Source: Rhodospirillales bacterium
GTDB lineage: Bacteria; Pseudomonadota; Alphaproteobacteria; Rhodospirillales; UBA2165
Assembly (NCBI GenBank): GCA_965221855.1
Contig: CBDCSV010000005.1
Coordinates: 355,577 to 419,576 of the forward strand
Length of the DNA stretch: 64,000 nt
Direction of reading: 5' to 3'
Under the pieces are notes generated by a model that had not been told where the DNA came from, made no database searches, and saw only the letters and a program-made list of their open reading frames with translations. The position numbers and the translations under genes are program-made. Shown here piece after piece: positions 1 to 64,000 of this stretch; position 1 is the stretch's first letter, and every line of letters starts with the position of its first letter.

Positions 1-150
1 CCTGCTTGCATCTCCTTCACCACCTCAAAGGCTTGTGGTAGGTTCTCAATCGTTACAGCTTGCTGTGGCATCGGGGTGATCCTTCTTGCGGTTGTCGTAA
101 ACCACAGGGAGTACCCCATTCCCAACTGACACATAAATTTTTACGTCACC
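1..150 (-). mobile_element. IS256-family element, partial (transposase 5' end, ATG at 71, and terminal IR)
   Basis: 1-150 matches 11252-11401 of the full IS256 copy except one base (a79 vs c11330); encodes MPQQAVTIENLPQAFEVVKEMQA on the minus strand; continues off the left window edge. Confidence 0.92.
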
Positions 151-203
151 CGCGGCCGCGTCCCTTTGCCCCGAACCGCCGGTCCGGGTATGCTTCCCGG
201 ATC

Positions 204-719
204 ATGCTCGACGTCTTGATCAGGGACCGGACGCCCGATTTCGACGCGGTGTTCCTGGAAATCCGGATGGCGCCCAATATCGTCGCCTATCTGCGCCAGA
301 ACGCTCTGCTGCTGAGCATCTTCGGCGGCATGTGCGTGATCGTCGGCGGACTGTTCTGGCTCGCCGGCGCCGGCCCGGTTCTGCCCTTCATGGGGATCGA
401 GCTCGTGCTGCTCTACATCGCCTACCGGTTCGGCTACAACCGGGCCAAGCGCCGCGAAAGGCTCACCTTGTCGGGCAGCGCCTTCCGCTATCAGTCCCGG
501 GACCACCGGGGCCGCGAGCGGGACGTGACGTTCGAGCCCTACTGGCTCAAGTTCCACACGGAGACGGCGCCGGGCCGGGTCGGCCGGCTGTTCGCGAGCG
601 CCCGCGGCGAAACCGTTGAGATCGGCAATTTCCTCGGACCCGACGAGCGGGAAGAGGTGGCCCACACCCTGGAGCGGGCGCTGATCGATTTGAAGGAACG
701 GCCGGTGGGACCCAGGTAA
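204..719 (+). CDS. DUF2244-family integral membrane protein
   Basis: ATG 204; two hydrophobic helices (..LFWLAGAGPVLPFMGIELVLLY), RAKRRERLTL, and C-terminal VEIGNFLGPDEREEVAHTL typical of DUF2244. Confidence 0.75.
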   Translation: MLDVLIRDRTPDFDAVFLEIRMAPNIVAYLRQNALLLSIFGGMCVIVGGLFWLAGAGPVLPFMGIELVLLYIAYRFGYNRAKRRERLTLSGSAFRYQSRDHRGRERDVTFEPYWLKFHTETAPGRVGRLFASARGETVEIGNFLGPDEREEVAHTLERALIDLKERPVGPR

Positions 720-761
720 CCGAAGCGCCAAGTCTCCAAATCAATGCCAACCAAGTCTCCA

Positions 762-1184
762 CTAGGAGCCATTCTCATCGGAATCGTCCCTACGCCGACG
801 CTTCTCAATAAGTTTTGAGACCGAGTTCGCTATCCGAGAAAAATTTCGGGTGCCTCCTTGAGTCACCGCGTAAAAAATCACCAGCGCAATTATCGTCCAA
901 AAACCGGCACCAGCGTGAACAGCCATTCCGACGATGCCGATGATCGAGAGGGCTGCGACAACTGCGACGATGAGTCCTGTATAGGCTTGGCGTTTGCCGA
1001 AGTGATATTTTCCAGAGCGCAATTGCTTGGAATGCGCCTCCGCTGACGCGTTCATTCGTTTGACGAAACCTGGATCATGCTTCTCAATCGCTTCCAAAAA
1101 AAGATCGGGGCGATCAGTATAGTTGCTGATTAGTGCAAGGATAGATACATCGTCTGCGGGAATCCGGCTTGTTTGATCCTCGCC
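762..1184 (-). pseudogene. 5'-truncated small membrane protein (DUF2335-like), cut by ISAs1
   Basis: Frame of ORF 762-1097 stays open upstream to the ISAs1 IR at 1185 with no ATG; amphipathic segment followed by two TM helices. Confidence 0.4.
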
Positions 1185-2399
1185 CAGGGCAATCGCATTT
1201 GATTTGGTTCGTGAACGGAATGGCTTCGTAAACGGAATGGAAATGAGTATCGCTGCTGCTGGAGCTTCTTTGACGTTTGATGGAGGTTTCGGTGGAGAGA
1301 TTTCGGGAGAGTTTTTCGGGTCTTGATGATCCGCGCACGGGCAACGCGTTGCGTCATGATCTTCTTGAGATGCTGTTCATGGCGCTGTGCGCGGCGCTGT
1401 GTGGAAGCACGTCGTGCGTTGACATGGCGGACTTCGCCGAGGCCAAGGAAGAGGTGCTGCGCGAGTTCCTGACCCTGCCCGCTGGCCCGCCCAGCCACGA
1501 CACCTTCTCGCGGCTGTTCCGGTTGTTGGACCCGCGGGCCTTTCATGCCGCCTTCCAGCGCTTCATGTCCGATTTCGCGACCGCCCGGGCGGAGGTTGTT
1601 GCGATTGATGGCAAGAGCCTGAGGCGCTCCTTCGATCGGGCCTCCGGAACCTCGCCGCTCCACCTGGTCAGCGCCTGGGCCGCCGATCAGCGGCTGGTTC
1701 TAGGCCAGATGAACGTGGGCGCGAGCAACGAGATCACCGCCGTGCCGGCCTTGCTCAAGCTGCTCAGCCTCGAAGGCGCGGTGATGACCATGGACGCCAT
1801 GCACTGCCAGAGCGGCACGGCCCGCGACATCCACGAGGCCGGCGCCGATTACCTGATGGCGCTGAAGGCCAACCAGCCCGACCTTCTCGCCGACGTCAAA
1901 CTGCTGCTGGACGATCCCCAGGCGCCCGCCGACGGCGTGGACCAGACGGTGGACGCCGGCCACGGCCGCATCGAAACCCGCCGCGCCGAGGTGCTGCACG
2001 ATATGGACTGGCTCGCCGAAGCCCACCGGTGGCCGGCCCTGGCCGCTGTCGGCAAGGTCACCTCCAGCCGCGAGACCGACGGCCGGGCCACGACAGCGGT
2101 GCGCTACTTCATCGCCTCCTGGCCGCTCACCGCCGACGAACTGAACCGCCTCGTCCGCGGACACTGGGGGATCGAGAACCAACTCCATTGGGTGCTCGAT
2201 GTGGTCATGGACGAAGATCAGGCCCGAGCCCGCAAGGACAACGCCCCGGAAAACCTCGCTCTCCTCAGACGCCTCGCCCTCAACGTCATCAAACGCAACA
2301 AGGACAAGGGATCAAACCGTCTCAAGTTCAATCGCGCCGGGTGGAGCGACAACTTCCTCCGAAAACTCATCGCCGAAATAGGCTAATGCGATTGCCCTG
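1185..2399 (+). mobile_element. ISAs1-family insertion sequence, copy 1 (1215 bp)
   Basis: Perfect 15-bp terminal IR CAGGGCAATCGCATT; same length and same translated ORF as 18334-19548; no target duplication visible. Confidence 0.95.
1277..2386 (+). CDS. ISAs1-family DDE transposase
   Basis: DPR..RHDL, PSHDTF, IDGK, DAMHCQ, ALKANQP, GHGRIETR, HWGIENQLHWVLDV motifs. Confidence 0.95.
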   Translation: MMEVSVERFRESFSGLDDPRTGNALRHDLLEMLFMALCAALCGSTSCVDMADFAEAKEEVLREFLTLPAGPPSHDTFSRLFRLLDPRAFHAAFQRFMSDFATARAEVVAIDGKSLRRSFDRASGTSPLHLVSAWAADQRLVLGQMNVGASNEITAVPALLKLLSLEGAVMTMDAMHCQSGTARDIHEAGADYLMALKANQPDLLADVKLLLDDPQAPADGVDQTVDAGHGRIETRRAEVLHDMDWLAEAHRWPALAAVGKVTSSRETDGRATTAVRYFIASWPLTADELNRLVRGHWGIENQLHWVLDVVMDEDQARARKDNAPENLALLRRLALNVIKRNKDKGSNRLKFNRAGWSDNFLRKLIAEIG

Positions 2400-2850
2400 G
2401 GACTCGCAGGAAGGCTGGTATCGGTTGTTCGAAGACGTGTCGGCCCTGAACGGCCCGGACCGCGACGGCCGGCGGGACAATTTCACAAACGACGAACTCG
2501 GGACGGGCCGGACGCTCCACTTCCTTCTGGACGAGGACCATTTGATGTGGGCCGTCATCTACCGGTTGCGCATCGTCGAAAATCAACCGGACCGCATGGT
2601 CTTCGAGATGACCAACGTCAATGGCATGGGCGTCGCCATATTCACCGCCGTGGATCCCGAGCAGTTTCAGCAATACCACGTAATTGAATGGGAGACCGGC
2701 GACACTTGGCGTTACTACAGTTTTGCTCGTGTGAGCAGCGCCGCGTTTTTGGCATTCATGTCTCCGAAGTCGTTCAAGAACAAAACACAGGCGTTTTATC
2801 GCTATGTCGCGGGCATTCCGACCGACCGGGAACCGCCGGCCGCACGCTAG
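2400..2850 (+). pseudogene. C-terminal remnant of a DUF6675-like protein, 5' part replaced by ISAs1
   Basis: Open frame starts directly at the IS right end: DSQEGWYRLF...WRYYSFAR...AFYRYVAGIPTDREPPAAR*; family recalled from the C-terminal motif. Confidence 0.5.
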
Positions 2851-3902
2851 AGCGTTTCATATTTTGACGGAAGCGTATCCTGCGTTTTTGAAGTAGTTGG
2901 CGCATTGCTGTGGCTCGATGGTGTCGATGAGGCTCCCGAGATGGCGCCATAAGTCGTCGATCTCCCGCTTCTGGGCGTTTCTCATCCAGTGCTTGATTTG
3001 GGCAAAGGTCTGCTCGATGGGATTGAGGTCGGGGGAATATTTGGGCAGGAGCCACAGCTTGGCTCCGGCGGCACGGATGGCGTTTCGCACGGCTTTTGAC
3101 TTGTGGCTGCCGAGATTGTCCATGATGACGATGTCGCCGGGCACCAGGGTCGGCACGAGCAGCTGCTCGACGTAGGCGCGGAAGCACACGCCATTGATGG
3201 GGCCGTCGAAGACGCAGGGCGCGGTGAACCGGTCGCAGCGCAGCGCGCCGATGAAGGTCAGGGTGTGCCACCGCCCATGGGGGGCAAAGCCGCGGACCCG
3301 CTCCCCTTTCGGCCCCCAGCCGCGCAGCGGGGCCATATTGGTCCGGATCCAGGTTTCATCAATGAATACCAGCCGTTCGGGATCAAGCTTTGCCTGCCAC
3401 GCCTTCCAGCGCCTGCGATGGCGGGCGATGTCCGCGCGCGCCCGTTCAACGGCGAACAGGGTTTTTTTTAAAGCGCAGCCCTTCACGGCGCAGAAACAGC
3501 CATACCGTGCTGTGGGATACCCTGACACCCCGAGCGGCCAACTCGTCTCTCAACCGATGCAGCGTCAGATGCGGCTCCTGGTCGATCCGGCCGACAATGA
3601 ACTCCCGATGGGGCTCAAGAACCCGGCGGCGGTGACCGCCCATCTTGCCGGGCGCAACACTCCCCGTCCGCCGGTAGCGCTGCGACCACTTAACCACGCT
3701 CGAAACCGCAACCCCAAACCGAGCCGCTACAGCGCGGCAACTCTCCCCCGCCAAAACCGCCAAAACAACACGCTCTCGCAAATCAATCGAATAAGGTCTC
3801 GCCATGAATGCTGGCCTCCTTGCCCAGCATCCATCTTGAATCATGGTTCGCCCATACTTGGGAATCCCTAAAATGATTCAATCAATCTCAAATACGCTCT
3901 AG
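2847..3902 (-). mobile_element. IS630-family element, copy A (1056 bp including both CTAG)
   Basis: Ends CTAGAGCGTTTCAT... and ...AATACGCTCTAG; same length and identical translated ORFs at 6494-7549 and 33866-34921. Confidence 0.95.
2857..3805 (-). CDS. IS630 transposase, orfA+orfB joined by programmed -1 frameshift
   Basis: orfA MARPYSIDLRERVV (HTH) ends FKKN; orfB has VFIDET, DNLGSHK, YSPDLNPIE; A8 slippery run at about 3462-3469. Confidence 0.9.
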
Positions 3903-4042
3903 TAGCCCGCATTTCTCGTCCGAGCGTCGGACACCGGTTGGGCCCGGGTTGCCCGATCCCGGGCGATTGTCTAGGCATCCGCCGTCGGATAGGCTCGCCG
4001 GCAACCAATCACCGGAAATTCCCAGGGAGGAGGACCGTCCCG

Positions 4043-4831
4043 ATGACCTCAGCTTCAGCCATTCATCAGGCGTCCGAGAGGATTATCAACGCCTACAGAA
4101 GCGGGAAGGCGGACAAGCCGATCCGGGATCTTCTCGACAAGGGCGACATCGATGGCGCCTATGCGGTTCAAGAGGATGTGACCCTGTGGCGCCTGCGCGA
4201 GGGCGCCCGTCTGGTGGGCCGCAAGATCGGCCTGACCGCCAAGGCCGTTCAGACCCAGTTGGGCGTCGATCAGCCGGACTACGGCATGCTGTTCGACGAC
4301 ATGGCGGTGCCGGACGGCGAGGAAATCCCGGCGAGCCGGGTTTCCCAGCCGCGGGTCGAAGCGGAAGTGGCCTACATCCTGGACAAGGACCTGCATCTGG
4401 ACAAGCCGAGCACCGCGGACGTGATCCGCGCCGTCGCCTACGCCGCCCCGGCGATCGAGGTCGTCGACAGCCGGATCGCGAATTTCGACATCACCATCGT
4501 CGATACGGTGGCCGACAACGCCTCGTCGGGGCTCTTCATCCTAGGCAACGACAAGGTTGCGCTGGACGGCTTCGACGGCCGCATGTGCGGCATGGTGGTG
4601 GAAAACCGCGGCGAGCCCGTTTCGGTCGGCGCCGGGGCTGCCTGCCTCGGCCATCCCATCAACGCGGTGCGCTGGCTGGCGGAGGTCATGACCGCGCGGG
4701 GCCGGCCGTTGTCGGCCGGGGACGTCGTCATGTCGGGCGCCTTGGGGCCGATGGTGCCGGCGGCCAAGGGCGAGGTTTACGAAGCGCGGATCAACGGGCT
4801 GGGTTCGGTCCGGGCCGTGTTCGGCGCGTAA
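4043..4831 (+). CDS. mhpD: 2-keto-4-pentenoate hydratase (FAH superfamily)
   Basis: GGAGGAGG RBS; GRKIGLT..VQTQLGVDQPDYGML, PRVEAE, DTVADNASSG, GSGAACLGHP-like motif, GDVVMSGALGPM. Confidence 0.85.
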   Translation: MTSASAIHQASERIINAYRSGKADKPIRDLLDKGDIDGAYAVQEDVTLWRLREGARLVGRKIGLTAKAVQTQLGVDQPDYGMLFDDMAVPDGEEIPASRVSQPRVEAEVAYILDKDLHLDKPSTADVIRAVAYAAPAIEVVDSRIANFDITIVDTVADNASSGLFILGNDKVALDGFDGRMCGMVVENRGEPVSVGAGAACLGHPINAVRWLAEVMTARGRPLSAGDVVMSGALGPMVPAAKGEVYEARINGLGSVRAVFGA

Positions 4832-4844
4832 GGGGAGACGGAAG

Positions 4845-5615
4845 ATGGCAGTCGATATCCAGAAACTCGCCAAGACGGTCGATGATGCGGCGGTGAAGGC
4901 GACGGCAATCCCGCAGCTCTCCAAGAAGAGCCGGATGACGCTCAAGCAGGCCTACAGGGTCCAGGCGGCGAGCATCGACCGGCGCCTGGAGCGCGGCGAA
5001 GAGCGCTCGGGCATGAAGATGGGCTTCACCAGCCGGGCCAAGATGGTCCAGATGGGCCTGTCCGACATGATCTGGGGCCGCTTGACCGACGGCATGCTGG
5101 TCGAGGACGGCGCGGTCATCAACCTCAAGGACTATGTGCACCCGCGGGTCGAGCCGGAAATCGCCTACCTGCTGGGCGCGCCGCTCGCCGGCCCGACCAC
5201 GCCCATGGAGGCAATGGCGGCGGTGGAGGCGGTCGCTCCGGCGCTCGAGATCATCGACAGCCGCTACCGGGCGTTCAAGTTCAATCTGCAGGACGTGGTG
5301 GCCGACAACGCGTCGTCGTCCGGCTACGTGATCGGGCCCTGGTGCCCGCCGGATATGGATCTGGATAACCTCGGCGTGGTCATGGAAATAAACGGCCGCC
5401 CGGCGACCATCGGCTCGTCCGCCGCGATACTCGGACATCCCGGTCGCTCGCTCGCCGCGGCATCCCGGATGGCCGCCGAAGCGGGTGAAATTCTCGAAGC
5501 CGGCTGGGTAGTCATGGCGGGCGGCGTCACCGAGGCGGTCGCCCTGGAAAAGGGCGTTTCGGTCCGCAATACGGTGCAGGGCCTCGGGTCCGTCGGCTTC
5601 AGGGTGAAGGGATAA
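4845..5615 (+). CDS. dmpH: 4-oxalocrotonate decarboxylase (FAH superfamily)
   Basis: KMGFTSRAKMVQMG, HPRVEPEIA, EIIDSRY, DVVADNASSSG; adjacent to the hydratase as in dmp/xyl/amn operons. Confidence 0.8.
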   Translation: MAVDIQKLAKTVDDAAVKATAIPQLSKKSRMTLKQAYRVQAASIDRRLERGEERSGMKMGFTSRAKMVQMGLSDMIWGRLTDGMLVEDGAVINLKDYVHPRVEPEIAYLLGAPLAGPTTPMEAMAAVEAVAPALEIIDSRYRAFKFNLQDVVADNASSSGYVIGPWCPPDMDLDNLGVVMEINGRPATIGSSAAILGHPGRSLAAASRMAAEAGEILEAGWVVMAGGVTEAVALEKGVSVRNTVQGLGSVGFRVKG

Positions 5616-5619
5616 TCCC

Positions 5620-6381
5620 GTGAACCGAATCGACCTCGAAGGCCGCGCCGCCGTCGTCACCGGCGGTGCGGCGGGACTGGGCCTTGGCATCGCCAGGCGG
5701 CTGGTGGAGTCCGGCGCCGATACCTGCATCTGGGACGTCAACGAAGACGGTCTGGCCCAGGCGGTGGAGGAACTGTCGGCGGCGGCCGGCGGCACGAAGG
5801 TGACCGGCCGGGCCGCCGATATTTCCGACAATTCGGCGGTGGAAGCCGCCTTTGCCGGCTCGGTCGGCGATCTCGGCAAGGTCGACATCCTGGTCAACAA
5901 CGCCGGAATTTCGGGTCCCAACGTCACGTCGTGGGAATACCCCGTCGATGCCTGGGACAAGGTGGTCGATATCAATCTGTCGGGGACGTTCTACGTCAGC
6001 CGGGCGGCCATTCCCCACATGCTGGAGAACGGCTACGGCCGCATCGTCAATGTCGCGTCCATCGCCGGCAAGGAGGGAAACCCCAAGGCGCCGGCCTATT
6101 CGGCGACCAAGGCCGGCGTCATCGGCTTGACGAAGGCGCTGGGCAAGGAATTGGCGCAGACCAACGTGATGGTCAACTGCGTGACCCCGGCGGCGGTGCG
6201 GACGGCGATCTTCGATCAGATGACCGAGGAGCATATCGATTTCATGCTCTCGAAAATCCCCATGAACCGCTTCGGCCTGGTGGAGGAAATCGCCGCCATG
6301 GTGGCGTGGCTGGCCTCCGAGGAATGCTCGTTCGCCACCGGCGGGGTCTTCGACGTCTCGGGCGGCCGCGCGACTTATTGA
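5620..6381 (+). CDS. Short-chain dehydrogenase (2-keto-3-deoxy-sugar-acid dehydrogenase-like)
   Basis: GTG start; TGGAAGLG, NNAG, YSATK catalytic motif; C-terminal FDVSGGRATY. Confidence 0.85.
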   Translation: MNRIDLEGRAAVVTGGAAGLGLGIARRLVESGADTCIWDVNEDGLAQAVEELSAAAGGTKVTGRAADISDNSAVEAAFAGSVGDLGKVDILVNNAGISGPNVTSWEYPVDAWDKVVDINLSGTFYVSRAAIPHMLENGYGRIVNVASIAGKEGNPKAPAYSATKAGVIGLTKALGKELAQTNVMVNCVTPAAVRTAIFDQMTEEHIDFMLSKIPMNRFGLVEEIAAMVAWLASEECSFATGGVFDVSGGRATY

Positions 6382-6384
6382 CCA

Positions 6385-6490
6385 TTGCGCAGCCATCAGG
6401 TTGGGCAGCCGGAGCACGATCCCCGGGAAGATCGCCACCGGCGCCGGCCGGACAAGATCGGCGCCCATGCCGCCGGTGACGGTGAGCCCT
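6385..6490 (-). pseudogene. Possible C-terminal remnant of a TRAP large permease (DctM)
   Basis: Minus frame reads GLTV...AIFPGIVLRLPNLM, resembling the DctM terminal FPxIxLWLPxLM; abuts IS630 copy B. Confidence 0.35.
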
Positions 6491-6493
6491 AGT

Positions 6494-7549
6494 CTAGAGC
6501 GTTTCATATTTTGACGGAAGCGTATCCTGCGTTTTTGAAGTAGTTGGCGCATTGCTGTGGCTCGATGGTGTCGATGAGGCTCCCGAGATGGCGCCATAAG
6601 TCGTCGATCTCCCGCTTCTGGGCGTTTCTCATCCAGTGCTTGATTTGGGCAAAGGTCTGCTCGATGGGATTGAGGTCGGGGGAATATTTGGGCAGGAGCC
6701 ACAGCTTGGCTCCGGCGGCACGGATGGCGTTTCGCACGGCTTTTGACTTGTGGCTGCCGAGATTGTCCATGATGACGATGTCGCCGGGCACCAGGGTCGG
6801 CACGAGCAGCTGCTCGACGTAGGCGCGGAAGCACACGCCATTGATGGGGCCGTCGAAGACGCAGGGCGCGGTGAACCGGTCGCAGCGCAGCGCGCCGATG
6901 AAGGTCAGGGTGTGCCACCGCCCATGGGGGGCAAAGCCGCGGACCCGCTCCCCTTTCGGCCCCCAGCCGCGCAGCGGGGCCATATTGGTCCGGATCCAGG
7001 TTTCATCAATGAATACCAGCCGTTCGGGATCAAGCTTTGCCTGCCACGCCTTCCAGCGCCTGCGATGGCGGGCGATGTCCGCGCGCGCCCGTTCAACGGC
7101 GAACAGGGTTTTTTTTAAAGCGCAGCCCTTCACGGCGCAGAAACAGCCATACCGTGCTGTGGGATACCCTGACACCCCGAGCGGCCAACTCGTCTCTCAA
7201 CCGATGCAGCGTCAGATGCGGCTCCTGGTCGATCCGGCCGACAATGAACTCCCGATGGGGCTCAAGAACCCGGCGGCGGTGACCGCCCATCTTGCCGGGC
7301 GCAACACTCCCCGTCCGCCGGTAGCGCTGCGACCACTTAACCACGCTCGAAACCGCAACCCCAAACCGAGCCGCTACAGCGCGGCAACTCTCCCCCGCCA
7401 AAACCGCCAAAACAACACGCTCTCGCAAATCAATCGAATAAGGTCTCGCCATGAATGCTGGCCTCCTTGCCCAGCATCCATCTTGAATCATGGTTCGCCC
7501 ATACTTGGGAATCCCTAAAATGATTCAATCAATCTCAAATACGCTCTAG
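6494..7549 (-). mobile_element. IS630-family element, copy B (transposase 6504-7452, frameshifted)
   Basis: CTAG-bounded; ORF translations identical to copy A. Confidence 0.95.
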
Positions 7550-8289
7550 GCGCGCTCCGGGTAGAATTCTGACATCCGGGAGCCGGGGTAGAACGCGGCC
7601 TCGAAGGCCGGCCGTGACCGCATCGCGGCGAACCAGCCGGTGACCGCGGGATGCGCCGCTTCCCACATCTCCCGATGACCGAGATCGTCCATCCGGTCGA
7701 TCAGCGGCGCGACGCACATGTCCGCCAATGTATATTGCTCCCCCATGATCCAGGGACCATTGGCCGTGAGTTCGGTTTCCATCCTGTCGATGGTCAGGCG
7801 CACGTCGTCCATGGCCTTGGCGATCTCGGCCTCGGTGAAGCCGTCCTGGCCCATCCGCTTGTAGAAGTCGGTCTTGAGCGGCCGGCGTTCCGCCGCCTTT
7901 TCGAACTGTTCCGGTGAGAGCCTAGTGTAGTTGTGGATAAGGAATTTCTGGAATGTCGGGTAGCGGACGGCGGGCGTCGGCTTCTCCTCGAAGAAGCGGA
8001 GCCATGCGCGCATTCCGGCCCTGCCGGCCGGCGAGGCCGGGCTGAAGGACGGTTCCGGAAACACCTCGTCCAGAAATTCGAGGATCACCGAGGAGTCGAT
8101 GACCACCGTTCCGTCATGGACGAGCGTCGGCACCACGCCGTTGGGGTTCATCCGCAGGTACTCGCCGGTGAGGTGCCCGCTCTCTCCCGGAGACAGCCGA
8201 TGTTCCTTGTACTCCAGGCCTTTCTCCGCCAGGCAGATGCGCACCTTGAGGCTGCAGGTGGAGGTCGGAAACGAGTAGAGTTCGATCAT
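7546..8289 (-). CDS. Glutathione S-transferase family protein (LigF/PcpC-like)
   Basis: STCSLKVRICLAEKG, NPNGVVPTL, DSSVILEFLDE, YTLAD motifs; its TAG stop lies in the IS630 CTAG. Confidence 0.9.
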   Translation of the reverse strand: MIELYSFPTSTCSLKVRICLAEKGLEYKEHRLSPGESGHLTGEYLRMNPNGVVPTLVHDGTVVIDSSVILEFLDEVFPEPSFSPASPAGRAGMRAWLRFFEEKPTPAVRYPTFQKFLIHNYTRLSPEQFEKAAERRPLKTDFYKRMGQDGFTEAEIAKAMDDVRLTIDRMETELTANGPWIMGEQYTLADMCVAPLIDRMDDLGHREMWEAAHPAVTGWFAAMRSRPAFEAAFYPGSRMSEFYPERA

Positions 8290-8329
8290 GGGGAATTGCC
8301 TCGGCGGTCCGGCGGCTTACGGGTTCGAT

Positions 8330-10051
8330 CTAGGCCGCTTCGCGAGGCAGATCGAAATAGAATGTGGCGCCCCCTTCCGCGTTGTTCCGAAACCCGATCC
8401 GGCCGCCGTGGACTTCGACGATCGCCTTTGAAATCGAGAGGCCGAGACCGGTGCCGCCCCTCTCGCGGCTGTCCGACATGTCCGACTGGGTAAACTTGTC
8501 GAAAATGGTGTCCCGAAAATCCAACGGAACCCCGGGCCCGTTATCCTTAACGGCGACCCGGACCGTCTTGCCGTTCGGTGTCAGCTTTACGTCGACACGG
8601 CTGCCCTCGGGAGAAAATTTCGACGCATTGGATATCAGGTTGGCCATGACCTGCAGCAGCCGATGCCAGTCCCCGGTGATCGATGCATCGGGCATATCGC
8701 GTTCCTTGACCAGAATGACGCCGAACCGGTCCGCGTAGCCCTCGTTGTCGGCGATGGCCTGTTCCACCAATGCATTGAGGTCCACCGGCCGCATCTCGAA
8801 TTCCATGCTGCCGGATTCGATTTTTTCGATGTCGAGTATGTCGTTGATCAGCCGGACCAGCCGTTCCGAATTGCCGTGGGCGACCTCGATGAGTTGCCGA
8901 ACCTGCCTGGAATTTTCGCCCAAGGCGTTTCCGCGCATCAGTCCGAGGGATCCGATGATCGAGGTCAGCGGCGTGCGGAGTTCGTGACTGACCGTCGAAA
9001 CGAACTCGTTCTTGAGACGCTCGATTTCCTTTCGTTCGGTGATGTCGCGGACGATACTCTCCAGGACTTCCCGATTGCCGTAGCTGACGAACCGCGAACT
9101 GATTTCGACCGGCAGCTTGGATCCGTCCTTGCGAACGTGCACGGTTTCAAAGGTCTGGCTGCCTTCCTCCCGGATGCGTTCAAGCCGGCGGGCGGTTTCT
9201 TCCGGCCTGAAGTCCTCCGCGTTGATGTCCATCACGAATTTGCCGATGAGTTCCCCGGTGGTATATCCAAGGCGCCGTGCAGCCGCGCGGTTGACATCCA
9301 AAAAACGGAACGTGTCCGTATCGACGATAAAGATCGAGTCTTCGGCGAATTCGAACAGGTGCCGGTATTTCTCCTCGGACTGTTCGACCGCTCTCGCGGC
9401 CTCGACCTGCTGGGTGATGTTCGTCGTGGTGCCCCGATAGCCGCGGAAACTGCCATTCTCGTCATAAAAGGGACGGCCGTTGATGTTCAGGTGCGTGACG
9501 TTCCCGGCCGTGTCCGTCTGAGTGCAACGGAAATCATCGATTGGGCGCCGGGCGGCTATATCGGCCTTGTGCGCCCTCCAAGCCTCCTCCGATGCCGTGA
9601 CGCCCGGAAGCTCCCAGCGCCTGTTCCCGATGGCGTCGTCGATGGTGCTCATGAATGTCCGTCCGATACCGCCCGAAACATAGGTGAAAACGTGGTCCTC
9701 GTCGGTTTCCCAGAAGCGATGGTTGGGAATGTTGGTGAAATCCTTGATGCGGGCTTCGCTTTGGTCGAGGGCTTCGGCGCGCTCCACGGCATCGCCTCGG
9801 AGCGCCTCGCTCGCGGCCGCCACATGCCGCTGCTTGGCGCCCAGGAAGAAAAACGTGGCGCCAAGGACGACCGGCGCCAGATCGACGATGAAGTGGACGG
9901 GCGAGGCCCGATGGATGTCGATGATCGCCTGGGCGCTGGGCGTCATCCCGCCCAGACTCAGATCCAAAATCCAGGCGGTAATCGGAAACAGGCATCCGAA
10001 GAGAACACCGATAGCCGTGTATCTGGGAACGATCCGGTCCATTTGGCTCAT
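8330..10051 (-). CDS. Membrane-anchored PAS-PAS sensor histidine kinase
   Basis: Two N-terminal TM helices; two PAS/PAC segments; H-box VSHELRTPLTSI; NLISNASKF, DNGPG, GTGLGL boxes; no receiver domain. Confidence 0.93.
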   Translation of the reverse strand: MSQMDRIVPRYTAIGVLFGCLFPITAWILDLSLGGMTPSAQAIIDIHRASPVHFIVDLAPVVLGATFFFLGAKQRHVAAASEALRGDAVERAEALDQSEARIKDFTNIPNHRFWETDEDHVFTYVSGGIGRTFMSTIDDAIGNRRWELPGVTASEEAWRAHKADIAARRPIDDFRCTQTDTAGNVTHLNINGRPFYDENGSFRGYRGTTTNITQQVEAARAVEQSEEKYRHLFEFAEDSIFIVDTDTFRFLDVNRAAARRLGYTTGELIGKFVMDINAEDFRPEETARRLERIREEGSQTFETVHVRKDGSKLPVEISSRFVSYGNREVLESIVRDITERKEIERLKNEFVSTVSHELRTPLTSIIGSLGLMRGNALGENSRQVRQLIEVAHGNSERLVRLINDILDIEKIESGSMEFEMRPVDLNALVEQAIADNEGYADRFGVILVKERDMPDASITGDWHRLLQVMANLISNASKFSPEGSRVDVKLTPNGKTVRVAVKDNGPGVPLDFRDTIFDKFTQSDMSDSRERGGTGLGLSISKAIVEVHGGRIGFRNNAEGGATFYFDLPREAA

Positions 10052-10121
10052 GTGCGAACAATCACGTCGCTTTGGCCGATTCTAGAGCAAAAGACGGTGG
10101 CCGCACAGACACCCCGCGCCT

Positions 10122-11401
10122 GGTAACGTCAAGAGTTATGTGTCAGGGAGACTGGGGTACTGATTCCCTGAGACTTGTTTTCGTGAATGAAGACCGCGAA
10201 GAGGATGCGGTCCATTGAGGTTTTATCCTTGAAGGTTCCCATGGGCCGGGTTCGTCTGCGAACCTCGCGGAACCTCCGTTCGATGGCATTGGTGGTCCTG
10301 ACCTGCTTTCGCTCGGCGAGGTCCTTGTAGCGGAAGCAGGTGAGCAGGTCGTCGAGGTCGTTGCGCAGGCAGGCGACGGCCTTGGGGTAGGTATCTTCCC
10401 AGGCGTCGGCGAAGCGGCGGGCGGCGGTCTCGGCCTTGCGGCGGTTGGGGGCATTCATGACGGCGTGGACGTCGGCCTTGACGGCCTGCTGGTCGGCTAC
10501 GCGGACCTTGTTGAGGATGTTCCTGATTTTGTGCGCCCAGCACCTCTGAACGGGGATGCCGTGATAGACGATCGGCAAGGCGGCGAGCAGGCCTTGGCCG
10601 CCATCAACGCAGATCATCTCAAGGCCCTCGCCGGTGAGGCCGCGGCGGTGCAACGCGGTGAGGAAGCGCTCCCACTCCGCGGCGCTCTCGCTGGCGGCGA
10701 GTTGGAAGTCGATAATCTCCTTCTTGCCGTCGTGCCGTATGCCCAGCGCCACCAGGACCGGCCTCCTGAGCGCGCCGGCGCCGGTCTTGCAGGCCAGCAC
10801 CACGCCGTCGAGCATCAGCGCCTTGTAGGCGTTCTTCAGCGGCCGGCGGTGGAATGCGGCGACCGACAGATCGAGGGTCTTGGCGACCCGGCTCACCGTC
10901 GCGGCCGAGACCGGACGCCCGAGCAGGGCAAGCAGGACCTCGCCGACCTTGCGGGTCGAGAGCCCCAGCACGAAGCCGGCCAGGATGGCGCGGTCGATCT
11001 CTGGAGCGCGCCTTGCGTAGCTCTTCAGAACCTCGGTCGGGCAGAAGTGCCGGGTGCGCGGCACGTTGAGCTCGATGTCGCCGAGCTCGCTGAGCAGGCG
11101 GCGCCGGTAGGTGCCGTTGCGCCGGTCGCGCATAGCGCTGCCATCGAGGCCGTCGAGCCAGCGATCCACCGCCTCGGCCATCCGGCCCTCGATGATCTCG
11201 GCCAGCGCCTGGCGGCCAAGCGGGCGATAACCCTCGCCCCAGTCCAATCCGCCTGCTTGCATCTCCTTCACCACCTCAAAGGCTTGTGGTAGGTTCTCAA
11301 TCGTTACAGCTTGCTGTGGCATCGGGGTGCTCCTTCTTGCGGTTGTCGTAAACCACAGGGAGTACCCCATTCCCAACTGACACATAAATTTTTACGTCAC
11401 C
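10122..11401 (-). mobile_element. IS256-family insertion sequence with 8-bp target duplication
   Basis: Imperfect IR GGTAACGTCAAGAGTTATGTGTCAG / GGTGACGTAAAAATTTATGTGTCAG; DR CCGCGCCT at 10114-10121 and 11402-11409. Confidence 0.95.
10129..11322 (-). CDS. IS256-family (mutator) transposase
   Basis: RNGTYRRRL, VPRTR, GLSTRKV, LMLDG, CVDGGQG, QRCWAHK, TTNAIER motifs; ATG 11322 behind an AGGAG RBS. Confidence 0.93.
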   Translation of the reverse strand: MPQQAVTIENLPQAFEVVKEMQAGGLDWGEGYRPLGRQALAEIIEGRMAEAVDRWLDGLDGSAMRDRRNGTYRRRLLSELGDIELNVPRTRHFCPTEVLKSYARRAPEIDRAILAGFVLGLSTRKVGEVLLALLGRPVSAATVSRVAKTLDLSVAAFHRRPLKNAYKALMLDGVVLACKTGAGALRRPVLVALGIRHDGKKEIIDFQLAASESAAEWERFLTALHRRGLTGEGLEMICVDGGQGLLAALPIVYHGIPVQRCWAHKIRNILNKVRVADQQAVKADVHAVMNAPNRRKAETAARRFADAWEDTYPKAVACLRNDLDDLLTCFRYKDLAERKQVRTTNAIERRFREVRRRTRPMGTFKDKTSMDRILFAVFIHENKSQGISTPVSLTHNS

Positions 11402-11419
11402 CCGCGCCTCACCCTTGGT

Positions 11420-12043
11420 TCAGGAATTCCTGATCCAGTTTCGGCACTCCTCGATCAGGCTGGTTTCGCCCTCGGTTCGCGCCAATACGACGTCCTCGAC
11501 GGGCTTCCTGCCGGTGAGCGAAAGCCGCCAAGCCAGAAACCTGATCTGATGGGGATGGGAATCCAGAATTGCGGCGTCAAAATAGCCGTCCGGCAGCTGA
11601 CCGGCGATGACCGGGTCAAGGCGGTCTTTCTCGTAAACCATCGTTCGCTTGAATATCCGCCACACGCCGTCTTCCCGGCGCTCGAACAGATCGTGAAACT
11701 GGCCCCAAAATTCCCAATCGAACAAAATGCCGTCCGCGGACAGCCGCGAGATCAAATTCACATGACACCTGCCGTAGGCGCGATTTGCGTTGAGCGTAAC
11801 CTGGCCGCCGCCGATGAAGTGTTTACTCGACTCACCCTCTTTCCACTCGGCGAGCATATCCGCCGACCGCCGGACGAATTCCTCGGCGGTATCGGAAATC
11901 CAGGCAATGTGAATTGTCGCATCGGGCTGGAAGCAGGCCCTGAGCGTATCCCATTCGCCCCGGTCCCGGGCCTGGCCCCAGGTCAGCAGAACGTCGTTGA
12001 TTTCGGCCTTGTCCAACAAGGCATCCCTGGATGATGCGGCCAC
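11420..12043 (-). CDS. SnoaL/NTF2-like family protein
   Basis: DKAEINDVLLTWGQARDRGEW..LRACF..DA; G.FHDLFERR.DG.WRI..R..VYEKD. Confidence 0.8.
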   Translation of the reverse strand: MAASSRDALLDKAEINDVLLTWGQARDRGEWDTLRACFQPDATIHIAWISDTAEEFVRRSADMLAEWKEGESSKHFIGGGQVTLNANRAYGRCHVNLISRLSADGILFDWEFWGQFHDLFERREDGVWRIFKRTMVYEKDRLDPVIAGQLPDGYFDAAILDSHPHQIRFLAWRLSLTGRKPVEDVVLARTEGETSLIEECRNWIRNS

Positions 12044-12182
12044 CCCCGGGCCCCCCGATGAGGAATCGCTGATTTGACGGAGTCCAGCCTATACGATCGG
12101 TGAATTCGTTGCGACATGCCATTGACCTGTCAAGCGGCGGAACGGCGTAGGGCGCTATCGGGGACCGCCGCTACTTTCTGAA

Positions 12183-12668
12183 TCAGGAGCTGGAGTTCTC
12201 GGCGATGGGGAGCGCCCGGCTGCGGCGGATTTCCTCCAGCACCACATAGGATTTGACGCTGCCGATCCCCGGAAGGGGAATGAGTTCGTTCATCAGAAAC
12301 TCGGAAAATGCCTTAAGGGTGGGCATGGCCACCCGGAGCAGATAATCCGTGTCTCCGGCCAGCGAATAGCACTCGGTTACCTCCGCTAAGTTTTCCACGG
12401 CCTCGACGAATGCGACCGCCGGGTTTTCTCCGTGCGCGCTCAAGGAGACATGGATGAACGCCGAGATGTCCAGGCCCACGGCTGCCGGGTCGACCTCGGC
12501 CCGGTACCCGTTGATGATACCCTCGGCTTCCAGGCGCTTCACACGGCGGTGGCATTGGGACGCGGACAGGAACGCAATCTCGGCCAGCTCCGCATTCGAG
12601 GCCCGTCCATGGGTTTGCAAATGGTTGAGTATGCGGACATCGGCGGCATCCAGCGGCATTCCCTGCAT
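12183..12668 (-). CDS. Lrp/AsnC-family transcriptional regulator
   Basis: LDAADVRILNHLQ..GRASNAELA, CHRRVKRLE..GII.GY, ECYSLAGDTDYLL; start 12668 or 12659. Confidence 0.92.
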   Translation of the reverse strand: MQGMPLDAADVRILNHLQTHGRASNAELAEIAFLSASQCHRRVKRLEAEGIINGYRAEVDPAAVGLDISAFIHVSLSAHGENPAVAFVEAVENLAEVTECYSLAGDTDYLLRVAMPTLKAFSEFLMNELIPLPGIGSVKSYVVLEEIRRSRALPIAENSSS

Positions 12669-12788
12669 GATCCTTGCCTCTGTTGTGGACTTGGCCGCCG
12701 ATTTTCGCATATTCCGCGAATATACGGGAGTCCATTGCAATTCCAGACATGAACCTTGCCGTGGAGTCGAAAAAGCGAACCGGCCGGA

Positions 12789-13595
12789 TCAGGTTTCAAC
12801 CGCGGCGACGATCTCGCGCGCGGCTTCCTGAAGGGCTGCCAGATGCTCGGCGGCGAACGCCTCGACGGTGAACGCCTTGCGCGGCCAGACCATGGACACG
12901 GTCCCATGCACCCGGCTCTCGCCGGCCAGCGGCACGGCCATGGCTTCCAACCCGTCGTCATACGCGCCGCGCAGTTGTCCCTGCCCGCCGCCGAAGGCAG
13001 GGTCGCGCACCGCGTATCCCGCCTCGCGGACGGCATCCAGGGTCGCTTGAAACTCCCGGCCGCCGCCGATCCGGCGGTTGAGAGGATCGGCGGATTTCTT
13101 GAGACGGGCGATGATGTCCCGCCGTTCGTCCTCCGGGCAGAAGGCCAGATAGGCCCGGCCCACGGAAGACAGGCTCATGCAGATTTCGTATCCCAGCCGG
13201 TCCCGGTTGAGCATGATCGGTGAAGTGGGCCGGCTGGTCTCCTTGAGAATCATGCTTTCGCGGCGCTCCGGTTCGAGGACCGCGAGATCGGACGGCCAGG
13301 TCAGCCGCCGGCACAGGGCATCGATGACCGGCGCGGCGATATCCGCCAGGCGGTCGCTTTCGTCTCCGCCGCCCGCCAGCCGCTGAAGCCGGTAGGTCGC
13401 GCGATATAACCCGTCGCCGATGGATCGCCGGACCACGCCGGCGGTTTCAAGGGTGTGGAGTATTCTGATCAGCGTCGGGCGCGGCAGCCCGGTCGCCTCG
13501 TAGAGGTCCTTGAGGGACGCGGCGCGCCGGTCCTGAAGCGCCTCCATTACCTCGAGGCCGCGCTCCAGCGCCCGGATGCGTTTTGTTTCCGACAT
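12789..13595 (-). CDS. IclR-family regulator (MhpR-like)
   Basis: IRALERGLEVMEAL, TGLPRPTLIRILHTL, WPSDLA, SSVGRAYLAF. Confidence 0.9.
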   Translation of the reverse strand: MSETKRIRALERGLEVMEALQDRRAASLKDLYEATGLPRPTLIRILHTLETAGVVRRSIGDGLYRATYRLQRLAGGGDESDRLADIAAPVIDALCRRLTWPSDLAVLEPERRESMILKETSRPTSPIMLNRDRLGYEICMSLSSVGRAYLAFCPEDERRDIIARLKKSADPLNRRIGGGREFQATLDAVREAGYAVRDPAFGGGQGQLRGAYDDGLEAMAVPLAGESRVHGTVSMVWPRKAFTVEAFAAEHLAALQEAAREIVAAVET

Positions 13596-13654
13596 TTCGC
13601 GTTTTCCGCCCGGCGGAATGATAGCGGGCAGGGCCCGGGCGGTCCAATGGCCGG

Positions 13655-14401
13655 CTACCAGGCGGTCCAGCCGCCGTCGACCCGGATCGAGGTGCCGGTC
13701 ACCATGGCGGCGGCGGGCGAGCAGAGGTAGAGAACCGCGCCGGCCACGTCCGAGAGGTCCGCCAGCCTGCCGGTCGCGATGTTGTTGAGCACGGTGGCCT
13801 TGAACTCCGGGTTCTCGAACATGGGCCGGGTCATGGGCGTATCGACGAAGGTCGCGGCGACGGTATTGGCGCGAATGCCTTCGGGCGCGACTTCCACGCC
13901 GAGGGCCTTAGTGAATCCCTCGACCCCATGCTTGGTGGCGCAGTAGAGGGTGCGGTTGGGCGCGCCGACATGTCCCATCTGGGACGAGATATTGACGATC
14001 GAGCCGTACCCGCTCCGGCGCATCACCCGGACGGCGCTCTGGCAGGTGCGGATCACGGATGTCAGGTTGAGTCCAGTCATCCATTGAAGCGTTTCGGCGG
14101 TGATTTCGGTGACCGGCTCCGGCTTGTTGCCGCCCGCCGATGTGACGGCGATATCCAGCTTCTCCAGACCTTCGATCCTGCGGTAGAGGCCGTCGGCGAG
14201 AACATCCTCGGCCCAGTAGCTGATCCGGTCCGGATTTTCCGCCTGAAGGCTCTTGAGATCCTCTTCGGTTCGCGAGACGCCGATCACATCCGCGCCCGCC
14301 TCGGCCAGCGCCAGGGCGCTCGCCCGGCCGAGGCCCTTGCCGGCGCCGGTCACCAGGGCCGTCCGGCCCGATAGGTCCACCGAGAGTCCCGCCTCGCTCA
14401 T
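13655..14401 (-). CDS. Short-chain dehydrogenase, HpsO-like
   Basis: TGAGKGLG, SSQMGHVG, YCATKHGVEG, VDGGWTA motifs, recalled as shared with DHPS dehydrogenase HpsO. Confidence 0.85.
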   Translation of the reverse strand: MSEAGLSVDLSGRTALVTGAGKGLGRASALALAEAGADVIGVSRTEEDLKSLQAENPDRISYWAEDVLADGLYRRIEGLEKLDIAVTSAGGNKPEPVTEITAETLQWMTGLNLTSVIRTCQSAVRVMRRSGYGSIVNISSQMGHVGAPNRTLYCATKHGVEGFTKALGVEVAPEGIRANTVAATFVDTPMTRPMFENPEFKATVLNNIATGRLADLSDVAGAVLYLCSPAAAMVTGTSIRVDGGWTAW

Positions 14402-14489
14402 ACCCGTTCTCCCTGTTCGCGCCTTTATGTCCGGATTGGCATCCCGTAAAGTCCAGCGACATTAAAGCCACCGATCCAGGGAGACCACA

Positions 14490-15776
14490 ATGGCCCGCTA
14501 TCTCAAGGAAGGCATCACCGCCGAAGAGGCCAAGGAACAGGACGCCAAGGTTCGCAAAATCGTCGAGGATATTCTCGCCGATATCGAAGCCCGCGGCATG
14601 GATGCCGTTCGGGAGTATGCCGAAAAATTCGATGACTATGCGCCCGATGACTTCCGGATGAGCCGGGCCGGCATCGACGCCTGCTACGATCAGGTGACCG
14701 AGCAAAACATCGAGGACATCAAGTTCGCCCAGGCGCAAATCCGCAACTTCGCCGAAATTCAGAAGGCCGCCCTGGTCGATGTGGAGGAAGAGACCTATCC
14801 CGGCGTCGTCCTGGGCCACAGGAACGTGCCGGTAAACGCGGTCGGCTGTTACGTGCCGGGGGGACGGTATCCCATGGTGGCCTCGGCGCACATGTCGGTG
14901 GTGACCGCCAATGTGGCGGGCGTGAAGCGCATCGCCGCCTGCGCGCCGCCCTTCGAAGGGAAGCCGTCGCCCGCCATCGTCGTCGCCCAGGACCTCGCGG
15001 GCGCCGATGAAATCTATTGCCTCGGCGGCGTGCAGGCCATGGGCGCCATGGCCCTCGGCGCGGGCGATATCCAGCCGGTCGACATGCTGGTCGGGCCGGG
15101 GAACGCCTATGTCGCCGAGGCCAAGCGCCAGCTCTTCGGCCGCGTCGGCATCGATCTGCTCGCCGGCCCGACGGAGACCCTGGTGATCGCCGACGAGACG
15201 GTGGACGGCGAGTTGTGCGCCACGGACCTGCTGGGCCAGGCGGAGCACGGCCCCACCTCGCCGGCCGTCCTGATCACGAATTCCGAGGCGCTGGCCCGCG
15301 ACACCATGGCCGAGATCGAACGCCAGTTGAAAATCCTGCCGACCGGCGAGACCGCGGGCGCCGCGTGGCGCGACTACGGTCAGGTGATCGTCTGCGACGG
15401 CTACGACGAGATGGTCCGGGTGGCAGACGACATCGCCTCGGAGCACGTTCAGGTCATGACCAGAGATCCGCAGTATTTCCTCGACAACCTGACCAATTAC
15501 GGCGCGCTGTTTCTCGGGCCCGAGACCAATGTTTCCTACGGCGACAAGGTGATCGGCACGAATCACACCCTGCCGACCAAGCGGGCGGGGCGCTACACCG
15601 GCGGCCTGTGGGTGGGCAAGTTCATCAAGACCCACACCTACCAGCGGGTTACCGAGGAAGCCTCGGTGGAAATCGGCAAGTACTGCTCGCGGCTCTGCGC
15701 GCTCGAAGGCTTCGCCGGCCACAAGGAGCAGGCCGACATCCGCCTTCGCCGCTACGCGGGCATCAACGAGGGGTGA
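14490..15776 (+). CDS. Histidinol-dehydrogenase paralog, HpsN (sulfopropanediol 3-dehydrogenase)-like
   Basis: [37 protein letters not shown] and AEHG rather than the GDY and AEHD of biosynthetic HisD; no his genes nearby. Confidence 0.85.
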
Positions 15777-15858
15777 CCAGGGCCCTCGTTGAATTCATGG
15801 AACCTGAATAACATGCCGGGCTCGCGGCGATGGACGGCGAGATCGAGCCGCTTGTCCG

Positions 15859-16635
15859 CTAGATCGGAAGCGCATCCCTGACTTCCGGCCACGCCTTCTC
15901 GCCGGCGGCCCGATGCTGGGGCCCCTCGGGATTGGGCGTGTCGGCGAGGCACGCGCCGTAGGACGGGCGGGCGCGAATTCGCTCCCACCAATCCGCGACT
16001 CCCGGGCGATTTTCCCACATGCCGCCGAACGCCAGTTCGTGCAGGCGCTCGACCAGGGGCGACATGGCCGTGTCGGCGAGAGAATACCCGTCGCCGGCCA
16101 GCCATTTGTTTTTCCCGAGCGCGCTCTCCATGTCCGTGAGCATCCTGGTCAGGCCTTCGGCCGCCAGCGGGAAATACGGGCTGTCATAGCCTTGTTCGAT
16201 GATCGCCCGGCGGCGCGCCCGGTTCTCGGGCCTGGGAATCCCCTCGATATGGGCTTCCAGCTCTTCCGGGGTCTTTTCCAGGAGTTTCGGCCGCATGGAG
16301 ACCGTGTAGGTGAACGTGCCGATAAACGGCAGGCATTCGTCGGCCCGCTTCATCCACCACCAGGCGCGCGCCGTTCCGAGCGGTCCGTCGATTTTCAGCG
16401 GCGGGCCGTCGAAGGCATCGTCGACATAGTTCAGTATCACCGAGCTTTCGAGGATGATCTCGCCGTCATGGATCAGGGTCGGCACCACGCCCTGCGGGTT
16501 GAGCCTGCGATATGCCTCGGTGCGGAGGTAATCCCTGGTAACGGCGCGTCCGTCGTAATCCAGCTGCTTTTCCGCAAGCGCCAGGCGGGCCTTCAGCCCG
16601 CAGGTCGCGCCATGAAAGAAATATAACTCCAGCAT
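15859..16635 (-). CDS. Glutathione S-transferase family protein (LigF/PcpC-like)
   Basis: ATG 16635; ATCGLKARLALAEK, NPQGVVPTL, ESSVILNYVDD, YSLAD. Confidence 0.9.
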   Translation of the reverse strand: MLELYFFHGATCGLKARLALAEKQLDYDGRAVTRDYLRTEAYRRLNPQGVVPTLIHDGEIILESSVILNYVDDAFDGPPLKIDGPLGTARAWWWMKRADECLPFIGTFTYTVSMRPKLLEKTPEELEAHIEGIPRPENRARRRAIIEQGYDSPYFPLAAEGLTRMLTDMESALGKNKWLAGDGYSLADTAMSPLVERLHELAFGGMWENRPGVADWWERIRARPSYGACLADTPNPEGPQHRAAGEKAWPEVRDALPI

Positions 16636-16652
16636 GCTTGCCCGCCCTGCGC

Positions 16653-17168
16653 TCAGCCTTCGCCCGGCAAATGCCAGGTGTCGTACCGGATCGCGTCGAT
16701 ATCGATGGCGTTGCCGTGACCCTGCGCCGGTCCGCGGGGCAGGTTTGGCGCATCCTCGTATCCCTCCTGGCAGTATAGCTCGATGACGTTGCCCGAGGGA
16801 TCCCTGAAGAACATCAGGGCCTCGACGCCCGCGCGCGTCCAATAGGGCGTTGACGGTATGCCGCAGGCCGCCAGCCACTCCTTGGTATGCACCAGCGTCT
16901 CCGCGTCGCAATCGAAGCCGATATGCGGGTATTCGTTTCCCGGCTCCATGAAGGTGGCGCCGACGGACCCGATGCCGATATGGGCGCCGTTTATGTCGAA
17001 CAGGACAAACGCCGGTTCCTCGACGATTATTTCGCCGCCGAGGACACCCATGTAGAACTTCTTGCCTTCTTCGAGGTCCCGGCACGGGAAACTCACGTGA
17101 TCGAGCGATTTGAAGACGGGCGGACCCAATTCCGCGGCCGCGCGTGTCGATGTCGGTGTTCCATCCAT
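16653..17168 (-). CDS. VOC/glyoxalase family protein
   Basis: LDHVSFPCRDLEEGKKFY, PHIGF, FFRDPSGNVIEL. Confidence 0.88.
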   Translation of the reverse strand: MDGTPTSTRAAAELGPPVFKSLDHVSFPCRDLEEGKKFYMGVLGGEIIVEEPAFVLFDINGAHIGIGSVGATFMEPGNEYPHIGFDCDAETLVHTKEWLAACGIPSTPYWTRAGVEALMFFRDPSGNVIELYCQEGYEDAPNLPRGPAQGHGNAIDIDAIRYDTWHLPGEG

Positions 17169-17302
17169 GGCTCACATCCCTGTCGTACCGGCATGGATGC
17201 GCATGGTAGCACCGGACAACGGATTGACGAGCCTGTTTTCGTCCGCCGTCTTTTGTTCCTGTTCGGCGAAGTCTAGTCTTCCTCGGGGTTGATTTCGGAG
17301 GA

Positions 17303-18286
17303 ATGATGAACAGGACCGTATTGGGCCGCACGGGGCTGGAGGTCAGTGTCGCCGGACTGGGCGCCGGAGGCGGCGCCAAGCTCGGCCTTCAGGACGGCGC
17401 GACAAATGCCGAGGCGGAGCGGCTGGTGAGCCTGGCTCTGGATCTCGGCATCAATTTCTTCGATACGGCGAAGGTCTACCGGACCGAGCCGGTCATCGGC
17501 GGCGCTCTCAGGAACGTCCCGCGGGACCAATTCGTTGTTTCGACCAAGCATCACGTTGCCCGCCGCGGCAATGACCCGTTCACGGCCGAGCAGGTCGTTG
17601 CCGGCCTGGACGATTCGCTGCGGGTCATGGGTCTCGACCATGTCGATGTTTTTCAAATGCACGGCATTTTCCCCGGCAACTACGGCCACGCCGTGGAGGT
17701 CGTCCTGCCGGCTCTGAAACGGGAACAGGAGAAGGGGAAGTTCCGGTTCCTGGGCGCGACGGAGTTCGCCCAAGGCGATCACGGGCATGCGGCTCTGGCC
17801 CGCGCCGTTGACGAGGACTGGCTCGACGTCGCCATGCTGGCGTTTTCGATAATCAACCAAGGCGCGCGGGAAACCCTCTTCCCCAAGACTTTGGAGAAGA
17901 ATATCGGAACCTTGCTGATGTTCGTTTCACGCAACCTTTTCGGTTTCCCTGAACGGCTGGCCGCCAAGCTCAGGGAACTCGCCGACGAGGGATCGGTGCC
18001 GGCGTGGGTCGCCGATGACGATGAACCGCTCGAGTTTCTCATCCGGGAGGGGGGCGCGAGCACGCTGGCCGACGCCGCGTACCGCTATGCCCGCGACGAG
18101 CCCGGCGCCGACGTCGTGCTGTTCGGCACCGGCAATCCCGACCATTTGAAACAAAATGTCGCCAGCCTGGAAAAGCCGCCGCTGCCTGAATCGGACCGGG
18201 CCAGGATCAACGAGTTGTTCGGCGCGCTTGTCGGCGTGGGGATCGAACCAGGCATGTCCCGCGGCGGAAAGACGGAAGGGGGATGA
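17303..18286 (+). CDS. Aldo/keto reductase
   Basis: LGRTGLEVSVAGLG, GINFFDTA..Y, STK, DDSLR.MG.DHVD. Confidence 0.9.
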   Translation: MMNRTVLGRTGLEVSVAGLGAGGGAKLGLQDGATNAEAERLVSLALDLGINFFDTAKVYRTEPVIGGALRNVPRDQFVVSTKHHVARRGNDPFTAEQVVAGLDDSLRVMGLDHVDVFQMHGIFPGNYGHAVEVVLPALKREQEKGKFRFLGATEFAQGDHGHAALARAVDEDWLDVAMLAFSIINQGARETLFPKTLEKNIGTLLMFVSRNLFGFPERLAAKLRELADEGSVPAWVADDDEPLEFLIREGGASTLADAAYRYARDEPGADVVLFGTGNPDHLKQNVASLEKPPLPESDRARINELFGALVGVGIEPGMSRGGKTEGG

Positions 18287-18287
18287 G

Positions 18288-18333
18288 TTGGACTATACGA
18301 CCTTGGGCCGGACGGGCCAACCGGTATTGGGAC
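18288..18333 (+). pseudogene. 5' stub of a second aldo/keto reductase cut by ISAs1
   Basis: TTG start just after the AKR stop; MDYTTLGRTG parallels MNRTVLGRTG; interrupted by the IR at 18334. Confidence 0.6.
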
Positions 18334-19548
18334 CAGGGCAATCGCATTTGATTTGGTTCGTGAACGGAATGGCTTCGTAAACGGAATGGAAATGAGTATC
18401 GCTGCTGCTGGAGCTTCTTTGACGTTTGATGGAGGTTTCGGTGGAGAGATTTCGGGAGAGTTTTTCGGGTCTTGATGATCCGCGCACGGGCAACGCGTTG
18501 CGTCATGATCTTCTTGAGATGCTGTTCATGGCGCTGTGCGCGGCGCTGTGTGGAAGCACGTCGTGCGTTGACATGGCGGACTTCGCCGAGGCCAAGGAAG
18601 AGGTGCTGCGCGAGTTCCTGACCCTGCCCGCTGGCCCGCCCAGCCACGACACCTTCTCGCGGCTGTTCCGGTTGTTGGACCCGCGGGCCTTTCATGCCGC
18701 CTTCCAGCGCTTCATGTCCGATTTCGCGACCGCCCGGGCGGAGGTTGTTGCGATTGATGGCAAGAGCCTGAGGCGCTCCTTCGATCGGGCCTCCGGAACC
18801 TCGCCGCTCCACCTGGTCAGCGCCTGGGCCGCCGATCAGCGGCTGGTTCTAGGCCAGATGAACGTGGGCGCGAGCAACGAGATCACCGCCGTGCCGGCCT
18901 TGCTCAAGCTGCTCAGCCTCGAAGGCGCGGTGATGACCATGGACGCCATGCACTGCCAGAGCGGCACGGCCCGCGACATCCACGAGGCCGGCGCCGATTA
19001 CCTGATGGCGCTGAAGGCCAACCAGCCCGACCTTCTCGCCGACGTCAAACTGCTGCTGGACGATCCCCAGGCGCCCGCCGACGGCGTGGACCAGACGGTG
19101 GACGCCGGCCACGGCCGCATCGAAACCCGCCGCGCCGAGGTGCTGCACGATATGGACTGGCTCGCCGAAGCCCACCGGTGGCCGGCCCTGGCCGCTGTCG
19201 GCAAGGTCACCTCCAGCCGCGAGACCGACGGCCGGGCCACGACAGCGGTGCGCTACTTCATCGCCTCCTGGCCGCTCACCGCCGACGAACTGAACCGCCT
19301 CGTCCGCGGACACTGGGGGATCGAGAACCAACTCCATTGGGTGCTCGATGTGGTCATGGACGAAGATCAGGCCCGAGCCCGCAAGGACAACGCCCCGGAA
19401 AACCTCGCTCTCCTCAGACGCCTCGCCCTCAACGTCATCAAACGCAACAAGGACAAGGGATCAAACCGTCTCAAGTTCAATCGCGCCGGGTGGAGCGACA
19501 ACTTCCTCCGAAAACTCATCGCCGAAATAGGCTAATGCGATTGCCCTG
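18334..19548 (+). mobile_element. ISAs1-family insertion sequence, copy 2 (transposase 18426-19535)
   Basis: Same IR and identical 369-aa translation as copy 1; no exact target duplication. Confidence 0.95.
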
Positions 19549-19790
19549 CCGCTACTGGGCCCGGCCACGGTCGCGACGTTCGCCGCAAAGTAGACTAGAA
19601 AAGCAAGCACGATGACGGCGATCAACCCAATCCGTTCGGGTGTCGGCGCCAAGTTTGCGACGAAGACATTCGCCAGCGAGCCAATTCCAAACGTCTCATA
19701 GACGATATCGGCGAGGACACCGATACCGGCGGCGAGGCTGCGAAAATCAGCGAGCTTGAGTCGACAAATCCTGATCGTTAACCAATTCCT
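19549..19790 (-). pseudogene. Hydrophobic membrane-protein fragment truncated by ISAs1
   Basis: Open minus frame ...GIGSLANVFVANLAPTPERIGLIAVIVLAFLVYFAANVA running into the IS end; no ATG. Confidence 0.25.
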
Positions 19791-19849
19791 GACCCACCCC
19801 TGTTGCGGGCAGCCGCCGCAGCAGGCATCAGAAAAGCCTTAAGCGTGCC

Positions 19850-19876
19850 GACGACAATGTCGAGCGGCCAGGATCA
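19850..19876 (-). promoter_or_regulatory. Weaker candidate RpoE promoter (TGATCC-N17-CGTC)
   Basis: GGATCA at 19871-19876 and GACG at 19850-19853; both spacing and -10 deviate from the other three sites. Confidence 0.3.
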
Positions 19877-19883
19877 ATCGGGG

Positions 19884-20525
19884 CTATATTTTATTGAAGA
19901 GTTGGGCGAGTCGGGGGACAAAGCGGGTAAATTTCAGCGGAGCATCCGTGACCGCGAGACAAACACAGTCCTCGCCGCGTCCAGCGATCGGTGTATGGAT
20001 CAGGGCTTCGTCGGCGTCCTCCATATCGCCCCGGCCAAACGAGCCGGTGTGATCATGAAAACTGCCACTCAGCACCAGGGTCAGTTCCCGGCCACGGTGC
20101 CCGTGTTCCGGTACCGGCCGGCCTTCCGGGATCAGCAGAAGCCGGGCTTGAGCCAAATCACTCGTGGACAGCAGATGTTGATAGGTCCCGCCGCCACTTG
20201 ATTTCCAAGGTATTTTGTCCATGTCGCCGCCGATATAGCCGCGCAGCGGTTCGGGCAAGATAGCCCTTTCCGGCGCTGTGGGTTCATGTGCCTCGAGCGG
20301 CGCCTCATCGAGCCGGGTGAGCAAATCCTCAAGGGAGCCGGCGGACATTGTTTCAGCAGGTGTTTCGTCCAAGAGAACACCGCCAATGTGCTCCGCGGCG
20401 GCAACGGCCTCTCGGCAAACCGGGCACAACGCCAAATGGGTGGCGATCGCCACACTCCAGCTTTCCCCCAATGAGCCGGCTGCGTAGCTCAACAAAAGAT
20501 CGTCACCGGGATGGTGCGCAATCAT
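19884..20525 (-). CDS. chrR: Anti-sigma-E factor ChrR
   Basis: HHP..DLLLSYAAG; ZAS motif ATHLALCPVCR; cupin PEHGHRGRELTLVLSGSF, HTP, CVCL; ATGA overlap with rpoE. Confidence 0.95.
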   Translation of the reverse strand: MIAHHPGDDLLLSYAAGSLGESWSVAIATHLALCPVCREAVAAAEHIGGVLLDETPAETMSAGSLEDLLTRLDEAPLEAHEPTAPERAILPEPLRGYIGGDMDKIPWKSSGGGTYQHLLSTSDLAQARLLLIPEGRPVPEHGHRGRELTLVLSGSFHDHTGSFGRGDMEDADEALIHTPIAGRGEDCVCLAVTDAPLKFTRFVPRLAQLFNKI

Positions 20526-21073
20526 GATTCAGTCCTCAACATTGGCCTTAATTTTGAGAAGGACAGCCTTAGCCTGGATTTTACCGTCCCCAATGGTAAA
20601 TCCAAACGATCCGCTATTTCCTGGTGGGATAGCCCCTCGACGAATGACAGCTGAACCGCGATCCGCTGCTCTTCCGGCAACCTCGTGAGGCATTTCCGAA
20701 CCCTGGCCGCCTGATCGTTCGCCTCCAACTGATCATCCGCCATCGGTTCCGCGGCGGGGATCAAGGCGGGATCGTTGGGGTCAAGTTCGGGGCGCTTCTC
20801 GCTTCGGAACCGATCGATCCGAAGGTTCCGGGCAATAGCAAAAATCCAGGTCGATGCGGCGGCCTTGGCTGGATCAAACAGATGGCTCTTCCGCCAGACA
20901 GACAGCATCGCTTCCTGTGCCAATTCCTCGGCCGTGTGCGGATCCGTTCCCAAGCGCAGCATCAGAGACTTGATACGCGGCGCAAAATGCTCAAAGAGAT
21001 CGGCAAAAGCCCGCTTGTCCTGCGTTTCAGCAATTTTGCCAAGCAACGCGTTGAATCGGTTTGCTTCGGTCAT
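20522..21073 (-). CDS. rpoE: ECF sigma factor RpoE (ChrR-paired)
   Basis: AEELAQEAMLSVWRKSHLFDPAKAAASTWIFAIARNLRID, LPLGTVKSRLRL; start 21073, alternative ATG 21178. Confidence 0.93.
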   Translation of the reverse strand: MTEANRFNALLGKIAETQDKRAFADLFEHFAPRIKSLMLRLGTDPHTAEELAQEAMLSVWRKSHLFDPAKAAASTWIFAIARNLRIDRFRSEKRPELDPNDPALIPAAEPMADDQLEANDQAARVRKCLTRLPEEQRIAVQLSFVEGLSHQEIADRLDLPLGTVKSRLRLSFSKLRPMLRTES

Positions 21074-21220
21074 GTCCTTGGAGTTGCGATCAGGATTTGC
21101 TTTTTCGGAAGCAGCGCCAGGACGGGCGGCACGCGGCAGAATAGCACCGGAGGCCGGATTGGGATACCGGCCGTCCATCGGGGCGCTGTTCAGAGCTAAC
21201 GCCACTGTCATACCCCCGTT

Positions 21221-21246
21221 TACGCCGTCATGCGCAAGCCGGATCA
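21221..21246 (-). promoter_or_regulatory. RpoE-dependent promoter for rpoE-chrR
   Basis: Minus strand TGATCC-ggcttgcgcatgacgg-CGTA (N16). Confidence 0.75.
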
Positions 21247-21268
21247 CCGCGAGGAGTCGACAATTGAC

Positions 21269-21294
21269 TGATCCGTTTTCGTCCTCTTGACGTA
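21269..21294 (+). promoter_or_regulatory. RpoE-dependent promoter for the ufaD-like operon
   Basis: Plus strand TGATCC-gttttcgtcctcttga-CGTA (N16). Confidence 0.75.
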
Positions 21295-21340
21295 AAACTC
21301 AGCAAATTTGTGCCGATTACGTCTTCTCGTCTGGAAACCC

Positions 21341-22699
21341 ATGAATCACATCTATCCTATTTCCGGCAGCCGCCCAGGACATCGGCTCGACATTGCCGTT
21401 GTCGGGTCCGGCATTGCCGGTATGTCGGCGGCCTGGCTGTTGAGCCAAGGGCACAACGTGACCGTCTACGAGAAGGAGGGCCGTGTTGGCGGGCATTCGA
21501 ATACGGTGGATGTCCCCGGCATTAACGGACCGCAGCCCGTGGACACGGGATTTATCGTCTACAATGAGGTCAATTACCCCAACCTTGTCGCCCTGTTCGA
21601 CCACCTGGAAGTCCCGACCAAGCCCACCAATATGTCGTTTTCGGTCTCCATTGATGGCGGTCGTCTGGAGTATGGCAGCGCTGGTGCCAACGCCGTAGTC
21701 GGGCAACGGTGCAACATCGTCAAGCCTAGATTTTGGCGGATGATCACAGAAATCCGGCGCTTTTATGCCGAGGCTAAAGCCTATCTCGATGCCGATATAT
21801 TCGATCCCGACCAAACCCTCGGGGAATTTCTCGACATCAGGGGCTACGGTCGGGAATTTTCGGAACTGTTTATCCTCCCGCTCGGCGCCGCGATTTGGTC
21901 GACGAAGCCGGTGGAGATGCGGGCTCAGCCGGCTATAACCTTCCTTCGATTCTTTGCCAGCCATGGCCTCCTTGCATTTGAGGGCGGCATCAAATGGCGA
22001 ACCGTCGACGGCGGCAGCCGGGAATACGTCAACCGGCTGACGGCAGGTTACGCCGAGCGGGTCAACGTGGGCGCAGGCGTAAAGTCCATATCCCGGTTCC
22101 CGGGCGGGGTCGAGATCTGGGATGCGGCGGGCAATCTCAATCATCACGATCACGTCGTCATTGCGGCTCACGGAGATGAAGCATTTGCCATGCTGCGAGA
22201 TGCAGATTCACTGGAGTCCGGCATACTCGGACAGTTTCGATACACAGACAATGAGGTGGTGCTGCACACGGATGAGCGGCTGATGCCAAGGCGCCGCCGT
22301 GTCTGGTCAAGCTGGAACTACAAAGGCGCCGTAGAGGATGGCGTCAGTGTCACCTACTGGATGAATTCCCTGCAGGGAATCGACCCGTGTTCGCCTTTGT
22401 TCGTCTCTGTCAATCCGAAGATCGAACCTGATCATCGGAAGGTCTTGCGGACATTCCGATATCAACATCCGTTTTTCGACGTTGGCGCCTGGACCGCCCA
22501 GCGCCGATTGTGGGAACTCCAGGGGCGGCGCAATACGTGGTTTTGCGGAAGCTACTTCGGCTACGGCTTTCACGAAGACGCATTGCAATCGGGCCTCGCG
22601 GTAGCCGAAGATTTGGGCGGCATCCGGCGGCCCTGGTCGGTGGCCAACGAGTCCGGCCGAATTTACCGTCTACCCGGAGTGCTTCAGGAGGCAGCGTGA
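21341..22699 (+). CDS. FAD-dependent oxidoreductase/desaturase, UfaD (RSP_1091)-like
   Basis: IAVVGSGIAG, GGHSNT, VDTGFIVYNEVNYPNL, WSSWNY, YGFHED; standard partner of DUF1365 and cfa. Confidence 0.88.
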   Translation: MNHIYPISGSRPGHRLDIAVVGSGIAGMSAAWLLSQGHNVTVYEKEGRVGGHSNTVDVPGINGPQPVDTGFIVYNEVNYPNLVALFDHLEVPTKPTNMSFSVSIDGGRLEYGSAGANAVVGQRCNIVKPRFWRMITEIRRFYAEAKAYLDADIFDPDQTLGEFLDIRGYGREFSELFILPLGAAIWSTKPVEMRAQPAITFLRFFASHGLLAFEGGIKWRTVDGGSREYVNRLTAGYAERVNVGAGVKSISRFPGGVEIWDAAGNLNHHDHVVIAAHGDEAFAMLRDADSLESGILGQFRYTDNEVVLHTDERLMPRRRRVWSSWNYKGAVEDGVSVTYWMNSLQGIDPCSPLFVSVNPKIEPDHRKVLRTFRYQHPFFDVGAWTAQRRLWELQGRRNTWFCGSYFGYGFHEDALQSGLAVAEDLGGIRRPWSVANESGRIYRLPGVLQEAA

Positions 22700-23499
22700 T
22701 GTGCCGTGGGTCGGGCATTTATTTCGGTGAGGTCGTTCACCAGAGAATGCGGCCAAAGAAACACCGCCTCCGTTACAAGGTGTTTTCGCTTCTCCTCGAC
22801 CTCGACGACCTCGAGCCCGTTTCCGAACGATCAAGTATGTTTGGATTTAACCGGCCGGCATTCTTTTCGATCCATGACGCCGATCACGGTGACGGCCAAG
22901 GTATCCGGCGCTGGGTCGAGCGCCAATTGATGACGAGCGGACTTGGCGAGTCGTCGCACCAGATTCTGATGCTGACCTACCCACGGATTCTCGGTGATGT
23001 CTTCAATCCGTTGACCGTGTTCTTTTGCTACAAGCCCGGCGGTAACCTGGGTGCGGTGATCCACGAGGTTCACAACACTTTCAAGGAGCGGCACGCCTAC
23101 ACCCTGCCTGTGAAAGCCGGCGGGAAAGAAATTGTCCGACAGGGGAGTCGCAAGGAATTCTACGTGTCTCCGTTTATACCCATGGATTGCTCTTATGATT
23201 TTCGGATCCAGCCGCCGGGTGACAAGGTCCGCGTCGTCATTCGCGAAGAGGACCGTGAAGGCTTGCTCTTGGTTGCTGCCTTCAGCGGCGATCGCAGACC
23301 CCTAACCGACGCCAATCTCCTGAAAGCGGCTTTCAAGTATCCGTTGATGACCCTCAAGGTGGTGATCGGCATCCACTGGGAGGCTGTTCGTTTGTTCTTG
23401 AAGGGAGCGCCCCATTTTCCCCACAGTCCGACCGGGAAATCATCCAAGGCCCGGTCCGCGAGCCCACACGTGGATCCGATTCTCCGGACTTCGAAATAG
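22699..23499 (+). CDS. DUF1365 family protein, UfaO (RSP_1090)-like
   Basis: HQRMRPKKHRLRY, PRILG.VFNPLTVFFCY, EVHNTF.ERHAY, KEFYVSPF, IHWEA..LFLKG. Confidence 0.9.
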   Translation: MCRGSGIYFGEVVHQRMRPKKHRLRYKVFSLLLDLDDLEPVSERSSMFGFNRPAFFSIHDADHGDGQGIRRWVERQLMTSGLGESSHQILMLTYPRILGDVFNPLTVFFCYKPGGNLGAVIHEVHNTFKERHAYTLPVKAGGKEIVRQGSRKEFYVSPFIPMDCSYDFRIQPPGDKVRVVIREEDREGLLLVAAFSGDRRPLTDANLLKAAFKYPLMTLKVVIGIHWEAVRLFLKGAPHFPHSPTGKSSKARSASPHVDPILRTSK

Positions 23500-23511
23500 G
23501 CAGGGCAGGCC

Positions 23512-24759
23512 ATGTCCATCGCGTTACGCCGCCTTCAACTCAAACTCCCCATACCGGGCTTCCTGCGCATTGCGGCGCTGAACAAGGCGGCGACAGAAAG
23601 AATATTCCGTCAGCTCGCGTGCGACCTGGATGCCGGCGGCATTGCCTTCCAGTTCGACGACGGGCACCGGATCGACTGCGGCAGCGATGAGCCGGGATCA
23701 CAGGCCGTGATGAACATCCATTCCCTGCATGCCGTGCGCCGGCTGGTGACCGGGGGCTACGTGGGTTTGGCCGAAGGCTATATGGCCGGCGACTGGACCA
23801 CCCCCTCATTGCCGGAGTTGTTTGATTTCGGGACCGCCAACCGGGCCTCTCTCGACCGCACATTGTCGGGCAGCCTGACCGCCCGGTTGGCGCACGCCTT
23901 CAGTCATGGCCAGCGCCGCAATAGCCGATCGGGCAGCCGGCGCAATATCGCCGAGCACTACGATCTCGGGAACGATTTTTTCGAGATTTGGCTCGACCCG
24001 TCAATGACCTATTCCTCGGCGCTATATCTTGGCGAAGACGGCGAGACCTTGTTCGACGCACAGCGGAACAAGTACCGCCGGATCGTCAAGGAACTGAACA
24101 TCCAGCCGGGCGAGACGGTTCTCGAAATTGGCTGCGGCTGGGGCGGTTTCGCCGAATTTGCCGCCCGAGAAGCCGGCGCCCATGTGATAGCGATTACCGT
24201 GTCCCGGGAGCAGCACGATTACGCGGAACGCCGTATGTCGGATGCCGGGTTGAGTAAACGTGTCGACGTCGTCCTGGTCGATTACCGAGATGTGGCAGGC
24301 CGGTTCGATCATGTGGTGTCCATAGAAATGCTGGAGGCCGTCGGCCAACAATATTGGCCGGCTTACTTCAAGGCGGTGGCAAACTGTCTGCGCGCCGGCG
24401 GCAGCGCGATGATCCAGGTGATCGTCGTTCCCGATGACCGGTTCGAGAGCTACAGGAATTCGGTTGATTTCATTCAGCGCTACATTTTCCCGGGCGGCAT
24501 GCTCATGAGTCCCGGCAAGATTGCCGAACATGGAAATGCGGCGGGTTTGACCGTCGATGACGTCCACATGTTCGGCTGGTCCTATTCGCGGACGCTGGAT
24601 GCTTGGGCGAGCGTGTTTGAAAAACGGTGGGCAGACATCGAGTCCCTGGGATTTGACGACCGGTTCAAGCGGATGTGGGAATACTATCTTGCCTACACGT
24701 CCGCCGGATTTCGCGCCGGAATCATCGACCTCGGGCAGTTTCGTCTGATCAAGGGCTAA
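23512..24759 (+). CDS. cfa: Cyclopropane-fatty-acyl-phospholipid synthase family SAM methyltransferase (UfaM/CfaS-like)
   Basis: NIAEHYDLGNDFF..WLDPSMTYSS, LEIGCGWGG, SIEMLEAVG, DFIQRYIFPGG, RMWEYYL. Confidence 0.92.
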   Translation: MSIALRRLQLKLPIPGFLRIAALNKAATERIFRQLACDLDAGGIAFQFDDGHRIDCGSDEPGSQAVMNIHSLHAVRRLVTGGYVGLAEGYMAGDWTTPSLPELFDFGTANRASLDRTLSGSLTARLAHAFSHGQRRNSRSGSRRNIAEHYDLGNDFFEIWLDPSMTYSSALYLGEDGETLFDAQRNKYRRIVKELNIQPGETVLEIGCGWGGFAEFAAREAGAHVIAITVSREQHDYAERRMSDAGLSKRVDVVLVDYRDVAGRFDHVVSIEMLEAVGQQYWPAYFKAVANCLRAGGSAMIQVIVVPDDRFESYRNSVDFIQRYIFPGGMLMSPGKIAEHGNAAGLTVDDVHMFGWSYSRTLDAWASVFEKRWADIESLGFDDRFKRMWEYYLAYTSAGFRAGIIDLGQFRLIKG

Positions 24760-26124
24760 ATGCCCGCAGGCGCCAAATCCATTGGCGGCGAGACCTGGCG
24801 CAATCTCCGATACGGCGCGGCCGCGTTCGCCCTGGGGATGCCGACCATCCCGCTGCTCGTTCACCTGCCCGCCATCTATGCCGCAGAACTCGGCATCGGG
24901 CTCACGGCAACCGGCGTCGCCCTATTCATCGCCCGGATATTCGATGTTGTCTCTGATCCGCTGATTGGCGTCGCCTCTGACCGATTGAATACCCGGTGGG
25001 GACGGCGCAAACCCATCATCCTGGCCGGCGGGATTATCGGGGCGCTTGGGACGGTCTTGCTCCTTAATCCCGGGAGCGGTATCGGCGCCGCCTACTTGGC
25101 GATTTGGACGTCCGTACTCTATCTCGGGTGGACAATGATCAACATCCCCTACTTGGCCTGGGGAGCGGCCTTGTCCCCCGATTATGTCGGGCGCACCCGG
25201 ATCACCTCGGTCCGGGAGGGCTTCATGCTGGGAGGCATTGTTGTGGCCGGCGCCATACCCGCCGTGGCTGCGACCTTGGGCTTTGGGGAACGCGAGGCTT
25301 TGGCCCTAATCGGCTGGGGGGTGGTCGGGGCCGGGGCTATTTTGTTTGCGGTCTTGCTGATTGGTGTTGATGAGCCACCCCCGCCGCCCAGCCATCGCAC
25401 CGAACCCCCCTGGCCGGCACTCAAAGGCATGTTTGCGAACAAGCCCTTTCGGCTCTTGGTGGGCGGCTGGTTCGTCAACAGCTTGGCCAACGGCATTCCC
25501 GCGGCGCTGTTCATATTGTTTATGACCTTTGTGCTTGAAGCGGATGAGCTGCAACGGGGAATTCTGACATTTGTCTACTTTGTCGCAGGCGTCGTCGGCA
25601 TTCCGTTTTGGCTCTGGTTGAGCGGGCGTATCGGGAAACACATTACTTGGTGTGTTTCAATGGGCATCGCCTGCATCGCCTTTGCTTTCGTACCTTTATT
25701 GGGAGCGGGCGATATCACCGCCTTCTTCGTGATCACGCTGGTTACGGGCGTGACTCTGGGCGCCGATTTGGCGATCCCGCCCTCCATGCAGGCCGATGTC
25801 GCCGAGTATGAGATCTTCCGGTCCCGCCGCGACAGGACGGGCCTGCTCTTCTCGTTTTGGAGCATGACCACCAAGTTCGCGGTTGCTTTTTCGGTATTGA
25901 TCGCACTGCCGACGTTGGAAGCACTCGGTTTCCGAACCGACGCGGATGGCGGTCCTCAAAACCTGCTGGCCCTATCGGTGATCTATACCGGCGTGCCGGT
26001 CGTACTAAAAATTACCTCTATCGCCATCATTTGGCGCCACCCCCTAACCGCGGAGAAACAGGGGATTGTGAGGCGGCGGCTGAGCGTGTTGGAGGCAAGA
26101 GGGACTGAACTCATTGGGTCATGA
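24760..26124 (+). CDS. MFS transporter, GPH/MelB-like
   Basis: About 12 TM helices; ARIFDVVSDPLIG..SDRL.TRWGRRKP, IPYLAWGA. Confidence 0.88.
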   Translation: MPAGAKSIGGETWRNLRYGAAAFALGMPTIPLLVHLPAIYAAELGIGLTATGVALFIARIFDVVSDPLIGVASDRLNTRWGRRKPIILAGGIIGALGTVLLLNPGSGIGAAYLAIWTSVLYLGWTMINIPYLAWGAALSPDYVGRTRITSVREGFMLGGIVVAGAIPAVAATLGFGEREALALIGWGVVGAGAILFAVLLIGVDEPPPPPSHRTEPPWPALKGMFANKPFRLLVGGWFVNSLANGIPAALFILFMTFVLEADELQRGILTFVYFVAGVVGIPFWLWLSGRIGKHITWCVSMGIACIAFAFVPLLGAGDITAFFVITLVTGVTLGADLAIPPSMQADVAEYEIFRSRRDRTGLLFSFWSMTTKFAVAFSVLIALPTLEALGFRTDADGGPQNLLALSVIYTGVPVVLKITSIAIIWRHPLTAEKQGIVRRRLSVLEARGTELIGS

Positions 26125-26726
26125 ATATGCGCCTGCCGACGGTACTCATTGCACTATTTTTCCTGGCGGCGCTAACCGGATGTAAAGCGATGAAACCGAG
26201 TGATTTCGCGAGTTCGAAACCGAAGTTTGTACTGGAGGAGTACTTCGCCGGGAAAACGCAGGCATGGGGATTGTTCGAAGACCGATTCGGGAAAGTCCGC
26301 CGGCAGTTCGTTGTCGAAATAGACGGCGCTTGGGATGGCGAAATCCTTACTCTCGACGAGCACTTTGATTGGAGCGATGGCGAGAAGTCTTTCCGCCAGT
26401 GGCGAATCAAGAAGACTGCCGACGGCCGATATGAGGGCCAGGCCGACGACGTCATTGGCGTGGCGACGGGCATCGCCGAGGGCAATGCGCTCAACTGGTC
26501 CTACATTCTCGATCTGGAGACCGGTGGGAACAAAACCATGAAAGTCAAGCTGGACGACTGGATGTTCCTCCAGCCGGGCGGTGTGCTGCTCAACCGGGCG
26601 CGAATGAGCAAATTCGGGATCGAGCTCGGTCAGGTGACTATCTCGTTTACCAAACCCGGGGGCTCTCAGGCTGGCGTCAATCCCCGGCAGCCTTCCGCCG
26701 AAACCACTTCAGTAGCGGCCCAATAA
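26121..26726 (+). CDS. DUF3833 family lipoprotein
   Basis: Lipobox LTGC; EYFAGKTQAWGLFEDRFG, LDEHF.WSDG, DDWMFLQ, NRARMSKFG. Confidence 0.88.
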   Translation: MNMRLPTVLIALFFLAALTGCKAMKPSDFASSKPKFVLEEYFAGKTQAWGLFEDRFGKVRRQFVVEIDGAWDGEILTLDEHFDWSDGEKSFRQWRIKKTADGRYEGQADDVIGVATGIAEGNALNWSYILDLETGGNKTMKVKLDDWMFLQPGGVLLNRARMSKFGIELGQVTISFTKPGGSQAGVNPRQPSAETTSVAAQ

Positions 26727-27102
26727 CCGGGAAACGGCTGTATAGCTGGGACGCTGCGTCCCAATATTCTTCCTGTCTCAGTACCTTGCCGGCCCGGTCA
26801 AAGGTCAGGCGTGTCACACCTTCGACCGACCACGGCTTGCCGCCGAGAACGCCTGTGAGCGTCCAACGGAAAAAGACGGCATCGCCATCAACGGCATGGC
26901 TGTCGACAACGAATACCACATCGCCCACCGTTTCGAACATTCGGGCCAGGACCGCCCGCATCTCCGATAGGCCGTGGACTTCATGCAGCGGATCCCGGAA
27001 TACGACGTTCTCCGCCACGAACTCACCGAGAGAGGGCAGCCCGTCCACCGTCAATTCTTCAAGGTAGGTCTTGTAGCGATCGAAAGCCGTCTTCGGATCC
27101 AT
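26677..27102 (-). CDS. SnoaL/NTF2-like family protein
   Basis: VVFRDPLHEVHG, GVTRLTFD..GKV..QEEYWDAA..LY..FPVIG; 3' end overlaps the DUF3833 gene by 50 bp. Confidence 0.85.
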   Translation of the reverse strand: MDPKTAFDRYKTYLEELTVDGLPSLGEFVAENVVFRDPLHEVHGLSEMRAVLARMFETVGDVVFVVDSHAVDGDAVFFRWTLTGVLGGKPWSVEGVTRLTFDRAGKVLRQEEYWDAASQLYSRFPVIGPLLKWFRRKAAGD

Positions 27103-27103
27103 G

Positions 27104-27859
27104 TCAGCCCCCAATCATTCGCCGGGTGATGGCGAAGTAGATGCCGTAGGGCAAACACCGTCCGATTTTTAGAAGGTAGGCGAACCGGCGCGGCATGGTG
27201 ATTTCGAACTGCCCTCGTTCCAGACCCTTGATGATGCGCCGGGCTGCCGTGTCGGGCTCCATGAGAAACGGCATTGGAAATTCGTTCCTTTCGGTTAACG
27301 GCGTTCGGACAAATCCGGGATGCACGATCGAGAGAGTGATCCCGAGTTGCTCCAATTCCGGGCGCAATGCCTCGCCCATGTTCGTCAATGCCGCTTTGGA
27401 TGCGCCGTAGGCGCTTGCCATCGGCAGGCCGCGATAAGCCGTCAGCGAAGAGACAATCGCAATGCGGCCTCGGTGGCGCGGCTTCATCGCCTCAATAACC
27501 GGCGCGAGGCAGTTGACGGTACCCATGACATTTATGTCGATCTGGTCGCGAAAATTTTCGACGGTGAAATCTTCGGCGCCGAACCGGATGTAGGTGCCGG
27601 CATTGAGAACGGCGAGGTCGAGAGGTCCGATGTCCCGCTCGATGGTTCCAACCAGCGCGGCCATTCTTGATTCATCGGAAACATCGGCCGCACAGGGAAT
27701 AATCTCGCCCGACATGGCCTGACAATCGGACTTGAGGGCCTCGAGATCCGATGCGGTGCGTGCGCTTACCGCCACGCGCCAACCCTTCTCGGCGAGTTGC
27801 ATGGCGACATGCTGGCCCAAGCCTTTTCCAGCGCCGGTGATCCAGGCCACTTTGCTCAT
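27104..27859 (-). CDS. Short-chain dehydrogenase
   Basis: WITGAGKGLG, NAG, YGASKAA, PGFVRTPLT.RNEFPMPF. Confidence 0.9.
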   Translation of the reverse strand: MSKVAWITGAGKGLGQHVAMQLAEKGWRVAVSARTASDLEALKSDCQAMSGEIIPCAADVSDESRMAALVGTIERDIGPLDLAVLNAGTYIRFGAEDFTVENFRDQIDINVMGTVNCLAPVIEAMKPRHRGRIAIVSSLTAYRGLPMASAYGASKAALTNMGEALRPELEQLGITLSIVHPGFVRTPLTERNEFPMPFLMEPDTAARRIIKGLERGQFEITMPRRFAYLLKIGRCLPYGIYFAITRRMIGG

Positions 27860-27886
27860 AAGCCGTCTCTCAGCGCGGGAGCCAGA

Positions 27887-28552
27887 CTAAAGGCCACATT
27901 TTCGGCATTCGTACTCGATTTTCGAGCCGTCTTTGGCGACGAATTTGAATTTCACCCAACGACCGCGGTCATCATACCAGACCGTCGGGTTGACGTCGCC
28001 GCGATAGACGAACCTTGTCGCGGAAATCGCCTTGCCCTGGGCTGTGATCGTTTCCCGGCCTTCATTGGTAATCTTCACCTCCGCCAGGGAACCGTTCAGG
28101 GTATCGATCACCTGTCTGGATCCGATGATCCCGGGGTTCCAGTGATTGGTCGGGAACAGGTCGGCGGCGGCCACGACGACGCCCTCCGGACCCTCGACCC
28201 TCAGGCCGTCCTCCGATGTCACGATCCTGACCTCGCTGATCTCGCCGTCATCGTTCTGTTTCGAGTTCAGTTGGACCAACAGACCATCACGCCATATGGC
28301 GTCGGACCGGTAGTCGTACCGATAGATGGTGATGCCGAGAAATTTGACGGCAAGCTCAAGCGCCACACCGACTTTGACCGATTGATCGGGGGTTGTCTTG
28401 AACGTCACGGTCTGCGTCCCGACCCGGGTACCATTTCGTGTGACGTCAAAGACAATCCGCTCGCCATAGAGGGCAAATGGATCAGCAAGGGACACCACCT
28501 TTGCCGACACCGGCGTTGCGCCGGCCAGGAATGCGCTAAGGATCCCGGCCAT
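27887..28552 (-). CDS. DUF6134-like exported protein
   Basis: Signal-like N-terminus; FDVTRNGTRVG, YRYDYRSDAIW.DG.L, PTNHWN, WYDDRGRWV. Confidence 0.7.
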   Translation of the reverse strand: MAGILSAFLAGATPVSAKVVSLADPFALYGERIVFDVTRNGTRVGTQTVTFKTTPDQSVKVGVALELAVKFLGITIYRYDYRSDAIWRDGLLVQLNSKQNDDGEISEVRIVTSEDGLRVEGPEGVVVAAADLFPTNHWNPGIIGSRQVIDTLNGSLAEVKITNEGRETITAQGKAISATRFVYRGDVNPTVWYDDRGRWVKFKFVAKDGSKIEYECRKCGL

Positions 28553-28623
28553 GCCAAGATTTGTGCGGAATGATATGGGCAAGCCCGAAGCGTCCAAATT
28601 GAATTGCGACTAGGTATTTTCAA

Positions 28624-28649
28624 TACGCATTCTGAGAATAAGCGGATCA
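28624..28649 (-). promoter_or_regulatory. RpoE-dependent promoter for the DUF6134-SDR-SnoaL operon
   Basis: Minus strand TGATCC-gcttattctcagaatg-CGTA (N16), same spacing as the two sites at 21221-21294. Confidence 0.72.
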
Positions 28650-28742
28650 ATCGGGGCTCGCGGTCAATTGGATTGCATCGCCGGGGTGAGGTTCTAAATT
28701 TCATCCGAACGCATGATGTCGGCGGGTTGGAGGAGATTGGAA

Positions 28743-28913
28743 ATGACTCGGGCTCTGGTCGCGAGGTTCCTGGCGATTGCCCTGGGCGCGGCGCCGGCGT
28801 CGGCCGATCCGGTCGAAGCCACGGTGAATATCGAGAAGCGCAAGGTCGTCGGCGAGCGGGTCAGTCGCGTCAAGCAGGGCGACGAGGTCACTATTTGCTT
28901 CAACGAGGCATGA
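28743..28913 (+). pseudogene. N-terminal stub of a secreted, possibly cupredoxin-like protein
   Basis: GGAG RBS; signal peptide ending ASA; VKQGDEVT motif; stops after 56 aa next to an IS relic. Confidence 0.35.
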
Positions 28914-28971
28914 CCGGGCTTTAGCACCACTGATCGGCGAGTGCCGGTTCCTTCAGGAAGAGCATTGGTGT

Positions 28972-29940
28972 TTGCGACGCGAGGTCAGTAGAGCGACTCA
29001 GCGGGTATCCTGGGAGCGCTACGCGCGTTTGACCCAGGCTATAGGGGTCGGCGAGAGCACGGCGGTTGCCTGGCTGGCGCGCTACCGACGGACGGGCAGC
29101 GCGGCGCCGGGCCGGATGGGCGGTTACAAGCCGCGTGCGATCCGGGGCACGCACGAGCGCTGGTTGCGGGACCGAGTGGCGCGGGGGGATTTCACGCTTC
29201 ATGGGCTTGTAGGGGAGCTGGCGGAACGAGGCCTGAAGGTGGACTACCATTCAGTCTGGACCTTCGTTCACGAGCAAGGCCTGAGCTTTAAAAAAAAACG
29301 CTGGTGGCTGGCGAGCGTCGGCGCCGTGACGTGGCGCGCCGCCGCGCTCAGTGGTTGAAGTACCGCGACCGGGTTGACCCGATGCGCCTGGTGTTCATCG
29401 ACGAGACCTGGACCAGGACCAACATGGCGCCGCTGCGGGGCTGGGGGCCAAGGGGCGCGCGGCTGATCGGCGAGGCGCCACATGGCCGTTGGAACACCGC
29501 GACCTTCCTCGCCGCGCTGCGCCACGACCGAATCGATGCGCCCTGGCTCGTCGACGGGCCGATCAACGGCGAGCGCTTCCGCATCTATGTGCAGGACGTG
29601 TTGGTCCCAACCCTCAAGCCCGGCGACATCGTCATCTCAGGTCACAAAGCGGAGCGACTGACCGAATGGACAACCTCGGCTCTCACAAGTCCAAGGCCGT
29701 GCGACAGGCCATCCGACAAGCCGGCGCCCGGCTCCTGTTCCTGCCCAAGTACTCCCCCGATCTCAATCCCATCGAGCAGGTCTTCGCCAAGGTCAAGCAT
29801 CTGCTCCGCCACGAAGCGCCGCGAACCGTCGAGGCCGTCTCAGCCGCCATCGGCAGGCTCCTCGATACCTATACCTCAAAAGAATGCGCCAACTACTTCA
29901 AAAACGCTGGATACGACCCAACCTAAAATCGTACCGCTCT
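28972..29940 (+). mobile_element. Degenerate IS630-family element
   Basis: orfA ending FKKK at an A9 run; orfB FIDETW, YSPDLNPIE; right end ...GTACCGCTCT; 29-bp insertion at 29637-29665 frameshifts orfB; left end not recognisable. Confidence 0.85.
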
Positions 29941-30135
29941 GGCCCTGTACGGCGATCAGCTCATCGGCACGGCCAACCTCGGCTTCATTCTCTTGGCCGG
30001 CCTACGAGGCCCTAGCGGAGACCACGGTGTTCGAGTAACAGGCTGCCTTTCCCGTACGCATCTGATTGCCCTCGCGGCATCAAATTCCTTCAACAAATCA
30101 AAGCGTTGAGGCGTTTCAGACCGGAATTTCAATCA

Positions 30136-30171
30136 AATGTCGGTCTCGGTGGTTGCGGGCCCCCGCAACCA
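30136..30171. repeat. att-like 36-bp direct repeat, copy 1 (palindromic core)
   Basis: AATGTCGGTCTCGGTGGTTGCGGGCCCCCGCAACCA, identical to 33755-33790; core TGGTTGCGGG-CC-CCCGCAACCA. Confidence 0.9.
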
Positions 30172-30212
30172 AATAAACCCCTGAAAACATTTATTCTTTC
30201 AGGGGTTTATTT
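30171..30212. repeat. Perfect 16-bp inverted repeat (10-nt loop) abutting the att-like site
   Basis: AAATAAACCCCTGAAA (30171-30186) / TTTCAGGGGTTTATTT (30197-30212). Confidence 0.9.
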
Positions 30213-30407
30213 GTTCTGGATTCCGGCAGATTTCTTGCGATCAACACATGGTCGACGCCGATGCGCGGACGCGGATTCGTGTCCGGCCGGTGTTGAGCAT
30301 TCGAGGGCGCGCGACGCCGTTGCCGAGCTTTTGCTCCCCTAGCCGTGTCGTCTTTGACCGAGTTGCTCGGGCAATAACGCGGCTCCAAACCATTGGGGAA
30401 GCTTTTC

Positions 30408-31091
30408 TTAGGACACGGTCATTCCGCCATCGATGACAATCGTTTGGCCCGTGATCATCTGGGCGCCTGTCAGCAGAAAAGTGATGAGTTCCGCCACATC
30501 TTCCGGCTGCACATGGCGTTTGATCAATGATCTGTCGAGTGCCGCCTGCTTCCGTTCCGCCGGCCAATCGGCTGTCCAGGGAGTGGCAACCTGCCCTGGT
30601 GCAACGGCGTTAACTCTGACATTTGGAGCAAGCGCTCGCGCCAATGATCGCGTGAGGCTTACAACACCGGATTTGGAAGCCGCGTAGGGAATACTGCTTC
30701 CCTGTAGGCCGAGGCCGGCGGTCGAGGCGGTGTTTACGACAGCACCCCCGGCTTCCTTCAACGCCTCCGAGGCCGCCTTTGAGACTCTGAAGACGCTGAC
30801 AAGATTTGTGGTAAGCAATGCCTGCCATAGTTCCTCGTCGATCCTATCCAGATCCGCGGGCGGAATAGGGTCTTTCGTACCGGAAATTCCGGCGTTGTTT
30901 GCGAGGTAATCAAGGCCGCCAAGGTCGGCCACGGCCTTTTCGACCATTCGTTCGGCAGGCTCCAGGATCGAAACATTACCGGGCGCGGCAATGACATCGA
31001 GGCCCTCGGCCTTGAGCCTCCCAACTTGCTCTTGCCCCGCAGGATCATCCTCCAAGTGGTTCATCGCGACCCTCGCGCCACGGCGGGCGGC
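30408..31091 (-). pseudogene. SDR lacking its N-terminal TGxxxGxG motif, truncated by an IS630 relic
   Basis: ARRGARVAMN...NNAG...YAASK...IDGG present; upstream sequence switches to IS630 orf at about 31092. Confidence 0.8.
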
Positions 31092-31620
31092 GCATGAAGG
31101 GTTGGCGACGGTTAATCCATGTCCGGCGCGCCGCTTTGACGTCAGAGCGTTCTTTCTCCGAGGCCAGCAGCGTTTTTTTATAGGTGAAGCCCGCCTTGCA
31201 CAGCAGTTTGGACAGATTCGACGGGTCGGCCGTGATGCCATGTTCCGCCTCCAGCCAGACCGCGAGGTTCGGCATGGTCGGTCAATTCGCGGAGCGAAAT
31301 GACCTTGTGATGTCAGGCTGAGCCTTCACCTTCTCGATAAGGGCGGCTCGATAGGGGACAAGCTTGCCGGACCCTTTCGGACGACCCTGCTTGGCCGGTT
31401 CAAGCATAGCGGGCCTGAACCCGCACCGCTGTCGACGGAGCAACCTCAAACTGCTCCGCAACCTCCTGACGAGACTTGCCCGCCGATATCCCCCGCACCA
31501 TACGTAAACGAAGATCAGTCGAAATCGCTCTGCCCATTACACCACCTCCTGGACACAGGGAATCACCATTTCAAACAAAAGGGAATCCCTAACGATTCAA
31601 AATTCACGCCCGAGGCTCTA
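31092..31620 (-). mobile_element. IS630-family relic (left end, broken orfA and start of orfB)
   Basis: TAGAGCC...TTAGGGATTCCC left end; MGRAISTDLRLR at 31537; GFTYKKTLLASEKERSDVKAARRTW; internal stop and deletions. Confidence 0.8.
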
Positions 31621-31737
31621 ACATCAATTCCGTCGGTTCGTTGTATGCGATCCCGGCGTTCCAAAAGCATCCTTCGTGAAAAATACGTTCGACACAACGC
31701 TTGCATGTTCGCGCATTTTTGTGCGAGATTGCCGGTC

Positions 31738-31950
31738 GTGAACGGGCGTGAGTTCATAGCGAGGGTGAGAAAGCTGGCGCGCAGGAACGGGATCGCGGTC
31801 AGGTTCGACCGCACGAGGGGCAAGGGCAGCCACGGGACCCTATATTACGGCGACCGGCATACGGTGATGAAGGACCGAAGGAAGCCTCTCAAGACCGGCA
31901 CGCTTCACGGCATGTGCAAGCAACTCGGCATCGACCCGAGCGACCTCTAG
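31738..31950 (+). CDS. hicA: Type II toxin HicA (mRNA interferase)
   Basis: GTG start; 70 aa, basic; RGKGSHG motif; LKTGTLHGMCKQLGI. Confidence 0.88.
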   Translation: MNGREFIARVRKLARRNGIAVRFDRTRGKGSHGTLYYGDRHTVMKDRRKPLKTGTLHGMCKQLGIDPSDL

Positions 31951-31962
31951 GGAGTTCCGACC

Positions 31963-32397
31963 ATGGCAACGCGCTACAGCTACCCCATCGACCTCCACAA
32001 GGAACGCGAAGGCGGCTATTCGGTCACCTTCCCGGATTTCGGCGAGGCGTTCACCGACGGTGATACGTTCGCCGAGGCGGTCGCCGAGGCCAACGATTGC
32101 CTTAAGGAAGCGCTCGCGGGCCGCATCGCGCGGCGCGAGGACATTCCGGCGCCGAGCCCGGCCGGGGGGCGGGTGGCGGCGGTGCCGGGCGCGGTACTGG
32201 CCGCCAAGGCGGCGCTCTATGAGGCTCTCCGCGAGCAGCGGCTGTCCAACAGCGCCTTCGCGGCGGCCATGGGTATCCAGGAGAGCGAGGTTCGGCGCAT
32301 GCTCGATCCCCGCCACGCCACCAAGATCGGCAGGCTGGAGGAAGCTCTGGCCCGGTTCAAGAAGCGTCTGGTGGTCACCGTGGAAGAAGCCGCTTGA
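31963..32397 (+). CDS. hicB: Type II antitoxin HicB with C-terminal HTH
   Basis: AGGGAG RBS; GGYSVTFPDFGEAFTDGDT..EA..EA.DCL; HTH ending RRMLDPRHATKI. Confidence 0.9.
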   Translation: MATRYSYPIDLHKEREGGYSVTFPDFGEAFTDGDTFAEAVAEANDCLKEALAGRIARREDIPAPSPAGGRVAAVPGAVLAAKAALYEALREQRLSNSAFAAAMGIQESEVRRMLDPRHATKIGRLEEALARFKKRLVVTVEEAA

Positions 32398-32574
32398 GCA
32401 TGAATCGGCGCCATCGGGGGCCTTGGCTCACTCCGTAGAGACGGTTTCGACGTTTGATTCCGGACCGGCGGATCGCCTCCCGTATATCCCGAGCATGTGG
32501 GGGAGCCCGTGAGAGGTGGAGCGAGGCCGCCCGCGTGGCATCGGGCGGAGTTGTTCGTCGAAAGCAAATGATAT

Positions 32575-32775
32575 GGGTTCAATGTAGGCGGCACCGATAA
32601 CCGCGTATCGACACTCGCAGGTAGAACAGGCGATTTTCAATCGCATGGGCTCGGCCGCCGCCGGCAAAGCGACATGTTGGGGCCCACTGTCAACTTTCAT
32701 GGTCATGGAGATGAATCTGTCGCGTGGTTGTCGACGATTCCAGCGATCAGCATCACGCCTGAGAGCGTTCCCCAT
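32575..32775 (-). pseudogene. Fragment of a Cys-rich hypothetical protein
   Basis: ...ISMTMKVD...EPMRLKIACSTCECRYAVIGAAY, then the sequence degenerates; looks like half of a zinc-ribbon pair. Confidence 0.3.
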
Positions 32776-32954
32776 GGGTTTCCCCTAACGCGCGGGGATA
32801 GACCCAATATCTTCATCGTGTACCCAATGGATTCTGATCCGCGAGAGGGCAATCGGTCTGGAGGTGTCCCGCGAAACAGTTTGCAAGCCTACCTAGCGGG
32901 CTTACATTGTCCTCCAAGACAACCCATCGGACTGCCGCCCAGAAAGGGATATAC

Positions 32955-33006
32955 GGGGTCCGATTAACATGACCCCAGGGACGCCTCGCGCGTCCCTGTA
33001 TTTTTA
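32955..33006 (+). terminator. Tandem hairpins with U-tract in the NYN gene leader
   Basis: GGGGTC/GACCCC (32955-32976), then 9-bp stem CAGGGACGC/GCGTCCCTG (32976-32998), followed by TATTTTT. Confidence 0.5.
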
Positions 33007-33020
33007 TGGTGTGACGCAAT

Positions 33021-33671
33021 ATGCCCGCTGACGCCCCCGTTCAAGCCCCCCGCCATCGAGTGCGTGTGTTCGTCGACTTCTGGAACTACACGCTGTCCAT
33101 GCGGGACGCCGACGCGGCGTTCCGCACGGACTGGGCGAAGCTCGGGCCGGTGCTCGCGCGCGCCGCAGCCGCAGTCGTCGATACCGCAACCGCGGGTGAG
33201 TATCAGGGGCTGAATTTCTATGGCTCCTACGACCCGGACAGCGACGGGGACCGAAAGCTCCACCGATGGGCGACGACGGTGGTGGACACGTTTCCCGGCG
33301 TAAGCGTGTCGATCGTGCCACGCCAGCGGAAGCGCTCGCCGCCCGCATGCCCCGCTTGACGCAGCGAGGTCGCCCAATACCCCGCCTGCGGCGCCGGCAT
33401 GAGGGGGACCGAGGAGAAGGGTGTCGATGTGCGCATGGCGACCGACATGATCAGCCTCGCCTGGGCGGACAACTATGACATCGCGGGGCTGGTTTCGTCA
33501 GACCGGGATTTCGTACCGGCGGCCGAGTTCTTGGAGACGCGGGGTATCAAGGTGATCCATGGGGCGTTTCCGCCCAGAGGAGCGCAATTGACGGCGCGGT
33601 GCTGGGGAAGCGTGAATATCGCCCAGCTTCGCGAGGAATTTCGTTTCACCCGGCCCGTACACAATACTTGA
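33021..33671 (+). pseudogene. NYN (LabA/DUF88, PIN-like) RNase with inserted zinc ribbon; in-frame TGA at 33357
   Basis: VFVDFWN, EKGVDVRMATDMI, LVSSDRDFVP, GIKVIH motifs; ORFs 33021-33359 and 33399-33671 share one frame. Confidence 0.85.
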
Positions 33672-33754
33672 CAGCTCGCGGCAGACAGGGCGCCGACTAC
33701 AAATCTCTTCGCAAATTCAGAAGGTTACAACGAATCAGATCGAGATTATCAGAG

Positions 33755-33790
33755 AATGTCGGTCTCGGTGGTTGCGGGCCCCCGCAACCA
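33755..33790. repeat. att-like 36-bp direct repeat, copy 2, inside the recombinase 3' end
   Basis: Identical to 30136-30171; here the palindrome arms extend to 12 bp (GGTGGTTGCGGG / CCCGCAACCACC). Confidence 0.9.
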
Positions 33791-33865
33791 CCTTTACCGA
33801 ACTCTTGTAACCATCAAGTTCCGGGCCTTGGTCTGGGAGGCTCAGCATGTTTGCGATCGCGCCAA

Positions 33866-34921
33866 CTAGAGCGTTTCATATTTTGACGGAAGCGTATCCT
33901 GCGTTTTTGAAGTAGTTGGCGCATTGCTGTGGCTCGATGGTGTCGATGAGGCTCCCGAGATGGCGCCATAAGTCGTCGATCTCCCGCTTCTGGGCGTTTC
34001 TCATCCAGTGCTTGATTTGGGCAAAGGTCTGCTCGATGGGATTGAGGTCGGGGGAATATTTGGGCAGGAGCCACAGCTTGGCTCCGGCGGCACGGATGGC
34101 GTTTCGCACGGCTTTTGACTTGTGGCTGCCGAGATTGTCCATGATGACGATGTCGCCGGGCACCAGGGTCGGCACGAGCAGCTGCTCGACGTAGGCGCGG
34201 AAGCACACGCCATTGATGGGGCCGTCGAAGACGCAGGGCGCGGTGAACCGGTCGCAGCGCAGCGCGCCGATGAAGGTCAGGGTGTGCCACCGCCCATGGG
34301 GGGCAAAGCCGCGGACCCGCTCCCCTTTCGGCCCCCAGCCGCGCAGCGGGGCCATATTGGTCCGGATCCAGGTTTCATCAATGAATACCAGCCGTTCGGG
34401 ATCAAGCTTTGCCTGCCACGCCTTCCAGCGCCTGCGATGGCGGGCGATGTCCGCGCGCGCCCGTTCAACGGCGAACAGGGTTTTTTTTAAAGCGCAGCCC
34501 TTCACGGCGCAGAAACAGCCATACCGTGCTGTGGGATACCCTGACACCCCGAGCGGCCAACTCGTCTCTCAACCGATGCAGCGTCAGATGCGGCTCCTGG
34601 TCGATCCGGCCGACAATGAACTCCCGATGGGGCTCAAGAACCCGGCGGCGGTGACCGCCCATCTTGCCGGGCGCAACACTCCCCGTCCGCCGGTAGCGCT
34701 GCGACCACTTAACCACGCTCGAAACCGCAACCCCAAACCGAGCCGCTACAGCGCGGCAACTCTCCCCCGCCAAAACCGCCAAAACAACACGCTCTCGCAA
34801 ATCAATCGAATAAGGTCTCGCCATGAATGCTGGCCTCCTTGCCCAGCATCCATCTTGAATCATGGTTCGCCCATACTTGGGAATCCCTAAAATGATTCAA
34901 TCAATCTCAAATACGCTCTAG
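33866..34921 (-). mobile_element. IS630-family element, copy C (transposase 33876-34824, frameshifted)
   Basis: CTAG-bounded; ORF translations identical to copies A and B. Confidence 0.95.
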
Positions 34922-35404
34922 GTCGACCCTGAAGCCGTCGGGCAGCGGCGAGACGACGACTCTTTCCACTAAGTTCCTTAGAACAGCAAGGGCCTCGTCC
35001 TTGATCGTCGGGTCACTTAATGAAGCATGGAGCGAGATGACCTGGCGGCGATCAAGGTTTGGGAGATTGGACTCTCGAGGACGCCGCGCTTGGTGCTCTT
35101 ACGATTGGTGCACATACCAACAACCGACGCCGAACACCAAATCGAGAAAACCCGCTACGGTACCGAATACGGACAAAAGGAAAAATGTCTGGGGCGATCC
35201 GCCAATGACCCAAGACGGGACCGGGCACCCGGTTCGGGAGACGATGCCGGATGGCCGTTTGGCAGACGTGCCGCCAATTTCAAACCTCCCGACAATGTAA
35301 AATTCCCGACATTCAATTCCGCCGGACGCGGATAGTTTCTCACGTGCTGCATCGGCTGGAGCTTGGTGAGGCATTGTCCAGATTACCCGCCAGAGGAAAG
35401 ATCA

Positions 35405-36337
35405 ATGGCAGATGAGAAGAAAGCGACGTTCGACGCCGGCTTGATCGGCCTCGGCAATATGGGCCAGGGGCTCGGCAAGAATATTTTGGAGAACGGGTTT
35501 TCGCTGGTCGTGCAGGACCTGAAGCCGTCTGCCGTGTCCCGGCTGGAAGAGCGCGGGGCGGTCGGCGCCATCGACCTGAAGAGCCTGATGAGCCAGACCG
35601 ACATCGTGATGACCTGCCTGCCCAGCATGAGTTCCATCGAAGCGGTTTACGACTCTTCGGACGGGATCATCGCCAATGTCCGGCCCCGCATGGTGATCGT
35701 CGACTTCTCGACCAGCAGTCCGGAATTGACCCGCCGGTACGGTGCGATGCTGGGAGAGAAAGGAGCCCAGCTCATCGATACGCCCATGCTCCGAAATCCG
35801 CAGGCGGCGTTCGACGGGACGCTCCAGCTCCTGGTTTCCGGACCTGACGACGCGATCGAACGCGCGAAGCCCCTGCTCGAGGCCGTTTCCGAGGAATTGA
35901 TCCCTTCCGGAGATCTGGGCAACGGCCACGCCATCAAGCTGATCAACAACGCGGTCACCATCGCGAACGGCGCGATCCTTTGCGAGACGTTTACCGTCGC
36001 CCGAAAGATGGGCATCGACCTGAACACCCTCAACCGGGTAATGGGCGTGAGCTTCGCCGCCAGCAAAAAGCTTCCCGATACGGCCCGGCGCCTGATCGAA
36101 GACGACCACAAGAATACCTTCTCCATCGACGTGTCGCTGAAGGATATCGATCTGTTCACCAAGCTCTCCTCGGAACTCGGCGCGCTGACCCCGATCGCGG
36201 AGGCGACGCGTGATCTGTTTCGGATGGCTTCGCAGTTCGGCTACGGCGACGAGCACAATACCCGTGTGGGCAGCGTACTCGCCAGGTTCGTCGGAACGGA
36301 CTTCGGGGAGGAAGAGAGCAAGAAGGCCAGTTCTTGA
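35405..36337 (+). CDS. Beta-hydroxyacid dehydrogenase (3-hydroxyisobutyrate dehydrogenase family)
   Basis: GAGGAAAG RBS; GLIGLGNMG, VDFSTSSP, GHAIKLINN, KDIDL. Confidence 0.88.
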   Translation: MADEKKATFDAGLIGLGNMGQGLGKNILENGFSLVVQDLKPSAVSRLEERGAVGAIDLKSLMSQTDIVMTCLPSMSSIEAVYDSSDGIIANVRPRMVIVDFSTSSPELTRRYGAMLGEKGAQLIDTPMLRNPQAAFDGTLQLLVSGPDDAIERAKPLLEAVSEELIPSGDLGNGHAIKLINNAVTIANGAILCETFTVARKMGIDLNTLNRVMGVSFAASKKLPDTARRLIEDDHKNTFSIDVSLKDIDLFTKLSSELGALTPIAEATRDLFRMASQFGYGDEHNTRVGSVLARFVGTDFGEEESKKASS

Positions 36338-36395
36338 GGGAGCCCAAGGAAGGCTGGGAGAATCAGGCCCCGCTCGGCGGCCCGCCGGACCGTCT

Positions 36396-37121
36396 CTATC
36401 GGAAATAGACCACCTCGCCGCCGGCGTGGGCCTCGAGCTTGTCGATGTCGGGGACATGGATGCGGCCGTATTCGACCTGGATCAGGTCCAGCGATTCCAA
36501 GTGTTTCAGGTGTTTGTTCACGGTCGGCCGGGTCGACTTGATGATCCTTCCCAACTCTTCCTGGGTGATCTTCAGGTCGACGGCCTCGACGCCGATATGT
36601 TCGCGCTGGGCAAGAGCCATCGAAACGATCGTCCGAATGAGCCGCGTCTCGATCGGGTTCAAGGCGAGGTTTTCTATGAGGGTGTAGGCCTTGCGCAGCC
36701 GATAGCTCATAAGGCGGGCGACCATATCGTAGAGGTCGGGGAAGCGATCGAGCGCGGCCTTGAAATCGTTGCGGTGGATCAACAGCAACTCGGTCTCTCC
36801 GTAGGCATAGACCTCGTTGGGGTTTTTCTCGCCATCCATGACCGACGTTATGCCCCAGACGTTTCCCTCCGTGAGGATGGAAAAGACATGCTCGACGCCC
36901 TCGACCGATGAACTCATGCTTCGGAGACCGCCACGGACGATGGTCGCCAGGTGCGCGGGAATATCATCCCGCGTCACGAAAAGCGTTCCGTCGGGGAGGA
37001 TTTTGACCGTCGAGACATGGGCCAGATGATCGATGACCCCGGCCGGCAGACCGGCAAACCAGTAATTGCCGGCGAGGAAACTCCGCCGGTTTTCCCGGCT
37101 ATTTGGCACCGCTTGATCCAT
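36396..37121 (-). CDS. Crp/Fnr-family transcriptional regulator
   Basis: cNMP-binding-like domain; C-terminal HTH LKITQEELGRIIKSTRPTVNKHLKHL. Confidence 0.9.
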   Translation of the reverse strand: MDQAVPNSRENRRSFLAGNYWFAGLPAGVIDHLAHVSTVKILPDGTLFVTRDDIPAHLATIVRGGLRSMSSSVEGVEHVFSILTEGNVWGITSVMDGEKNPNEVYAYGETELLLIHRNDFKAALDRFPDLYDMVARLMSYRLRKAYTLIENLALNPIETRLIRTIVSMALAQREHIGVEAVDLKITQEELGRIIKSTRPTVNKHLKHLESLDLIQVEYGRIHVPDIDKLEAHAGGEVVYFR

Positions 37122-37297
37122 CGCTTCCCTGTTTGTCGGCTGCCCAACATTTCGTTATCCCGATTTTGCCTAAAATTTTTGGGATTTGTAAGGGCCGGAG
37201 GAGGCCGCGCCGGGGCTCCGGCGTCGAAGACTATGGCTCCGCAATCGGTCCGGGCGCCCGCGAGGGGAGATACAGGGGAATTTTGGAGGCGAGACGC

Positions 37298-38305
37298 ATG
37301 TTTACAGCGCAACAACTGATCGAAGCCGGCAACAAAACCGTCGAATGGGCGTCCGGCCACCTCAACGAGGACGGCAGCTTCGGCGGCGTCGAGGAACGCA
37401 TTCTCGCCTATTACAAGGCGCCCATGGCCTTCGCGCTTGCGGGCCGGGCCGGGGAAGCCGCCGCCGTGGCGAACCATCTCAAAAACACCTTCTTCCAGGA
37501 CGGCGATTTTCATGCGGTGAAGGACGATCCGACCTCCGGCGGCTCGAAGAACTACCGCAACGCCTGGATCGGGCGCGGTCTCCACACGCTCGGCTTCTAT
37601 GACCTTTCGGTTCCAACGGGGGATTTCCTGGAATCCGAAATGGACGGGAAGACCGGCGGCGTTCTCACGACCTCGTCGGTCGAAGGCCGGGACCGCGAAA
37701 CGGACTGGGGAAACACCTGCTCCACGGCGATCGCGATGCTGGCGATGGGCCGGCGCGAGCCTGCCGTCCGCTGCGGCGATTTCCTCGCCCAAATGCTCGA
37801 CGATCAGGACGGCGGCGGCGAAGCGCTTTATCTCCGACGTGACAGTACCGGCGAAATCATCACGGACATGACCGGCCGACCGGCCAACCTCTATGCCGTG
37901 ATGATCGGCGAGACGGGCCAGGTGTACTGGTACCTGGGAATGGCGATGGTCGCCTTTGCCGGCCTCTACCGGTGGACCGGCGACGAGAAGTGGAAGACGG
38001 CCGGCGACCGGATCTACGACATCGTCTCCCGCTGCGACGACGAGGTCTACGCCATCATCACCAACGGGAAGGTCGCGTGGGGCGCAGGCGCCATGTTCGC
38101 CGCGACCGGCGACAGGAAGTTCGGCCAACTCAGCGACAAAATCTGGACGTGGGTGTGCGATACCCAGACGCCCGAGGGGGTCTGGCTGCGGCCCGGGGCC
38201 GAGACCGTCGCCGATCAGGCCCTTGACGTCTCGCTCGATACGTCGCTGGAGCGGGCTTCCTACATGTTCGATCTCGCCAAAACCCTGGCGGGCGGCGATT
38301 ACTAG
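37298..38305 (+). CDS. Hypothetical protein, probable (alpha/alpha)6 barrel
   Basis: ATG 37298; good high-GC codon usage; repeated QW-like motifs (NEDGSF, QDGDF, TQTPEGVW). Confidence 0.7.
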   Translation: MFTAQQLIEAGNKTVEWASGHLNEDGSFGGVEERILAYYKAPMAFALAGRAGEAAAVANHLKNTFFQDGDFHAVKDDPTSGGSKNYRNAWIGRGLHTLGFYDLSVPTGDFLESEMDGKTGGVLTTSSVEGRDRETDWGNTCSTAIAMLAMGRREPAVRCGDFLAQMLDDQDGGGEALYLRRDSTGEIITDMTGRPANLYAVMIGETGQVYWYLGMAMVAFAGLYRWTGDEKWKTAGDRIYDIVSRCDDEVYAIITNGKVAWGAGAMFAATGDRKFGQLSDKIWTWVCDTQTPEGVWLRPGAETVADQALDVSLDTSLERASYMFDLAKTLAGGDY

Positions 38306-38323
38306 GCAGGCGGATGTGGCGCG

Positions 38324-39832
38324 TCAGTTGAAATCGGCCGGATCGGGCAGATAGAAGACGGTTCCGCCGACGGTCTGGCGCTCGATCAAACTCCGGTGGG
38401 GCCGGAGCGGCCGGAATTTCAGGAACGGCAGGACGTGTTCGTCCATCATCCCTTCGACCACGTCCGCATGCTTCGGATCGTCCACGAGGTTGTCGTCTTC
38501 GAGGGGATCGGTCTCGCTATCGAACAACTGTGCCGGCGTGCGTTCGTCTTCGTAGACGACGAGCTTGTACCGCTCCGTCTTGAACATCCCCATACCGTAG
38601 GATTCGCTGATCACCACCTTGTGGTCGGGGGCCGCGCCTTCGCCGGTAACGGCGGGCAGCAGTGATTTGGCCTGCGACGTGGGCAATTCCGCACCGGCGA
38701 TGTCCCGGACGGTCGCCGAGATATCCATGTGCTGAATCAGTTCGTCGACCTGGCCGGGCTTCGTGCCCGCCGGCGGACGAATAATGAGCGGGACCTTCAC
38801 CGCCTGATCGAAGAACACCATCTTCTTGATCATCCGGTGCTCGCCCATCATCTCCCCGTGATCCGAGGTATAGATCACCCAGGTGTTTTCCAGCCTCCCC
38901 GTCCGTTCGAGAGCGTCTACGATCTTTCCGATGGACCGGTCGATGATGCTGATATTCGCGTAGTAGGCGCGGCGCAGCTTGACGATCGCCTCGTCGGTCA
39001 TGGTCTCGGAGTCGCAGTATTTCAAGAACGCCCCGAGGAAAATGGAGAGTGGGCCCGCTTCCGGAACCTCGGGCCGCTTGAGGGACCCCGGCATCGGAAT
39101 GTCGGCGCCGTCGTACCAATCCACCGCCTCCTGGGGCGCGTCCCAGGGATCATGGGGTCCCGGAAATCCGATCTGAACGAAGAACGGCTCGTCCCTGTCG
39201 TAGTTCTCCAGCCACTCGGCCGTGAAGTCGCCGAGCCAGGCGTCCTGATAAGCGTCCAGCGGCAGCGGGATGGGATCGGCCTGCCAGGCCCGGTAGGGCG
39301 GCGCATCGGGGGCGGCCTTGCGCTTGTGTTTCTGCCTGGAGCCCAGGTAGTCGCGGTAGGTGTCCAGCAGATCCCGGCTTTCGAGGAAATCCGTGTACTT
39401 GGTGTTCAGGAAGTAGGTCGCTTCCTTGCCGACCGTCTCCAGCACCTCGGCAAAGCCGTAGCCGTTGAGCTGGCCAATTCGCTCATCGGCGTGCTTCACC
39501 CGCGGCGGTATATGGCGCCAGAAATGGGTCTTTCCGATCACCGCCGTATGGTATCCGGCGTGCTGCAATGCCTGCGCGTAGGTGGGCACGGCATCGTGGA
39601 CCTCGGACATGTTCTCGAAGACGCCGTGATCCCGCACGTAGCGCTCGGTGAGAAGGGATGCCCGCGCCGGCATGCACAGCGGCCCCTGGACGTAGACATT
39701 GCCGAATTGGACGCCCTCACTTGCCAGCCGGTCGGTGCTCGGCGTTTTGGCTATGGGATCGCCCGAGGAGCCGAGCATGTCCGCCCGCTGCTGGTCGGGC
39801 ATGAGGAGAACGATACTCGGTTTGTCAGGCAC
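38324..39832 (-). CDS. Formylglycine-type sulfatase
   Basis: GTG start; PDQQRAD, LCMPARASLLT (CxPxR), GKTH, SDHGEM.GEH; no signal peptide. Confidence 0.92.
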   Translation of the reverse strand: MPDKPSIVLLMPDQQRADMLGSSGDPIAKTPSTDRLASEGVQFGNVYVQGPLCMPARASLLTERYVRDHGVFENMSEVHDAVPTYAQALQHAGYHTAVIGKTHFWRHIPPRVKHADERIGQLNGYGFAEVLETVGKEATYFLNTKYTDFLESRDLLDTYRDYLGSRQKHKRKAAPDAPPYRAWQADPIPLPLDAYQDAWLGDFTAEWLENYDRDEPFFVQIGFPGPHDPWDAPQEAVDWYDGADIPMPGSLKRPEVPEAGPLSIFLGAFLKYCDSETMTDEAIVKLRRAYYANISIIDRSIGKIVDALERTGRLENTWVIYTSDHGEMMGEHRMIKKMVFFDQAVKVPLIIRPPAGTKPGQVDELIQHMDISATVRDIAGAELPTSQAKSLLPAVTGEGAAPDHKVVISESYGMGMFKTERYKLVVYEDERTPAQLFDSETDPLEDDNLVDDPKHADVVEGMMDEHVLPFLKFRPLRPHRSLIERQTVGGTVFYLPDPADFN

Positions 39833-39993
39833 TTCGGCGGCTCCCCCTCGGATTGACGCTACCCGCTTGGTCCGGGTATTCCGGGATAGTGGGGGCGCCC
39901 GCACGAAAAGAATGTAATCGATCCGACAAACTGGTCCGCCCATCGCCGCCATGATATTGGAATTGAAGCCTAAACCGCCTGAGAGATACGGAA

Positions 39994-42327
39994 ATGAGTG
40001 AACAGCCCCTCGGCAGTCCGGACGATGCGTCCGCCGCGCCGTCGGCGGGATTTGCGTCGACGGTCATCCGGAATCCCATCGATCCCCGGCATTTGGGTTC
40101 CGCCGCCCTGTCGCCGGCGGGAGAGTTTGCCGCCGGGTCCTACCAGAGCTTCACGCTGGTCTACACGGCGGGAAAATACGGCATCGACGACTCGGGCTCG
40201 CTCCGCATCTGCTTCCGGTTTGCGTCCGATCAGACGCGGCCCCAGTTCGAAAACCCCGAGGGACCCAACTACACGGTCATCGAGGCATCGAACAACGCGG
40301 TGCTGGAGTGTCGCTATGACCCCAAGGGCAATGTCCGGCCGTGGGACCGAACGCTCTACATTAAGGTCGTGCACGGGTTCCTGAGGGAAGGGGATACGAT
40401 CTCCGTACGGTTCGGGGTGACCGATCACGGCTCTCCCGGCATGCGTCTTCAGACGTTCTGCGAGGACTCGTTCGAGTTCCACGTTCTCGTCGATCCCATT
40501 GCCACCTTCACCTACCAGCCGCTCATCGAGCAGCCGAAGATCAAGATCGTTCCCGGTGAACGGGAGCGGTTCCTGGCCGTGATCCCGACGCTCCGGAGAG
40601 TCGGGGAGACATTCGCGCTGAAGTTCAAGGGCGAGGACCGGTGGGGCAATCCGTCGGACAAGGGCGGCGGCGCGTTCACCCTGCGCGCCAATGTTCCGGT
40701 TTCGGGATTGCCGGAAACGACCGGCCTTCCCGACGGCGCGTTCAGCGCCGAAATCCCGGGCCTGTCCGTGGCGGAAGCCGGAGACCTCGTGATCGAGCTG
40801 CTGGACGAGGCCGGAAACCCGGTCACCGGGACCAACCCCCTTCGGATCGTCGAAGAGGCCGATAAGGTCCACTACTGGGCCGACCTCCACGGCCAGTCGG
40901 AGGAGACCATCGGCACCGGCGATGCCGGCGACTATTTCGCCTTTGCCCGGGATCGGGCCTTTGTCGACGCGACGGGGCACCAGGGCAACGATTTCCAGAT
41001 CACCAACCGGTTTTGGCGGCGGTTGGACGAACTCTCGGCCCGGTTCGAGGAAGACGGCAGGTTCGTCGTCCTTCCGGGCTACGAGTGGTCGGGCAACACA
41101 GGTCTCGGCGGGGACCGCAACGTCTACTTCTCCGAAGAGGGACGCCAGATCAGGCGGTCGTCCCACGCGCTGGTCGAGGACCGCTCCGACATCGCGACGG
41201 ACTGCGCCACCGCCGCGGAGCTGTTCGAGACCCTGGCCGCCAACCGGGAATGGGACGTGGTGGTCTTCGCCCACTGCGGCGGCCGCTACGCCGATGTGAA
41301 GATGGCCCATGACGGCCGCTTCGAAAAATCCATGGAGGTCCACTCCTCGTGGGGCACCTTCGAGTGGCTTCTCCAGGACGCGCTGGAGATGGGCTACCGG
41401 AGCGGGATCGTCGCCAACTCGGACGGCCACAAGGGCCGCCCCGGGGCCAGCTACCCCGGCGCCTCGCTCTTCGGCGCGATCGGCGGGCTGACCTGCCTTG
41501 TCACCGATGAACTGAGCCGGTCGTCGGTTCTCGATTGCCTGCGCAAACGTCACCACTACGCAACGACCGGCGGGCCCAACGGGCGGATGTATATGGACGT
41601 CGCGACGGCGTTCAGCCGGGACGCGACGATCTATCACGACGATCCGGCGATCGGTCCCGCCGAGGGCCGGCCGGCGCGGTCCGCGATCATGGGCGACATC
41701 GTGCACCTGCCCGAAGGCAGCGCCGAGATCAGCGTCGATATTCACGCCGCCTGCCCCATCGAGCGGGTCGACATCTTCAACGGGCTGGACCATGTGGAGA
41801 CCGTCCGGCCCTACGGTCCGGACGAGCTCGGCAATCGCGTACGCGTTCTATGGGAGGGCGCGGAATATCGCGGCCGGTTCCGTCAGGTGATCTGGGACGG
41901 CAGCGCCGTGCTCTCGGACAATCGCATCGAAGACGCCGCTCCCATCAATTTCTTCAATCCGGACAAGACCCTGGATCGTCTCGGCGACAACGGCCTCGAA
42001 TGGAGGGCCCTGACCACCGGGAACATCGGCGGATTCGACGTCTGGCTGGCCGATCCCTACGGCGGCACCCTCAAACTGGAAACCCCGCTCGTGCAGTGCG
42101 GCATTCCCGTCGAGGAAATCGGATACGAGGACGAGATATTCGACCGGAGCGGCGTGCTGCCCCGCTATTTGAAGGTATACCGCCTGCCGGCCCGGAACCC
42201 GCACCGCCGGATGACCTTCAAACGGACCATCGGCCTCAAGGACGACGGGGACAATCCGGTCTACATCAGGCTGACCCAGGAAGACGGAACGCTGGCCTGG
42301 ACGAGCCCGATTTACATCTATCGCTAG
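39994..42327 (+). CDS. DUF3604 domain protein (PHP-like metallohydrolase)
   Basis: YWADLHGQSEET, HQGND, GYEWSG, AHCGGR, EVHSSWG, NSDGHKGRPG, R.HYATTG, AWTSPIY. Confidence 0.85.
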   Translation: MSEQPLGSPDDASAAPSAGFASTVIRNPIDPRHLGSAALSPAGEFAAGSYQSFTLVYTAGKYGIDDSGSLRICFRFASDQTRPQFENPEGPNYTVIEASNNAVLECRYDPKGNVRPWDRTLYIKVVHGFLREGDTISVRFGVTDHGSPGMRLQTFCEDSFEFHVLVDPIATFTYQPLIEQPKIKIVPGERERFLAVIPTLRRVGETFALKFKGEDRWGNPSDKGGGAFTLRANVPVSGLPETTGLPDGAFSAEIPGLSVAEAGDLVIELLDEAGNPVTGTNPLRIVEEADKVHYWADLHGQSEETIGTGDAGDYFAFARDRAFVDATGHQGNDFQITNRFWRRLDELSARFEEDGRFVVLPGYEWSGNTGLGGDRNVYFSEEGRQIRRSSHALVEDRSDIATDCATAAELFETLAANREWDVVVFAHCGGRYADVKMAHDGRFEKSMEVHSSWGTFEWLLQDALEMGYRSGIVANSDGHKGRPGASYPGASLFGAIGGLTCLVTDELSRSSVLDCLRKRHHYATTGGPNGRMYMDVATAFSRDATIYHDDPAIGPAEGRPARSAIMGDIVHLPEGSAEISVDIHAACPIERVDIFNGLDHVETVRPYGPDELGNRVRVLWEGAEYRGRFRQVIWDGSAVLSDNRIEDAAPINFFNPDKTLDRLGDNGLEWRALTTGNIGGFDVWLADPYGGTLKLETPLVQCGIPVEEIGYEDEIFDRSGVLPRYLKVYRLPARNPHRRMTFKRTIGLKDDGDNPVYIRLTQEDGTLAWTSPIYIYR

Positions 42328-42337
42328 GCCCGAATTC

Positions 42338-43489
42338 ATGAGTATCACCCTTGAGGAACGCCCGATCTTTGTCCTGGGCTGCCACCGTTCCGGCACCACC
42401 ATGCTCATGCTGATGATCGGCGCGCATCCACGGATATCCGTGCCGGAAGTCGCCTGGTATTACCAGCGGTTCCGCCCCTACCTCTACAGCTATGGGAATC
42501 TGAACGACGAGGCGAACTTCAGAACCCTCACCGACGAGATGGTCAACGGCCTCATCCCGCCCTACTTCGGCATGGACGTAAATCCGGCGACAATCGTCGA
42601 CGAGATCATGGCCGATGCGAAGGAGAGGAGTTTCGCCGGCATCTTCGATGCCGTTCTCGAGCGGCACGCCCGGGAGGACGGAAACAAACCGCGTTGGGCC
42701 GAGAAGTCCCCCAACAACAGTTTCTTCGTCAAAGAGATATTGGAGGACTTCCCGAACGCCCAATTCGTCTACATCACCCGGGATGGGCGGGACAATTGCG
42801 CCGAGACCCTGCATTCCCGGCACGGTTTGTACAACATGGTGGTCACCGCCGAACGCTGGAAGCTGTTTCTGGAAGCCGTGAAACCCTGGCGTGAGAAGCT
42901 GACCGCCGATCAATGGCTGGATATCAAGTATGAAGATTTGGCCCGCCGGCCGGAGGCCATATTGGGCCAGGTCTGCGACTTTATCGGTGAGGATTATTCG
43001 CCATCCATGCTCGACTTCCATCAATCCGAGGTCGCCCAGACCAGGGCCCGGGTGGTGAAGAACCCGGGGGGCGTCTCGCCGGCGCCGCTGGCCGAACCGG
43101 TGAGCGACCGCTTCATCGGCGTCTACAAGGAGCTTCTCAGCGTCAAGGATCAGCGGATATTCGCCGCCATCGCCGGGGATATTCAGACGGAAAACGGCTA
43201 CGAACTTGAATACGAGCCGGAGGAGATGTCCGAGGAGGCTCTCGAAAACTTCCGTGAGCAGAACAGCAGAATGCGGGCGGCCCTGCTGCATGCCCGCGGC
43301 CATATGCGGGACAGCTACATCGAGTGGCTGGTGGATCAGCGGGAAGCGCGGAAGCGCCAGGGCATCTGGACCGATGCGGATGTCCCCAACGAGTTCCCGA
43401 TCGGCCATCCCGATGAGGACACCATCATGGGGCGGGGAGCGCCGAGGAAGTGGAAGACCGAGTTTGGAATTCCGAGGCGGTACTATTAG
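42338..43489 (+). CDS. Sulfotransferase family protein 1
   Basis: PAPS 5'-PSB motif GCHRSGTTML, WAEKSP, 3'-PB motif ITRDGRD, KYEDL. Confidence 0.9.
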   Translation: MSITLEERPIFVLGCHRSGTTMLMLMIGAHPRISVPEVAWYYQRFRPYLYSYGNLNDEANFRTLTDEMVNGLIPPYFGMDVNPATIVDEIMADAKERSFAGIFDAVLERHAREDGNKPRWAEKSPNNSFFVKEILEDFPNAQFVYITRDGRDNCAETLHSRHGLYNMVVTAERWKLFLEAVKPWREKLTADQWLDIKYEDLARRPEAILGQVCDFIGEDYSPSMLDFHQSEVAQTRARVVKNPGGVSPAPLAEPVSDRFIGVYKELLSVKDQRIFAAIAGDIQTENGYELEYEPEEMSEEALENFREQNSRMRAALLHARGHMRDSYIEWLVDQREARKRQGIWTDADVPNEFPIGHPDEDTIMGRGAPRKWKTEFGIPRRYY

Positions 43490-43561
43490 CGGGCCGTCCG
43501 CCGGCGGAACCGCCGAATTTCGGTTCGCGCTCGCCGGGCGGACGGGAGAGAGGAGCGGGGA

Positions 43562-44689
43562 GTGGCGATAACCCTGGACGAAGCGCCGATCTTTATCGGC
43601 GGATATGAACGCTCCGGCACCACCATGCTGATGCTGATGATCGGGTCCCACCCGCGCATCGCGGTTCCCGAGGTCACCTGGTACTACCCGCGGTTCAGGG
43701 CCTATCTGCACACCTATGGAGACATTTCGAAGGAGGAGAACTTCCGCGTCCTTCTTAGTGAAATGATGTTCGGCCTTCTGGTTCCCTTCTTCGGGATCGA
43801 GGTGGACGAAGACACCATACTGGACGAAATCCTGACCCATGTGCCGGAAAGGACGTTTCCGGGCGCCTTCGCCGGCGTGATGAACTGGTTTGTGTCAAAG
43901 AAAGGCAAGCCGAGATGGGTGGAAAAGTGCCCGCAGAACATCTTCCATGTCGCGTCGATCCTGGAGGATTTCCCCAACGCCCAGATCGTCTTCATCACCC
44001 GCGACGGCCGCGACAGCGGGGCGACCTACATGCAGTCCAGGTTCGGGCCGACCAACGTGTACGCGGCGGCGGAATTGTGGAAGAAGTTTCAGGTCGCGGC
44101 GCGTCACTGGCGCGCCCGGCTGGACGGCTCCCAATGGCTCGATGTCCGCTACGAGGATCTGGTCCGCGAGCCCGAGAATACGCTCGAACGGATATGCGGT
44201 TTTCTCGGCGAGGACTACAGCCCGGACATGCTTGGGTTTCATGAAACCGCCTATGCCCGGAACCGGGGCAGGAATCCCGACCATGCCCCCATCGCCAGGC
44301 CGGTGACCGACGAACTGATCGGCGAATACAAGCAGTACCTGAGTATTCGGGAGCAGCGAATCTTCGCCGGTGTCGCGGGTGAGGAACTGGCGGAGAACGG
44401 CTACGAAATAGATGTCGATCCCATCGAGACCAGCACCGGGGACGCGGCATTGTTGCTGGAAATGGACATGCGCACCCGTGCGGCGAATTTCGATTTGATG
44501 GGGCATCAGTACGCGTTCAGCCGGTTCAACGAGCGGCTCGTCGAACGCTGGGAGGAGCGCCGGCGGGAGGGGATCTGGAACGAGTCCGACCGGCCCCGGG
44601 ACCAGGATCCCAATGCCCGTCTTTGGATGGAAACCATTGCCGAGCAGGCCCGGTTGAAGACCAGGTTCGGCACCCATCCCAAGGAGTGA
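43562..44689 (+). CDS. Sulfotransferase family protein 2 (paralog of protein 1)
   Basis: GTG start; GYERSGTTML, WVEKCP, ITRDGRD, RYEDL. Confidence 0.9.
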   Translation: MAITLDEAPIFIGGYERSGTTMLMLMIGSHPRIAVPEVTWYYPRFRAYLHTYGDISKEENFRVLLSEMMFGLLVPFFGIEVDEDTILDEILTHVPERTFPGAFAGVMNWFVSKKGKPRWVEKCPQNIFHVASILEDFPNAQIVFITRDGRDSGATYMQSRFGPTNVYAAAELWKKFQVAARHWRARLDGSQWLDVRYEDLVREPENTLERICGFLGEDYSPDMLGFHETAYARNRGRNPDHAPIARPVTDELIGEYKQYLSIREQRIFAGVAGEELAENGYEIDVDPIETSTGDAALLLEMDMRTRAANFDLMGHQYAFSRFNERLVERWEERRREGIWNESDRPRDQDPNARLWMETIAEQARLKTRFGTHPKE

Positions 44690-44711
44690 ATACGGCGCGG
44701 TTGGAGGACCG

Positions 44712-45899
44712 ATGGACATGGAGATCGACCCCGCGACCCTTCGCGGCGATTGGAGATATCCGACAAATGTGCGGTTTGGACCCGGCCGCATAGACGAGCT
44801 GCCCGGCGCCTGCCGGTCGCTGGGCATGACCCGCCCGCTGCTGGTCACCGACCCCGGCCTGCTCGGACTGCCGATGACGGGGGAAGCGCTCGGGGCAATC
44901 CAATCGGCGGGGATCGCCGCCACCGTCTATTCGGACGTCAAGGGAAACCCGGTCGCCCGCAACGTCGTCGACGGGGTCGCCGTCTATCGCGAGAACGGCT
45001 GCAACGGCGTGATCGCATTCGGCGGCGGCAGCAGTATCGATGCCGCGAAGGCGATTGCGAATTTGGCCGATCAAACCCGGCCGATCTGGGATTTCACCAT
45101 CGTCGGCGAAGACGTCGACGTCGACGATATCGCGCCCCCGGCCCCGCTGATCGCCGTTCCCACGACCGCCGGAACCGGGTCCGAGGTCAGCCGGGGCGCG
45201 ATCATTATCGACGAGGAGGCCCAGACGAAGCGGAACGTCTCCCACCCGGACGCGATGCCCAATCTCGCCATCGTCGATCCCGAGCTGACCCTGGACTTGC
45301 CGGCCGACATCACCGCGGCGACCGGCATGGATGCGCTCTCGCACAATCTCGAGGCCTATTGCACCAGGCAGTTTCATCCGTTTTCCGAGAGCGTCGCCTT
45401 GGGGGGCATGCGGCTCATCAAGGAATGGCTTCCGGTTGCCGTGCGCGACGGCGGCAACCTCGCGGCGCGCACCTACATGATGGCGGCATCGAGTATGGGG
45501 GCGGTCGCGTTCCAGAAGGGGCTGGGCGGGATGCACGCCATGAGCCACCCGATCGGCGCCGCGCACGACCTTCACCACGGTCTCACCAACGGCGTGGTCA
45601 TGCCATATGTGCTCGCCTTCAATCGGCCGGCCATCGAGGAGCGGATGACAACGCTCGCTCGCCACCTCGGCCTGCCTGACCCGTCGTTCGACGCGGTGTT
45701 GGATTGGGTGGTGGCGTTGCGCCGGGACATCGGCATTCCGCATACTCTTTCGGAGGTCGGTATTCTGGATGAACATGCCGATCGGCTCGCGGCGATGACC
45801 GCCCGGGAACGGCCGGGCCGCAACAATCCGGTCCCTCTCGGCGAGAAGGAGTCCCGGCGGCTGTACGCCATGGCGATCAACGGGGAGCTCGAGGCCTGA
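44712..45899 (+). CDS. Iron-containing alcohol dehydrogenase
   Basis: GGGSSID, PTTAGTGSE, GMDALSH, HAMSH, HHG iron ligands. Confidence 0.93.
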   Translation: MDMEIDPATLRGDWRYPTNVRFGPGRIDELPGACRSLGMTRPLLVTDPGLLGLPMTGEALGAIQSAGIAATVYSDVKGNPVARNVVDGVAVYRENGCNGVIAFGGGSSIDAAKAIANLADQTRPIWDFTIVGEDVDVDDIAPPAPLIAVPTTAGTGSEVSRGAIIIDEEAQTKRNVSHPDAMPNLAIVDPELTLDLPADITAATGMDALSHNLEAYCTRQFHPFSESVALGGMRLIKEWLPVAVRDGGNLAARTYMMAASSMGAVAFQKGLGGMHAMSHPIGAAHDLHHGLTNGVVMPYVLAFNRPAIEERMTTLARHLGLPDPSFDAVLDWVVALRRDIGIPHTLSEVGILDEHADRLAAMTARERPGRNNPVPLGEKESRRLYAMAINGELEA

Positions 45900-45938
45900 A
45901 CGGCACGGGCTCTTGGAATTCGAAAGTGGGGAAAATCG

Positions 45939-47516
45939 ATGAACACGACCAATGAAAACCCGGGCGCTTCACGCCCAAATATCCTCTTCATTCAGGTGGA
46001 TCAGTTGGTGCCGGCCGCCTTGTCCGTCCATGGGCATCCGCTGGTCAAGACACCGCACCTGGACGAACTGGCCGCCAAAAGCGTCGTTTTCGAGAACGCT
46101 TACAGCAATTTCCCCCTGTGCTCGCCCTCGAGAGCATCCATGCTCGCCGGCCGGCTGCCGTTCAATATTGCTCAATGGGACAACGGGGCGGAATTTTTCG
46201 CCGAGATTCCGACGCTTGCCCATTATCTGAAGGCGCTCGGCTATTCGACGACGCTCTGCGGCAAGATGCATTTCATCGGCCCGGACCAATACCATGGGTA
46301 CGAGGAACGGCTGACGACGGACATTTATCCGTCCGATTTCTCTTGGACGCCCAATTGGGACCAGACCTTCAGGAAGGGCGGCGGCATACGCGTGCGGAAC
46401 GTTATCGAGTCCGGGCGCTGCGTCCGGGCCCTGCAGATGGATTTCGACGACGAGGTCGAATATCACGCTGTTCAGAAAATCTATGACTTGGTGCGGCACA
46501 CCGACGACCGGCCGTTCTTCTTCACCGTTTCCCTGTCGCACCCGCACCCGCCCTACGTGATTTCGGACAAGTACTGGGACCTCTACCGGGACGAGGACAT
46601 CGACCTGCCGCGGGTCCCGGAGATTCCGTTCGAGGAATTGGACCCGTTCAGTCAGACGCGGGCCATTGCGATGGGGCACCAGTATTACGACATCACCGAC
46701 AATCACATCCGGACGGCGCGGCATGCCTATTACGGCATGATCTCGTACGTGGACGAGAAAATCGGGTCGGTTCTGGCGGCGCTGAAGGAAACCGGGCTCG
46801 ACGAGAACACGATCATCATCTTCACCGCCGATCACGGCGAAATGCTCGGCGAGCGCGGCATGTGGCTGAAGGACACCTTCTATGAGTGGTCGGTGAGGGT
46901 GCCCATGTTCATTCATGCCGAAGGTATCGCACCTAGGCGGGTGACCGGGAATGTTTCCCTGGTCGATCTGGTTCCGACCTGCCTCGAACTCGCGGGCAAG
47001 GAGGATGAGCCGGTCACCGAACTCGACGGTGACAGCCTGGTCGGCCTGATGCACGGCTCGTCCGACGGCTGGAAGGACGAGGTGATCTCCGAATGGTCGG
47101 CGACGGGTCACCCGGCGCCGTCCCGGATGGTGCGGCGCGGCAGCTACAAATACTGGGTGAGCGAGGGGCTGCCGCCGCTTCTGTTCGATCTGGAGAACGA
47201 CCCGGACGAACTGGAGAACCTCGCGGGCCGCGACGAAGTCAAGAAGGTCGAGCGGGGCTTGCATGAGCGGCTGTATTCGGACTGGGATCCGGCCGCGCTG
47301 GGTGAACGCATTCGAACAAGCCAAAAGAGGAGGCTGTTGCTGCGCGACCTCACCGAAACCACCGAAAAATACTCCAACTGGGCGGTCCAGACGGTACGCG
47401 ACGATTCGGAGCGCTATGTGCGGGGCCGCGCCAGCAGCTTCTACGCCAAGGCGCTTCAGCGCTATCCGTTTGTCGAGCCGGTGGAGCCTGACCACGAGCC
47501 GCCTTCCGCCGACTGA
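45939..47516 (+). CDS. betC: Choline-sulfatase-like sulfatase
   Basis: PNILFIQVDQL, PLCSPSRAS, GKMHFIGPDQ.HGYEERLTTDIYP.DF.WTP, DHGEMLGERGMW. Confidence 0.8.
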   Translation: MNTTNENPGASRPNILFIQVDQLVPAALSVHGHPLVKTPHLDELAAKSVVFENAYSNFPLCSPSRASMLAGRLPFNIAQWDNGAEFFAEIPTLAHYLKALGYSTTLCGKMHFIGPDQYHGYEERLTTDIYPSDFSWTPNWDQTFRKGGGIRVRNVIESGRCVRALQMDFDDEVEYHAVQKIYDLVRHTDDRPFFFTVSLSHPHPPYVISDKYWDLYRDEDIDLPRVPEIPFEELDPFSQTRAIAMGHQYYDITDNHIRTARHAYYGMISYVDEKIGSVLAALKETGLDENTIIIFTADHGEMLGERGMWLKDTFYEWSVRVPMFIHAEGIAPRRVTGNVSLVDLVPTCLELAGKEDEPVTELDGDSLVGLMHGSSDGWKDEVISEWSATGHPAPSRMVRRGSYKYWVSEGLPPLLFDLENDPDELENLAGRDEVKKVERGLHERLYSDWDPAALGERIRTSQKRRLLLRDLTETTEKYSNWAVQTVRDDSERYVRGRASSFYAKALQRYPFVEPVEPDHEPPSAD

Positions 47517-47707
47517 CCCTTTCGCCTCGAAGCGGGAAATCTCACGAATGTCGCCTTCAATACAATTTCGTTTCCGGGCAAGGGCTAGAGTTTCATTCGT
47601 AGGCTGGTCCGCACAAAGACCCTCGATCGGAAAGAGTGCCGGGGGCCGGCCGACGGGGGCGCTGAAAGGCTAGGCGCCAGACAACAAACATTCGTGGGAG
47701 ACTTATC

Positions 47708-49309
47708 ATGTCGAAACGCTCCTTGGTTTTCTCCATGGCCCTCGCAATGGGCTTCTCGGTGCTGGTTGCGTCCGGCAGTGCGTTGGCGCAGCGAATGCCG
47801 CCAAAGGACACGCTCAGGTTCGCGGGGTTCAGCGTGAAAGTTCTCGATCCCCACTTCGGCGGCGGCGGGAGTACGGAGTTCTTTCAGTACAAGGTCTATG
47901 ACAGCCTGTTCGCGTTCGATGAAAACATGGTGGTGCGGCCCCAAATGGCCGACACGTTCACCTGGAATGCGGACAAGACGAAGCTGACCGTCACCTTGCG
48001 GCCCGGCCTCAAGTTCCACGACGGCCAGCCGGTGCGCGCCGCCGACGTGGTTGCATCGCTCAAGCGCTGGAGCAACGGACGGCGCGGTACCGCGCGGATC
48101 TTCAAACAGTTCACCAAGTCCATCGACAGGGTGGATGACAAGACCATCACCTGGACCCTGAAAGAGCCGTTCGGGATGGCCATGGAGGTCTTTACTTCGG
48201 TCCGCTATCCTCCGGCGATCATTCCGGAGCGGTTGGCCAAAACGCCGCGAAACAAGCAGATCAAGGATTTCACGGGCTCGGGTCCCTATGTTTTCCTGCC
48301 GGACGAATATGTTCCGGGCAAGCAGCTCCACTTCAAGAAGTTCGAGGACTACGTGCCCCGTTCGGAACCGCCCAGCTTCACTGCCGGAGGCAAGAAGGTC
48401 TACGTCAAGAAGCTTGAGTGGAAAATCATGAAGGACGATGCCACGCGGGTCGCGGCATTGAGGACGGGTGAGATCGACCTGATCCAGGAAGTCCCTCATG
48501 CGCTCAGGAACGACCTGCTGAACGATCCCAACGTCGTCCTGAAGCCGCTACGGACCGGCCGCCAGGGCCTTATCTTCATCAATCACCTTGCGCCGCCGTT
48601 CGACAACAAGAAGGCGCGTCAGGCATTGCTCTGGCTGATCAGCCAGGAAGAAACCCTGACGGCGATCACCGGCGATCCGGCGCTCTACCAGACCTGTCCT
48701 TCGGTCTGGACCTGCGCCAGCCCGTACGCGACGGACGTGGCCTCGGAAGCGATCATGAAGCAGGACCTGGAAAAGGCTAAACAGCTCATGAAAGAAGGCG
48801 GCTATAACGGCCAGACGATCCAGGTTTTCCAGGCCGGCAGCACCGCGACCTTCTCCAATGCGACGGTTCTGGCCGCGAATCTCCGCAAAATCGGCGTCAA
48901 GGTGGAACACCAGGCCATGAACCGCGGCGCGGCCATCGCGCGGCGGAAGAGCACCGTCGATCCCAACAAGGATCCGAAGAAGGGATGGCATATCTACGTT
49001 CAGGCCACCCAGGAAGTGACGCCGTCCATTCCGGCGTTGATGGGTCTCCTTCAAGGTGACGGCTGCAACAGGAAGGGCTTCTACGGATGGACCTGCGATG
49101 AGCGGATCGGAAAGCTCAAAGTGGCCTTCGGCCAGGCCAAGTCCGAAGACGAGCGGAAGAAAATCGCCGCCGAGCTTCAGAAGGTGGTGTACGACACCGT
49201 GCCGTACATCCAGACCGGCCTGTACTCCAACGAAGCCGCATACCGCAGCAACGTCAAGGGCGCCGTCAGGGCGCCGTCCCCCATCTACTGGAACATCCGC
49301 AAGGAATAG
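47708..49309 (+). CDS. ABC transporter substrate-binding protein, family 5 (Opp/Dpp)
   Basis: Signal peptide; LRPGLKFHDG, GSGPY, ALRTGEIDL, PPFDN.KARQA. Confidence 0.93.
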   Translation: MSKRSLVFSMALAMGFSVLVASGSALAQRMPPKDTLRFAGFSVKVLDPHFGGGGSTEFFQYKVYDSLFAFDENMVVRPQMADTFTWNADKTKLTVTLRPGLKFHDGQPVRAADVVASLKRWSNGRRGTARIFKQFTKSIDRVDDKTITWTLKEPFGMAMEVFTSVRYPPAIIPERLAKTPRNKQIKDFTGSGPYVFLPDEYVPGKQLHFKKFEDYVPRSEPPSFTAGGKKVYVKKLEWKIMKDDATRVAALRTGEIDLIQEVPHALRNDLLNDPNVVLKPLRTGRQGLIFINHLAPPFDNKKARQALLWLISQEETLTAITGDPALYQTCPSVWTCASPYATDVASEAIMKQDLEKAKQLMKEGGYNGQTIQVFQAGSTATFSNATVLAANLRKIGVKVEHQAMNRGAAIARRKSTVDPNKDPKKGWHIYVQATQEVTPSIPALMGLLQGDGCNRKGFYGWTCDERIGKLKVAFGQAKSEDERKKIAAELQKVVYDTVPYIQTGLYSNEAAYRSNVKGAVRAPSPIYWNIRKE

Positions 49310-49320
49310 TTCCGGATAGG

Positions 49321-49369
49321 CAAGGCTCGATGGCGGCCCCGGAAAAATTTTTCGGGGCTGCCGGCCTTG
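49321..49369 (+). terminator. Intercistronic stem-loop between the SBP and permease genes
   Basis: CAAGGC..GGCGGCCCCGGAAA / TTTTCGGGGCTGCC..GCCTTG long imperfect stem. Confidence 0.65.
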
Positions 49370-49384
49370 GGGTAGTATTCGGCC

Positions 49385-50326
49385 ATGTTTACCTACATCG
49401 TCCGTCGTTGCTTCGCTGCCATTCCGGTGATGATCGTGGTGGGGGTGTTCGTCTTCCTCCTCATCCACCTGACGCCGGGCGATCCCGCCGATATCCTCGC
49501 CGATGAAGATGCGACCCCGGGGGAAATCCAGCAGCTCCGGGAGTCGCTGGGGCTCGACAAGCCGCTGCACACCCAGTTCCTGATCTGGTCCGGGAACATC
49601 GCGACGGGCGACCTCGGAACCTCCCTGCTGGTCAGCAAGCCGGTCACCACCTTGATGGCCCAGCGCATCGAGCCGACCATATTCCTGGCCATCACCACGC
49701 TGACGTTCGCCGTCTTTCTCGGGGTTCCCCTCGGCGTCATGGCGGCCTGGAAGCAGGGCACGTGGTGGGACCACTCCATAATGATCTTCGCCGTCCTGGG
49801 GTTCTCCGTGCCCGGATTCTGGCTCGGCTTCATGTTCGTCTCGAAATTCGCCGTCGATTGGACCATCCTCCCGGCCCAGGGGTTCGTCAGCATCCGGGAG
49901 GGATTCGGCACCTTCCTCCACCATATGATCCTGCCCACCATCACCCTGGGTTCGTCCTACATGGCGCTGATCACCCGGATTACCCGCGCCACGGTGGTCG
50001 AGGTCCTGAAGGAGGACTACATCCGCACCGCCTACGCGAAAGGCCTGCCGCCCATGAAGGTGCTGTTCCGGCACGCCCTCCAGAATTCCTCCATCCCCAT
50101 CGTCACGGTCATCGGCATCGGGTTCGCGCTCTTGATCAACGGCGTGGTGGTCATCGAGACCGTGTTCAACATCCCGGGGATGGGCAATCTCACCATCGAG
50201 GCGGTTCTCGACCGCGACTATCCGGTCGTCCAGGGCGTCATCCTGGTTTTCTCGGGCATCTACGTGCTGGTCAATCTGGTGGTGGATTTGAGCTATTCGC
50301 TGTTCGATCCCCGGGTGAGGCACTAG
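49385..50326 (+). CDS. ABC transporter permease (OppB/DppB-like)
   Basis: PGDPA, GDLGTS, EDYIRTAYAKGL EAA loop, FNIPGMG, RDYPVVQG. Confidence 0.93.
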   Translation: MFTYIVRRCFAAIPVMIVVGVFVFLLIHLTPGDPADILADEDATPGEIQQLRESLGLDKPLHTQFLIWSGNIATGDLGTSLLVSKPVTTLMAQRIEPTIFLAITTLTFAVFLGVPLGVMAAWKQGTWWDHSIMIFAVLGFSVPGFWLGFMFVSKFAVDWTILPAQGFVSIREGFGTFLHHMILPTITLGSSYMALITRITRATVVEVLKEDYIRTAYAKGLPPMKVLFRHALQNSSIPIVTVIGIGFALLINGVVVIETVFNIPGMGNLTIEAVLDRDYPVVQGVILVFSGIYVLVNLVVDLSYSLFDPRVRH

Positions 50327-50329
50327 GCC

Positions 50330-51223
50330 ATGTCGACAGCCGCCGCCAATGACATGGAGTTCGGAGCCGCCGAGGCGCTGCCCCCGCACCGGCGCATCTT
50401 CGAGTTCGTCCGCCGCAATCCGAACCTGTCGCTGGGCCTGCTCATGGTGTCGGTGATCATTTTCGTCGCCGTCTTCGCGCCCTGGATCGCGGCCAGGGAC
50501 CCGGCCGAACTGAACGTGGTCACGGGCCGCCTCAAGCCGCCCTCGGCGGAGTACTGGTTCGGCTCCGACAGGTTCGGCCGGGACGTGTTCGCGCGCGCCA
50601 TATTCGGCGGCCGCATTTCCCTGACCGTCGGCATAACCGTCGCGCTGCTGGCCGTGTTCATCGGGCTGATGGTCGGGCTGTTGAGCGGCTACGTCCGCCG
50701 GATCGACGCCTGGCTCATGCGGATCATGGACGGACTGATGGCCATCCCCGGACTGCTGCTGGCCATCGGCTTCATCGCCCTGCTGCCGGCCGGCATCGAG
50801 ACCGTGATCATCGCGCTGACCATACCCGAGATTCCCCGGGTCGCCCGGCTGGTGCGGGGCGTCGTCGTCGTCACCCGCGAGATCACCTATGTCGAGGCGG
50901 CGGTGGCCGCGGGCGCCGGGACGGCGCGGGTGATCTTCAAGCACATCATGCCCAACACCTTCGCGCCGCTCATCGTGCAGGCGACCTTCGTCTGCGCGTC
51001 GGCCATGCTGTCGGAGGCCGCGCTGAGCTTCCTCGGCGCGGGAACGCCACCTGAGATTCCCAGTTGGGGCACCATGATGGCGGACGGCCGCTCCTATCTC
51101 AGCAGCGCGACGTGGATCATCCTGTTTCCCGGCCTGTTCCTGGCGGCGACGGTGCTCTCGGTCAATTTGATCGGCGACGGTCTCCGCGACCTCCTCGATC
51201 CGCGCTTCGCCAAGGAGGTGTGA
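50330..51223 (+). CDS. ABC transporter permease (OppC/DppC-like)
   Basis: [44 protein letters not shown]. Confidence 0.93.
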
Positions 51224-52275
51224 TGCCGGCCCCCGGAGCAGCCGACGCAATTCCCCCCGGCGGTGCGTCCCAAGGGCCCGTGCTCGAGGTCGAGGACCTG
51301 CGCACCCACTTCTTCACCCTGGACGGCGTCGTCAAGGCCGTCGACGGCGTCTCGTTCTCGGTTGAGGACGGCGAGACCCTCGGCATCGTCGGCGAATCCG
51401 GCTGCGGCAAGAGCATTACGGCCATGTCGATCCTGAGGCTCATCGCCAGCCCGCCGGGCCGCATCGTCGGCGGCGCCATCCGCTTTCAGGGGACCAACCT
51501 GCTCGAACTGGACGACGCCGGGATGCAGCGCATCCGCGGCAACCAGATCTCGATGATCTTCCAGGAGCCCATGACCTCGCTGAACCCGGTGCTGACCGTC
51601 GGCAGGCAGATCAGCGAATCCCTCATGCTGCACCGGGGCCTCTCCAAGCGCGCGGCCAGGAGCGAAGCGGTGGAAATGCTCAAGCTGGTCAACATTCCGG
51701 TGCCGGAGGCGAGGGTGGACGAATACCCCCATCAACTGTCCGGCGGCATGCGCCAGCGGGTGATGATCGCCATGGCGCTGGCCTGCGATCCCAAGGTGCT
51801 GATCGCCGACGAGCCGACCACCGCCCTCGACGTCACCATCCAGGCCCAGATACTGGACCTCATGGCGGAGATTCAGGAGAAGCTCGGCACGGCGGTGATG
51901 CTGATCACCCACGATCTGGGCGTCGTCGCCGAAAACGCCGACCGGGTGGTGGTCATGTATGCCGGCAAGAAGGTCGAGGAGGCGGACGTCGGCGAGCTGT
52001 TCGCGTCGCCGGCCCATCCTTACACCAAGGGCCTGCTGGGCTCGGTGCCGAGGCTCGATACGTGGGAGACGGCGGATTACCGGCCCGGACGCCTGAACGA
52101 GATCAAGGGCATCGTTCCGTCCCTCGACCGGTTGCCGCCCGGCTGCGCCTATGCGCCCCGCTGCCCGTTCGCCGACGAGAAGTGCCGCGAGGCCTACCCG
52201 CCGCTGGAGGAGAAGCGCCCCGGGCACTGGGCGGCCTGCTGGCACACCGACAGGCTCGGCGAGGCGGCGGCATGA
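51223..52275 (+). CDS. ABC transporter ATPase (OppD/DppD-like)
   Basis: [37 protein letters not shown]. Confidence 0.94.
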
Positions 52276-52344
52276 CCGGGGCGGCGGCCGGCGGCCCCGG
52301 CCAATCTGCGATATGGCGCCGAGTTTGGCGACGCAACGACATGA
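52272..52344 (+). pseudogene. Deletion junction: start of a second ABC ATPase joined to the probable soeA tail
   Basis: ATGA-coupled ATG at 52272 (MTGAAAGGP); a second frame reads NLRYGAEFGDATT* with its TGA overlapping the soeB ATG. Confidence 0.5.
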
Positions 52345-53099
52345 CAACGCTTCCGCCGGCAACCGGCAAGAAGTTGGGGCTGGTCATAGATCTCGATATT
52401 TGCGTCGGGTGTCACGCCTGCGCCGTAAGCTGCAAGGAATGGAATACCGGCGGATACTCGGCGCCGCTTTCCGATATGGACGCCTATGGCAACGACCCCC
52501 ACGGTCTATGGTTGAACCGGATTCACGGCTTTGAAGCCGGTGACGGAACCGGTGGCCGGACAGTCCATTTTCCACGCTCCTGTCTGCACTGTGAGGAACC
52601 GGACTGCGTAACGGTCTGCCCGACAGGGGCCTCGTACAAGCGGTCCGAAGACGGAATCGTGCTGGTCAATCCCGACACCTGCATCGGCTGTAAACTCTGT
52701 TCGTGGGCCTGCCCCTATGGCGCCCGGGAATACGATCAGAGCCACGGCGTCATGAAAAAGTGCACCCTCTGCGTGGATCGCATTTACAATGACAACCTGC
52801 CGGAATCCGATCGAGTGCCGGCCTGCGTAAAGGCCTGCCCGACCGGCGCGAGGCATTTCGGTGATTTGGGCGATCCGGACAGCGACGTTTCAAAAGTCGT
52901 CAAGGAGCGCGAAGGATACGACCTGCTGCCCGAGTTTGGGTACAGACCGGTCAACAAATATCTGCCGCCGCGAATGAGGGAAGTCGACCGTTCCCATGCA
53001 AAACCCGCCGGAGAGAAGCCGGCGCAAATCGATGCCGTCCATGCCCCTACGGCCGTCGAGAAGTTTTTCGGGTGGGCCGACCGAATGTTGTCCGATTGA
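52341..53099 (+). CDS. soeB: 4x[4Fe-4S] subunit of sulfite dehydrogenase SoeABC (DmsB-type)
   Basis: LGLVIDLDICVGCHACAVSCKEWN, CLHCEEPDCVTVCP, CIGCKLCSWACP, KCTLC...CVKACP. Confidence 0.85.
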   Translation: MTTLPPATGKKLGLVIDLDICVGCHACAVSCKEWNTGGYSAPLSDMDAYGNDPHGLWLNRIHGFEAGDGTGGRTVHFPRSCLHCEEPDCVTVCPTGASYKRSEDGIVLVNPDTCIGCKLCSWACPYGAREYDQSHGVMKKCTLCVDRIYNDNLPESDRVPACVKACPTGARHFGDLGDPDSDVSKVVKEREGYDLLPEFGYRPVNKYLPPRMREVDRSHAKPAGEKPAQIDAVHAPTAVEKFFGWADRMLSD

Positions 53100-53113
53100 G
53101 GGACGCGCCGACA

Positions 53114-54061
53114 ATGCATCCGGCATATTCCGTCATTTTTTTCACCGCCTCCTCAGGGGCCGGATACGGACTGTTGTTTTTGCTGGCGATTTTAGGGGCG
53201 CTTGGTCTGCTTCCCGCCGAGCGCTGGTTTGGACTTGCGGGCTTTGCGATTGCCCTCGGGCTGATCTCCGGCGGCCTCGTTTCCTCGACTTTTCACCTCG
53301 GTCATCCGGAGCGCTCCTGGCGCGCCTTCTCTCAATGGCGGTCCTCGTGGCTCTCCCGGGAGGGGGTGCTCGCCGTTTTCACTTACCTGCCGTCAGGCCT
53401 GCTCGCGATCGGATGGGTATATTTTGAGACGACCTCTTCGGTGTGGAACCTTATGGCTTGGCTGACGGCGCTCTCCTCTGTCGCGACGGTCTATAGCACG
53501 GCGATGATCTATGCATCCCTGAAGACCATTCCACAGTGGCACAATGGTCTCGTGCCGCCCGTATTCTTGATCCTCGCTCTGGCGACCGGCGCGGTTCTCC
53601 TCAACTTCCTAATGTTGGTTTTCGGTATTTGGCAGGCGTGGGCCGCCGTGATCGCCATTGCGGCGCTGCTTGCCGCGCTGGCATTGAAACTAAGGTATTG
53701 GGCGTTCCTCAACACAAGATCGCGCGAGTACACGGTCGAGTCGGCCACCGGCCTGAAACAGTTCGGCAAAGTCCGGCCTCTCGACGCGCCCCACACAGCA
53801 CCCAATTACCTCAACAAGGAAATGGGATACGCCATTGCGCGAAGACACTCTGAACGGCTGAGGCGGTACGTGCTCACCCTTTGCTTTGTCGCTCTGGCCC
53901 TTCTGCTGGCCCTGAATCTTGTGCTTCCGGGAATGTTCGGCCTGTTCCCGGCGGGCGCCGCCGTCATCGCCAGCGCCACCGGTGTCGTCATCGAACGCTG
54001 GCTCCTGTTTGCCGACGCCGAACATGTCGTCAATTTATACTATGGCCGGGAGGCCATCTAG
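53114..54061 (+). CDS. soeC: Membrane anchor of SoeABC (DmsC-type)
   Basis: MHPAYSVIFFT, HLGHPERSWRAFSQWRSSWLSREG, ERWLLFADAEHVV. Confidence 0.85.
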   Translation: MHPAYSVIFFTASSGAGYGLLFLLAILGALGLLPAERWFGLAGFAIALGLISGGLVSSTFHLGHPERSWRAFSQWRSSWLSREGVLAVFTYLPSGLLAIGWVYFETTSSVWNLMAWLTALSSVATVYSTAMIYASLKTIPQWHNGLVPPVFLILALATGAVLLNFLMLVFGIWQAWAAVIAIAALLAALALKLRYWAFLNTRSREYTVESATGLKQFGKVRPLDAPHTAPNYLNKEMGYAIARRHSERLRRYVLTLCFVALALLLALNLVLPGMFGLFPAGAAVIASATGVVIERWLLFADAEHVVNLYYGREAI

Positions 54062-55116
54062 AGCATTTTCTGATCACACCCGGTCATAGCCTGCGGCAGT
54101 GAAGTAGTTTTGGCACTCGGATTGGGTGACTGTGTCGATGGCGGTTGCGATGGCGTCGTAGAGGTCGTCGACGGTTCTGGCTGCGGTCTTTTTGAGGAGG
54201 GCCTTGAGCTTTGCGAAGGCCATCTCGATTGGGTTGAAGTCGGGTGAGTAGGGCGGCAGGAAGCGGAGCTCGGCGCCGGCGTCTTCGATGGCCTTACGCA
54301 CGCTGGCGGGCTTATGGGCTGGCAGATTGTCCATAATGACGATGTCTCCGGGTTTGAGGGTTGGGACCAGGATTTGCTCGACATAGGCAAGGAAGGCTGC
54401 CCCGGTCATCGCCCCATCGATGGTCATGGGGGCGAGGATGCCGTCGAGCGTGAGAGCAGCGACCAAAGTGGTGGTCTTCCAGTGGCCGTGAGGGATGGCG
54501 GCTTGGCAGCGCTGCCCGCGCGGCGCGCGGCCATAGCGCCGGGCCATCTTGGTCGATGTGCCGGTCTCGTCGATGAAGACCAGCCGCTCCGGCATCAGGC
54601 CGGGCTGCGCCTCGGCCCAGGCCTGCCGGCGCGCCAAGACATCAGGACGTTGCTGCTCGCTGGCGTGCGCGGTTTTTTTTGAAGGTCATGCCGTGGCGGT
54701 CGAGCAGCCGCCAGACCGTGCTCGGGGCAACCCGAAGCCCGTGCACCTCCTCCAGACAGGCTGCGATCTCGGCCAGGGTGATGTCCGGTGTCTCCGTGAC
54801 AAGCGCCAGAACCTCCTCGGCATACGCTTCAAGGCGGTGAGAGCGGCGGTCCCCGCCTTGCGGCCGGGGCCGCACATCACCCCGCTGCCGCCACTGATCA
54901 ACCCATTTGATCGCCGTCGAGGCCGCAACCCCAAAAACCTTCGCCGCAGACCGACGCGACATCCCGCCGTCCACCGCCGCAACCAACCGATGTCGTAGAT
55001 CATTCGAAAGTGGTCTCGTCATGCAGGCTGGCCTCCTTCACCAGCCCACATCTTGAATCAGAAATCAGAGACTTTGGGAATCCCTAACGATTCCGTCAGA
55101 TCAGAAAACTCTCTAG
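54058..55116 (-). mobile_element. Second IS630-family element (transposase 54074-55022, -1 frameshift)
   Basis: IR CTAGAGCATTTTCTGATC / CTAGAGAGTTTTCTGATC; orfA ends TFKKN at an A8 run; orf[22 protein letters not shown]. Confidence 0.93.
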
Positions 55117-55225
55117 CTTATGCGGCCCGACGGCCGCGCAAGTTCGTCGGGGATCATAAGGCCTGGCTGCTGGAGCGGATTGAATCCCCGTTCACATTGA
55201 GCGGCCTGATCTCCGAACTCGCCGT
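55117..55225 (+). mobile_element. Short IS630 orfA fragment
   Basis: RPRKFVGDHKAWLLERIESPFTLSGLISELA resembles KPRAIRGTHERWLRDRV..DFTLHGLVGELA of the relic at 28972. Confidence 0.6.
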
Positions 55226-55271
55226 TTCCGGGAAGCGCGGAGCCGCTTGCTCCGGCGCCGGTTTGGCGCGT

Positions 55272-56213
55272 TCAGCCCCGAGCGGTCTTGTTCGCCAGGG
55301 ACGCGAAGGCGCCAAGGCAGCGCCGCGCGACCGGGCGGTGGCGGCCATAGCCGGTGAGCCTGACGGCAAGGGACCGTTCGAACCCGACGAACCCGTCCCG
55401 GACCGCGACCAGCGAACCCAGGTCGACGAAGCGGCCGACGAAGTTCCGCCAGCCGAGCGCCAGCCCCTGTCCCGCGACGGCGGCGTCGATCATGTAGACA
55501 TAGTCGTCGAAGTTGCGGTAGCGGGGCGGCGGGTTCGGTCGTCCGGCGGCCTCGAACCAGTCGTCCCAGGTGGCCCAGCCGAGGCTCGGCCGCGCGAATT
55601 CGAGAAACGGCAGCGCGCCCCACTGCGTGACAGGTTGGCGCAGGGTGTCCGCATGGGCCTCGGCAAAGCCCGGCGAGCACACCGGCGCGATCGCTTCGGG
55701 GAAGACCACCACCTCGTCGTCGGGCACGCCGTCGGTGGCGTGGTAGCTCGCGACCAGGTCGATCCTGTCGGTCTCCATCACGTTCGGGCGCTCCAGATGG
55801 CTGTTCTCGCAATGCAGGAGGCGGATGACGGCGGTCTTGCCCAACCCGCGCTGCACATCCCCGAGCCGCGGTCTCAGGAACAGTTCCGAGGTGGCGCCGC
55901 CGCAGGCGATGACGACCCGCTCGTCCTCCGGGAGGTCCGACGCCGCAAGCGCGCCCGCGGCGATGCGCTCCAGCCCGACGGCGACGGCGCGGTGGAAGAC
56001 CACCCCCGCCGGCGTGAGGGTCACGGCGCGGCGGTCGCGCTCGAACAGGCGGACCCCGAGGTCGCGCTCCAGTTCCGCGACATAGCGGCTGACCGAGGGC
56101 TGGTGGATGCCCAGTTCCTCGGCGGCGCGGACGAAGCTCCCATGGCGCGCGGCGGCGTCGAACGCTCTCAGCGCGCGCATTCGGGGCAGTGGTCCGGTGG
56201 AAAGATTAAGCAT
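55272..56213 (-). CDS. LysR-family regulator (GcvA-like)
   Basis: LRAFDAAARHGSFVRAAEELGIHQPSVSRYVAELERDLGVRLFER; AAVAGQGLAL. Confidence 0.93.
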   Translation of the reverse strand: MLNLSTGPLPRMRALRAFDAAARHGSFVRAAEELGIHQPSVSRYVAELERDLGVRLFERDRRAVTLTPAGVVFHRAVAVGLERIAAGALAASDLPEDERVVIACGGATSELFLRPRLGDVQRGLGKTAVIRLLHCENSHLERPNVMETDRIDLVASYHATDGVPDDEVVVFPEAIAPVCSPGFAEAHADTLRQPVTQWGALPFLEFARPSLGWATWDDWFEAAGRPNPPPRYRNFDDYVYMIDAAVAGQGLALGWRNFVGRFVDLGSLVAVRDGFVGFERSLAVRLTGYGRHRPVARRCLGAFASLANKTARG

Positions 56214-56351
56214 AGCAGTCTTGTTATCGATTTACCGACGATTTTGTATTTCACAGGCGCGACGCCCTTTGTCAACCTGTACGTGTTTCGGATCGGCACG
56301 CAGCGGCTGGCGCCGCGCGGCGGAACCGGGAGGGAAAGGAGGGTTTCGGAA

Positions 56352-56420
56352 GTGGATTCAGTCCCGGTGGCACGGAACCTGTCGGAGGCCGCACCGGATA
56401 CCGTGCCGGCTTTTTTTTGA
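56352..56420 (+). other. 22-codon uORF with strong SD, ending in a T8 tract upstream of tpsB
   Basis: AAAGGAGG at 56335-56342; GTG 56352; MDSVPVARNLSEAAPDTVPAFF*; T8 at 56411-56418 preceded by a GC hairpin. Confidence 0.45.
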
Positions 56421-56436
56421 ATACGGAGAGCATATT

Positions 56437-58176
56437 TTGAAGTTGCCTATTGGTATTTCCAACCCCATCGATCTCCCGGCTTGTTGCCTTCGGCGGGCGG
56501 CGCTTTTCGCCTGCGCGTTTTCGATGGTTGCCGGAGCGGCTCTCGCTCAGTCGTCTCGCCTCGACATTCCGCCGAGGGCGGAGCCCGGGCAGATCGAGCG
56601 GTACCTGCAGGAGCCGGCCGCGCCGCGAATTCCCCGCAAGGGCCCGGACTTCAACGGCGACTTCCGCGTGCCGCCGGACGAGGCCGAAGAGATGAGCCTG
56701 GTGCTTGGCAGCGTGGTCGTCGAGGGCTCGACGGTGTATTCGGACGAGGAACTGGCGTCCTTGTACCAAGACCGGCTCGGACAGAAAATCGCGCTCGCCG
56801 AGGTGTTCGCGATCGCCGACGCGATCACGGCCAGATACCGCAATGACGGCTATATTCTGTCGCGCGCCATACTGCCGCCGCAGACGATCGAGGACGGCGC
56901 GGTCACGATCCGGATCGTCGAGGGCTACATCAACGAAGTCCGGATCGAAGGCGAGGTGCGTGGAGACCGGGCGCTGCTCAATGCCTACGCCGCGAAAATC
57001 ATGCGTTCGCGGCCGCTTTCCATCGCGCATCTGGAGCGCTATCTGCTGCTTATCGACGATCTGCCCGGAATCTCGTCGGAGGCGGTTCTGAACCCGGCGG
57101 AGGACACGCCGGGCGCCGCGGACCTGGTCGTTCTCGTGGAGGAAGATGCGACGGACGGCTTTGTCCGCCTCGACAATCGCGGCACCAAGTTCAACGGTCC
57201 CGTCCGGCTCTGGCTCGGAGCCGGCCTGAACTACTTGGCCGGCGCCCACGATAGAACGGCGGCGAGATTCGTGACCGCGGACCGGAGCAGGCGGGAACTG
57301 ACCTATCTCGAGATCGGCCACGAGAGCCAGATCGGCACCGAAGGCAACAAGCTGCAACTGCAATTCGCCCATACGAATTCCGAGCCCGGCCATACGCTCC
57401 GGACCCTGGAAATCGAAAGCGGGTCCCGGTCCTTCAGAACCGGCTTCGTGAGCCCGGTGATCCGCTCGCGGGCGGAGAACCTGTCGCTGCATGCCGGCTT
57501 CGCGATTCGCAACAGCGAGACGACGATTTTCGACAACCGGCTTTCGAGGGACCGGGTCCGGTTCGTCAGCCTGGGCGCGTTCTGGGACAACACGGACGGT
57601 TCCGGCGGCGTCAACATGTTCGGACTGCACCTCGACCGGGGGTTGAGCATACTGGGCGCATCGGGGAAAGGCTCGAAGGACCTGTCGCGCGAGAAGGGGC
57701 GCGCGGACTTCACCAGGCTCCGGCTGAACGCGTCGCGCCTGCAGCGGCTCGGCGACCGCTGGTCGCTGCTCGCCGATTTCCGATCCCAGCTCGCCGCATC
57801 CAAGCTGCTGGCGTCGGAGGAATTCGGTCTTGGGGGCGAAGGCTGCGGCCGGGCCTACGACCCCGCGCAGGTGGCGGGCGATAGCGGAGGCTGCCTGCTG
57901 GCGGAAGTGCGCTATGGGCACAGTTCCGGCGCCGGGGCTCTGCAGGGTTATCAGATATACGGGTTCTACGACGTCGGCCGCGTCTGGCGCAAGAATCCCG
58001 GCGCGCTCGAGAAGAAGGCGGACCTGTCTTCGGCCGGGCTCGGCGTGCGCTTCAACTTCACCGATTGGCTGTCGGGATCTTTCGAGACCGCATGGCCGCT
58101 CGTCAGGAAAGCCGATTCACATAGGATAGATACCAACTCGCCGCGTGGCTTCGTCACCGTAACTGCACGTTTCTGA
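56437..58176 (+). CDS. Two-partner secretion transporter TpsB (ShlB/FhaC/HecB family)
   Basis: Signal peptide ending AALA; POTRA (ITARYRNDGYILSRA.LPPQ); DNRG; terminal FVTVTARF; start uncertain (TTG 56437). Confidence 0.92.
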   Translation: MKLPIGISNPIDLPACCLRRAALFACAFSMVAGAALAQSSRLDIPPRAEPGQIERYLQEPAAPRIPRKGPDFNGDFRVPPDEAEEMSLVLGSVVVEGSTVYSDEELASLYQDRLGQKIALAEVFAIADAITARYRNDGYILSRAILPPQTIEDGAVTIRIVEGYINEVRIEGEVRGDRALLNAYAAKIMRSRPLSIAHLERYLLLIDDLPGISSEAVLNPAEDTPGAADLVVLVEEDATDGFVRLDNRGTKFNGPVRLWLGAGLNYLAGAHDRTAARFVTADRSRRELTYLEIGHESQIGTEGNKLQLQFAHTNSEPGHTLRTLEIESGSRSFRTGFVSPVIRSRAENLSLHAGFAIRNSETTIFDNRLSRDRVRFVSLGAFWDNTDGSGGVNMFGLHLDRGLSILGASGKGSKDLSREKGRADFTRLRLNASRLQRLGDRWSLLADFRSQLAASKLLASEEFGLGGEGCGRAYDPAQVAGDSGGCLLAEVRYGHSSGAGALQGYQIYGFYDVGRVWRKNPGALEKKADLSSAGLGVRFNFTDWLSGSFETAWPLVRKADSHRIDTNSPRGFVTVTARF

Positions 58177-58216
58177 CCGCCTGATTCGCTTTTTACGGAA
58201 GGAACCGTTCCGTATC

Positions 58217-64000: not shown

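Follow-up and report, generated by a model that had tools for sequence, protein, structure and literature searches.

A 36-bp repeat in a Rhodospirillales contig as a probable joint of serine-recombinase elements at the initiator-tRNA gene

An exact 36-bp repeat found twice in a 64-kb window of a Rhodospirillales genome (the window being the whole stretch of DNA that was analysed) is very likely a joint left by elements, integrative and in part mobilisable, whose large serine recombinase (LSR) directs them to the 3' end of the initiator-tRNA gene. The target in Alphaproteobacteria is the tRNA-fMet gene that ends rrn operons. The 36-mer opens with 24 bases that a large family of LSRs has as the P arm, the element side, of its attP; the remaining 12, CCCCCGCAACCA, close the initiator tRNA at its 3' end. 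The system is thus of a known kind, the tRNA-targeting island with tandem accretion, in a little-described LSR/tRNA-fMet form.

The 36-mer, AATGTCGGTCTCGGTGGTTGCGGGCCCCCGCAACCA, lies on the plus strand at 30136-30171 (copy 1) and 33755-33790 (copy 2), exactly where the original prediction had placed it; by chance, no such exact repeat is predicted. Similarity between the two places reaches leftwards only, over 91 nt at 74% (30081-30171 / 33700-33790). The 22-nt core, TGGTTGCGGG-CC-CCCGCAACCA, occurs at these two places alone in the window (0.00 expected from shuffles) and consists of inverted half-sites that form a perfect 10+10 palindrome around a CC centre, a non-palindromic dinucleotide, with further mirrored arms beyond the core at window copy 2 and in L004, L096, and L033 (L numbers denote loci in other genomes). 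Translation of the minus strand yields the recombinase-type C-termini that had been read from it, ...LVAGARNHRDRHLIEIPV in copy 1 and ...VVAGARNHRDRHSLIISI in copy 2, each followed by a stop. The same 36 nt (36-39 nt aligned) are matched at 100% by nine loci of unrelated genomes, and hence the exact identity of the two copies is not evidence of a recent duplication. The proposal of a free-standing, autonomous palindromic att site is not supported, because half of the palindrome is the 3' end of tRNA-fMet, the real target; indeed, the tRNA-Met(CAT) genes of L091 and L089 end in exactly CCCCCGCAACCA. By symmetry alone, crossover would fall at the central CC (tRNA C65-C66; 30160-30161 in copy 1), within limits set by a 13-nt identity block.

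Across genomes, the exact 24-mer is carried by 86 stretches in 185,579 species genomes, at one to seven motif copies per genome, and its polarity and junction context are constant across loci. The left flanks of these loci form families, and the right flanks are either unrelated terminators or LSR 3' ends, some of the tblastn "LSR remnants" beside terminators being too short for classification. At six loci (L013, L019, L033, L054, L076, and L087), intact LSR genes with Resolvase, Recombinase, and Zn_ribbon_recom domains (Pfam) have the motif as their 3' end, which bears out the assignment of the motif's minus strand to a serine recombinase tail. Among the best 120 LSR homologs, 83 end in ...G[FLI]EPxTxxL followed by a stop (antisense tRNA) and at least 12 in a P-flank tail. 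In the reading frame of the flank, V or I ends 47 of 83 tails, as against 10 of 77 and 13 of 77 in the other frames.

The full set of sites is supplied by replicons of Ensifer adhaerens. At the attL of strain Casida A, the LSR enters the reverse complement of an intact tRNA-Met(CAT) gene located 3.8 kb from the tRNA-Ala/Ile of an rrn operon, and at the attR, 29.3 kb from attL, the motif is followed by a terminator. In Ensifer strain E-60, the attB is empty: the tRNA stands directly before the same trailer/terminator, with the same upstream sequence ahead of it. Comparison of these occupied and empty alleles defines attB, attL, and attR and hence attP. Sites with two element arms may be symmetric (type 1/type 1 in L004, type 2/type 2 in L096) or hybrid (type 2/type 1 in L033 and L054, type 1/type 2 in the window and L056), and in L019 and L087 one LSR is found with two different left flanks in a single genome. 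A relaxase (TrwC) and TA genes are carried by L092, an element of 10.3 kb.

These sites suggest a mechanism in which attP would be an imperfect palindrome of about 46-48 bp (P arm - TGGTTGCGGG - CC - CCCGCAACCA - P' arm), lying inside the terminal (3') part of the LSR gene that the element carries and having the last 10 nt of the tRNA as its right half, and attB would read ...GGTTCAAATCCTG-CC-CCCGCAACCA-AAT...terminator. Strand exchange inside the 13-nt identity block would leave an intact tRNA at attL, beside an outward-reading LSR. The 12 nt that originally closed the tRNA gene would move, along with trailer and terminator, to the opposite end of the element, where attR would take the form P arm + CCCCCGCAACCA + AAT.... 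The LSR ORF would span the joint: in the integrated form, it would end antisense in the tRNA (...VAGAGFEPATFRL, stopping in the anticodon loop), and on a circle or beside another element, it would end in the P flank of the neighbour (...VAGARNHRDRHSLIISI). New elements may also enter occupied sites, giving rise to heterologous tandem arrays with hybrid P/P' joints. Catalysis by the LSR at these joints, with excision to a circle and an empty site, is predicted from sequence comparison.

Table 1. Features around the two copies of the 36-mer (positions in the window)
Feature	Position	Strand	Basis
IS630-family element A	28972..30038	+	ORFs, inverted repeats I1, I2, I4; weak HTH_32 match
P0 flank, right-end flank of LSR element	30081..30135	-	74% repeat with 33700-33754
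Copy 1 P arm, element-side LSR half-site type 1, AATGTCGGTCTCGG-TGGTTGCGGG	30136..30159	+	
Copy 1 displaced tRNA-fMet 3' end (C65-A76, CCCCCGCAACCA)	30160..30171	+	identity with L091, L089
Terminator-like hairpin after AAT trailer	30170..30213	+	inverted repeat I12, folding
Spacer between hairpin and SDR 3' flank	30214..30340	.	alignment with L093
SDR gene relic without N-terminal ~35 codons	30408..31090	-	Pfam adh_short_C2, profile positions 16-236 only
IS630-family relic, HTH region only	31045..31540	-	HTH_33 match, ORFs
hicA-like toxin gene	31645..31950	+	PF07927, E 5e-5, 23.8 bits, below 27-bit Pfam cutoff
hicB antitoxin gene	31963..32397	+	PF15919, E 2.7e-9 (solid)
NYN-domain pseudogene	33021..33671	+	PF01936 on C-terminal half; in-frame TGA 33357-33359
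P1 flank	33700..33754	-	repeat with P0 flank, homologous flanks
LSR pseudogene 3' piece, tail included	33735..33868	-	
Copy 2 P arm, type 1	33755..33778	+	
Copy 2 core, identical to tRNA-fMet 3' end	33779..33790	+	
Outer P' arm, type 2, CCTTTACCGAAC	33791..33802	+	I5, I10
IS630-B, 1050-bp body	33869..34918	-	DDE_3 and HTH matches
LSR pseudogene upstream piece	34921..35098	-	

Copy 1 is an attR-type relic, in which the P0 arm and the tRNA 3' end are followed by AAT and a terminator-like hairpin (Table 1). On the minus strand, the P0 flank encodes the LSR tail ...RDRHLIEIPV (stop at 30116-30118); homologues of this flank are seen in L065 (88%), L069, L013, and L050, and the P arm of copy 1 is also found at the attR of the Ensifer element. 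The hairpin that had been noticed beside one copy is indeed perfect and adjoins copy 1, with a stem of 17 bp (30170-30186 / 30197-30213) instead of the 16 bp claimed, a 10-nt loop, and a folding energy of -38 kcal/mol (z = -5.1). The layout of AAT and hairpin matches that of the Ensifer empty site and attR, and a related hairpin occurs in L055; by analogy with these and many other loci, the hairpin may be read as the native trailer/terminator of tRNA-fMet, on the B' side of the joint. A search for a relative carrying the copy-1 trailer behind an intact tRNA found none. On the minus strand, copy 1 is preceded by this hairpin and not by coding sequence, the tail-coding flank being the only coding part; it is an attR-type joint with a tRNA trailer and does not lie in a recombinase gene. 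The IS630-family element A to the left of copy 1 has a frameshifted transposase, is inverted relative to IS630-B, and is ~71-79% related to it (blastn 71%).

Copy 2 is a hybrid element-to-element joint, at which the type-1 P1 flank meets a type-2 P' arm belonging to an older LSR; of the two copies, it alone is contiguous with a recombinase remnant. The minus strand of the P1 flank encodes the LSR tail ...RDRHSLIISI (stop at 33735-33737), and in other genomes, this flank family adjoins three different LSR types and also terminators. The outer arm, which mirrors GTTCGGTAAAGG, encodes ...SSVK of the LSR. The LSR remnant is interrupted by IS630-B, which entered a CTAG target, duplicated the TA, and has two more identical copies within the window. 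Its removal restores a 103-codon LSR ORF that aligns to LSR residues ~465-578 (E 3e-10); the first ~464 codons are deleted, and truncated relatives are known (P0241-P0245).

The history of copy 2 is illuminated by a metagenomic relative, L097, that matches window positions 40017..34920 and 33869..33778 at 92.9% identity over 5.1 kb. This relative contains the same LSR remnant, lacks IS630-B and the left-hand insertion at copy 2, and continues beyond the shared part into the 3' half of a tRNA-fMet; its remnant ends in ...VAGAGFEPATFRL, versus ...VAGARNHRDRHSLIISI in the window, and the break between the two falls within the G and the 12-nt core of copy 2. The junction of the L097 remnant with a tRNA-fMet half implies that DNA was inserted at the copy 2 core and supplied a new tail and stop. 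Thus, the suggestion of an insertion into the 3' end of a recombinase gene with a replacement stop holds at copy 2 but fails at copy 1, which is not in such a gene. Alignment to L097 shows the LSR remnant and all that lies to its right as the older backbone.

The mosaic between the copies was assembled from at least four unrelated pieces and comprises the tRNA trailer, a truncated SDR gene, an IS630 relic, hicAB, and the NYN end of another element; this patchwork argues against a self-contained 3.6-kb cassette. The inventory of its cargo was largely recovered by Pfam, with matches for the SDR relic, the IS630 relic, HicB, and NYN; the HicA match is weak, and the hicA-like gene, which adjoins hicB, probably has its true start internally. 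An intact 254-aa SDR homolog, 94% identical, is present in L093-L095 in a different context, and synteny with such SDR-bearing relatives ends at ~30340, about 70 nt beyond the SDR stop codon (L093 alignment). The SDR piece and the hicAB/NYN piece were probably joined by rearrangement at the IS630 relic. At the right end, 563 nt of the window (33228-33790, the NYN/flank end) are 94% identical to L057, where this end abuts a terminator in an attR-type joint. From 33228 onward, the NYN pseudogene is part of an LSR element right end, and the element that gave the P1 flank carries NYN there and probably hicAB too. As had been observed, there is no recombinase between the two copies (Pfam check of the cargo), and Phage_integrase found no match in Pfam scans of 56 ORFs of the window, small ORFs being covered in part.

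Being a patchwork joined at the IS630 relic, the interval points to two joints from separate integration events that would later have been brought together or scrambled. The interval is bounded by direct att repeats without an internal recombinase, a feature of the CIME or psi-SCC type. However, the claim that the two copies bracket one unit is not supported: the left site is P0/B' (attR-type) and the right one P1/P2' (attP-type), which is not an attL/attR pair but a non-canonical LSR substrate. Canonically, a joint like the left copy stands at an element's right end, and the pair does not bracket a single inserted unit in that geometry. An attR-type joint to the left of a P/P' joint is also not expected of a simple array, and at least one rearrangement must be assumed. 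No intact LSR and no tRNA or rRNA gene was found in the 64-kb window; consequently, the partner joints of both copies lie out of sight. Given that no intact tRNA stands at a recombinase-proximal end, the window holds relic joints and not a complete island, and the locus should now be inert unless an LSR acts in trans.

An alternative that we consider unlikely is that the joints are still active, a cognate LSR elsewhere recombining copy 2 with an empty tRNA-fMet or RecA deleting the 3.6 kb via the 36-bp repeats, so that the locus would be a source of rearrangement and not a dead relic. This would accord with both sites being sequence-perfect over 36 nt, with the frequent and multi-copy occurrence of LSR homologs in related genomes, and with the different left partners of one LSR in L019 and L087. 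Yet the window is without an LSR, and copy 2 pairs a P arm of one type with a P' arm of another, so that one dimer species may not bind both.

It is quite improbable that the 3.6 kb entered at the core as a circle, as one non-autonomous cassette of integron-like arrays driven by a serine recombinase. Direct site repeats do bound a unit without a recombinase, L097 shows insertion of DNA at the copy-2 core, a circle with a P1/B' joint reacting with a P0/P2' joint would formally yield the observed order, and in Pelagibius, a 9.7-kb LSR-less unit lies between two motif copies. The reaction needed, attR-type with attP-type, is however not canonical for an LSR; the left end of the interval is a tRNA trailer, its right 563 nt are an element end that is attR-joined elsewhere, the SDR gene inside it is truncated, and an IS relic marks the internal joint. 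The identity of the two 36-mers is uninformative here, given its conservation in unrelated genomes. Tandem arrays at the site do exist, as the original prediction envisaged, but the islands in them normally carry their own LSR, and their accretion is not integron-like.

There is very little to commend the view that a single LSR element has shrunk and lost its recombinase, leaving the copies as its attL and attR and the interval as what remains of one island: the direct repeats 3.6 kb apart and the TA genes (hicAB), typical island cargo, would fit it, but the junction types contradict it, because an integrated element has tRNA/P'-LSR on the left and P/B' on the right, whereas here P/B' is on the left and P/P'-LSR on the right, with the LSR remnant outside the interval and, per L097, belonging with everything rightward to the older backbone. 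A dispersed palindromic repeat (REP/RIME-like), terminator, or small RNA gene with coincidental coding can be practically dismissed, for despite a GC-rich perfect palindrome that folds well and is often followed by terminators, the motif is of low copy number (two in 64 kb, at most seven per genome), keeps its polarity and junction context, is contiguous with intact LSR genes, shows the specific frame signal of the flank, and has no Rfam or tRNA matches.

The reading as a joint of LSR elements at tRNA-fMet places the locus beside the islands that target tRNA and tmRNA genes, for which the sublocation scheme of Williams (2002) and the Islander/TIGER definition (PMC4383910) are available. As in these, a tRNA gene is entered at its 3' end and restored, the integrase gene is tRNA-proximal, tandem arrays form at one tRNA, and a displaced 3' fragment marks the far end, the last hallmark being present at copy 1. 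Unlike in them, the enzyme is a large serine recombinase and not a tyrosine integrase, no more than 13 nt make up the identity block, the acceptor 3' strand is the basis of the near-perfect attP palindrome, and the recombinase ORF crosses the joint to end antisense in the tRNA. Another comparable system is phiPam-6 of Paracoccus aminophilus, an inducible tailed phage that uses the elongator tRNA-Met with a 17-bp repeat, CCCTCCTCCGCTACCAT (PMC3925955). It is likewise an alphaproteobacterial serine-recombinase element at a tRNA-Met 3' end, and its short direct repeat closes with ...ACCA(T) (PMC3925955), but the elements described here carry relaxase and TA genes, target the initiator tRNA, and are absent from the viral contig collection.

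SCCmec and psi-SCC composites and the accretion of CIMEs and ICEs similarly build tandem arrays by successive site-specific insertions at one chromosomal site; some psi-SCC or CIME units also lack a recombinase between direct att repeats, and SCC too uses LSRs. Their targets are however rlmH (SCC) or other genes and not tRNA, and their bounding sites are recombinable, unlike the attR-type and attP-type pair of the window. With integron attC cassettes, these elements share the serial addition of DNA at a recombination site and a palindromic site ending each unit. They differ in having no attI or Pc, and no IntI among the scanned ORFs of the window; the site in the window has a CC centre, no GTTRRRY, and none of the attC architecture (R''-L''...L'-R' with extrahelical bases), the units are whole islands of 10-70 kb, usually with a recombinase of their own, and the predicted chemistry would be a double-stranded attP x attB reaction by a serine enzyme.

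The archaeal integrases of the SSV1 type and mycobacteriophage BPs employ tyrosine recombinases. In SSV1, attP lies in the integrase gene itself and a tRNA gene is the target, so that integration splits and inactivates int; in the integration-dependent immunity of BPs, integration changes the repressor. The common feature is an attP inside a gene, as a result of which integration alters the product of that gene. In the elements described here, by contrast, the exchange is confined to the final ~13 codons of a serine recombinase, whose two versions both have a hydrophobic end.

Both copies of the repeat are relic joints left by serine-recombinase islands that target tRNA-fMet. They lie in an accretion zone ridden with insertion sequences (IS) and are probably inert. 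The exact 36-mer AATGTCGGTCTCGGTGGTTGCGGGCCCCCGCAACCA occurs twice on the plus strand, as the original prediction described, and the likeness of the two copies extends leftwards only, over 91 nt at 74%. Its 22-nt core, TGGTTGCGGG-CC-CCCGCAACCA, is found at no third place in the 64 kb, with 0.00 occurrences in shuffles, and a perfect 17-bp stem forms a hairpin at copy 1. Translation of the minus strand reproduced the peptides that had been read at both copies as a recombinase C-terminus.

The proposed search for the motif in other genomes, run with the exact 24-mer GGTGGTTGCGGGCCCCCGCAACCA, recovered 86 stretches in a 185,579-species genome set, with one to seven copies per genome; the carriers are mostly Alphaproteobacteria, plus some MAGs from other phyla. 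In a megablast of the region against plasmids, Ensifer adhaerens and Paracoccus aminovorans matched, and only over the motif itself (~40 nt). Look-ups for proteins identical to the hicB product or to a neighboring SDR matched no record. There were 0 matches to the 24-mer in the viral contig set, and 0 matches in the metagenome scans to either the copy-1/hairpin joint or the P1-flank/motif joint. When all copies are put in one orientation, their left flanks group into families in which 60-140 nt are conserved. The right flanks are unrelated between loci: either an AAT-like trailer with a rho-independent terminator close behind it, or an opposite-strand gene's 3' end. At six loci (L013, L019, L033, L054, L076, L087), that gene is a 550-640-aa ORF terminating in the motif (...TLVAGARNHRVRHLIEVPV or ...VVAGARNHLYRTKFIWKKS, then the stop). 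These ORFs contain the Resolvase, Recombinase, and Zn_ribbon_recom domains; the peptide reading was therefore right in kind, as intact large serine recombinases (LSRs) end in the same motif. In the window, only tails and no LSR body were found, and tblastx between the window and the motif loci gave noise alone, with the exception of locus L057.

The target of these recombinases emerges from Ensifer adhaerens. On pCasidaAB, an LSR homolog ends in ...SVVAGAGFEPAAFRL before its stop, and its 3' end enters the reverse complement of a tRNA-Met(CAT). Because tRNA-Ala and tRNA-Ile lie 3.8 kb away, this tRNA is the distal one in an rrn operon, and its sequence contains the C1xA72 mismatch typical of initiator tRNA. 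The exact motif recurs 29.3 kb from the LSR/tRNA joint, followed by a terminator on the outward side. In strain E-60 the site is empty: the tRNA is directly followed by an identical trailer and terminator, and the upstream sequence is also identical. The occupied joints of Casida A and the empty site of E-60 therefore define attB, attL, and attR and allow attP to be inferred (see table). Strand exchange falls inside the common block G+CCCCCGCAACCA, with the central CC being, by symmetry only, the likely crossover. The palindrome itself exists because the P arm, on the element side, mirrors the acceptor 3' strand of the tRNA plus CCA. On Ensifer adhaerens Corn53 plasmid AB (L090, 1480-1515), an unrelated joint (...tctgtacattcagGCCCCCGCAACCA) occupies the same tRNA-fMet end. 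In contigs L092 (11640-12995) and L097 (5400-5738), the tRNA 3' half is duplicated on tyrosine-integrase islands, and it is this duplicate that LSR elements are joined to. The LSR element of L092, 10.3 kb long, has TA genes and a TrwC relaxase besides its LSR, and adjoins a tyrosine-integrase island likewise using tRNA-fMet. The LSR elements are integrative and at least partly mobilisable, and are not phages.

Copy 1 consists of a P arm, the tRNA end, AAT, and the hairpin, which resembles that of locus L055, and is an attR-type site. Copy 2 consists of a P arm, the core, CCTTTACCGAAC, and LSR coding sequence that is split by an IS630 element, IS630-B, whose bounds (a 1050-bp body, TA duplication in CTAG) are set by three identical copies. 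Taking out IS630-B restores a 103-codon ORF that has lost the first ~464 codons of the LSR; its residues 11-101 correspond in alignment to LSR residues ~465-578. The remnant's nearest relatives are truncated as well and end in ...SSVKVVAGAGFEPATFRL. The metagenomic contig L097 is 92.9% identical to, and collinear with, window positions 40017..34920 and 33869..33778, without IS630-B, and shares the dehydrogenase-Crp-sulfatase genes. Beyond the shared stretch, L097 passes into a tRNA-fMet 3' half and the window into the P1 flank. L097 is the allele without the left-hand insertion at copy 2; the older backbone therefore comprises the LSR remnant together with all that lies right of it. The sulfatase cluster (see table) is 93% syntenic with L097 and suggests a marine polysaccharide-degrading host.

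The original prediction further held that the 3.6 kb between the copies is an integrase-less cassette, and this part was not supported, since the interval is a mosaic of unrelated pieces. Pfam identifies an N-terminally truncated SDR, an IS630 HTH relic, HicB, weakly HicA, and the C-terminal half of an NYN protein with an in-frame stop in its frame. Two diverged, mutually inverted IS630-type elements border the region: IS630-A, left of copy 1, and IS630-B. Synteny of the SDR relic with contigs L093-L095 stops ~70 nt past the stop codon, and no tRNA-fMet fragment lies beside the intact SDR in these relatives. In L093 (GCA_022823235.1 JAJDXO010000037.1, 11181-14480), a mobile-looking block with AbiEii/AbiEi, HTH_17, NikA-like, MZB, and YAcAr stands where the window has spacer, hairpin, and motif, and this point, ~70 nt past the end of the SDR gene, may be a boundary where insertion recurs.

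The left site is of the type that the right end of an array should show, whereas the joint at the right is internal to an array. A single insertion cannot account for both. In the simplest history, two separate LSR integrations would have occurred, one ending at copy 1 and the other placing the NYN-bearing element before the old LSR, and the remains of both would then have been joined when DNA was deleted or rearranged at the IS630 relic. On this mosaic reading, the element that ends at copy 1 would begin with a tRNA-fMet/LSR joint more than 30 kb farther upstream, and the 3.6-kb unit would be present only once. Insertion of the 3.6 kb as a circle, as first proposed, is formally possible and predicts a circle joint ...TCAGAGAATGTCGGTCTCGGTGGTTGCGGGCCCCCGCAACCAAATAAACCCCTG and a deletion joint ...CAATCAAATGTCGG...CGCAACCACCTTTACCGAAC, but it requires either a non-canonical reaction of an attR-type with an attP-type site or RecA acting on 36 bp.

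Features of the window and of related loci (window positions unless a locus is named)
Feature	Location	Composition or remarks
1216-bp IS, ISAs1-like	1184-2399; 18333-19548	100% identical, 17 kb apart, direct orientation; DDE_Tnp_1_assoc + DDE_Tnp_1 transposase
1.05-kb IS630-family element	2847-3902; 6494-7550; 33866-34921	100% identical, one orientation, CTAG with TA duplication
IS256-type transposase gene	10129-11385 (-)	Transposase_mut
Conserved block directly left of IS630-A	21308-28597	amine oxidase, cyclopropane-fatty-acid-synthase-like CMAS, MFS_2, DUF3833, SnoaL, SDR, DUF6134
Copy 1	30136-30171	
Hairpin	30170-30213	
Trailer, hairpin, spacer	30172-~30340	
SDR relic	~30340-31090	intact 94% homologs in L093-L095
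IS630 relic	31045-31540	Pfam
hicAB	31645-32397	Pfam
NYN/flank end	33228-33790	94% identical to L057, there joined to terminator
Copy 2	33755-33790	
Sulfatase cluster	38324-47516	two sulfatases, two sulfotransferases, Fe-alcohol dehydrogenase, DUF3604-like protein
IS630-type DDE_3 transposase gene	54074-54637 (-)	~72% related to IS630-B
Two-partner secretion system	56107-58176; 58217-64000	ShlB/FhaC-type transporter, then TpsA exoprotein
Second half-palindrome	30102-30125; L012 ~150-200; L071 3880-3930; L066; L039; L081; L058	
attB		GCAGGTTCAAATCCTG-CC-CCCGCAACCA-AATCAAAAA
attL		...CCTG-CC-CCCGCAACCA-CCGATTCAGACACC (LSR)
attR		CATGTCGGTATCGGTGGTTGCGGG-CC-CCCGCAACCA-AATCAAAAA
attP (inferred)		the palindrome
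Symmetric type1/type1 joint	L004	
Symmetric type2/type2 joint	L096	
Hybrid type2/type1 joint	L033, L054	also their protein relatives
Hybrid type1/type2 joint	copy 2; L056	

The outer arms of the joints are of type 1, (A)TGTCGGTCTCGG, type 2, GTTCGGTA(A/T)AGG, or further types, and both symmetric and hybrid combinations are seen; in the LSR protein, P' arms of type 1 read MSVSVVAG and those of type 2 SSVKVVAG. L019 and L087 belong to one genome and pair the same LSR with two distinct left flanks. The flank family of window copy 2 adjoins three LSR types (L050, L004, and the window) as well as terminators (L057, L055, L052). Because LSRs and flank families change partners between loci, a joint with a P flank on the left and an LSR on the right is usually the boundary of two different elements. 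In Pelagibius sp. (NZ_OZ245757.1, 4995487-5005210; L010 and L080), a 9.7-kb recombinase-less unit, nearly all of it one 2608-aa ORF, lies between two direct motif copies; it has an attR-type joint at its end, and at its left copy the flank that encodes the tail is interrupted, within CTAG, by an IS630-type element. Several flank families also have a degenerate second half-palindrome (TGGTTGcGGGcc-like) ~45 nt left of the P arm, just past the tail stop, shrunk to GCGTTGAGGCG at window copy 1; it may be an accessory site or a relic of an older joint.

The LSR family is very large, with more than 7,800 close homologs matching the L033 protein at E < 1e-30. Among the best 120 of these, 83 end in ...G[FLI]EPxTxxL, a tail read from antisense tRNA-fMet whose stop falls in the anticodon loop, and at least 12 have a ...VAGARN... 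tail. Tails encoded by P flanks were compared between 83 dereplicated flanks in the LSR frame and 77 in each of the two other frames, drawn from motif loci L003-L088 and the window minus strand (30116-30159, 33735-33778). In 33 of the 83, the tail counted from VAGARNH is exactly 17 aa long, with no comparable peak in the other frames. Tails end in V or I in 47/83 cases (10/77 and 13/77 in the other frames) and in hydrophobic-x-hydrophobic in 49/83 (9/77 and 6/77); one flank family ends in ssrA-like ...FD(A/V/T)AA, and the integrated tail ...TFRL is hydrophobic-x-hydrophobic too. Thus, the P-flank-encoded tails look to be under selection.

A bolder and, in our estimation, unlikely reading is that tRNA-fMet loci are open-ended serine-recombinase acquisition arrays, with entry at occupied joints, movement in trans, and tail swapping. 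Each incoming island would recombine with an occupied joint, renewing an attP-like site and supplying the selected hydrophobic tail that completes the recombinase ORF of its neighbor. Segments that lie between P-arm/core sites and lack a recombinase, among them the 3.6 kb of the window and the Pelagibius unit, would be moved in trans, and the alternation of antisense-tRNA and P-flank tails might tune the recombinase, in its stability or directionality, to the integrated or the free state.

Other identities for the repeat were discarded: a non-coding RNA or tRNA gene (neither an Rfam search of 27-37 kb at E <= 1 nor one of the whole window at the gathering threshold gave a family, and ARAGORN gave no tRNA gene in the window); a REP-like repeat, by copy number and context; an IS630 end or composite transposon, as the IS ends, fixed by three identical copies, fall outside the repeat and IS630-A and IS630-B are ~71% alike; and a group II intron, oriT, parS, or attC, dropped after the LSR and tRNA link emerged.

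SCC and CIME elements follow an island accretion logic, which is shared here with an LSR acting at the tRNA-fMet end. The window family also matches the logic of tRNA-targeting genomic islands (PMC4383910), with a large serine recombinase as its recombinase. The nearest published precedent is phiPam-6 of Paracoccus aminophilus, whose serine recombinase acts at a tRNA-Met 3' end (PMC3925955); however, the target of phiPam-6 is an elongator tRNA and its repeat is 17 bp long (PMC3925955), whereas the window family uses the initiator tRNA. A full-text literature search gave no account of a tRNA-fMet-targeting LSR family, of attP inside an LSR 3' end, or of an antisense-tRNA tail, an absence that is not proof of novelty. 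The kind of system is thus already known, while its LSR/tRNA-fMet form seems little described.

What looked like an exotic integrase-less palindromic cassette becomes a precise, testable object, and the region a decayed accretion zone with no working cassette system. For annotation, the 24-mer flags island ends, and LSR ORFs ending in ...GFEPATFRL flag integrated copies. For genome stability, heterologous islands, IS elements, and relic joints pile up at rrn-distal tRNA-fMet sites. Judged from sequence, the natural attB would be the initiator-tRNA 3' end, which is universally conserved in bacteria, making these LSRs candidate serine integrases, and possible tools, whose predicted target exists in essentially every bacterium.

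Counting relics, the window has at least eight IS copies in all. The 1.05-kb IS630-family element points to recent activity because its three copies are identical, and the two 1216-bp copies could form a composite unit. At the right edge, the TpsA exoprotein of the two-partner secretion system (at least 1927 aa, TPS domain, GC3 0.92) continues past the window end.

Follow-up and report, generated by a model that had tools for sequence, protein, structure and literature searches.

The locus examined here lies within a stretch of 64,000 nucleotides from a Rhodospirillales bacterium (GCA_965221855.1, CBDCSV010000005.1:355577-419576), hereafter the window, to which all positions refer. An earlier note on this DNA had described an operon starting at 38324 in which DUF3604, two sulfotransferase, iron-type alcohol dehydrogenase (Fe-ADH), betC-like sulfatase and opp-type ABC transporter genes form a tight same-strand run, with a second CxPxR sulfatase divergent from it. 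Analysis with Pfam, NCBIfam and translations confirmed all of these genes at their positions, intact, tightly spaced and on the expected strands, with gaps of 10, 72, 22, 39, 191, 75, 3 and -1 nt along the plus-strand run and the motif CMPAR in the minus-strand sulfatase. The conserved block, however, spans 35271-52279, and its left edge therefore lies further left than 38324, taking in the genes for a beta-hydroxyacid dehydrogenase, a Crp-family regulator and an AprG-like protein. The gene set is also shared by other genomes, and the earlier reading escapes the refutation that its absence there would have meant: nine further sources derived from metagenomes (loci L004, L005, L008-L014 and L068) contain a colinear block that is 84-97% identical in nucleotide sequence, and dN/dS amounts to 0.02-0.19 for all 13 block genes. 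With colinearity in relatives and low dN/dS in every gene, the arrangement is not due to chance. Promoter and terminator scans of the locus gave no excess of matches over shuffled sequence.

Both edges of the block are marked by rearrangement, and its flanks differ among genomes. On the left, blastn revealed that L004 and L012 match window positions 33704-33866 and resume at 35271, so that 33867..35270 represents an insertion relative to these loci; it carries an IS630-type transposase (DDE_3 match), and three 100% identical copies of the element occur in the window, at about 2847, 6494 and 33866. At the other end, blastn alignments with all relatives break off at 52279-52302, within a breakpoint region at 52272..52341 (plus strand) in which the first 25-30 nt of oppF are followed by unrelated DNA. 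Beyond this point, all eight relatives reaching that far (8/8) carry oppF and a third sulfotransferase gene, while the window continues with dmsB-like and dmsC-like genes without dmsA. The window copy is thus cut directly after oppD, with loss of oppF and of the third sulfotransferase (ST3).

The first block gene (35363..36337, plus strand, start codon uncertain; NAD_binding_2 and NAD_binding_11) encodes a beta-hydroxyacid dehydrogenase resembling HIBADH, tartronate-semialdehyde reductase and sulfolactaldehyde reductase, with best NCBIfam scores of 147-163 bits that all fall below their cutoffs, and is 88-98% identical at the amino acid level in L004 and L008-L013. It is followed by a Crp/FNR-family protein (36396..37121, minus strand; cNMP_binding and HTH_Crp_2), the presumed regulator of the locus, whose orthologues (33-40% identity) flank the sulfatase genes in L083, L084, L085, L087 and L088. 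The adjacent 335-aa protein (37298..38305, plus strand) gave no Pfam or NCBIfam match, but its residues 5-333 match residues 8-332 of AprG (structures 9c95/9lfi, E 1.2e-20) and hence nearly the full length of an aldolase of apramycin octose assembly (PMC11033246). In this comparison of the overall alignment, similarity is low; moreover, the AprG-like protein does not belong to an aminoglycoside cluster but to a catabolic context, its orthologues (41-55%) sitting between two sulfatases in L083, L084, L086-L088, L090 and L091.

The divergent gene encodes a type I (formylglycine) sulfatase (38324..39832, minus strand; PF00884, 171 bits), for which the open reading frame extends over 38324-39952 and the likely true start is a GTG at 39832, giving 502 aa. 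Its orthologues, with 57-59% identity, were found in L084, L087, L088 and L091. The second sulfatase (45939..47516, plus strand; motif CSPSR; PF00884, 175 bits) belongs to the BetC family (TIGR03417), subclade "group A". Both enzymes cover positions 1-300 of the 301 of the PF00884 profile, and they share 31% identity with each other. No signal peptide was found in the divergent sulfatase, and both sulfatases are predicted to be cytoplasmic. None of the window genes scanned encodes an FGE or anSME maturation enzyme; an FGE-sulfatase gene is present in the related locus L087.

The label "BetC-like" proved correct as to family, while the substrate at which it hints did not hold up. The protein scores 588.6 bits over the full length of the TIGR03417 choline-sulfatase model (cutoff 433.45), matches the choline sulfatase of S. 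meliloti (6fny) over its full length with 388 bits, and in this alignment keeps the catalytic residues C54, N75, K102/H104, H201 and K309 as well as Trp129 and Tyr123. Comparison with the residue roles described for choline sulfatase (PMC9063841) revealed, however, that the choline hairpin W142-W143-Y144-H145-N146 is replaced by G, a deletion of two residues and I-R (aligned GG--IR), that Glu386 is exchanged for Thr, and that the C-terminal gate N498-L499-D500 reads S-S-F. PF12411 (Choline_sulf_C) likewise found no match in this sulfatase or its 58-63% relatives, unlike in more distant matches. Since the choline-binding hairpin and the C-terminal gate are missing, choline sulfate appears an unlikely substrate.

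The 777-aa DUF3604-related protein (39994..42327, plus strand) is a putative PHP-like metal-dependent hydrolase with beta-sandwich flanks. Its weak match to PF12228 exceeds the cutoff (27.7 vs 20.4 bits) yet is confined to some 100 of the 591 positions of the profile, equally partial matches being obtained for six relatives; the CehA/McbA match (24.6 bits) stays below its cutoff of 80, and a sequence search gave no PDB match. Candidate metal ligands are D297, H299, H329, E364, H427, H450, D477 and H479, none of which varies among 45 orthologues; the usual H-x-H motif has Gln301 instead of its second His; the predicted model has low confidence in the catalytic core. In L083, L087 and L088, orthologues with 62-66% identity adjoin both sulfatases and the AprG-like gene without any sulfotransferase. 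DUF3604 therefore associates with the sulfatase genes and not with the sulfotransferases, and its placement beside the former in three independent sulfotransferase-free lineages lends support to the earlier suggestion of an unassigned hydrolase of sulfate-ester catabolism.

Between the sulfotransferase genes and the BetC-family sulfatase lies an iron-type (group III) alcohol dehydrogenase (44712..45899, plus strand; Fe-ADH and ADH_Fe_C) whose best NCBIfam matches, 4-hydroxybutyrate dehydrogenase (325 bits) and GbsB choline dehydrogenase (267 bits, cutoff 550), are both below cutoff and whose closest PDB entries are methanol and 1,3-propanediol dehydrogenases. The run ends in an ABC importer consisting of a family-5 solute-binding protein (47708..49309; SBP_bac_5, 224 bits; closest PDB entry 8vdx) with the Sec signal peptide MSKRSLVFSMALAMGFSVLVASGSALA, which predicts a periplasmic location, two permeases (49385-50326 and 50330-51223; BPD_transp_1, with OppC_N in one of them) of Opp/Nik/Gsi type according to NCBIfam matches below cutoffs, and an OppD-type ATPase (51223..52275; ABC_tran and oligo_HPY), all on the plus strand. 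The oppD start codon, an ATG at 51223 preceded by AAGGAGG, overlaps the permease stop codon, and oppD is the last intact gene of the block. The opp-type importer postulated earlier is thus present except for oppF, which leaves the system incomplete as an Opp/Dpp type; relatives possess both ATPases, and the loss probably cripples the importer of the window copy.

The two sulfotransferases, ST1 (42338..43489; Sulfotransfer_3, 120 bits) and ST2 (43562..44689; 132 bits), both on the plus strand, share 51% identity. They had been described as twins, but the set is properly a triplet: relatives have three paralogues, of which ST3 directly follows oppF in 8/8 cases and overlaps its stop codon in L005. 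ST2 is the most divergent paralogue (averaging about 51% identity with the wider family), with dN/dS of 0.08-0.10, and ST1-ST3 differ more from each other (50-68% identity) than the wider family does internally (mean 75%). All three are members of a 385-residue family in which no PAPS-binding motif is disrupted. Sixty-eight members, ST1, ST2 and ST3 among them, share without variation the 5'-phosphosulfate loop R17-S18-G19-T20-T21, which aligns with RSGST of the CurM and olefin synthase (OLS) sulfotransferases, the 3'-phosphate-binding motif R148-D149-G150-R151-D152 with S160, which we take to correspond to the 3'-phosphate motif of TPST2, and a Glu aligned with that of the CurM sulfotransferase ("SPPEL"). 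Foldseek analysis of the AF2 model of ST1 (pLDDT 91.7) recognised only sulfotransferase-fold enzymes among the top 50 matches listed, with PAP or PAPS in most titles. These motifs and the model suggest that ST1 and ST2 are genuine PAPS-type sulfotransferases, and the earlier alternative of sulfotransferase-fold proteins repurposed for another task becomes needless.

The best sequence and structure matches of ST1, TPST1/2 and the CurM and OLS sulfotransferases (TMt 0.6-0.7 for TPST and the CurM enzyme), share the RSGTT loop and the RDGR motif. Identity amounts to only 16-21%, however, ST1 continues at its C-terminus into a further conserved region of about 150 residues, and its context is small-anion transport or sulfatases instead of a PKS/thioesterase partner or a peptide-substrate gene. 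The coupling to a thioesterase/PKS for which sulfate serves as leaving group, as in activating sulfotransferases of the CurM/OLS type, is not seen here: a search of the block gave no PKS or thioesterase domain, and the resemblance is limited to fold and 16-21% identity. In bacterial biosynthetic sulfonation loci, such as the Bacteroides cholesterol sulfotransferase locus, the sulfotransferase lies beside genes of sulfate uptake or activation. The wider 385-aa family resembles these, its neighbours at about 66 loci including DASS (Na+/sulfate-symporter family, 30), TauE (18), NitT/TauT-type ABC (about 17) and ATP-sulfurylase (2) genes, whereas the sulfotransferases of the window clade have no sulfate-activation genes beside them and are embedded among sulfatases and an importer. 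No PAPS-synthesis gene (cysDNC) was detected among the window genes scanned. A sulfatase-like match within 10 kb of a wider-family sulfotransferase was found at 2 of the ~66 loci and was weak in both (24-29% identity).

The two cytoplasmic formylglycine sulfatases form a catabolic core together with the Crp regulator, the AprG-like and DUF3604-like proteins, an importer and an alcohol oxidoreductase. Other lineages possess this core, with 41-66% identity, but no sulfotransferase accompanies it there (0/8 loci). In L084, a Nioella MAG, the Crp gene lies beside a run of TctA, TctB, sulfatase (57%), AprG-like (41%), BetC-like (59%) and GMC oxidoreductase genes; L087 and L088 combine Crp and DUF3604 (62%) with a run of aldehyde dehydrogenase (Aldedh), TctA, TctB, sulfatase (59%), AprG-like (44%), BetC-like (59-62%) and BetA-like GMC genes, L087 additionally carrying AcnX and FGE, and the arrangement in L083 is similar, with DUF3604 at 66%. 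Like the betICBA type of choline-O-sulfate utilisation, with BetC, BetA and BetB of Sinorhizobium meliloti, the locus places a BetC-family formylglycine sulfatase beside an alcohol-oxidising enzyme, and its sulfotransferase-free relatives pair the sulfatase with a BetA-like GMC oxidoreductase (535 bits, cutoff 605) and an aldehyde dehydrogenase. It differs in lacking the choline clamp and gate, in adding the second sulfatase, the AprG-like and DUF3604-like proteins and the sulfotransferases, and in having Crp instead of BetI and an Opp-type or TTT importer instead of a choline transporter; neither BetI nor a choline transporter is present at the locus.

Taken together, we propose, at about even odds (probability roughly 0.5), that the locus unites a catabolic core, directed at an imported small molecule that bears several O-sulfate groups and is not choline sulfate, with recruited PAPS sulfotransferases in a lineage-specific fusion. 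Substrate class, flux direction and the role of the sulfotransferases are what we infer here, the first from sub-threshold family matches and residue substitutions. The solute-binding protein and permeases would import the compound, the divergent sulfatase and the group A BetC-family enzyme would remove sulfate from two different positions, and Fe-ADH would oxidise the freed primary alcohol, following betC-betA-betB logic; the carbon skeleton, or else a third group open to hydrolysis, would be processed by the AprG-like protein and the DUF3604/PHP-like hydrolase, and the Crp-family protein would control the gene set. The hairpin arginines, the carboxylate-type TTT transporters of relatives, and the partners resembling 4-hydroxybutyrate and succinate-semialdehyde dehydrogenases hint at an anionic, hydroxy-acid-like substrate. 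Two (ancestrally three) sulfotransferases would have been recruited from a family otherwise found beside sulfate/sulfonate-type anion transporters. They share the orientation of the neighbouring genes, lie close to them, evolve under purifying selection and, in the case of ST3, are coupled in translation to the importer, so that the compound class handled by the sulfatases is most likely theirs as well. They may work at other hydroxyls, where they would alter the pattern of sulfation or turn a hydroxyl into an activated leaving group, whereby a futile cycle would be avoided. Several observations count against this proposal: the consumption of PAPS by a catabolic route is unusual in energetic terms, neither cysDNC nor FGE genes were found within the window, DUF3604-like orthologues in four other genomes lie away from sulfatases, and DUF3604 is deleted in L008/L010.

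That the sulfotransferases are functionally unrelated passengers, which kept the housekeeping acceptor of their wider family and landed in an IS-rich variable region, would agree with the single shallow origin of the fusion, the varying flanks and abundant IS copies, the separate conserved context of the wider family and a core that works elsewhere without them. We nevertheless consider this unlikely, as all nine sources retain three paralogues at two sites (ST3 in 8/8 relatives reaching that far) with dN/dS of 0.08-0.19, ST3 abuts or overlaps the oppF stop, and the divergence of the paralogues (50-68% against the family mean of 75%) suggests a new specificity after recruitment. Slightly less likely still is a sulfation/desulfation cycle, in which an imported alcohol is converted by the sulfotransferases into a sulfate ester, an analogue of choline-O-sulfate, that serves as compatible solute or as sulfur store until the sulfatases release it, and the ADH drains the alcohol pool. 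PAPS-type sulfotransferases and BetC-family and other sulfatases do share one same-strand run, the Fe-ADH resembles GbsB (267 bits), and the sulfate-uptake-type transporters and occasional ATP-sulfurylase beside the wider family fit a biosynthetic role. In fungi and plants, a choline sulfotransferase/choline sulfatase pair places choline sulfate under such opposed PAPS- and formylglycine-dependent enzymes. Animal steroids are another small-molecule class under both enzyme types (PMC4591525). In these cycles, however, the enzymes are not co-operonic and are kept apart by tissue or condition; if co-expressed at this locus and acting on the same position, they would burn PAPS in a futile cycle. 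The missing choline-binding determinants and the wide occurrence of the core without sulfotransferases also speak against a cycle, and a literature search found no bacterial gene identified for such a sulfotransferase.

PAPS-type enzymes are reversible with aryl sulfates, and sulfotransferases running in reverse, or shuttling sulfate via bound PAP, could capture activated sulfate (PAPS) or pass sulfate from one molecule to another, and so gain sulfur from imported esters without ATP sulfurylase or APS kinase. The coupling of ST3 to the importer and the absence of a cysDNC gene nearby are compatible with such salvage, and the co-occurring sulfatases would handle low-energy alkyl esters. It appears very improbable, given that the transfer potential of alkyl sulfate esters is too low, that the locus bears no sign of an aryl or enol sulfate substrate, and that the BetC family is alkyl-sulfate specific (PMC5870055). 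The poorest candidate of all is the DUF3604/PHP-like protein as a phosphatase clearing the by-product PAP (3'-phosphoadenosine 5'-phosphate). A PHP-family PAP phosphatase exists, the protein has the PHP-like conserved His/Asp/Glu, and its gene ends 10 nt before ST1, yet the gene contexts already disfavour this role: DUF3604-like proteins accompany the sulfatase core without sulfotransferases (L083, L087, L088), L008/L010 lost DUF3604 but keep all sulfotransferases and the rest of the cluster, and orthologues in four other genomes (69-74% identity) lie in unrelated contexts away from sulfatases.

As the earlier note had supposed, the literature search found no described pathway with the present gene set, nor a description of a breakdown pathway for sulfated compounds joined to sulfotransferases. 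Returning to the proposed fusion, the complete combination is kept in other genomes but has essentially one evolutionary origin, all copies sharing at least 84% DNA identity, and is known only from this shallow clade; its co-occurrence thus lends little independent weight to a functional link between sulfotransferases and sulfatases. With sulfotransferases present at 0/8 core loci elsewhere and the sulfotransferase family almost never near sulfatases, these results lead to the conclusion that the full cluster is a lineage-specific fusion of two separately conserved modules, the sulfatase core and the sulfotransferases.

ORF listing and profile searches of the conserved block (window 35271–52279) bore out the gene set and strands described in the earlier note. 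A minus-strand sulfatase with the motif CMPAR (38324–39952; probable start GTG 39832, taken from the 502-aa gene called in the related locus L004) precedes a plus-strand run consisting of a 777-aa protein that matches DUF3604 weakly and in part (39994–42327), two Sulfotransfer_3 proteins of 51% mutual identity, ST1 (42338–43489) and ST2 (43562–44689), an Fe-ADH (44712–45899), a CSPSR sulfatase scoring above the TIGR03417 choline-sulfatase cutoff (45939–47516), a signal-peptide-bearing family-5 binding protein (47708–49309), two permeases and an ATPase of the OppD type, which begins with an ATG (51223) within the stop region of the permease before it, the two overlapping. The intergenic gaps along the run amount to 10, 72, 22, 39, 191, 75, 3 and −1 nt. 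To the left of the originally noted region, the block additionally includes a beta-hydroxyacid dehydrogenase (35363–36337), a minus-strand Crp-family regulator (36396–37121) and a 335-aa protein without a Pfam family (37298–38305). The two sulfatases share 31% identity, and as both lack a signal peptide, desulfation would be cytoplasmic. Promoter and terminator consensus scans of 35–54.5 kb gave no more matches than shuffled sequence, and an Rfam scan of 33–55 kb (E ≤ 0.1) found none.

Conservation was surveyed by a genome-collection scan with the sulfotransferase alignment, combined with look-ups of the encoding contigs and tblastn/blastn searches. The block proved colinear, at 84–97% nucleotide identity and in the same order, with loci in Rhodospirillales or Rhodospirillaceae MAGs (L008–L012, L068), two metagenome contigs (L004, L005) and two Paracoccaceae MAGs (L013, L014), so that the gene combination, whose absence elsewhere would have spoken against the earlier note, is conserved in other sources. 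Nei-Gojobori dN/dS values of 0.02–0.19 against three relatives for 13 of 13 genes indicate that all of them are under purifying selection. The full combination has a narrow distribution and a single origin. The two Paracoccaceae copies show local irregularities: L013 contains about 2 kb of extra sequence between DUF3604 and ST1 (8006–10001), and the Fe-ADH protein matches are broken by many gaps in L013 (12375–13600) and L014 (2827–4050), which points either to decay of the gene or to frameshifts introduced by long-read sequencing errors.

Beyond the borders of the block, none of the relatives shows homology. An IS630-type element is inserted at the left border, while on the right, homology to every relative stops at 52279–52302, leaving only the first 25–30 nt of oppF. 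In all eight relatives that reach far enough to the right, oppF is followed by a third sulfotransferase, ST3, which shares 68% identity with ST1; in L005, ST3 overlaps the stop codon of oppF. The ancestral cluster therefore had three sulfotransferases, and the "twin" arrangement proposed earlier describes the window but not its relatives. A long ORF in L068 that might have been read as an OppF–ST3 fusion protein was rejected as an open alternative frame. The window copy lacks one ATPase and ST3, owing either to a genuine rearrangement or to a join made during assembly, and its importer falls short of the two ATPases expected of its type. About 40 nt past the breakpoint starts an orphan pair of dmsB-like (4Fe-4S dicluster) and dmsC-like (membrane anchor) genes without dmsA (52341–54061), explicable either as two operons joined by deletion or recombination or as a chimeric assembly.

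The surrounding window is rich in insertion sequences, comprising three 100% identical IS630-type (DDE_3) copies (2847–3900, 6494–7550, 33866–34900), two identical IS5-type (DDE_Tnp_1) copies (1184–2386, 18333–19535), a Mutator-family transposase (10129–11385) and, directly past the dmsC-like gene, a 60% relic of the IS630-type repeat (54058–54357). Upstream, among the IS copies, lie two glutathione S-transferases, a histidinol-dehydrogenase-family gene, an SDR and an IclR regulator (7546–8289, 15859–17379, 13655–15776) with no obvious tie to the sulfur locus. Downstream, a ShlB/FhaC-type TpsB transporter (56107–58176), the first half of a two-partner secretion pair, is followed by a plus-strand TpsA-like frame (58163–64000), at least 1946 aa long and still open at the window edge. 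Its product starts with a signal peptide, its GC content is about 70%, and it contains internal repeats of about 248 nt; a 1904-aa minus-strand ORF at 58–64 kb was dismissed as the shadow of this gene.

To assess the "BetC-like" designation, the CSPSR sulfatase was aligned with the choline sulfatase of Sinorhizobium meliloti, with residue roles according to PMC9063841. The catalytic residues C54, N75, K102/H104, H201 and K309 are retained, as are Y123 and W129. In contrast, the choline-binding hairpin W142-W143-Y144-H145-N146 is replaced by G-(two-residue deletion)-I-R, E386 by T, and the C-terminal gate N498-L499-D500 by S-S-F. A homologue search and alignment placed the enzyme in a subclade at 56–63% identity, here termed group A, which lacks the Pfam Choline_sulf_C domain and instead conserves R145, R151 and R153 in the hairpin. 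Thus, the protein passes TIGR03417 but departs from a strict choline sulfatase in two defining features; judged by its residues it is probably not a choline sulfatase, and choline-O-sulfate was rejected as substrate because the binding determinants are lost. The hairpin arginines, together with the carboxylate-type TTT transporters used by relatives, the best Fe-ADH match (4-hydroxybutyrate dehydrogenase, 325 bits, below cutoff) and the succinate-semialdehyde-dehydrogenase-like partner enzyme in L087 (588 bits versus a cutoff of 646), hint at an anionic, hydroxy-acid-like substrate, the two enzyme matches being sub-threshold.

The genomic neighbourhoods of group-A homologues, together with a search of metagenomes starting from the 335-aa protein, revealed the sulfatase core in other lineages. 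A Nioella MAG (L084) carries Crp / TctA–TctB–sulfatase (57%)–335-aa protein (41%)–BetC-like (59%)–GMC oxidoreductase, and L087 and L088 carry Crp–DUF3604-like (62%) / [aldehyde dehydrogenase]–TctA–TctB–sulfatase (59%)–335-aa protein (44%)–BetC-like (59–62%)–BetA-like GMC oxidoreductase, with AcnX, FGE and another family-5 ABC system also near the L087 core; L083 is similar, its DUF3604-like gene matching at 66%. Sulfotransferases are absent from all four loci, and the sulfatase half is an independent module that is conserved more widely. A search for a shared Crp/FNR-type palindrome in the intergenic regions of these loci and the window gave no common operator. On a 2.7-Mb contig (L085, 362–16394), an island of five sulfatase genes surrounds a group-A gene alongside two TctABC sets and LysR and Crp regulators; as it lacks an AprG-like gene, group-A sulfatases evidently occur in other sulfatase contexts too.

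Along its full length, the 335-aa protein resembles AprG (E 1e-20), an apramycin enzyme described as an aldolase (PMC11033246); no close relatives were found in the plasmid collection. The presence of the DUF3604-like gene beside the sulfotransferase-free core in L083, L087 and L088 indicates that it belongs with the sulfatases. This placement fits a natural deletion variant in L008 and L010 (9700–10000 in each), where unrelated sequence of about 240 nt stands in place of all but the first 27 nt of the gene, and all sulfotransferases and the rest of the cluster are intact. The link to sulfatases is not universal, since orthologues of 69–74% identity occur in unrelated contexts in four genomes. 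A role as PAP phosphatase serving the sulfotransferases was rejected, being contradicted by these genomic contexts. A PDB search with the DUF3604-like sequence gave no match, its AF2 model from a shallow alignment was poor in the catalytic core (pLDDT about 45–55 over residues 360–500), Foldseek returned nothing but Ig-like beta-sandwich matches (TM about 0.14), and no function for DUF3604 was found in the searchable literature.

Close homologues of the sulfotransferases are few; more distant, at 49–60% identity, is a family whose members have about 385 residues and which is found in Nitrospirota, Desulfobacterota, Burkholderiales, Chloroflexi, Spirochaetota and other MAGs; in the plasmid collection, the best ST1 relatives reached 27–30%. 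Mean pairwise identity within this family is 75% across distant phyla, and the three block enzymes are more divergent (ST1–ST3 68%; ST2 about 50% to everything). RSGTT (17–21), RDGRD (148–152) and S160 show no variation across 68 family sequences, and E37, whose counterpart in an alignment with the CurM sulfotransferase is the Glu of "SPPEL", is invariant in an 11-sequence set and kept in at least 90% of the 68. Tyrosylprotein, CurM and OLS sulfotransferases are the best structural matches of the AlphaFold model of ST1 (pLDDT 91.7), and only sulfotransferase-fold enzymes were recognised among its top 50. By every sequence and fold criterion, the proteins thus look like genuine PAPS enzymes of a distinct family. 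Counting same-strand neighbours at about 66 loci of the wider family, we found DASS/Na-sulfate-symporter genes at 30, TauE at 18, NitT/TauT-type ABC systems at about 17 and ATP-sulfurylase at 2; sulfatase-like matches occurred near 2, both weak. The family thus has transporters of the sulfate/sulfonate type as neighbours, either DASS together with TauE or NitT/TauT-type ABC systems, and its loci often contain sigma-54, GntR or two-component regulators.

We propose that a small sulfated compound would be imported and desulfated at two positions by both sulfatases, after which the freed alcohol would be oxidised by the Fe-ADH in the window, or by GMC and aldehyde dehydrogenases elsewhere, and the skeleton processed further by the AprG-like and DUF3604/PHP-like proteins, with the Crp-family protein controlling expression. 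In one lineage, the Opp-type ABC system, Fe-ADH, beta-hydroxyacid dehydrogenase and three sulfotransferases would have replaced TTT, GMC, aldehyde dehydrogenase and AcnX. The sulfotransferases probably act on the same compound class as the sulfatases, given their tight spacing, the ST3–oppF coupling, their presence in each of the nine sources and the purifying selection on them; if they targeted other hydroxyls, no futile cycle would arise. Their role may lie in editing the sulfation pattern, in leaving-group activation or in making a storage ester, or they may be passengers. An integral catalytic role for them in the breakdown or salvage of a sulfated metabolite seems unlikely, at a probability of roughly 0.15. 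In one form of this reading, a hydroxyl would be sulfated to become a leaving group, and sulfation-assisted elimination would replace the AcnX dehydratase and GMC/aldehyde dehydrogenase steps of the sulfotransferase-free relatives; in the other, PAP would serve as the shuttle for sulfuryl groups, allowing sulfate esters to be rearranged or to be harvested in the form of PAPS.

We rate the locus as belonging to the sulfate-ester catabolic kind, sharing the sulfatase-dehydrogenase logic of betC-betA-betB, to which sulfotransferases have been added. The searchable literature yielded no description of its gene set, of the 385-aa family or its sulfotransferase–DASS–TauE locus, or of a bacterial choline sulfotransferase gene. 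The comparison defines a conserved catabolic core in which Crp and two sulfatases are accompanied by DUF3604-like and AprG-like proteins and by an enzyme of either the BetA-like or the Fe-ADH type, so that the DUF3604-like and AprG-like proteins gain a testable setting. It also singles out the 385-residue sulfotransferases as an uncharacterised enzyme group. As the TIGR03417 "choline-sulfatase" label includes at least one subclade in which the choline site is missing, such proteins probably carry wrong names in many database entries. If the sulfotransferases were integral steps, they would represent a use of PAPS-type enzymes that is new to bacterial degradation and provide first functions for the DUF3604-like, AprG-like and group-A BetC-family proteins; if they process the imported ester, PAPS-dependent sulfation would be an undescribed step in bacterial organosulfate degradation or salvage, with a bearing on organic sulfur cycling.
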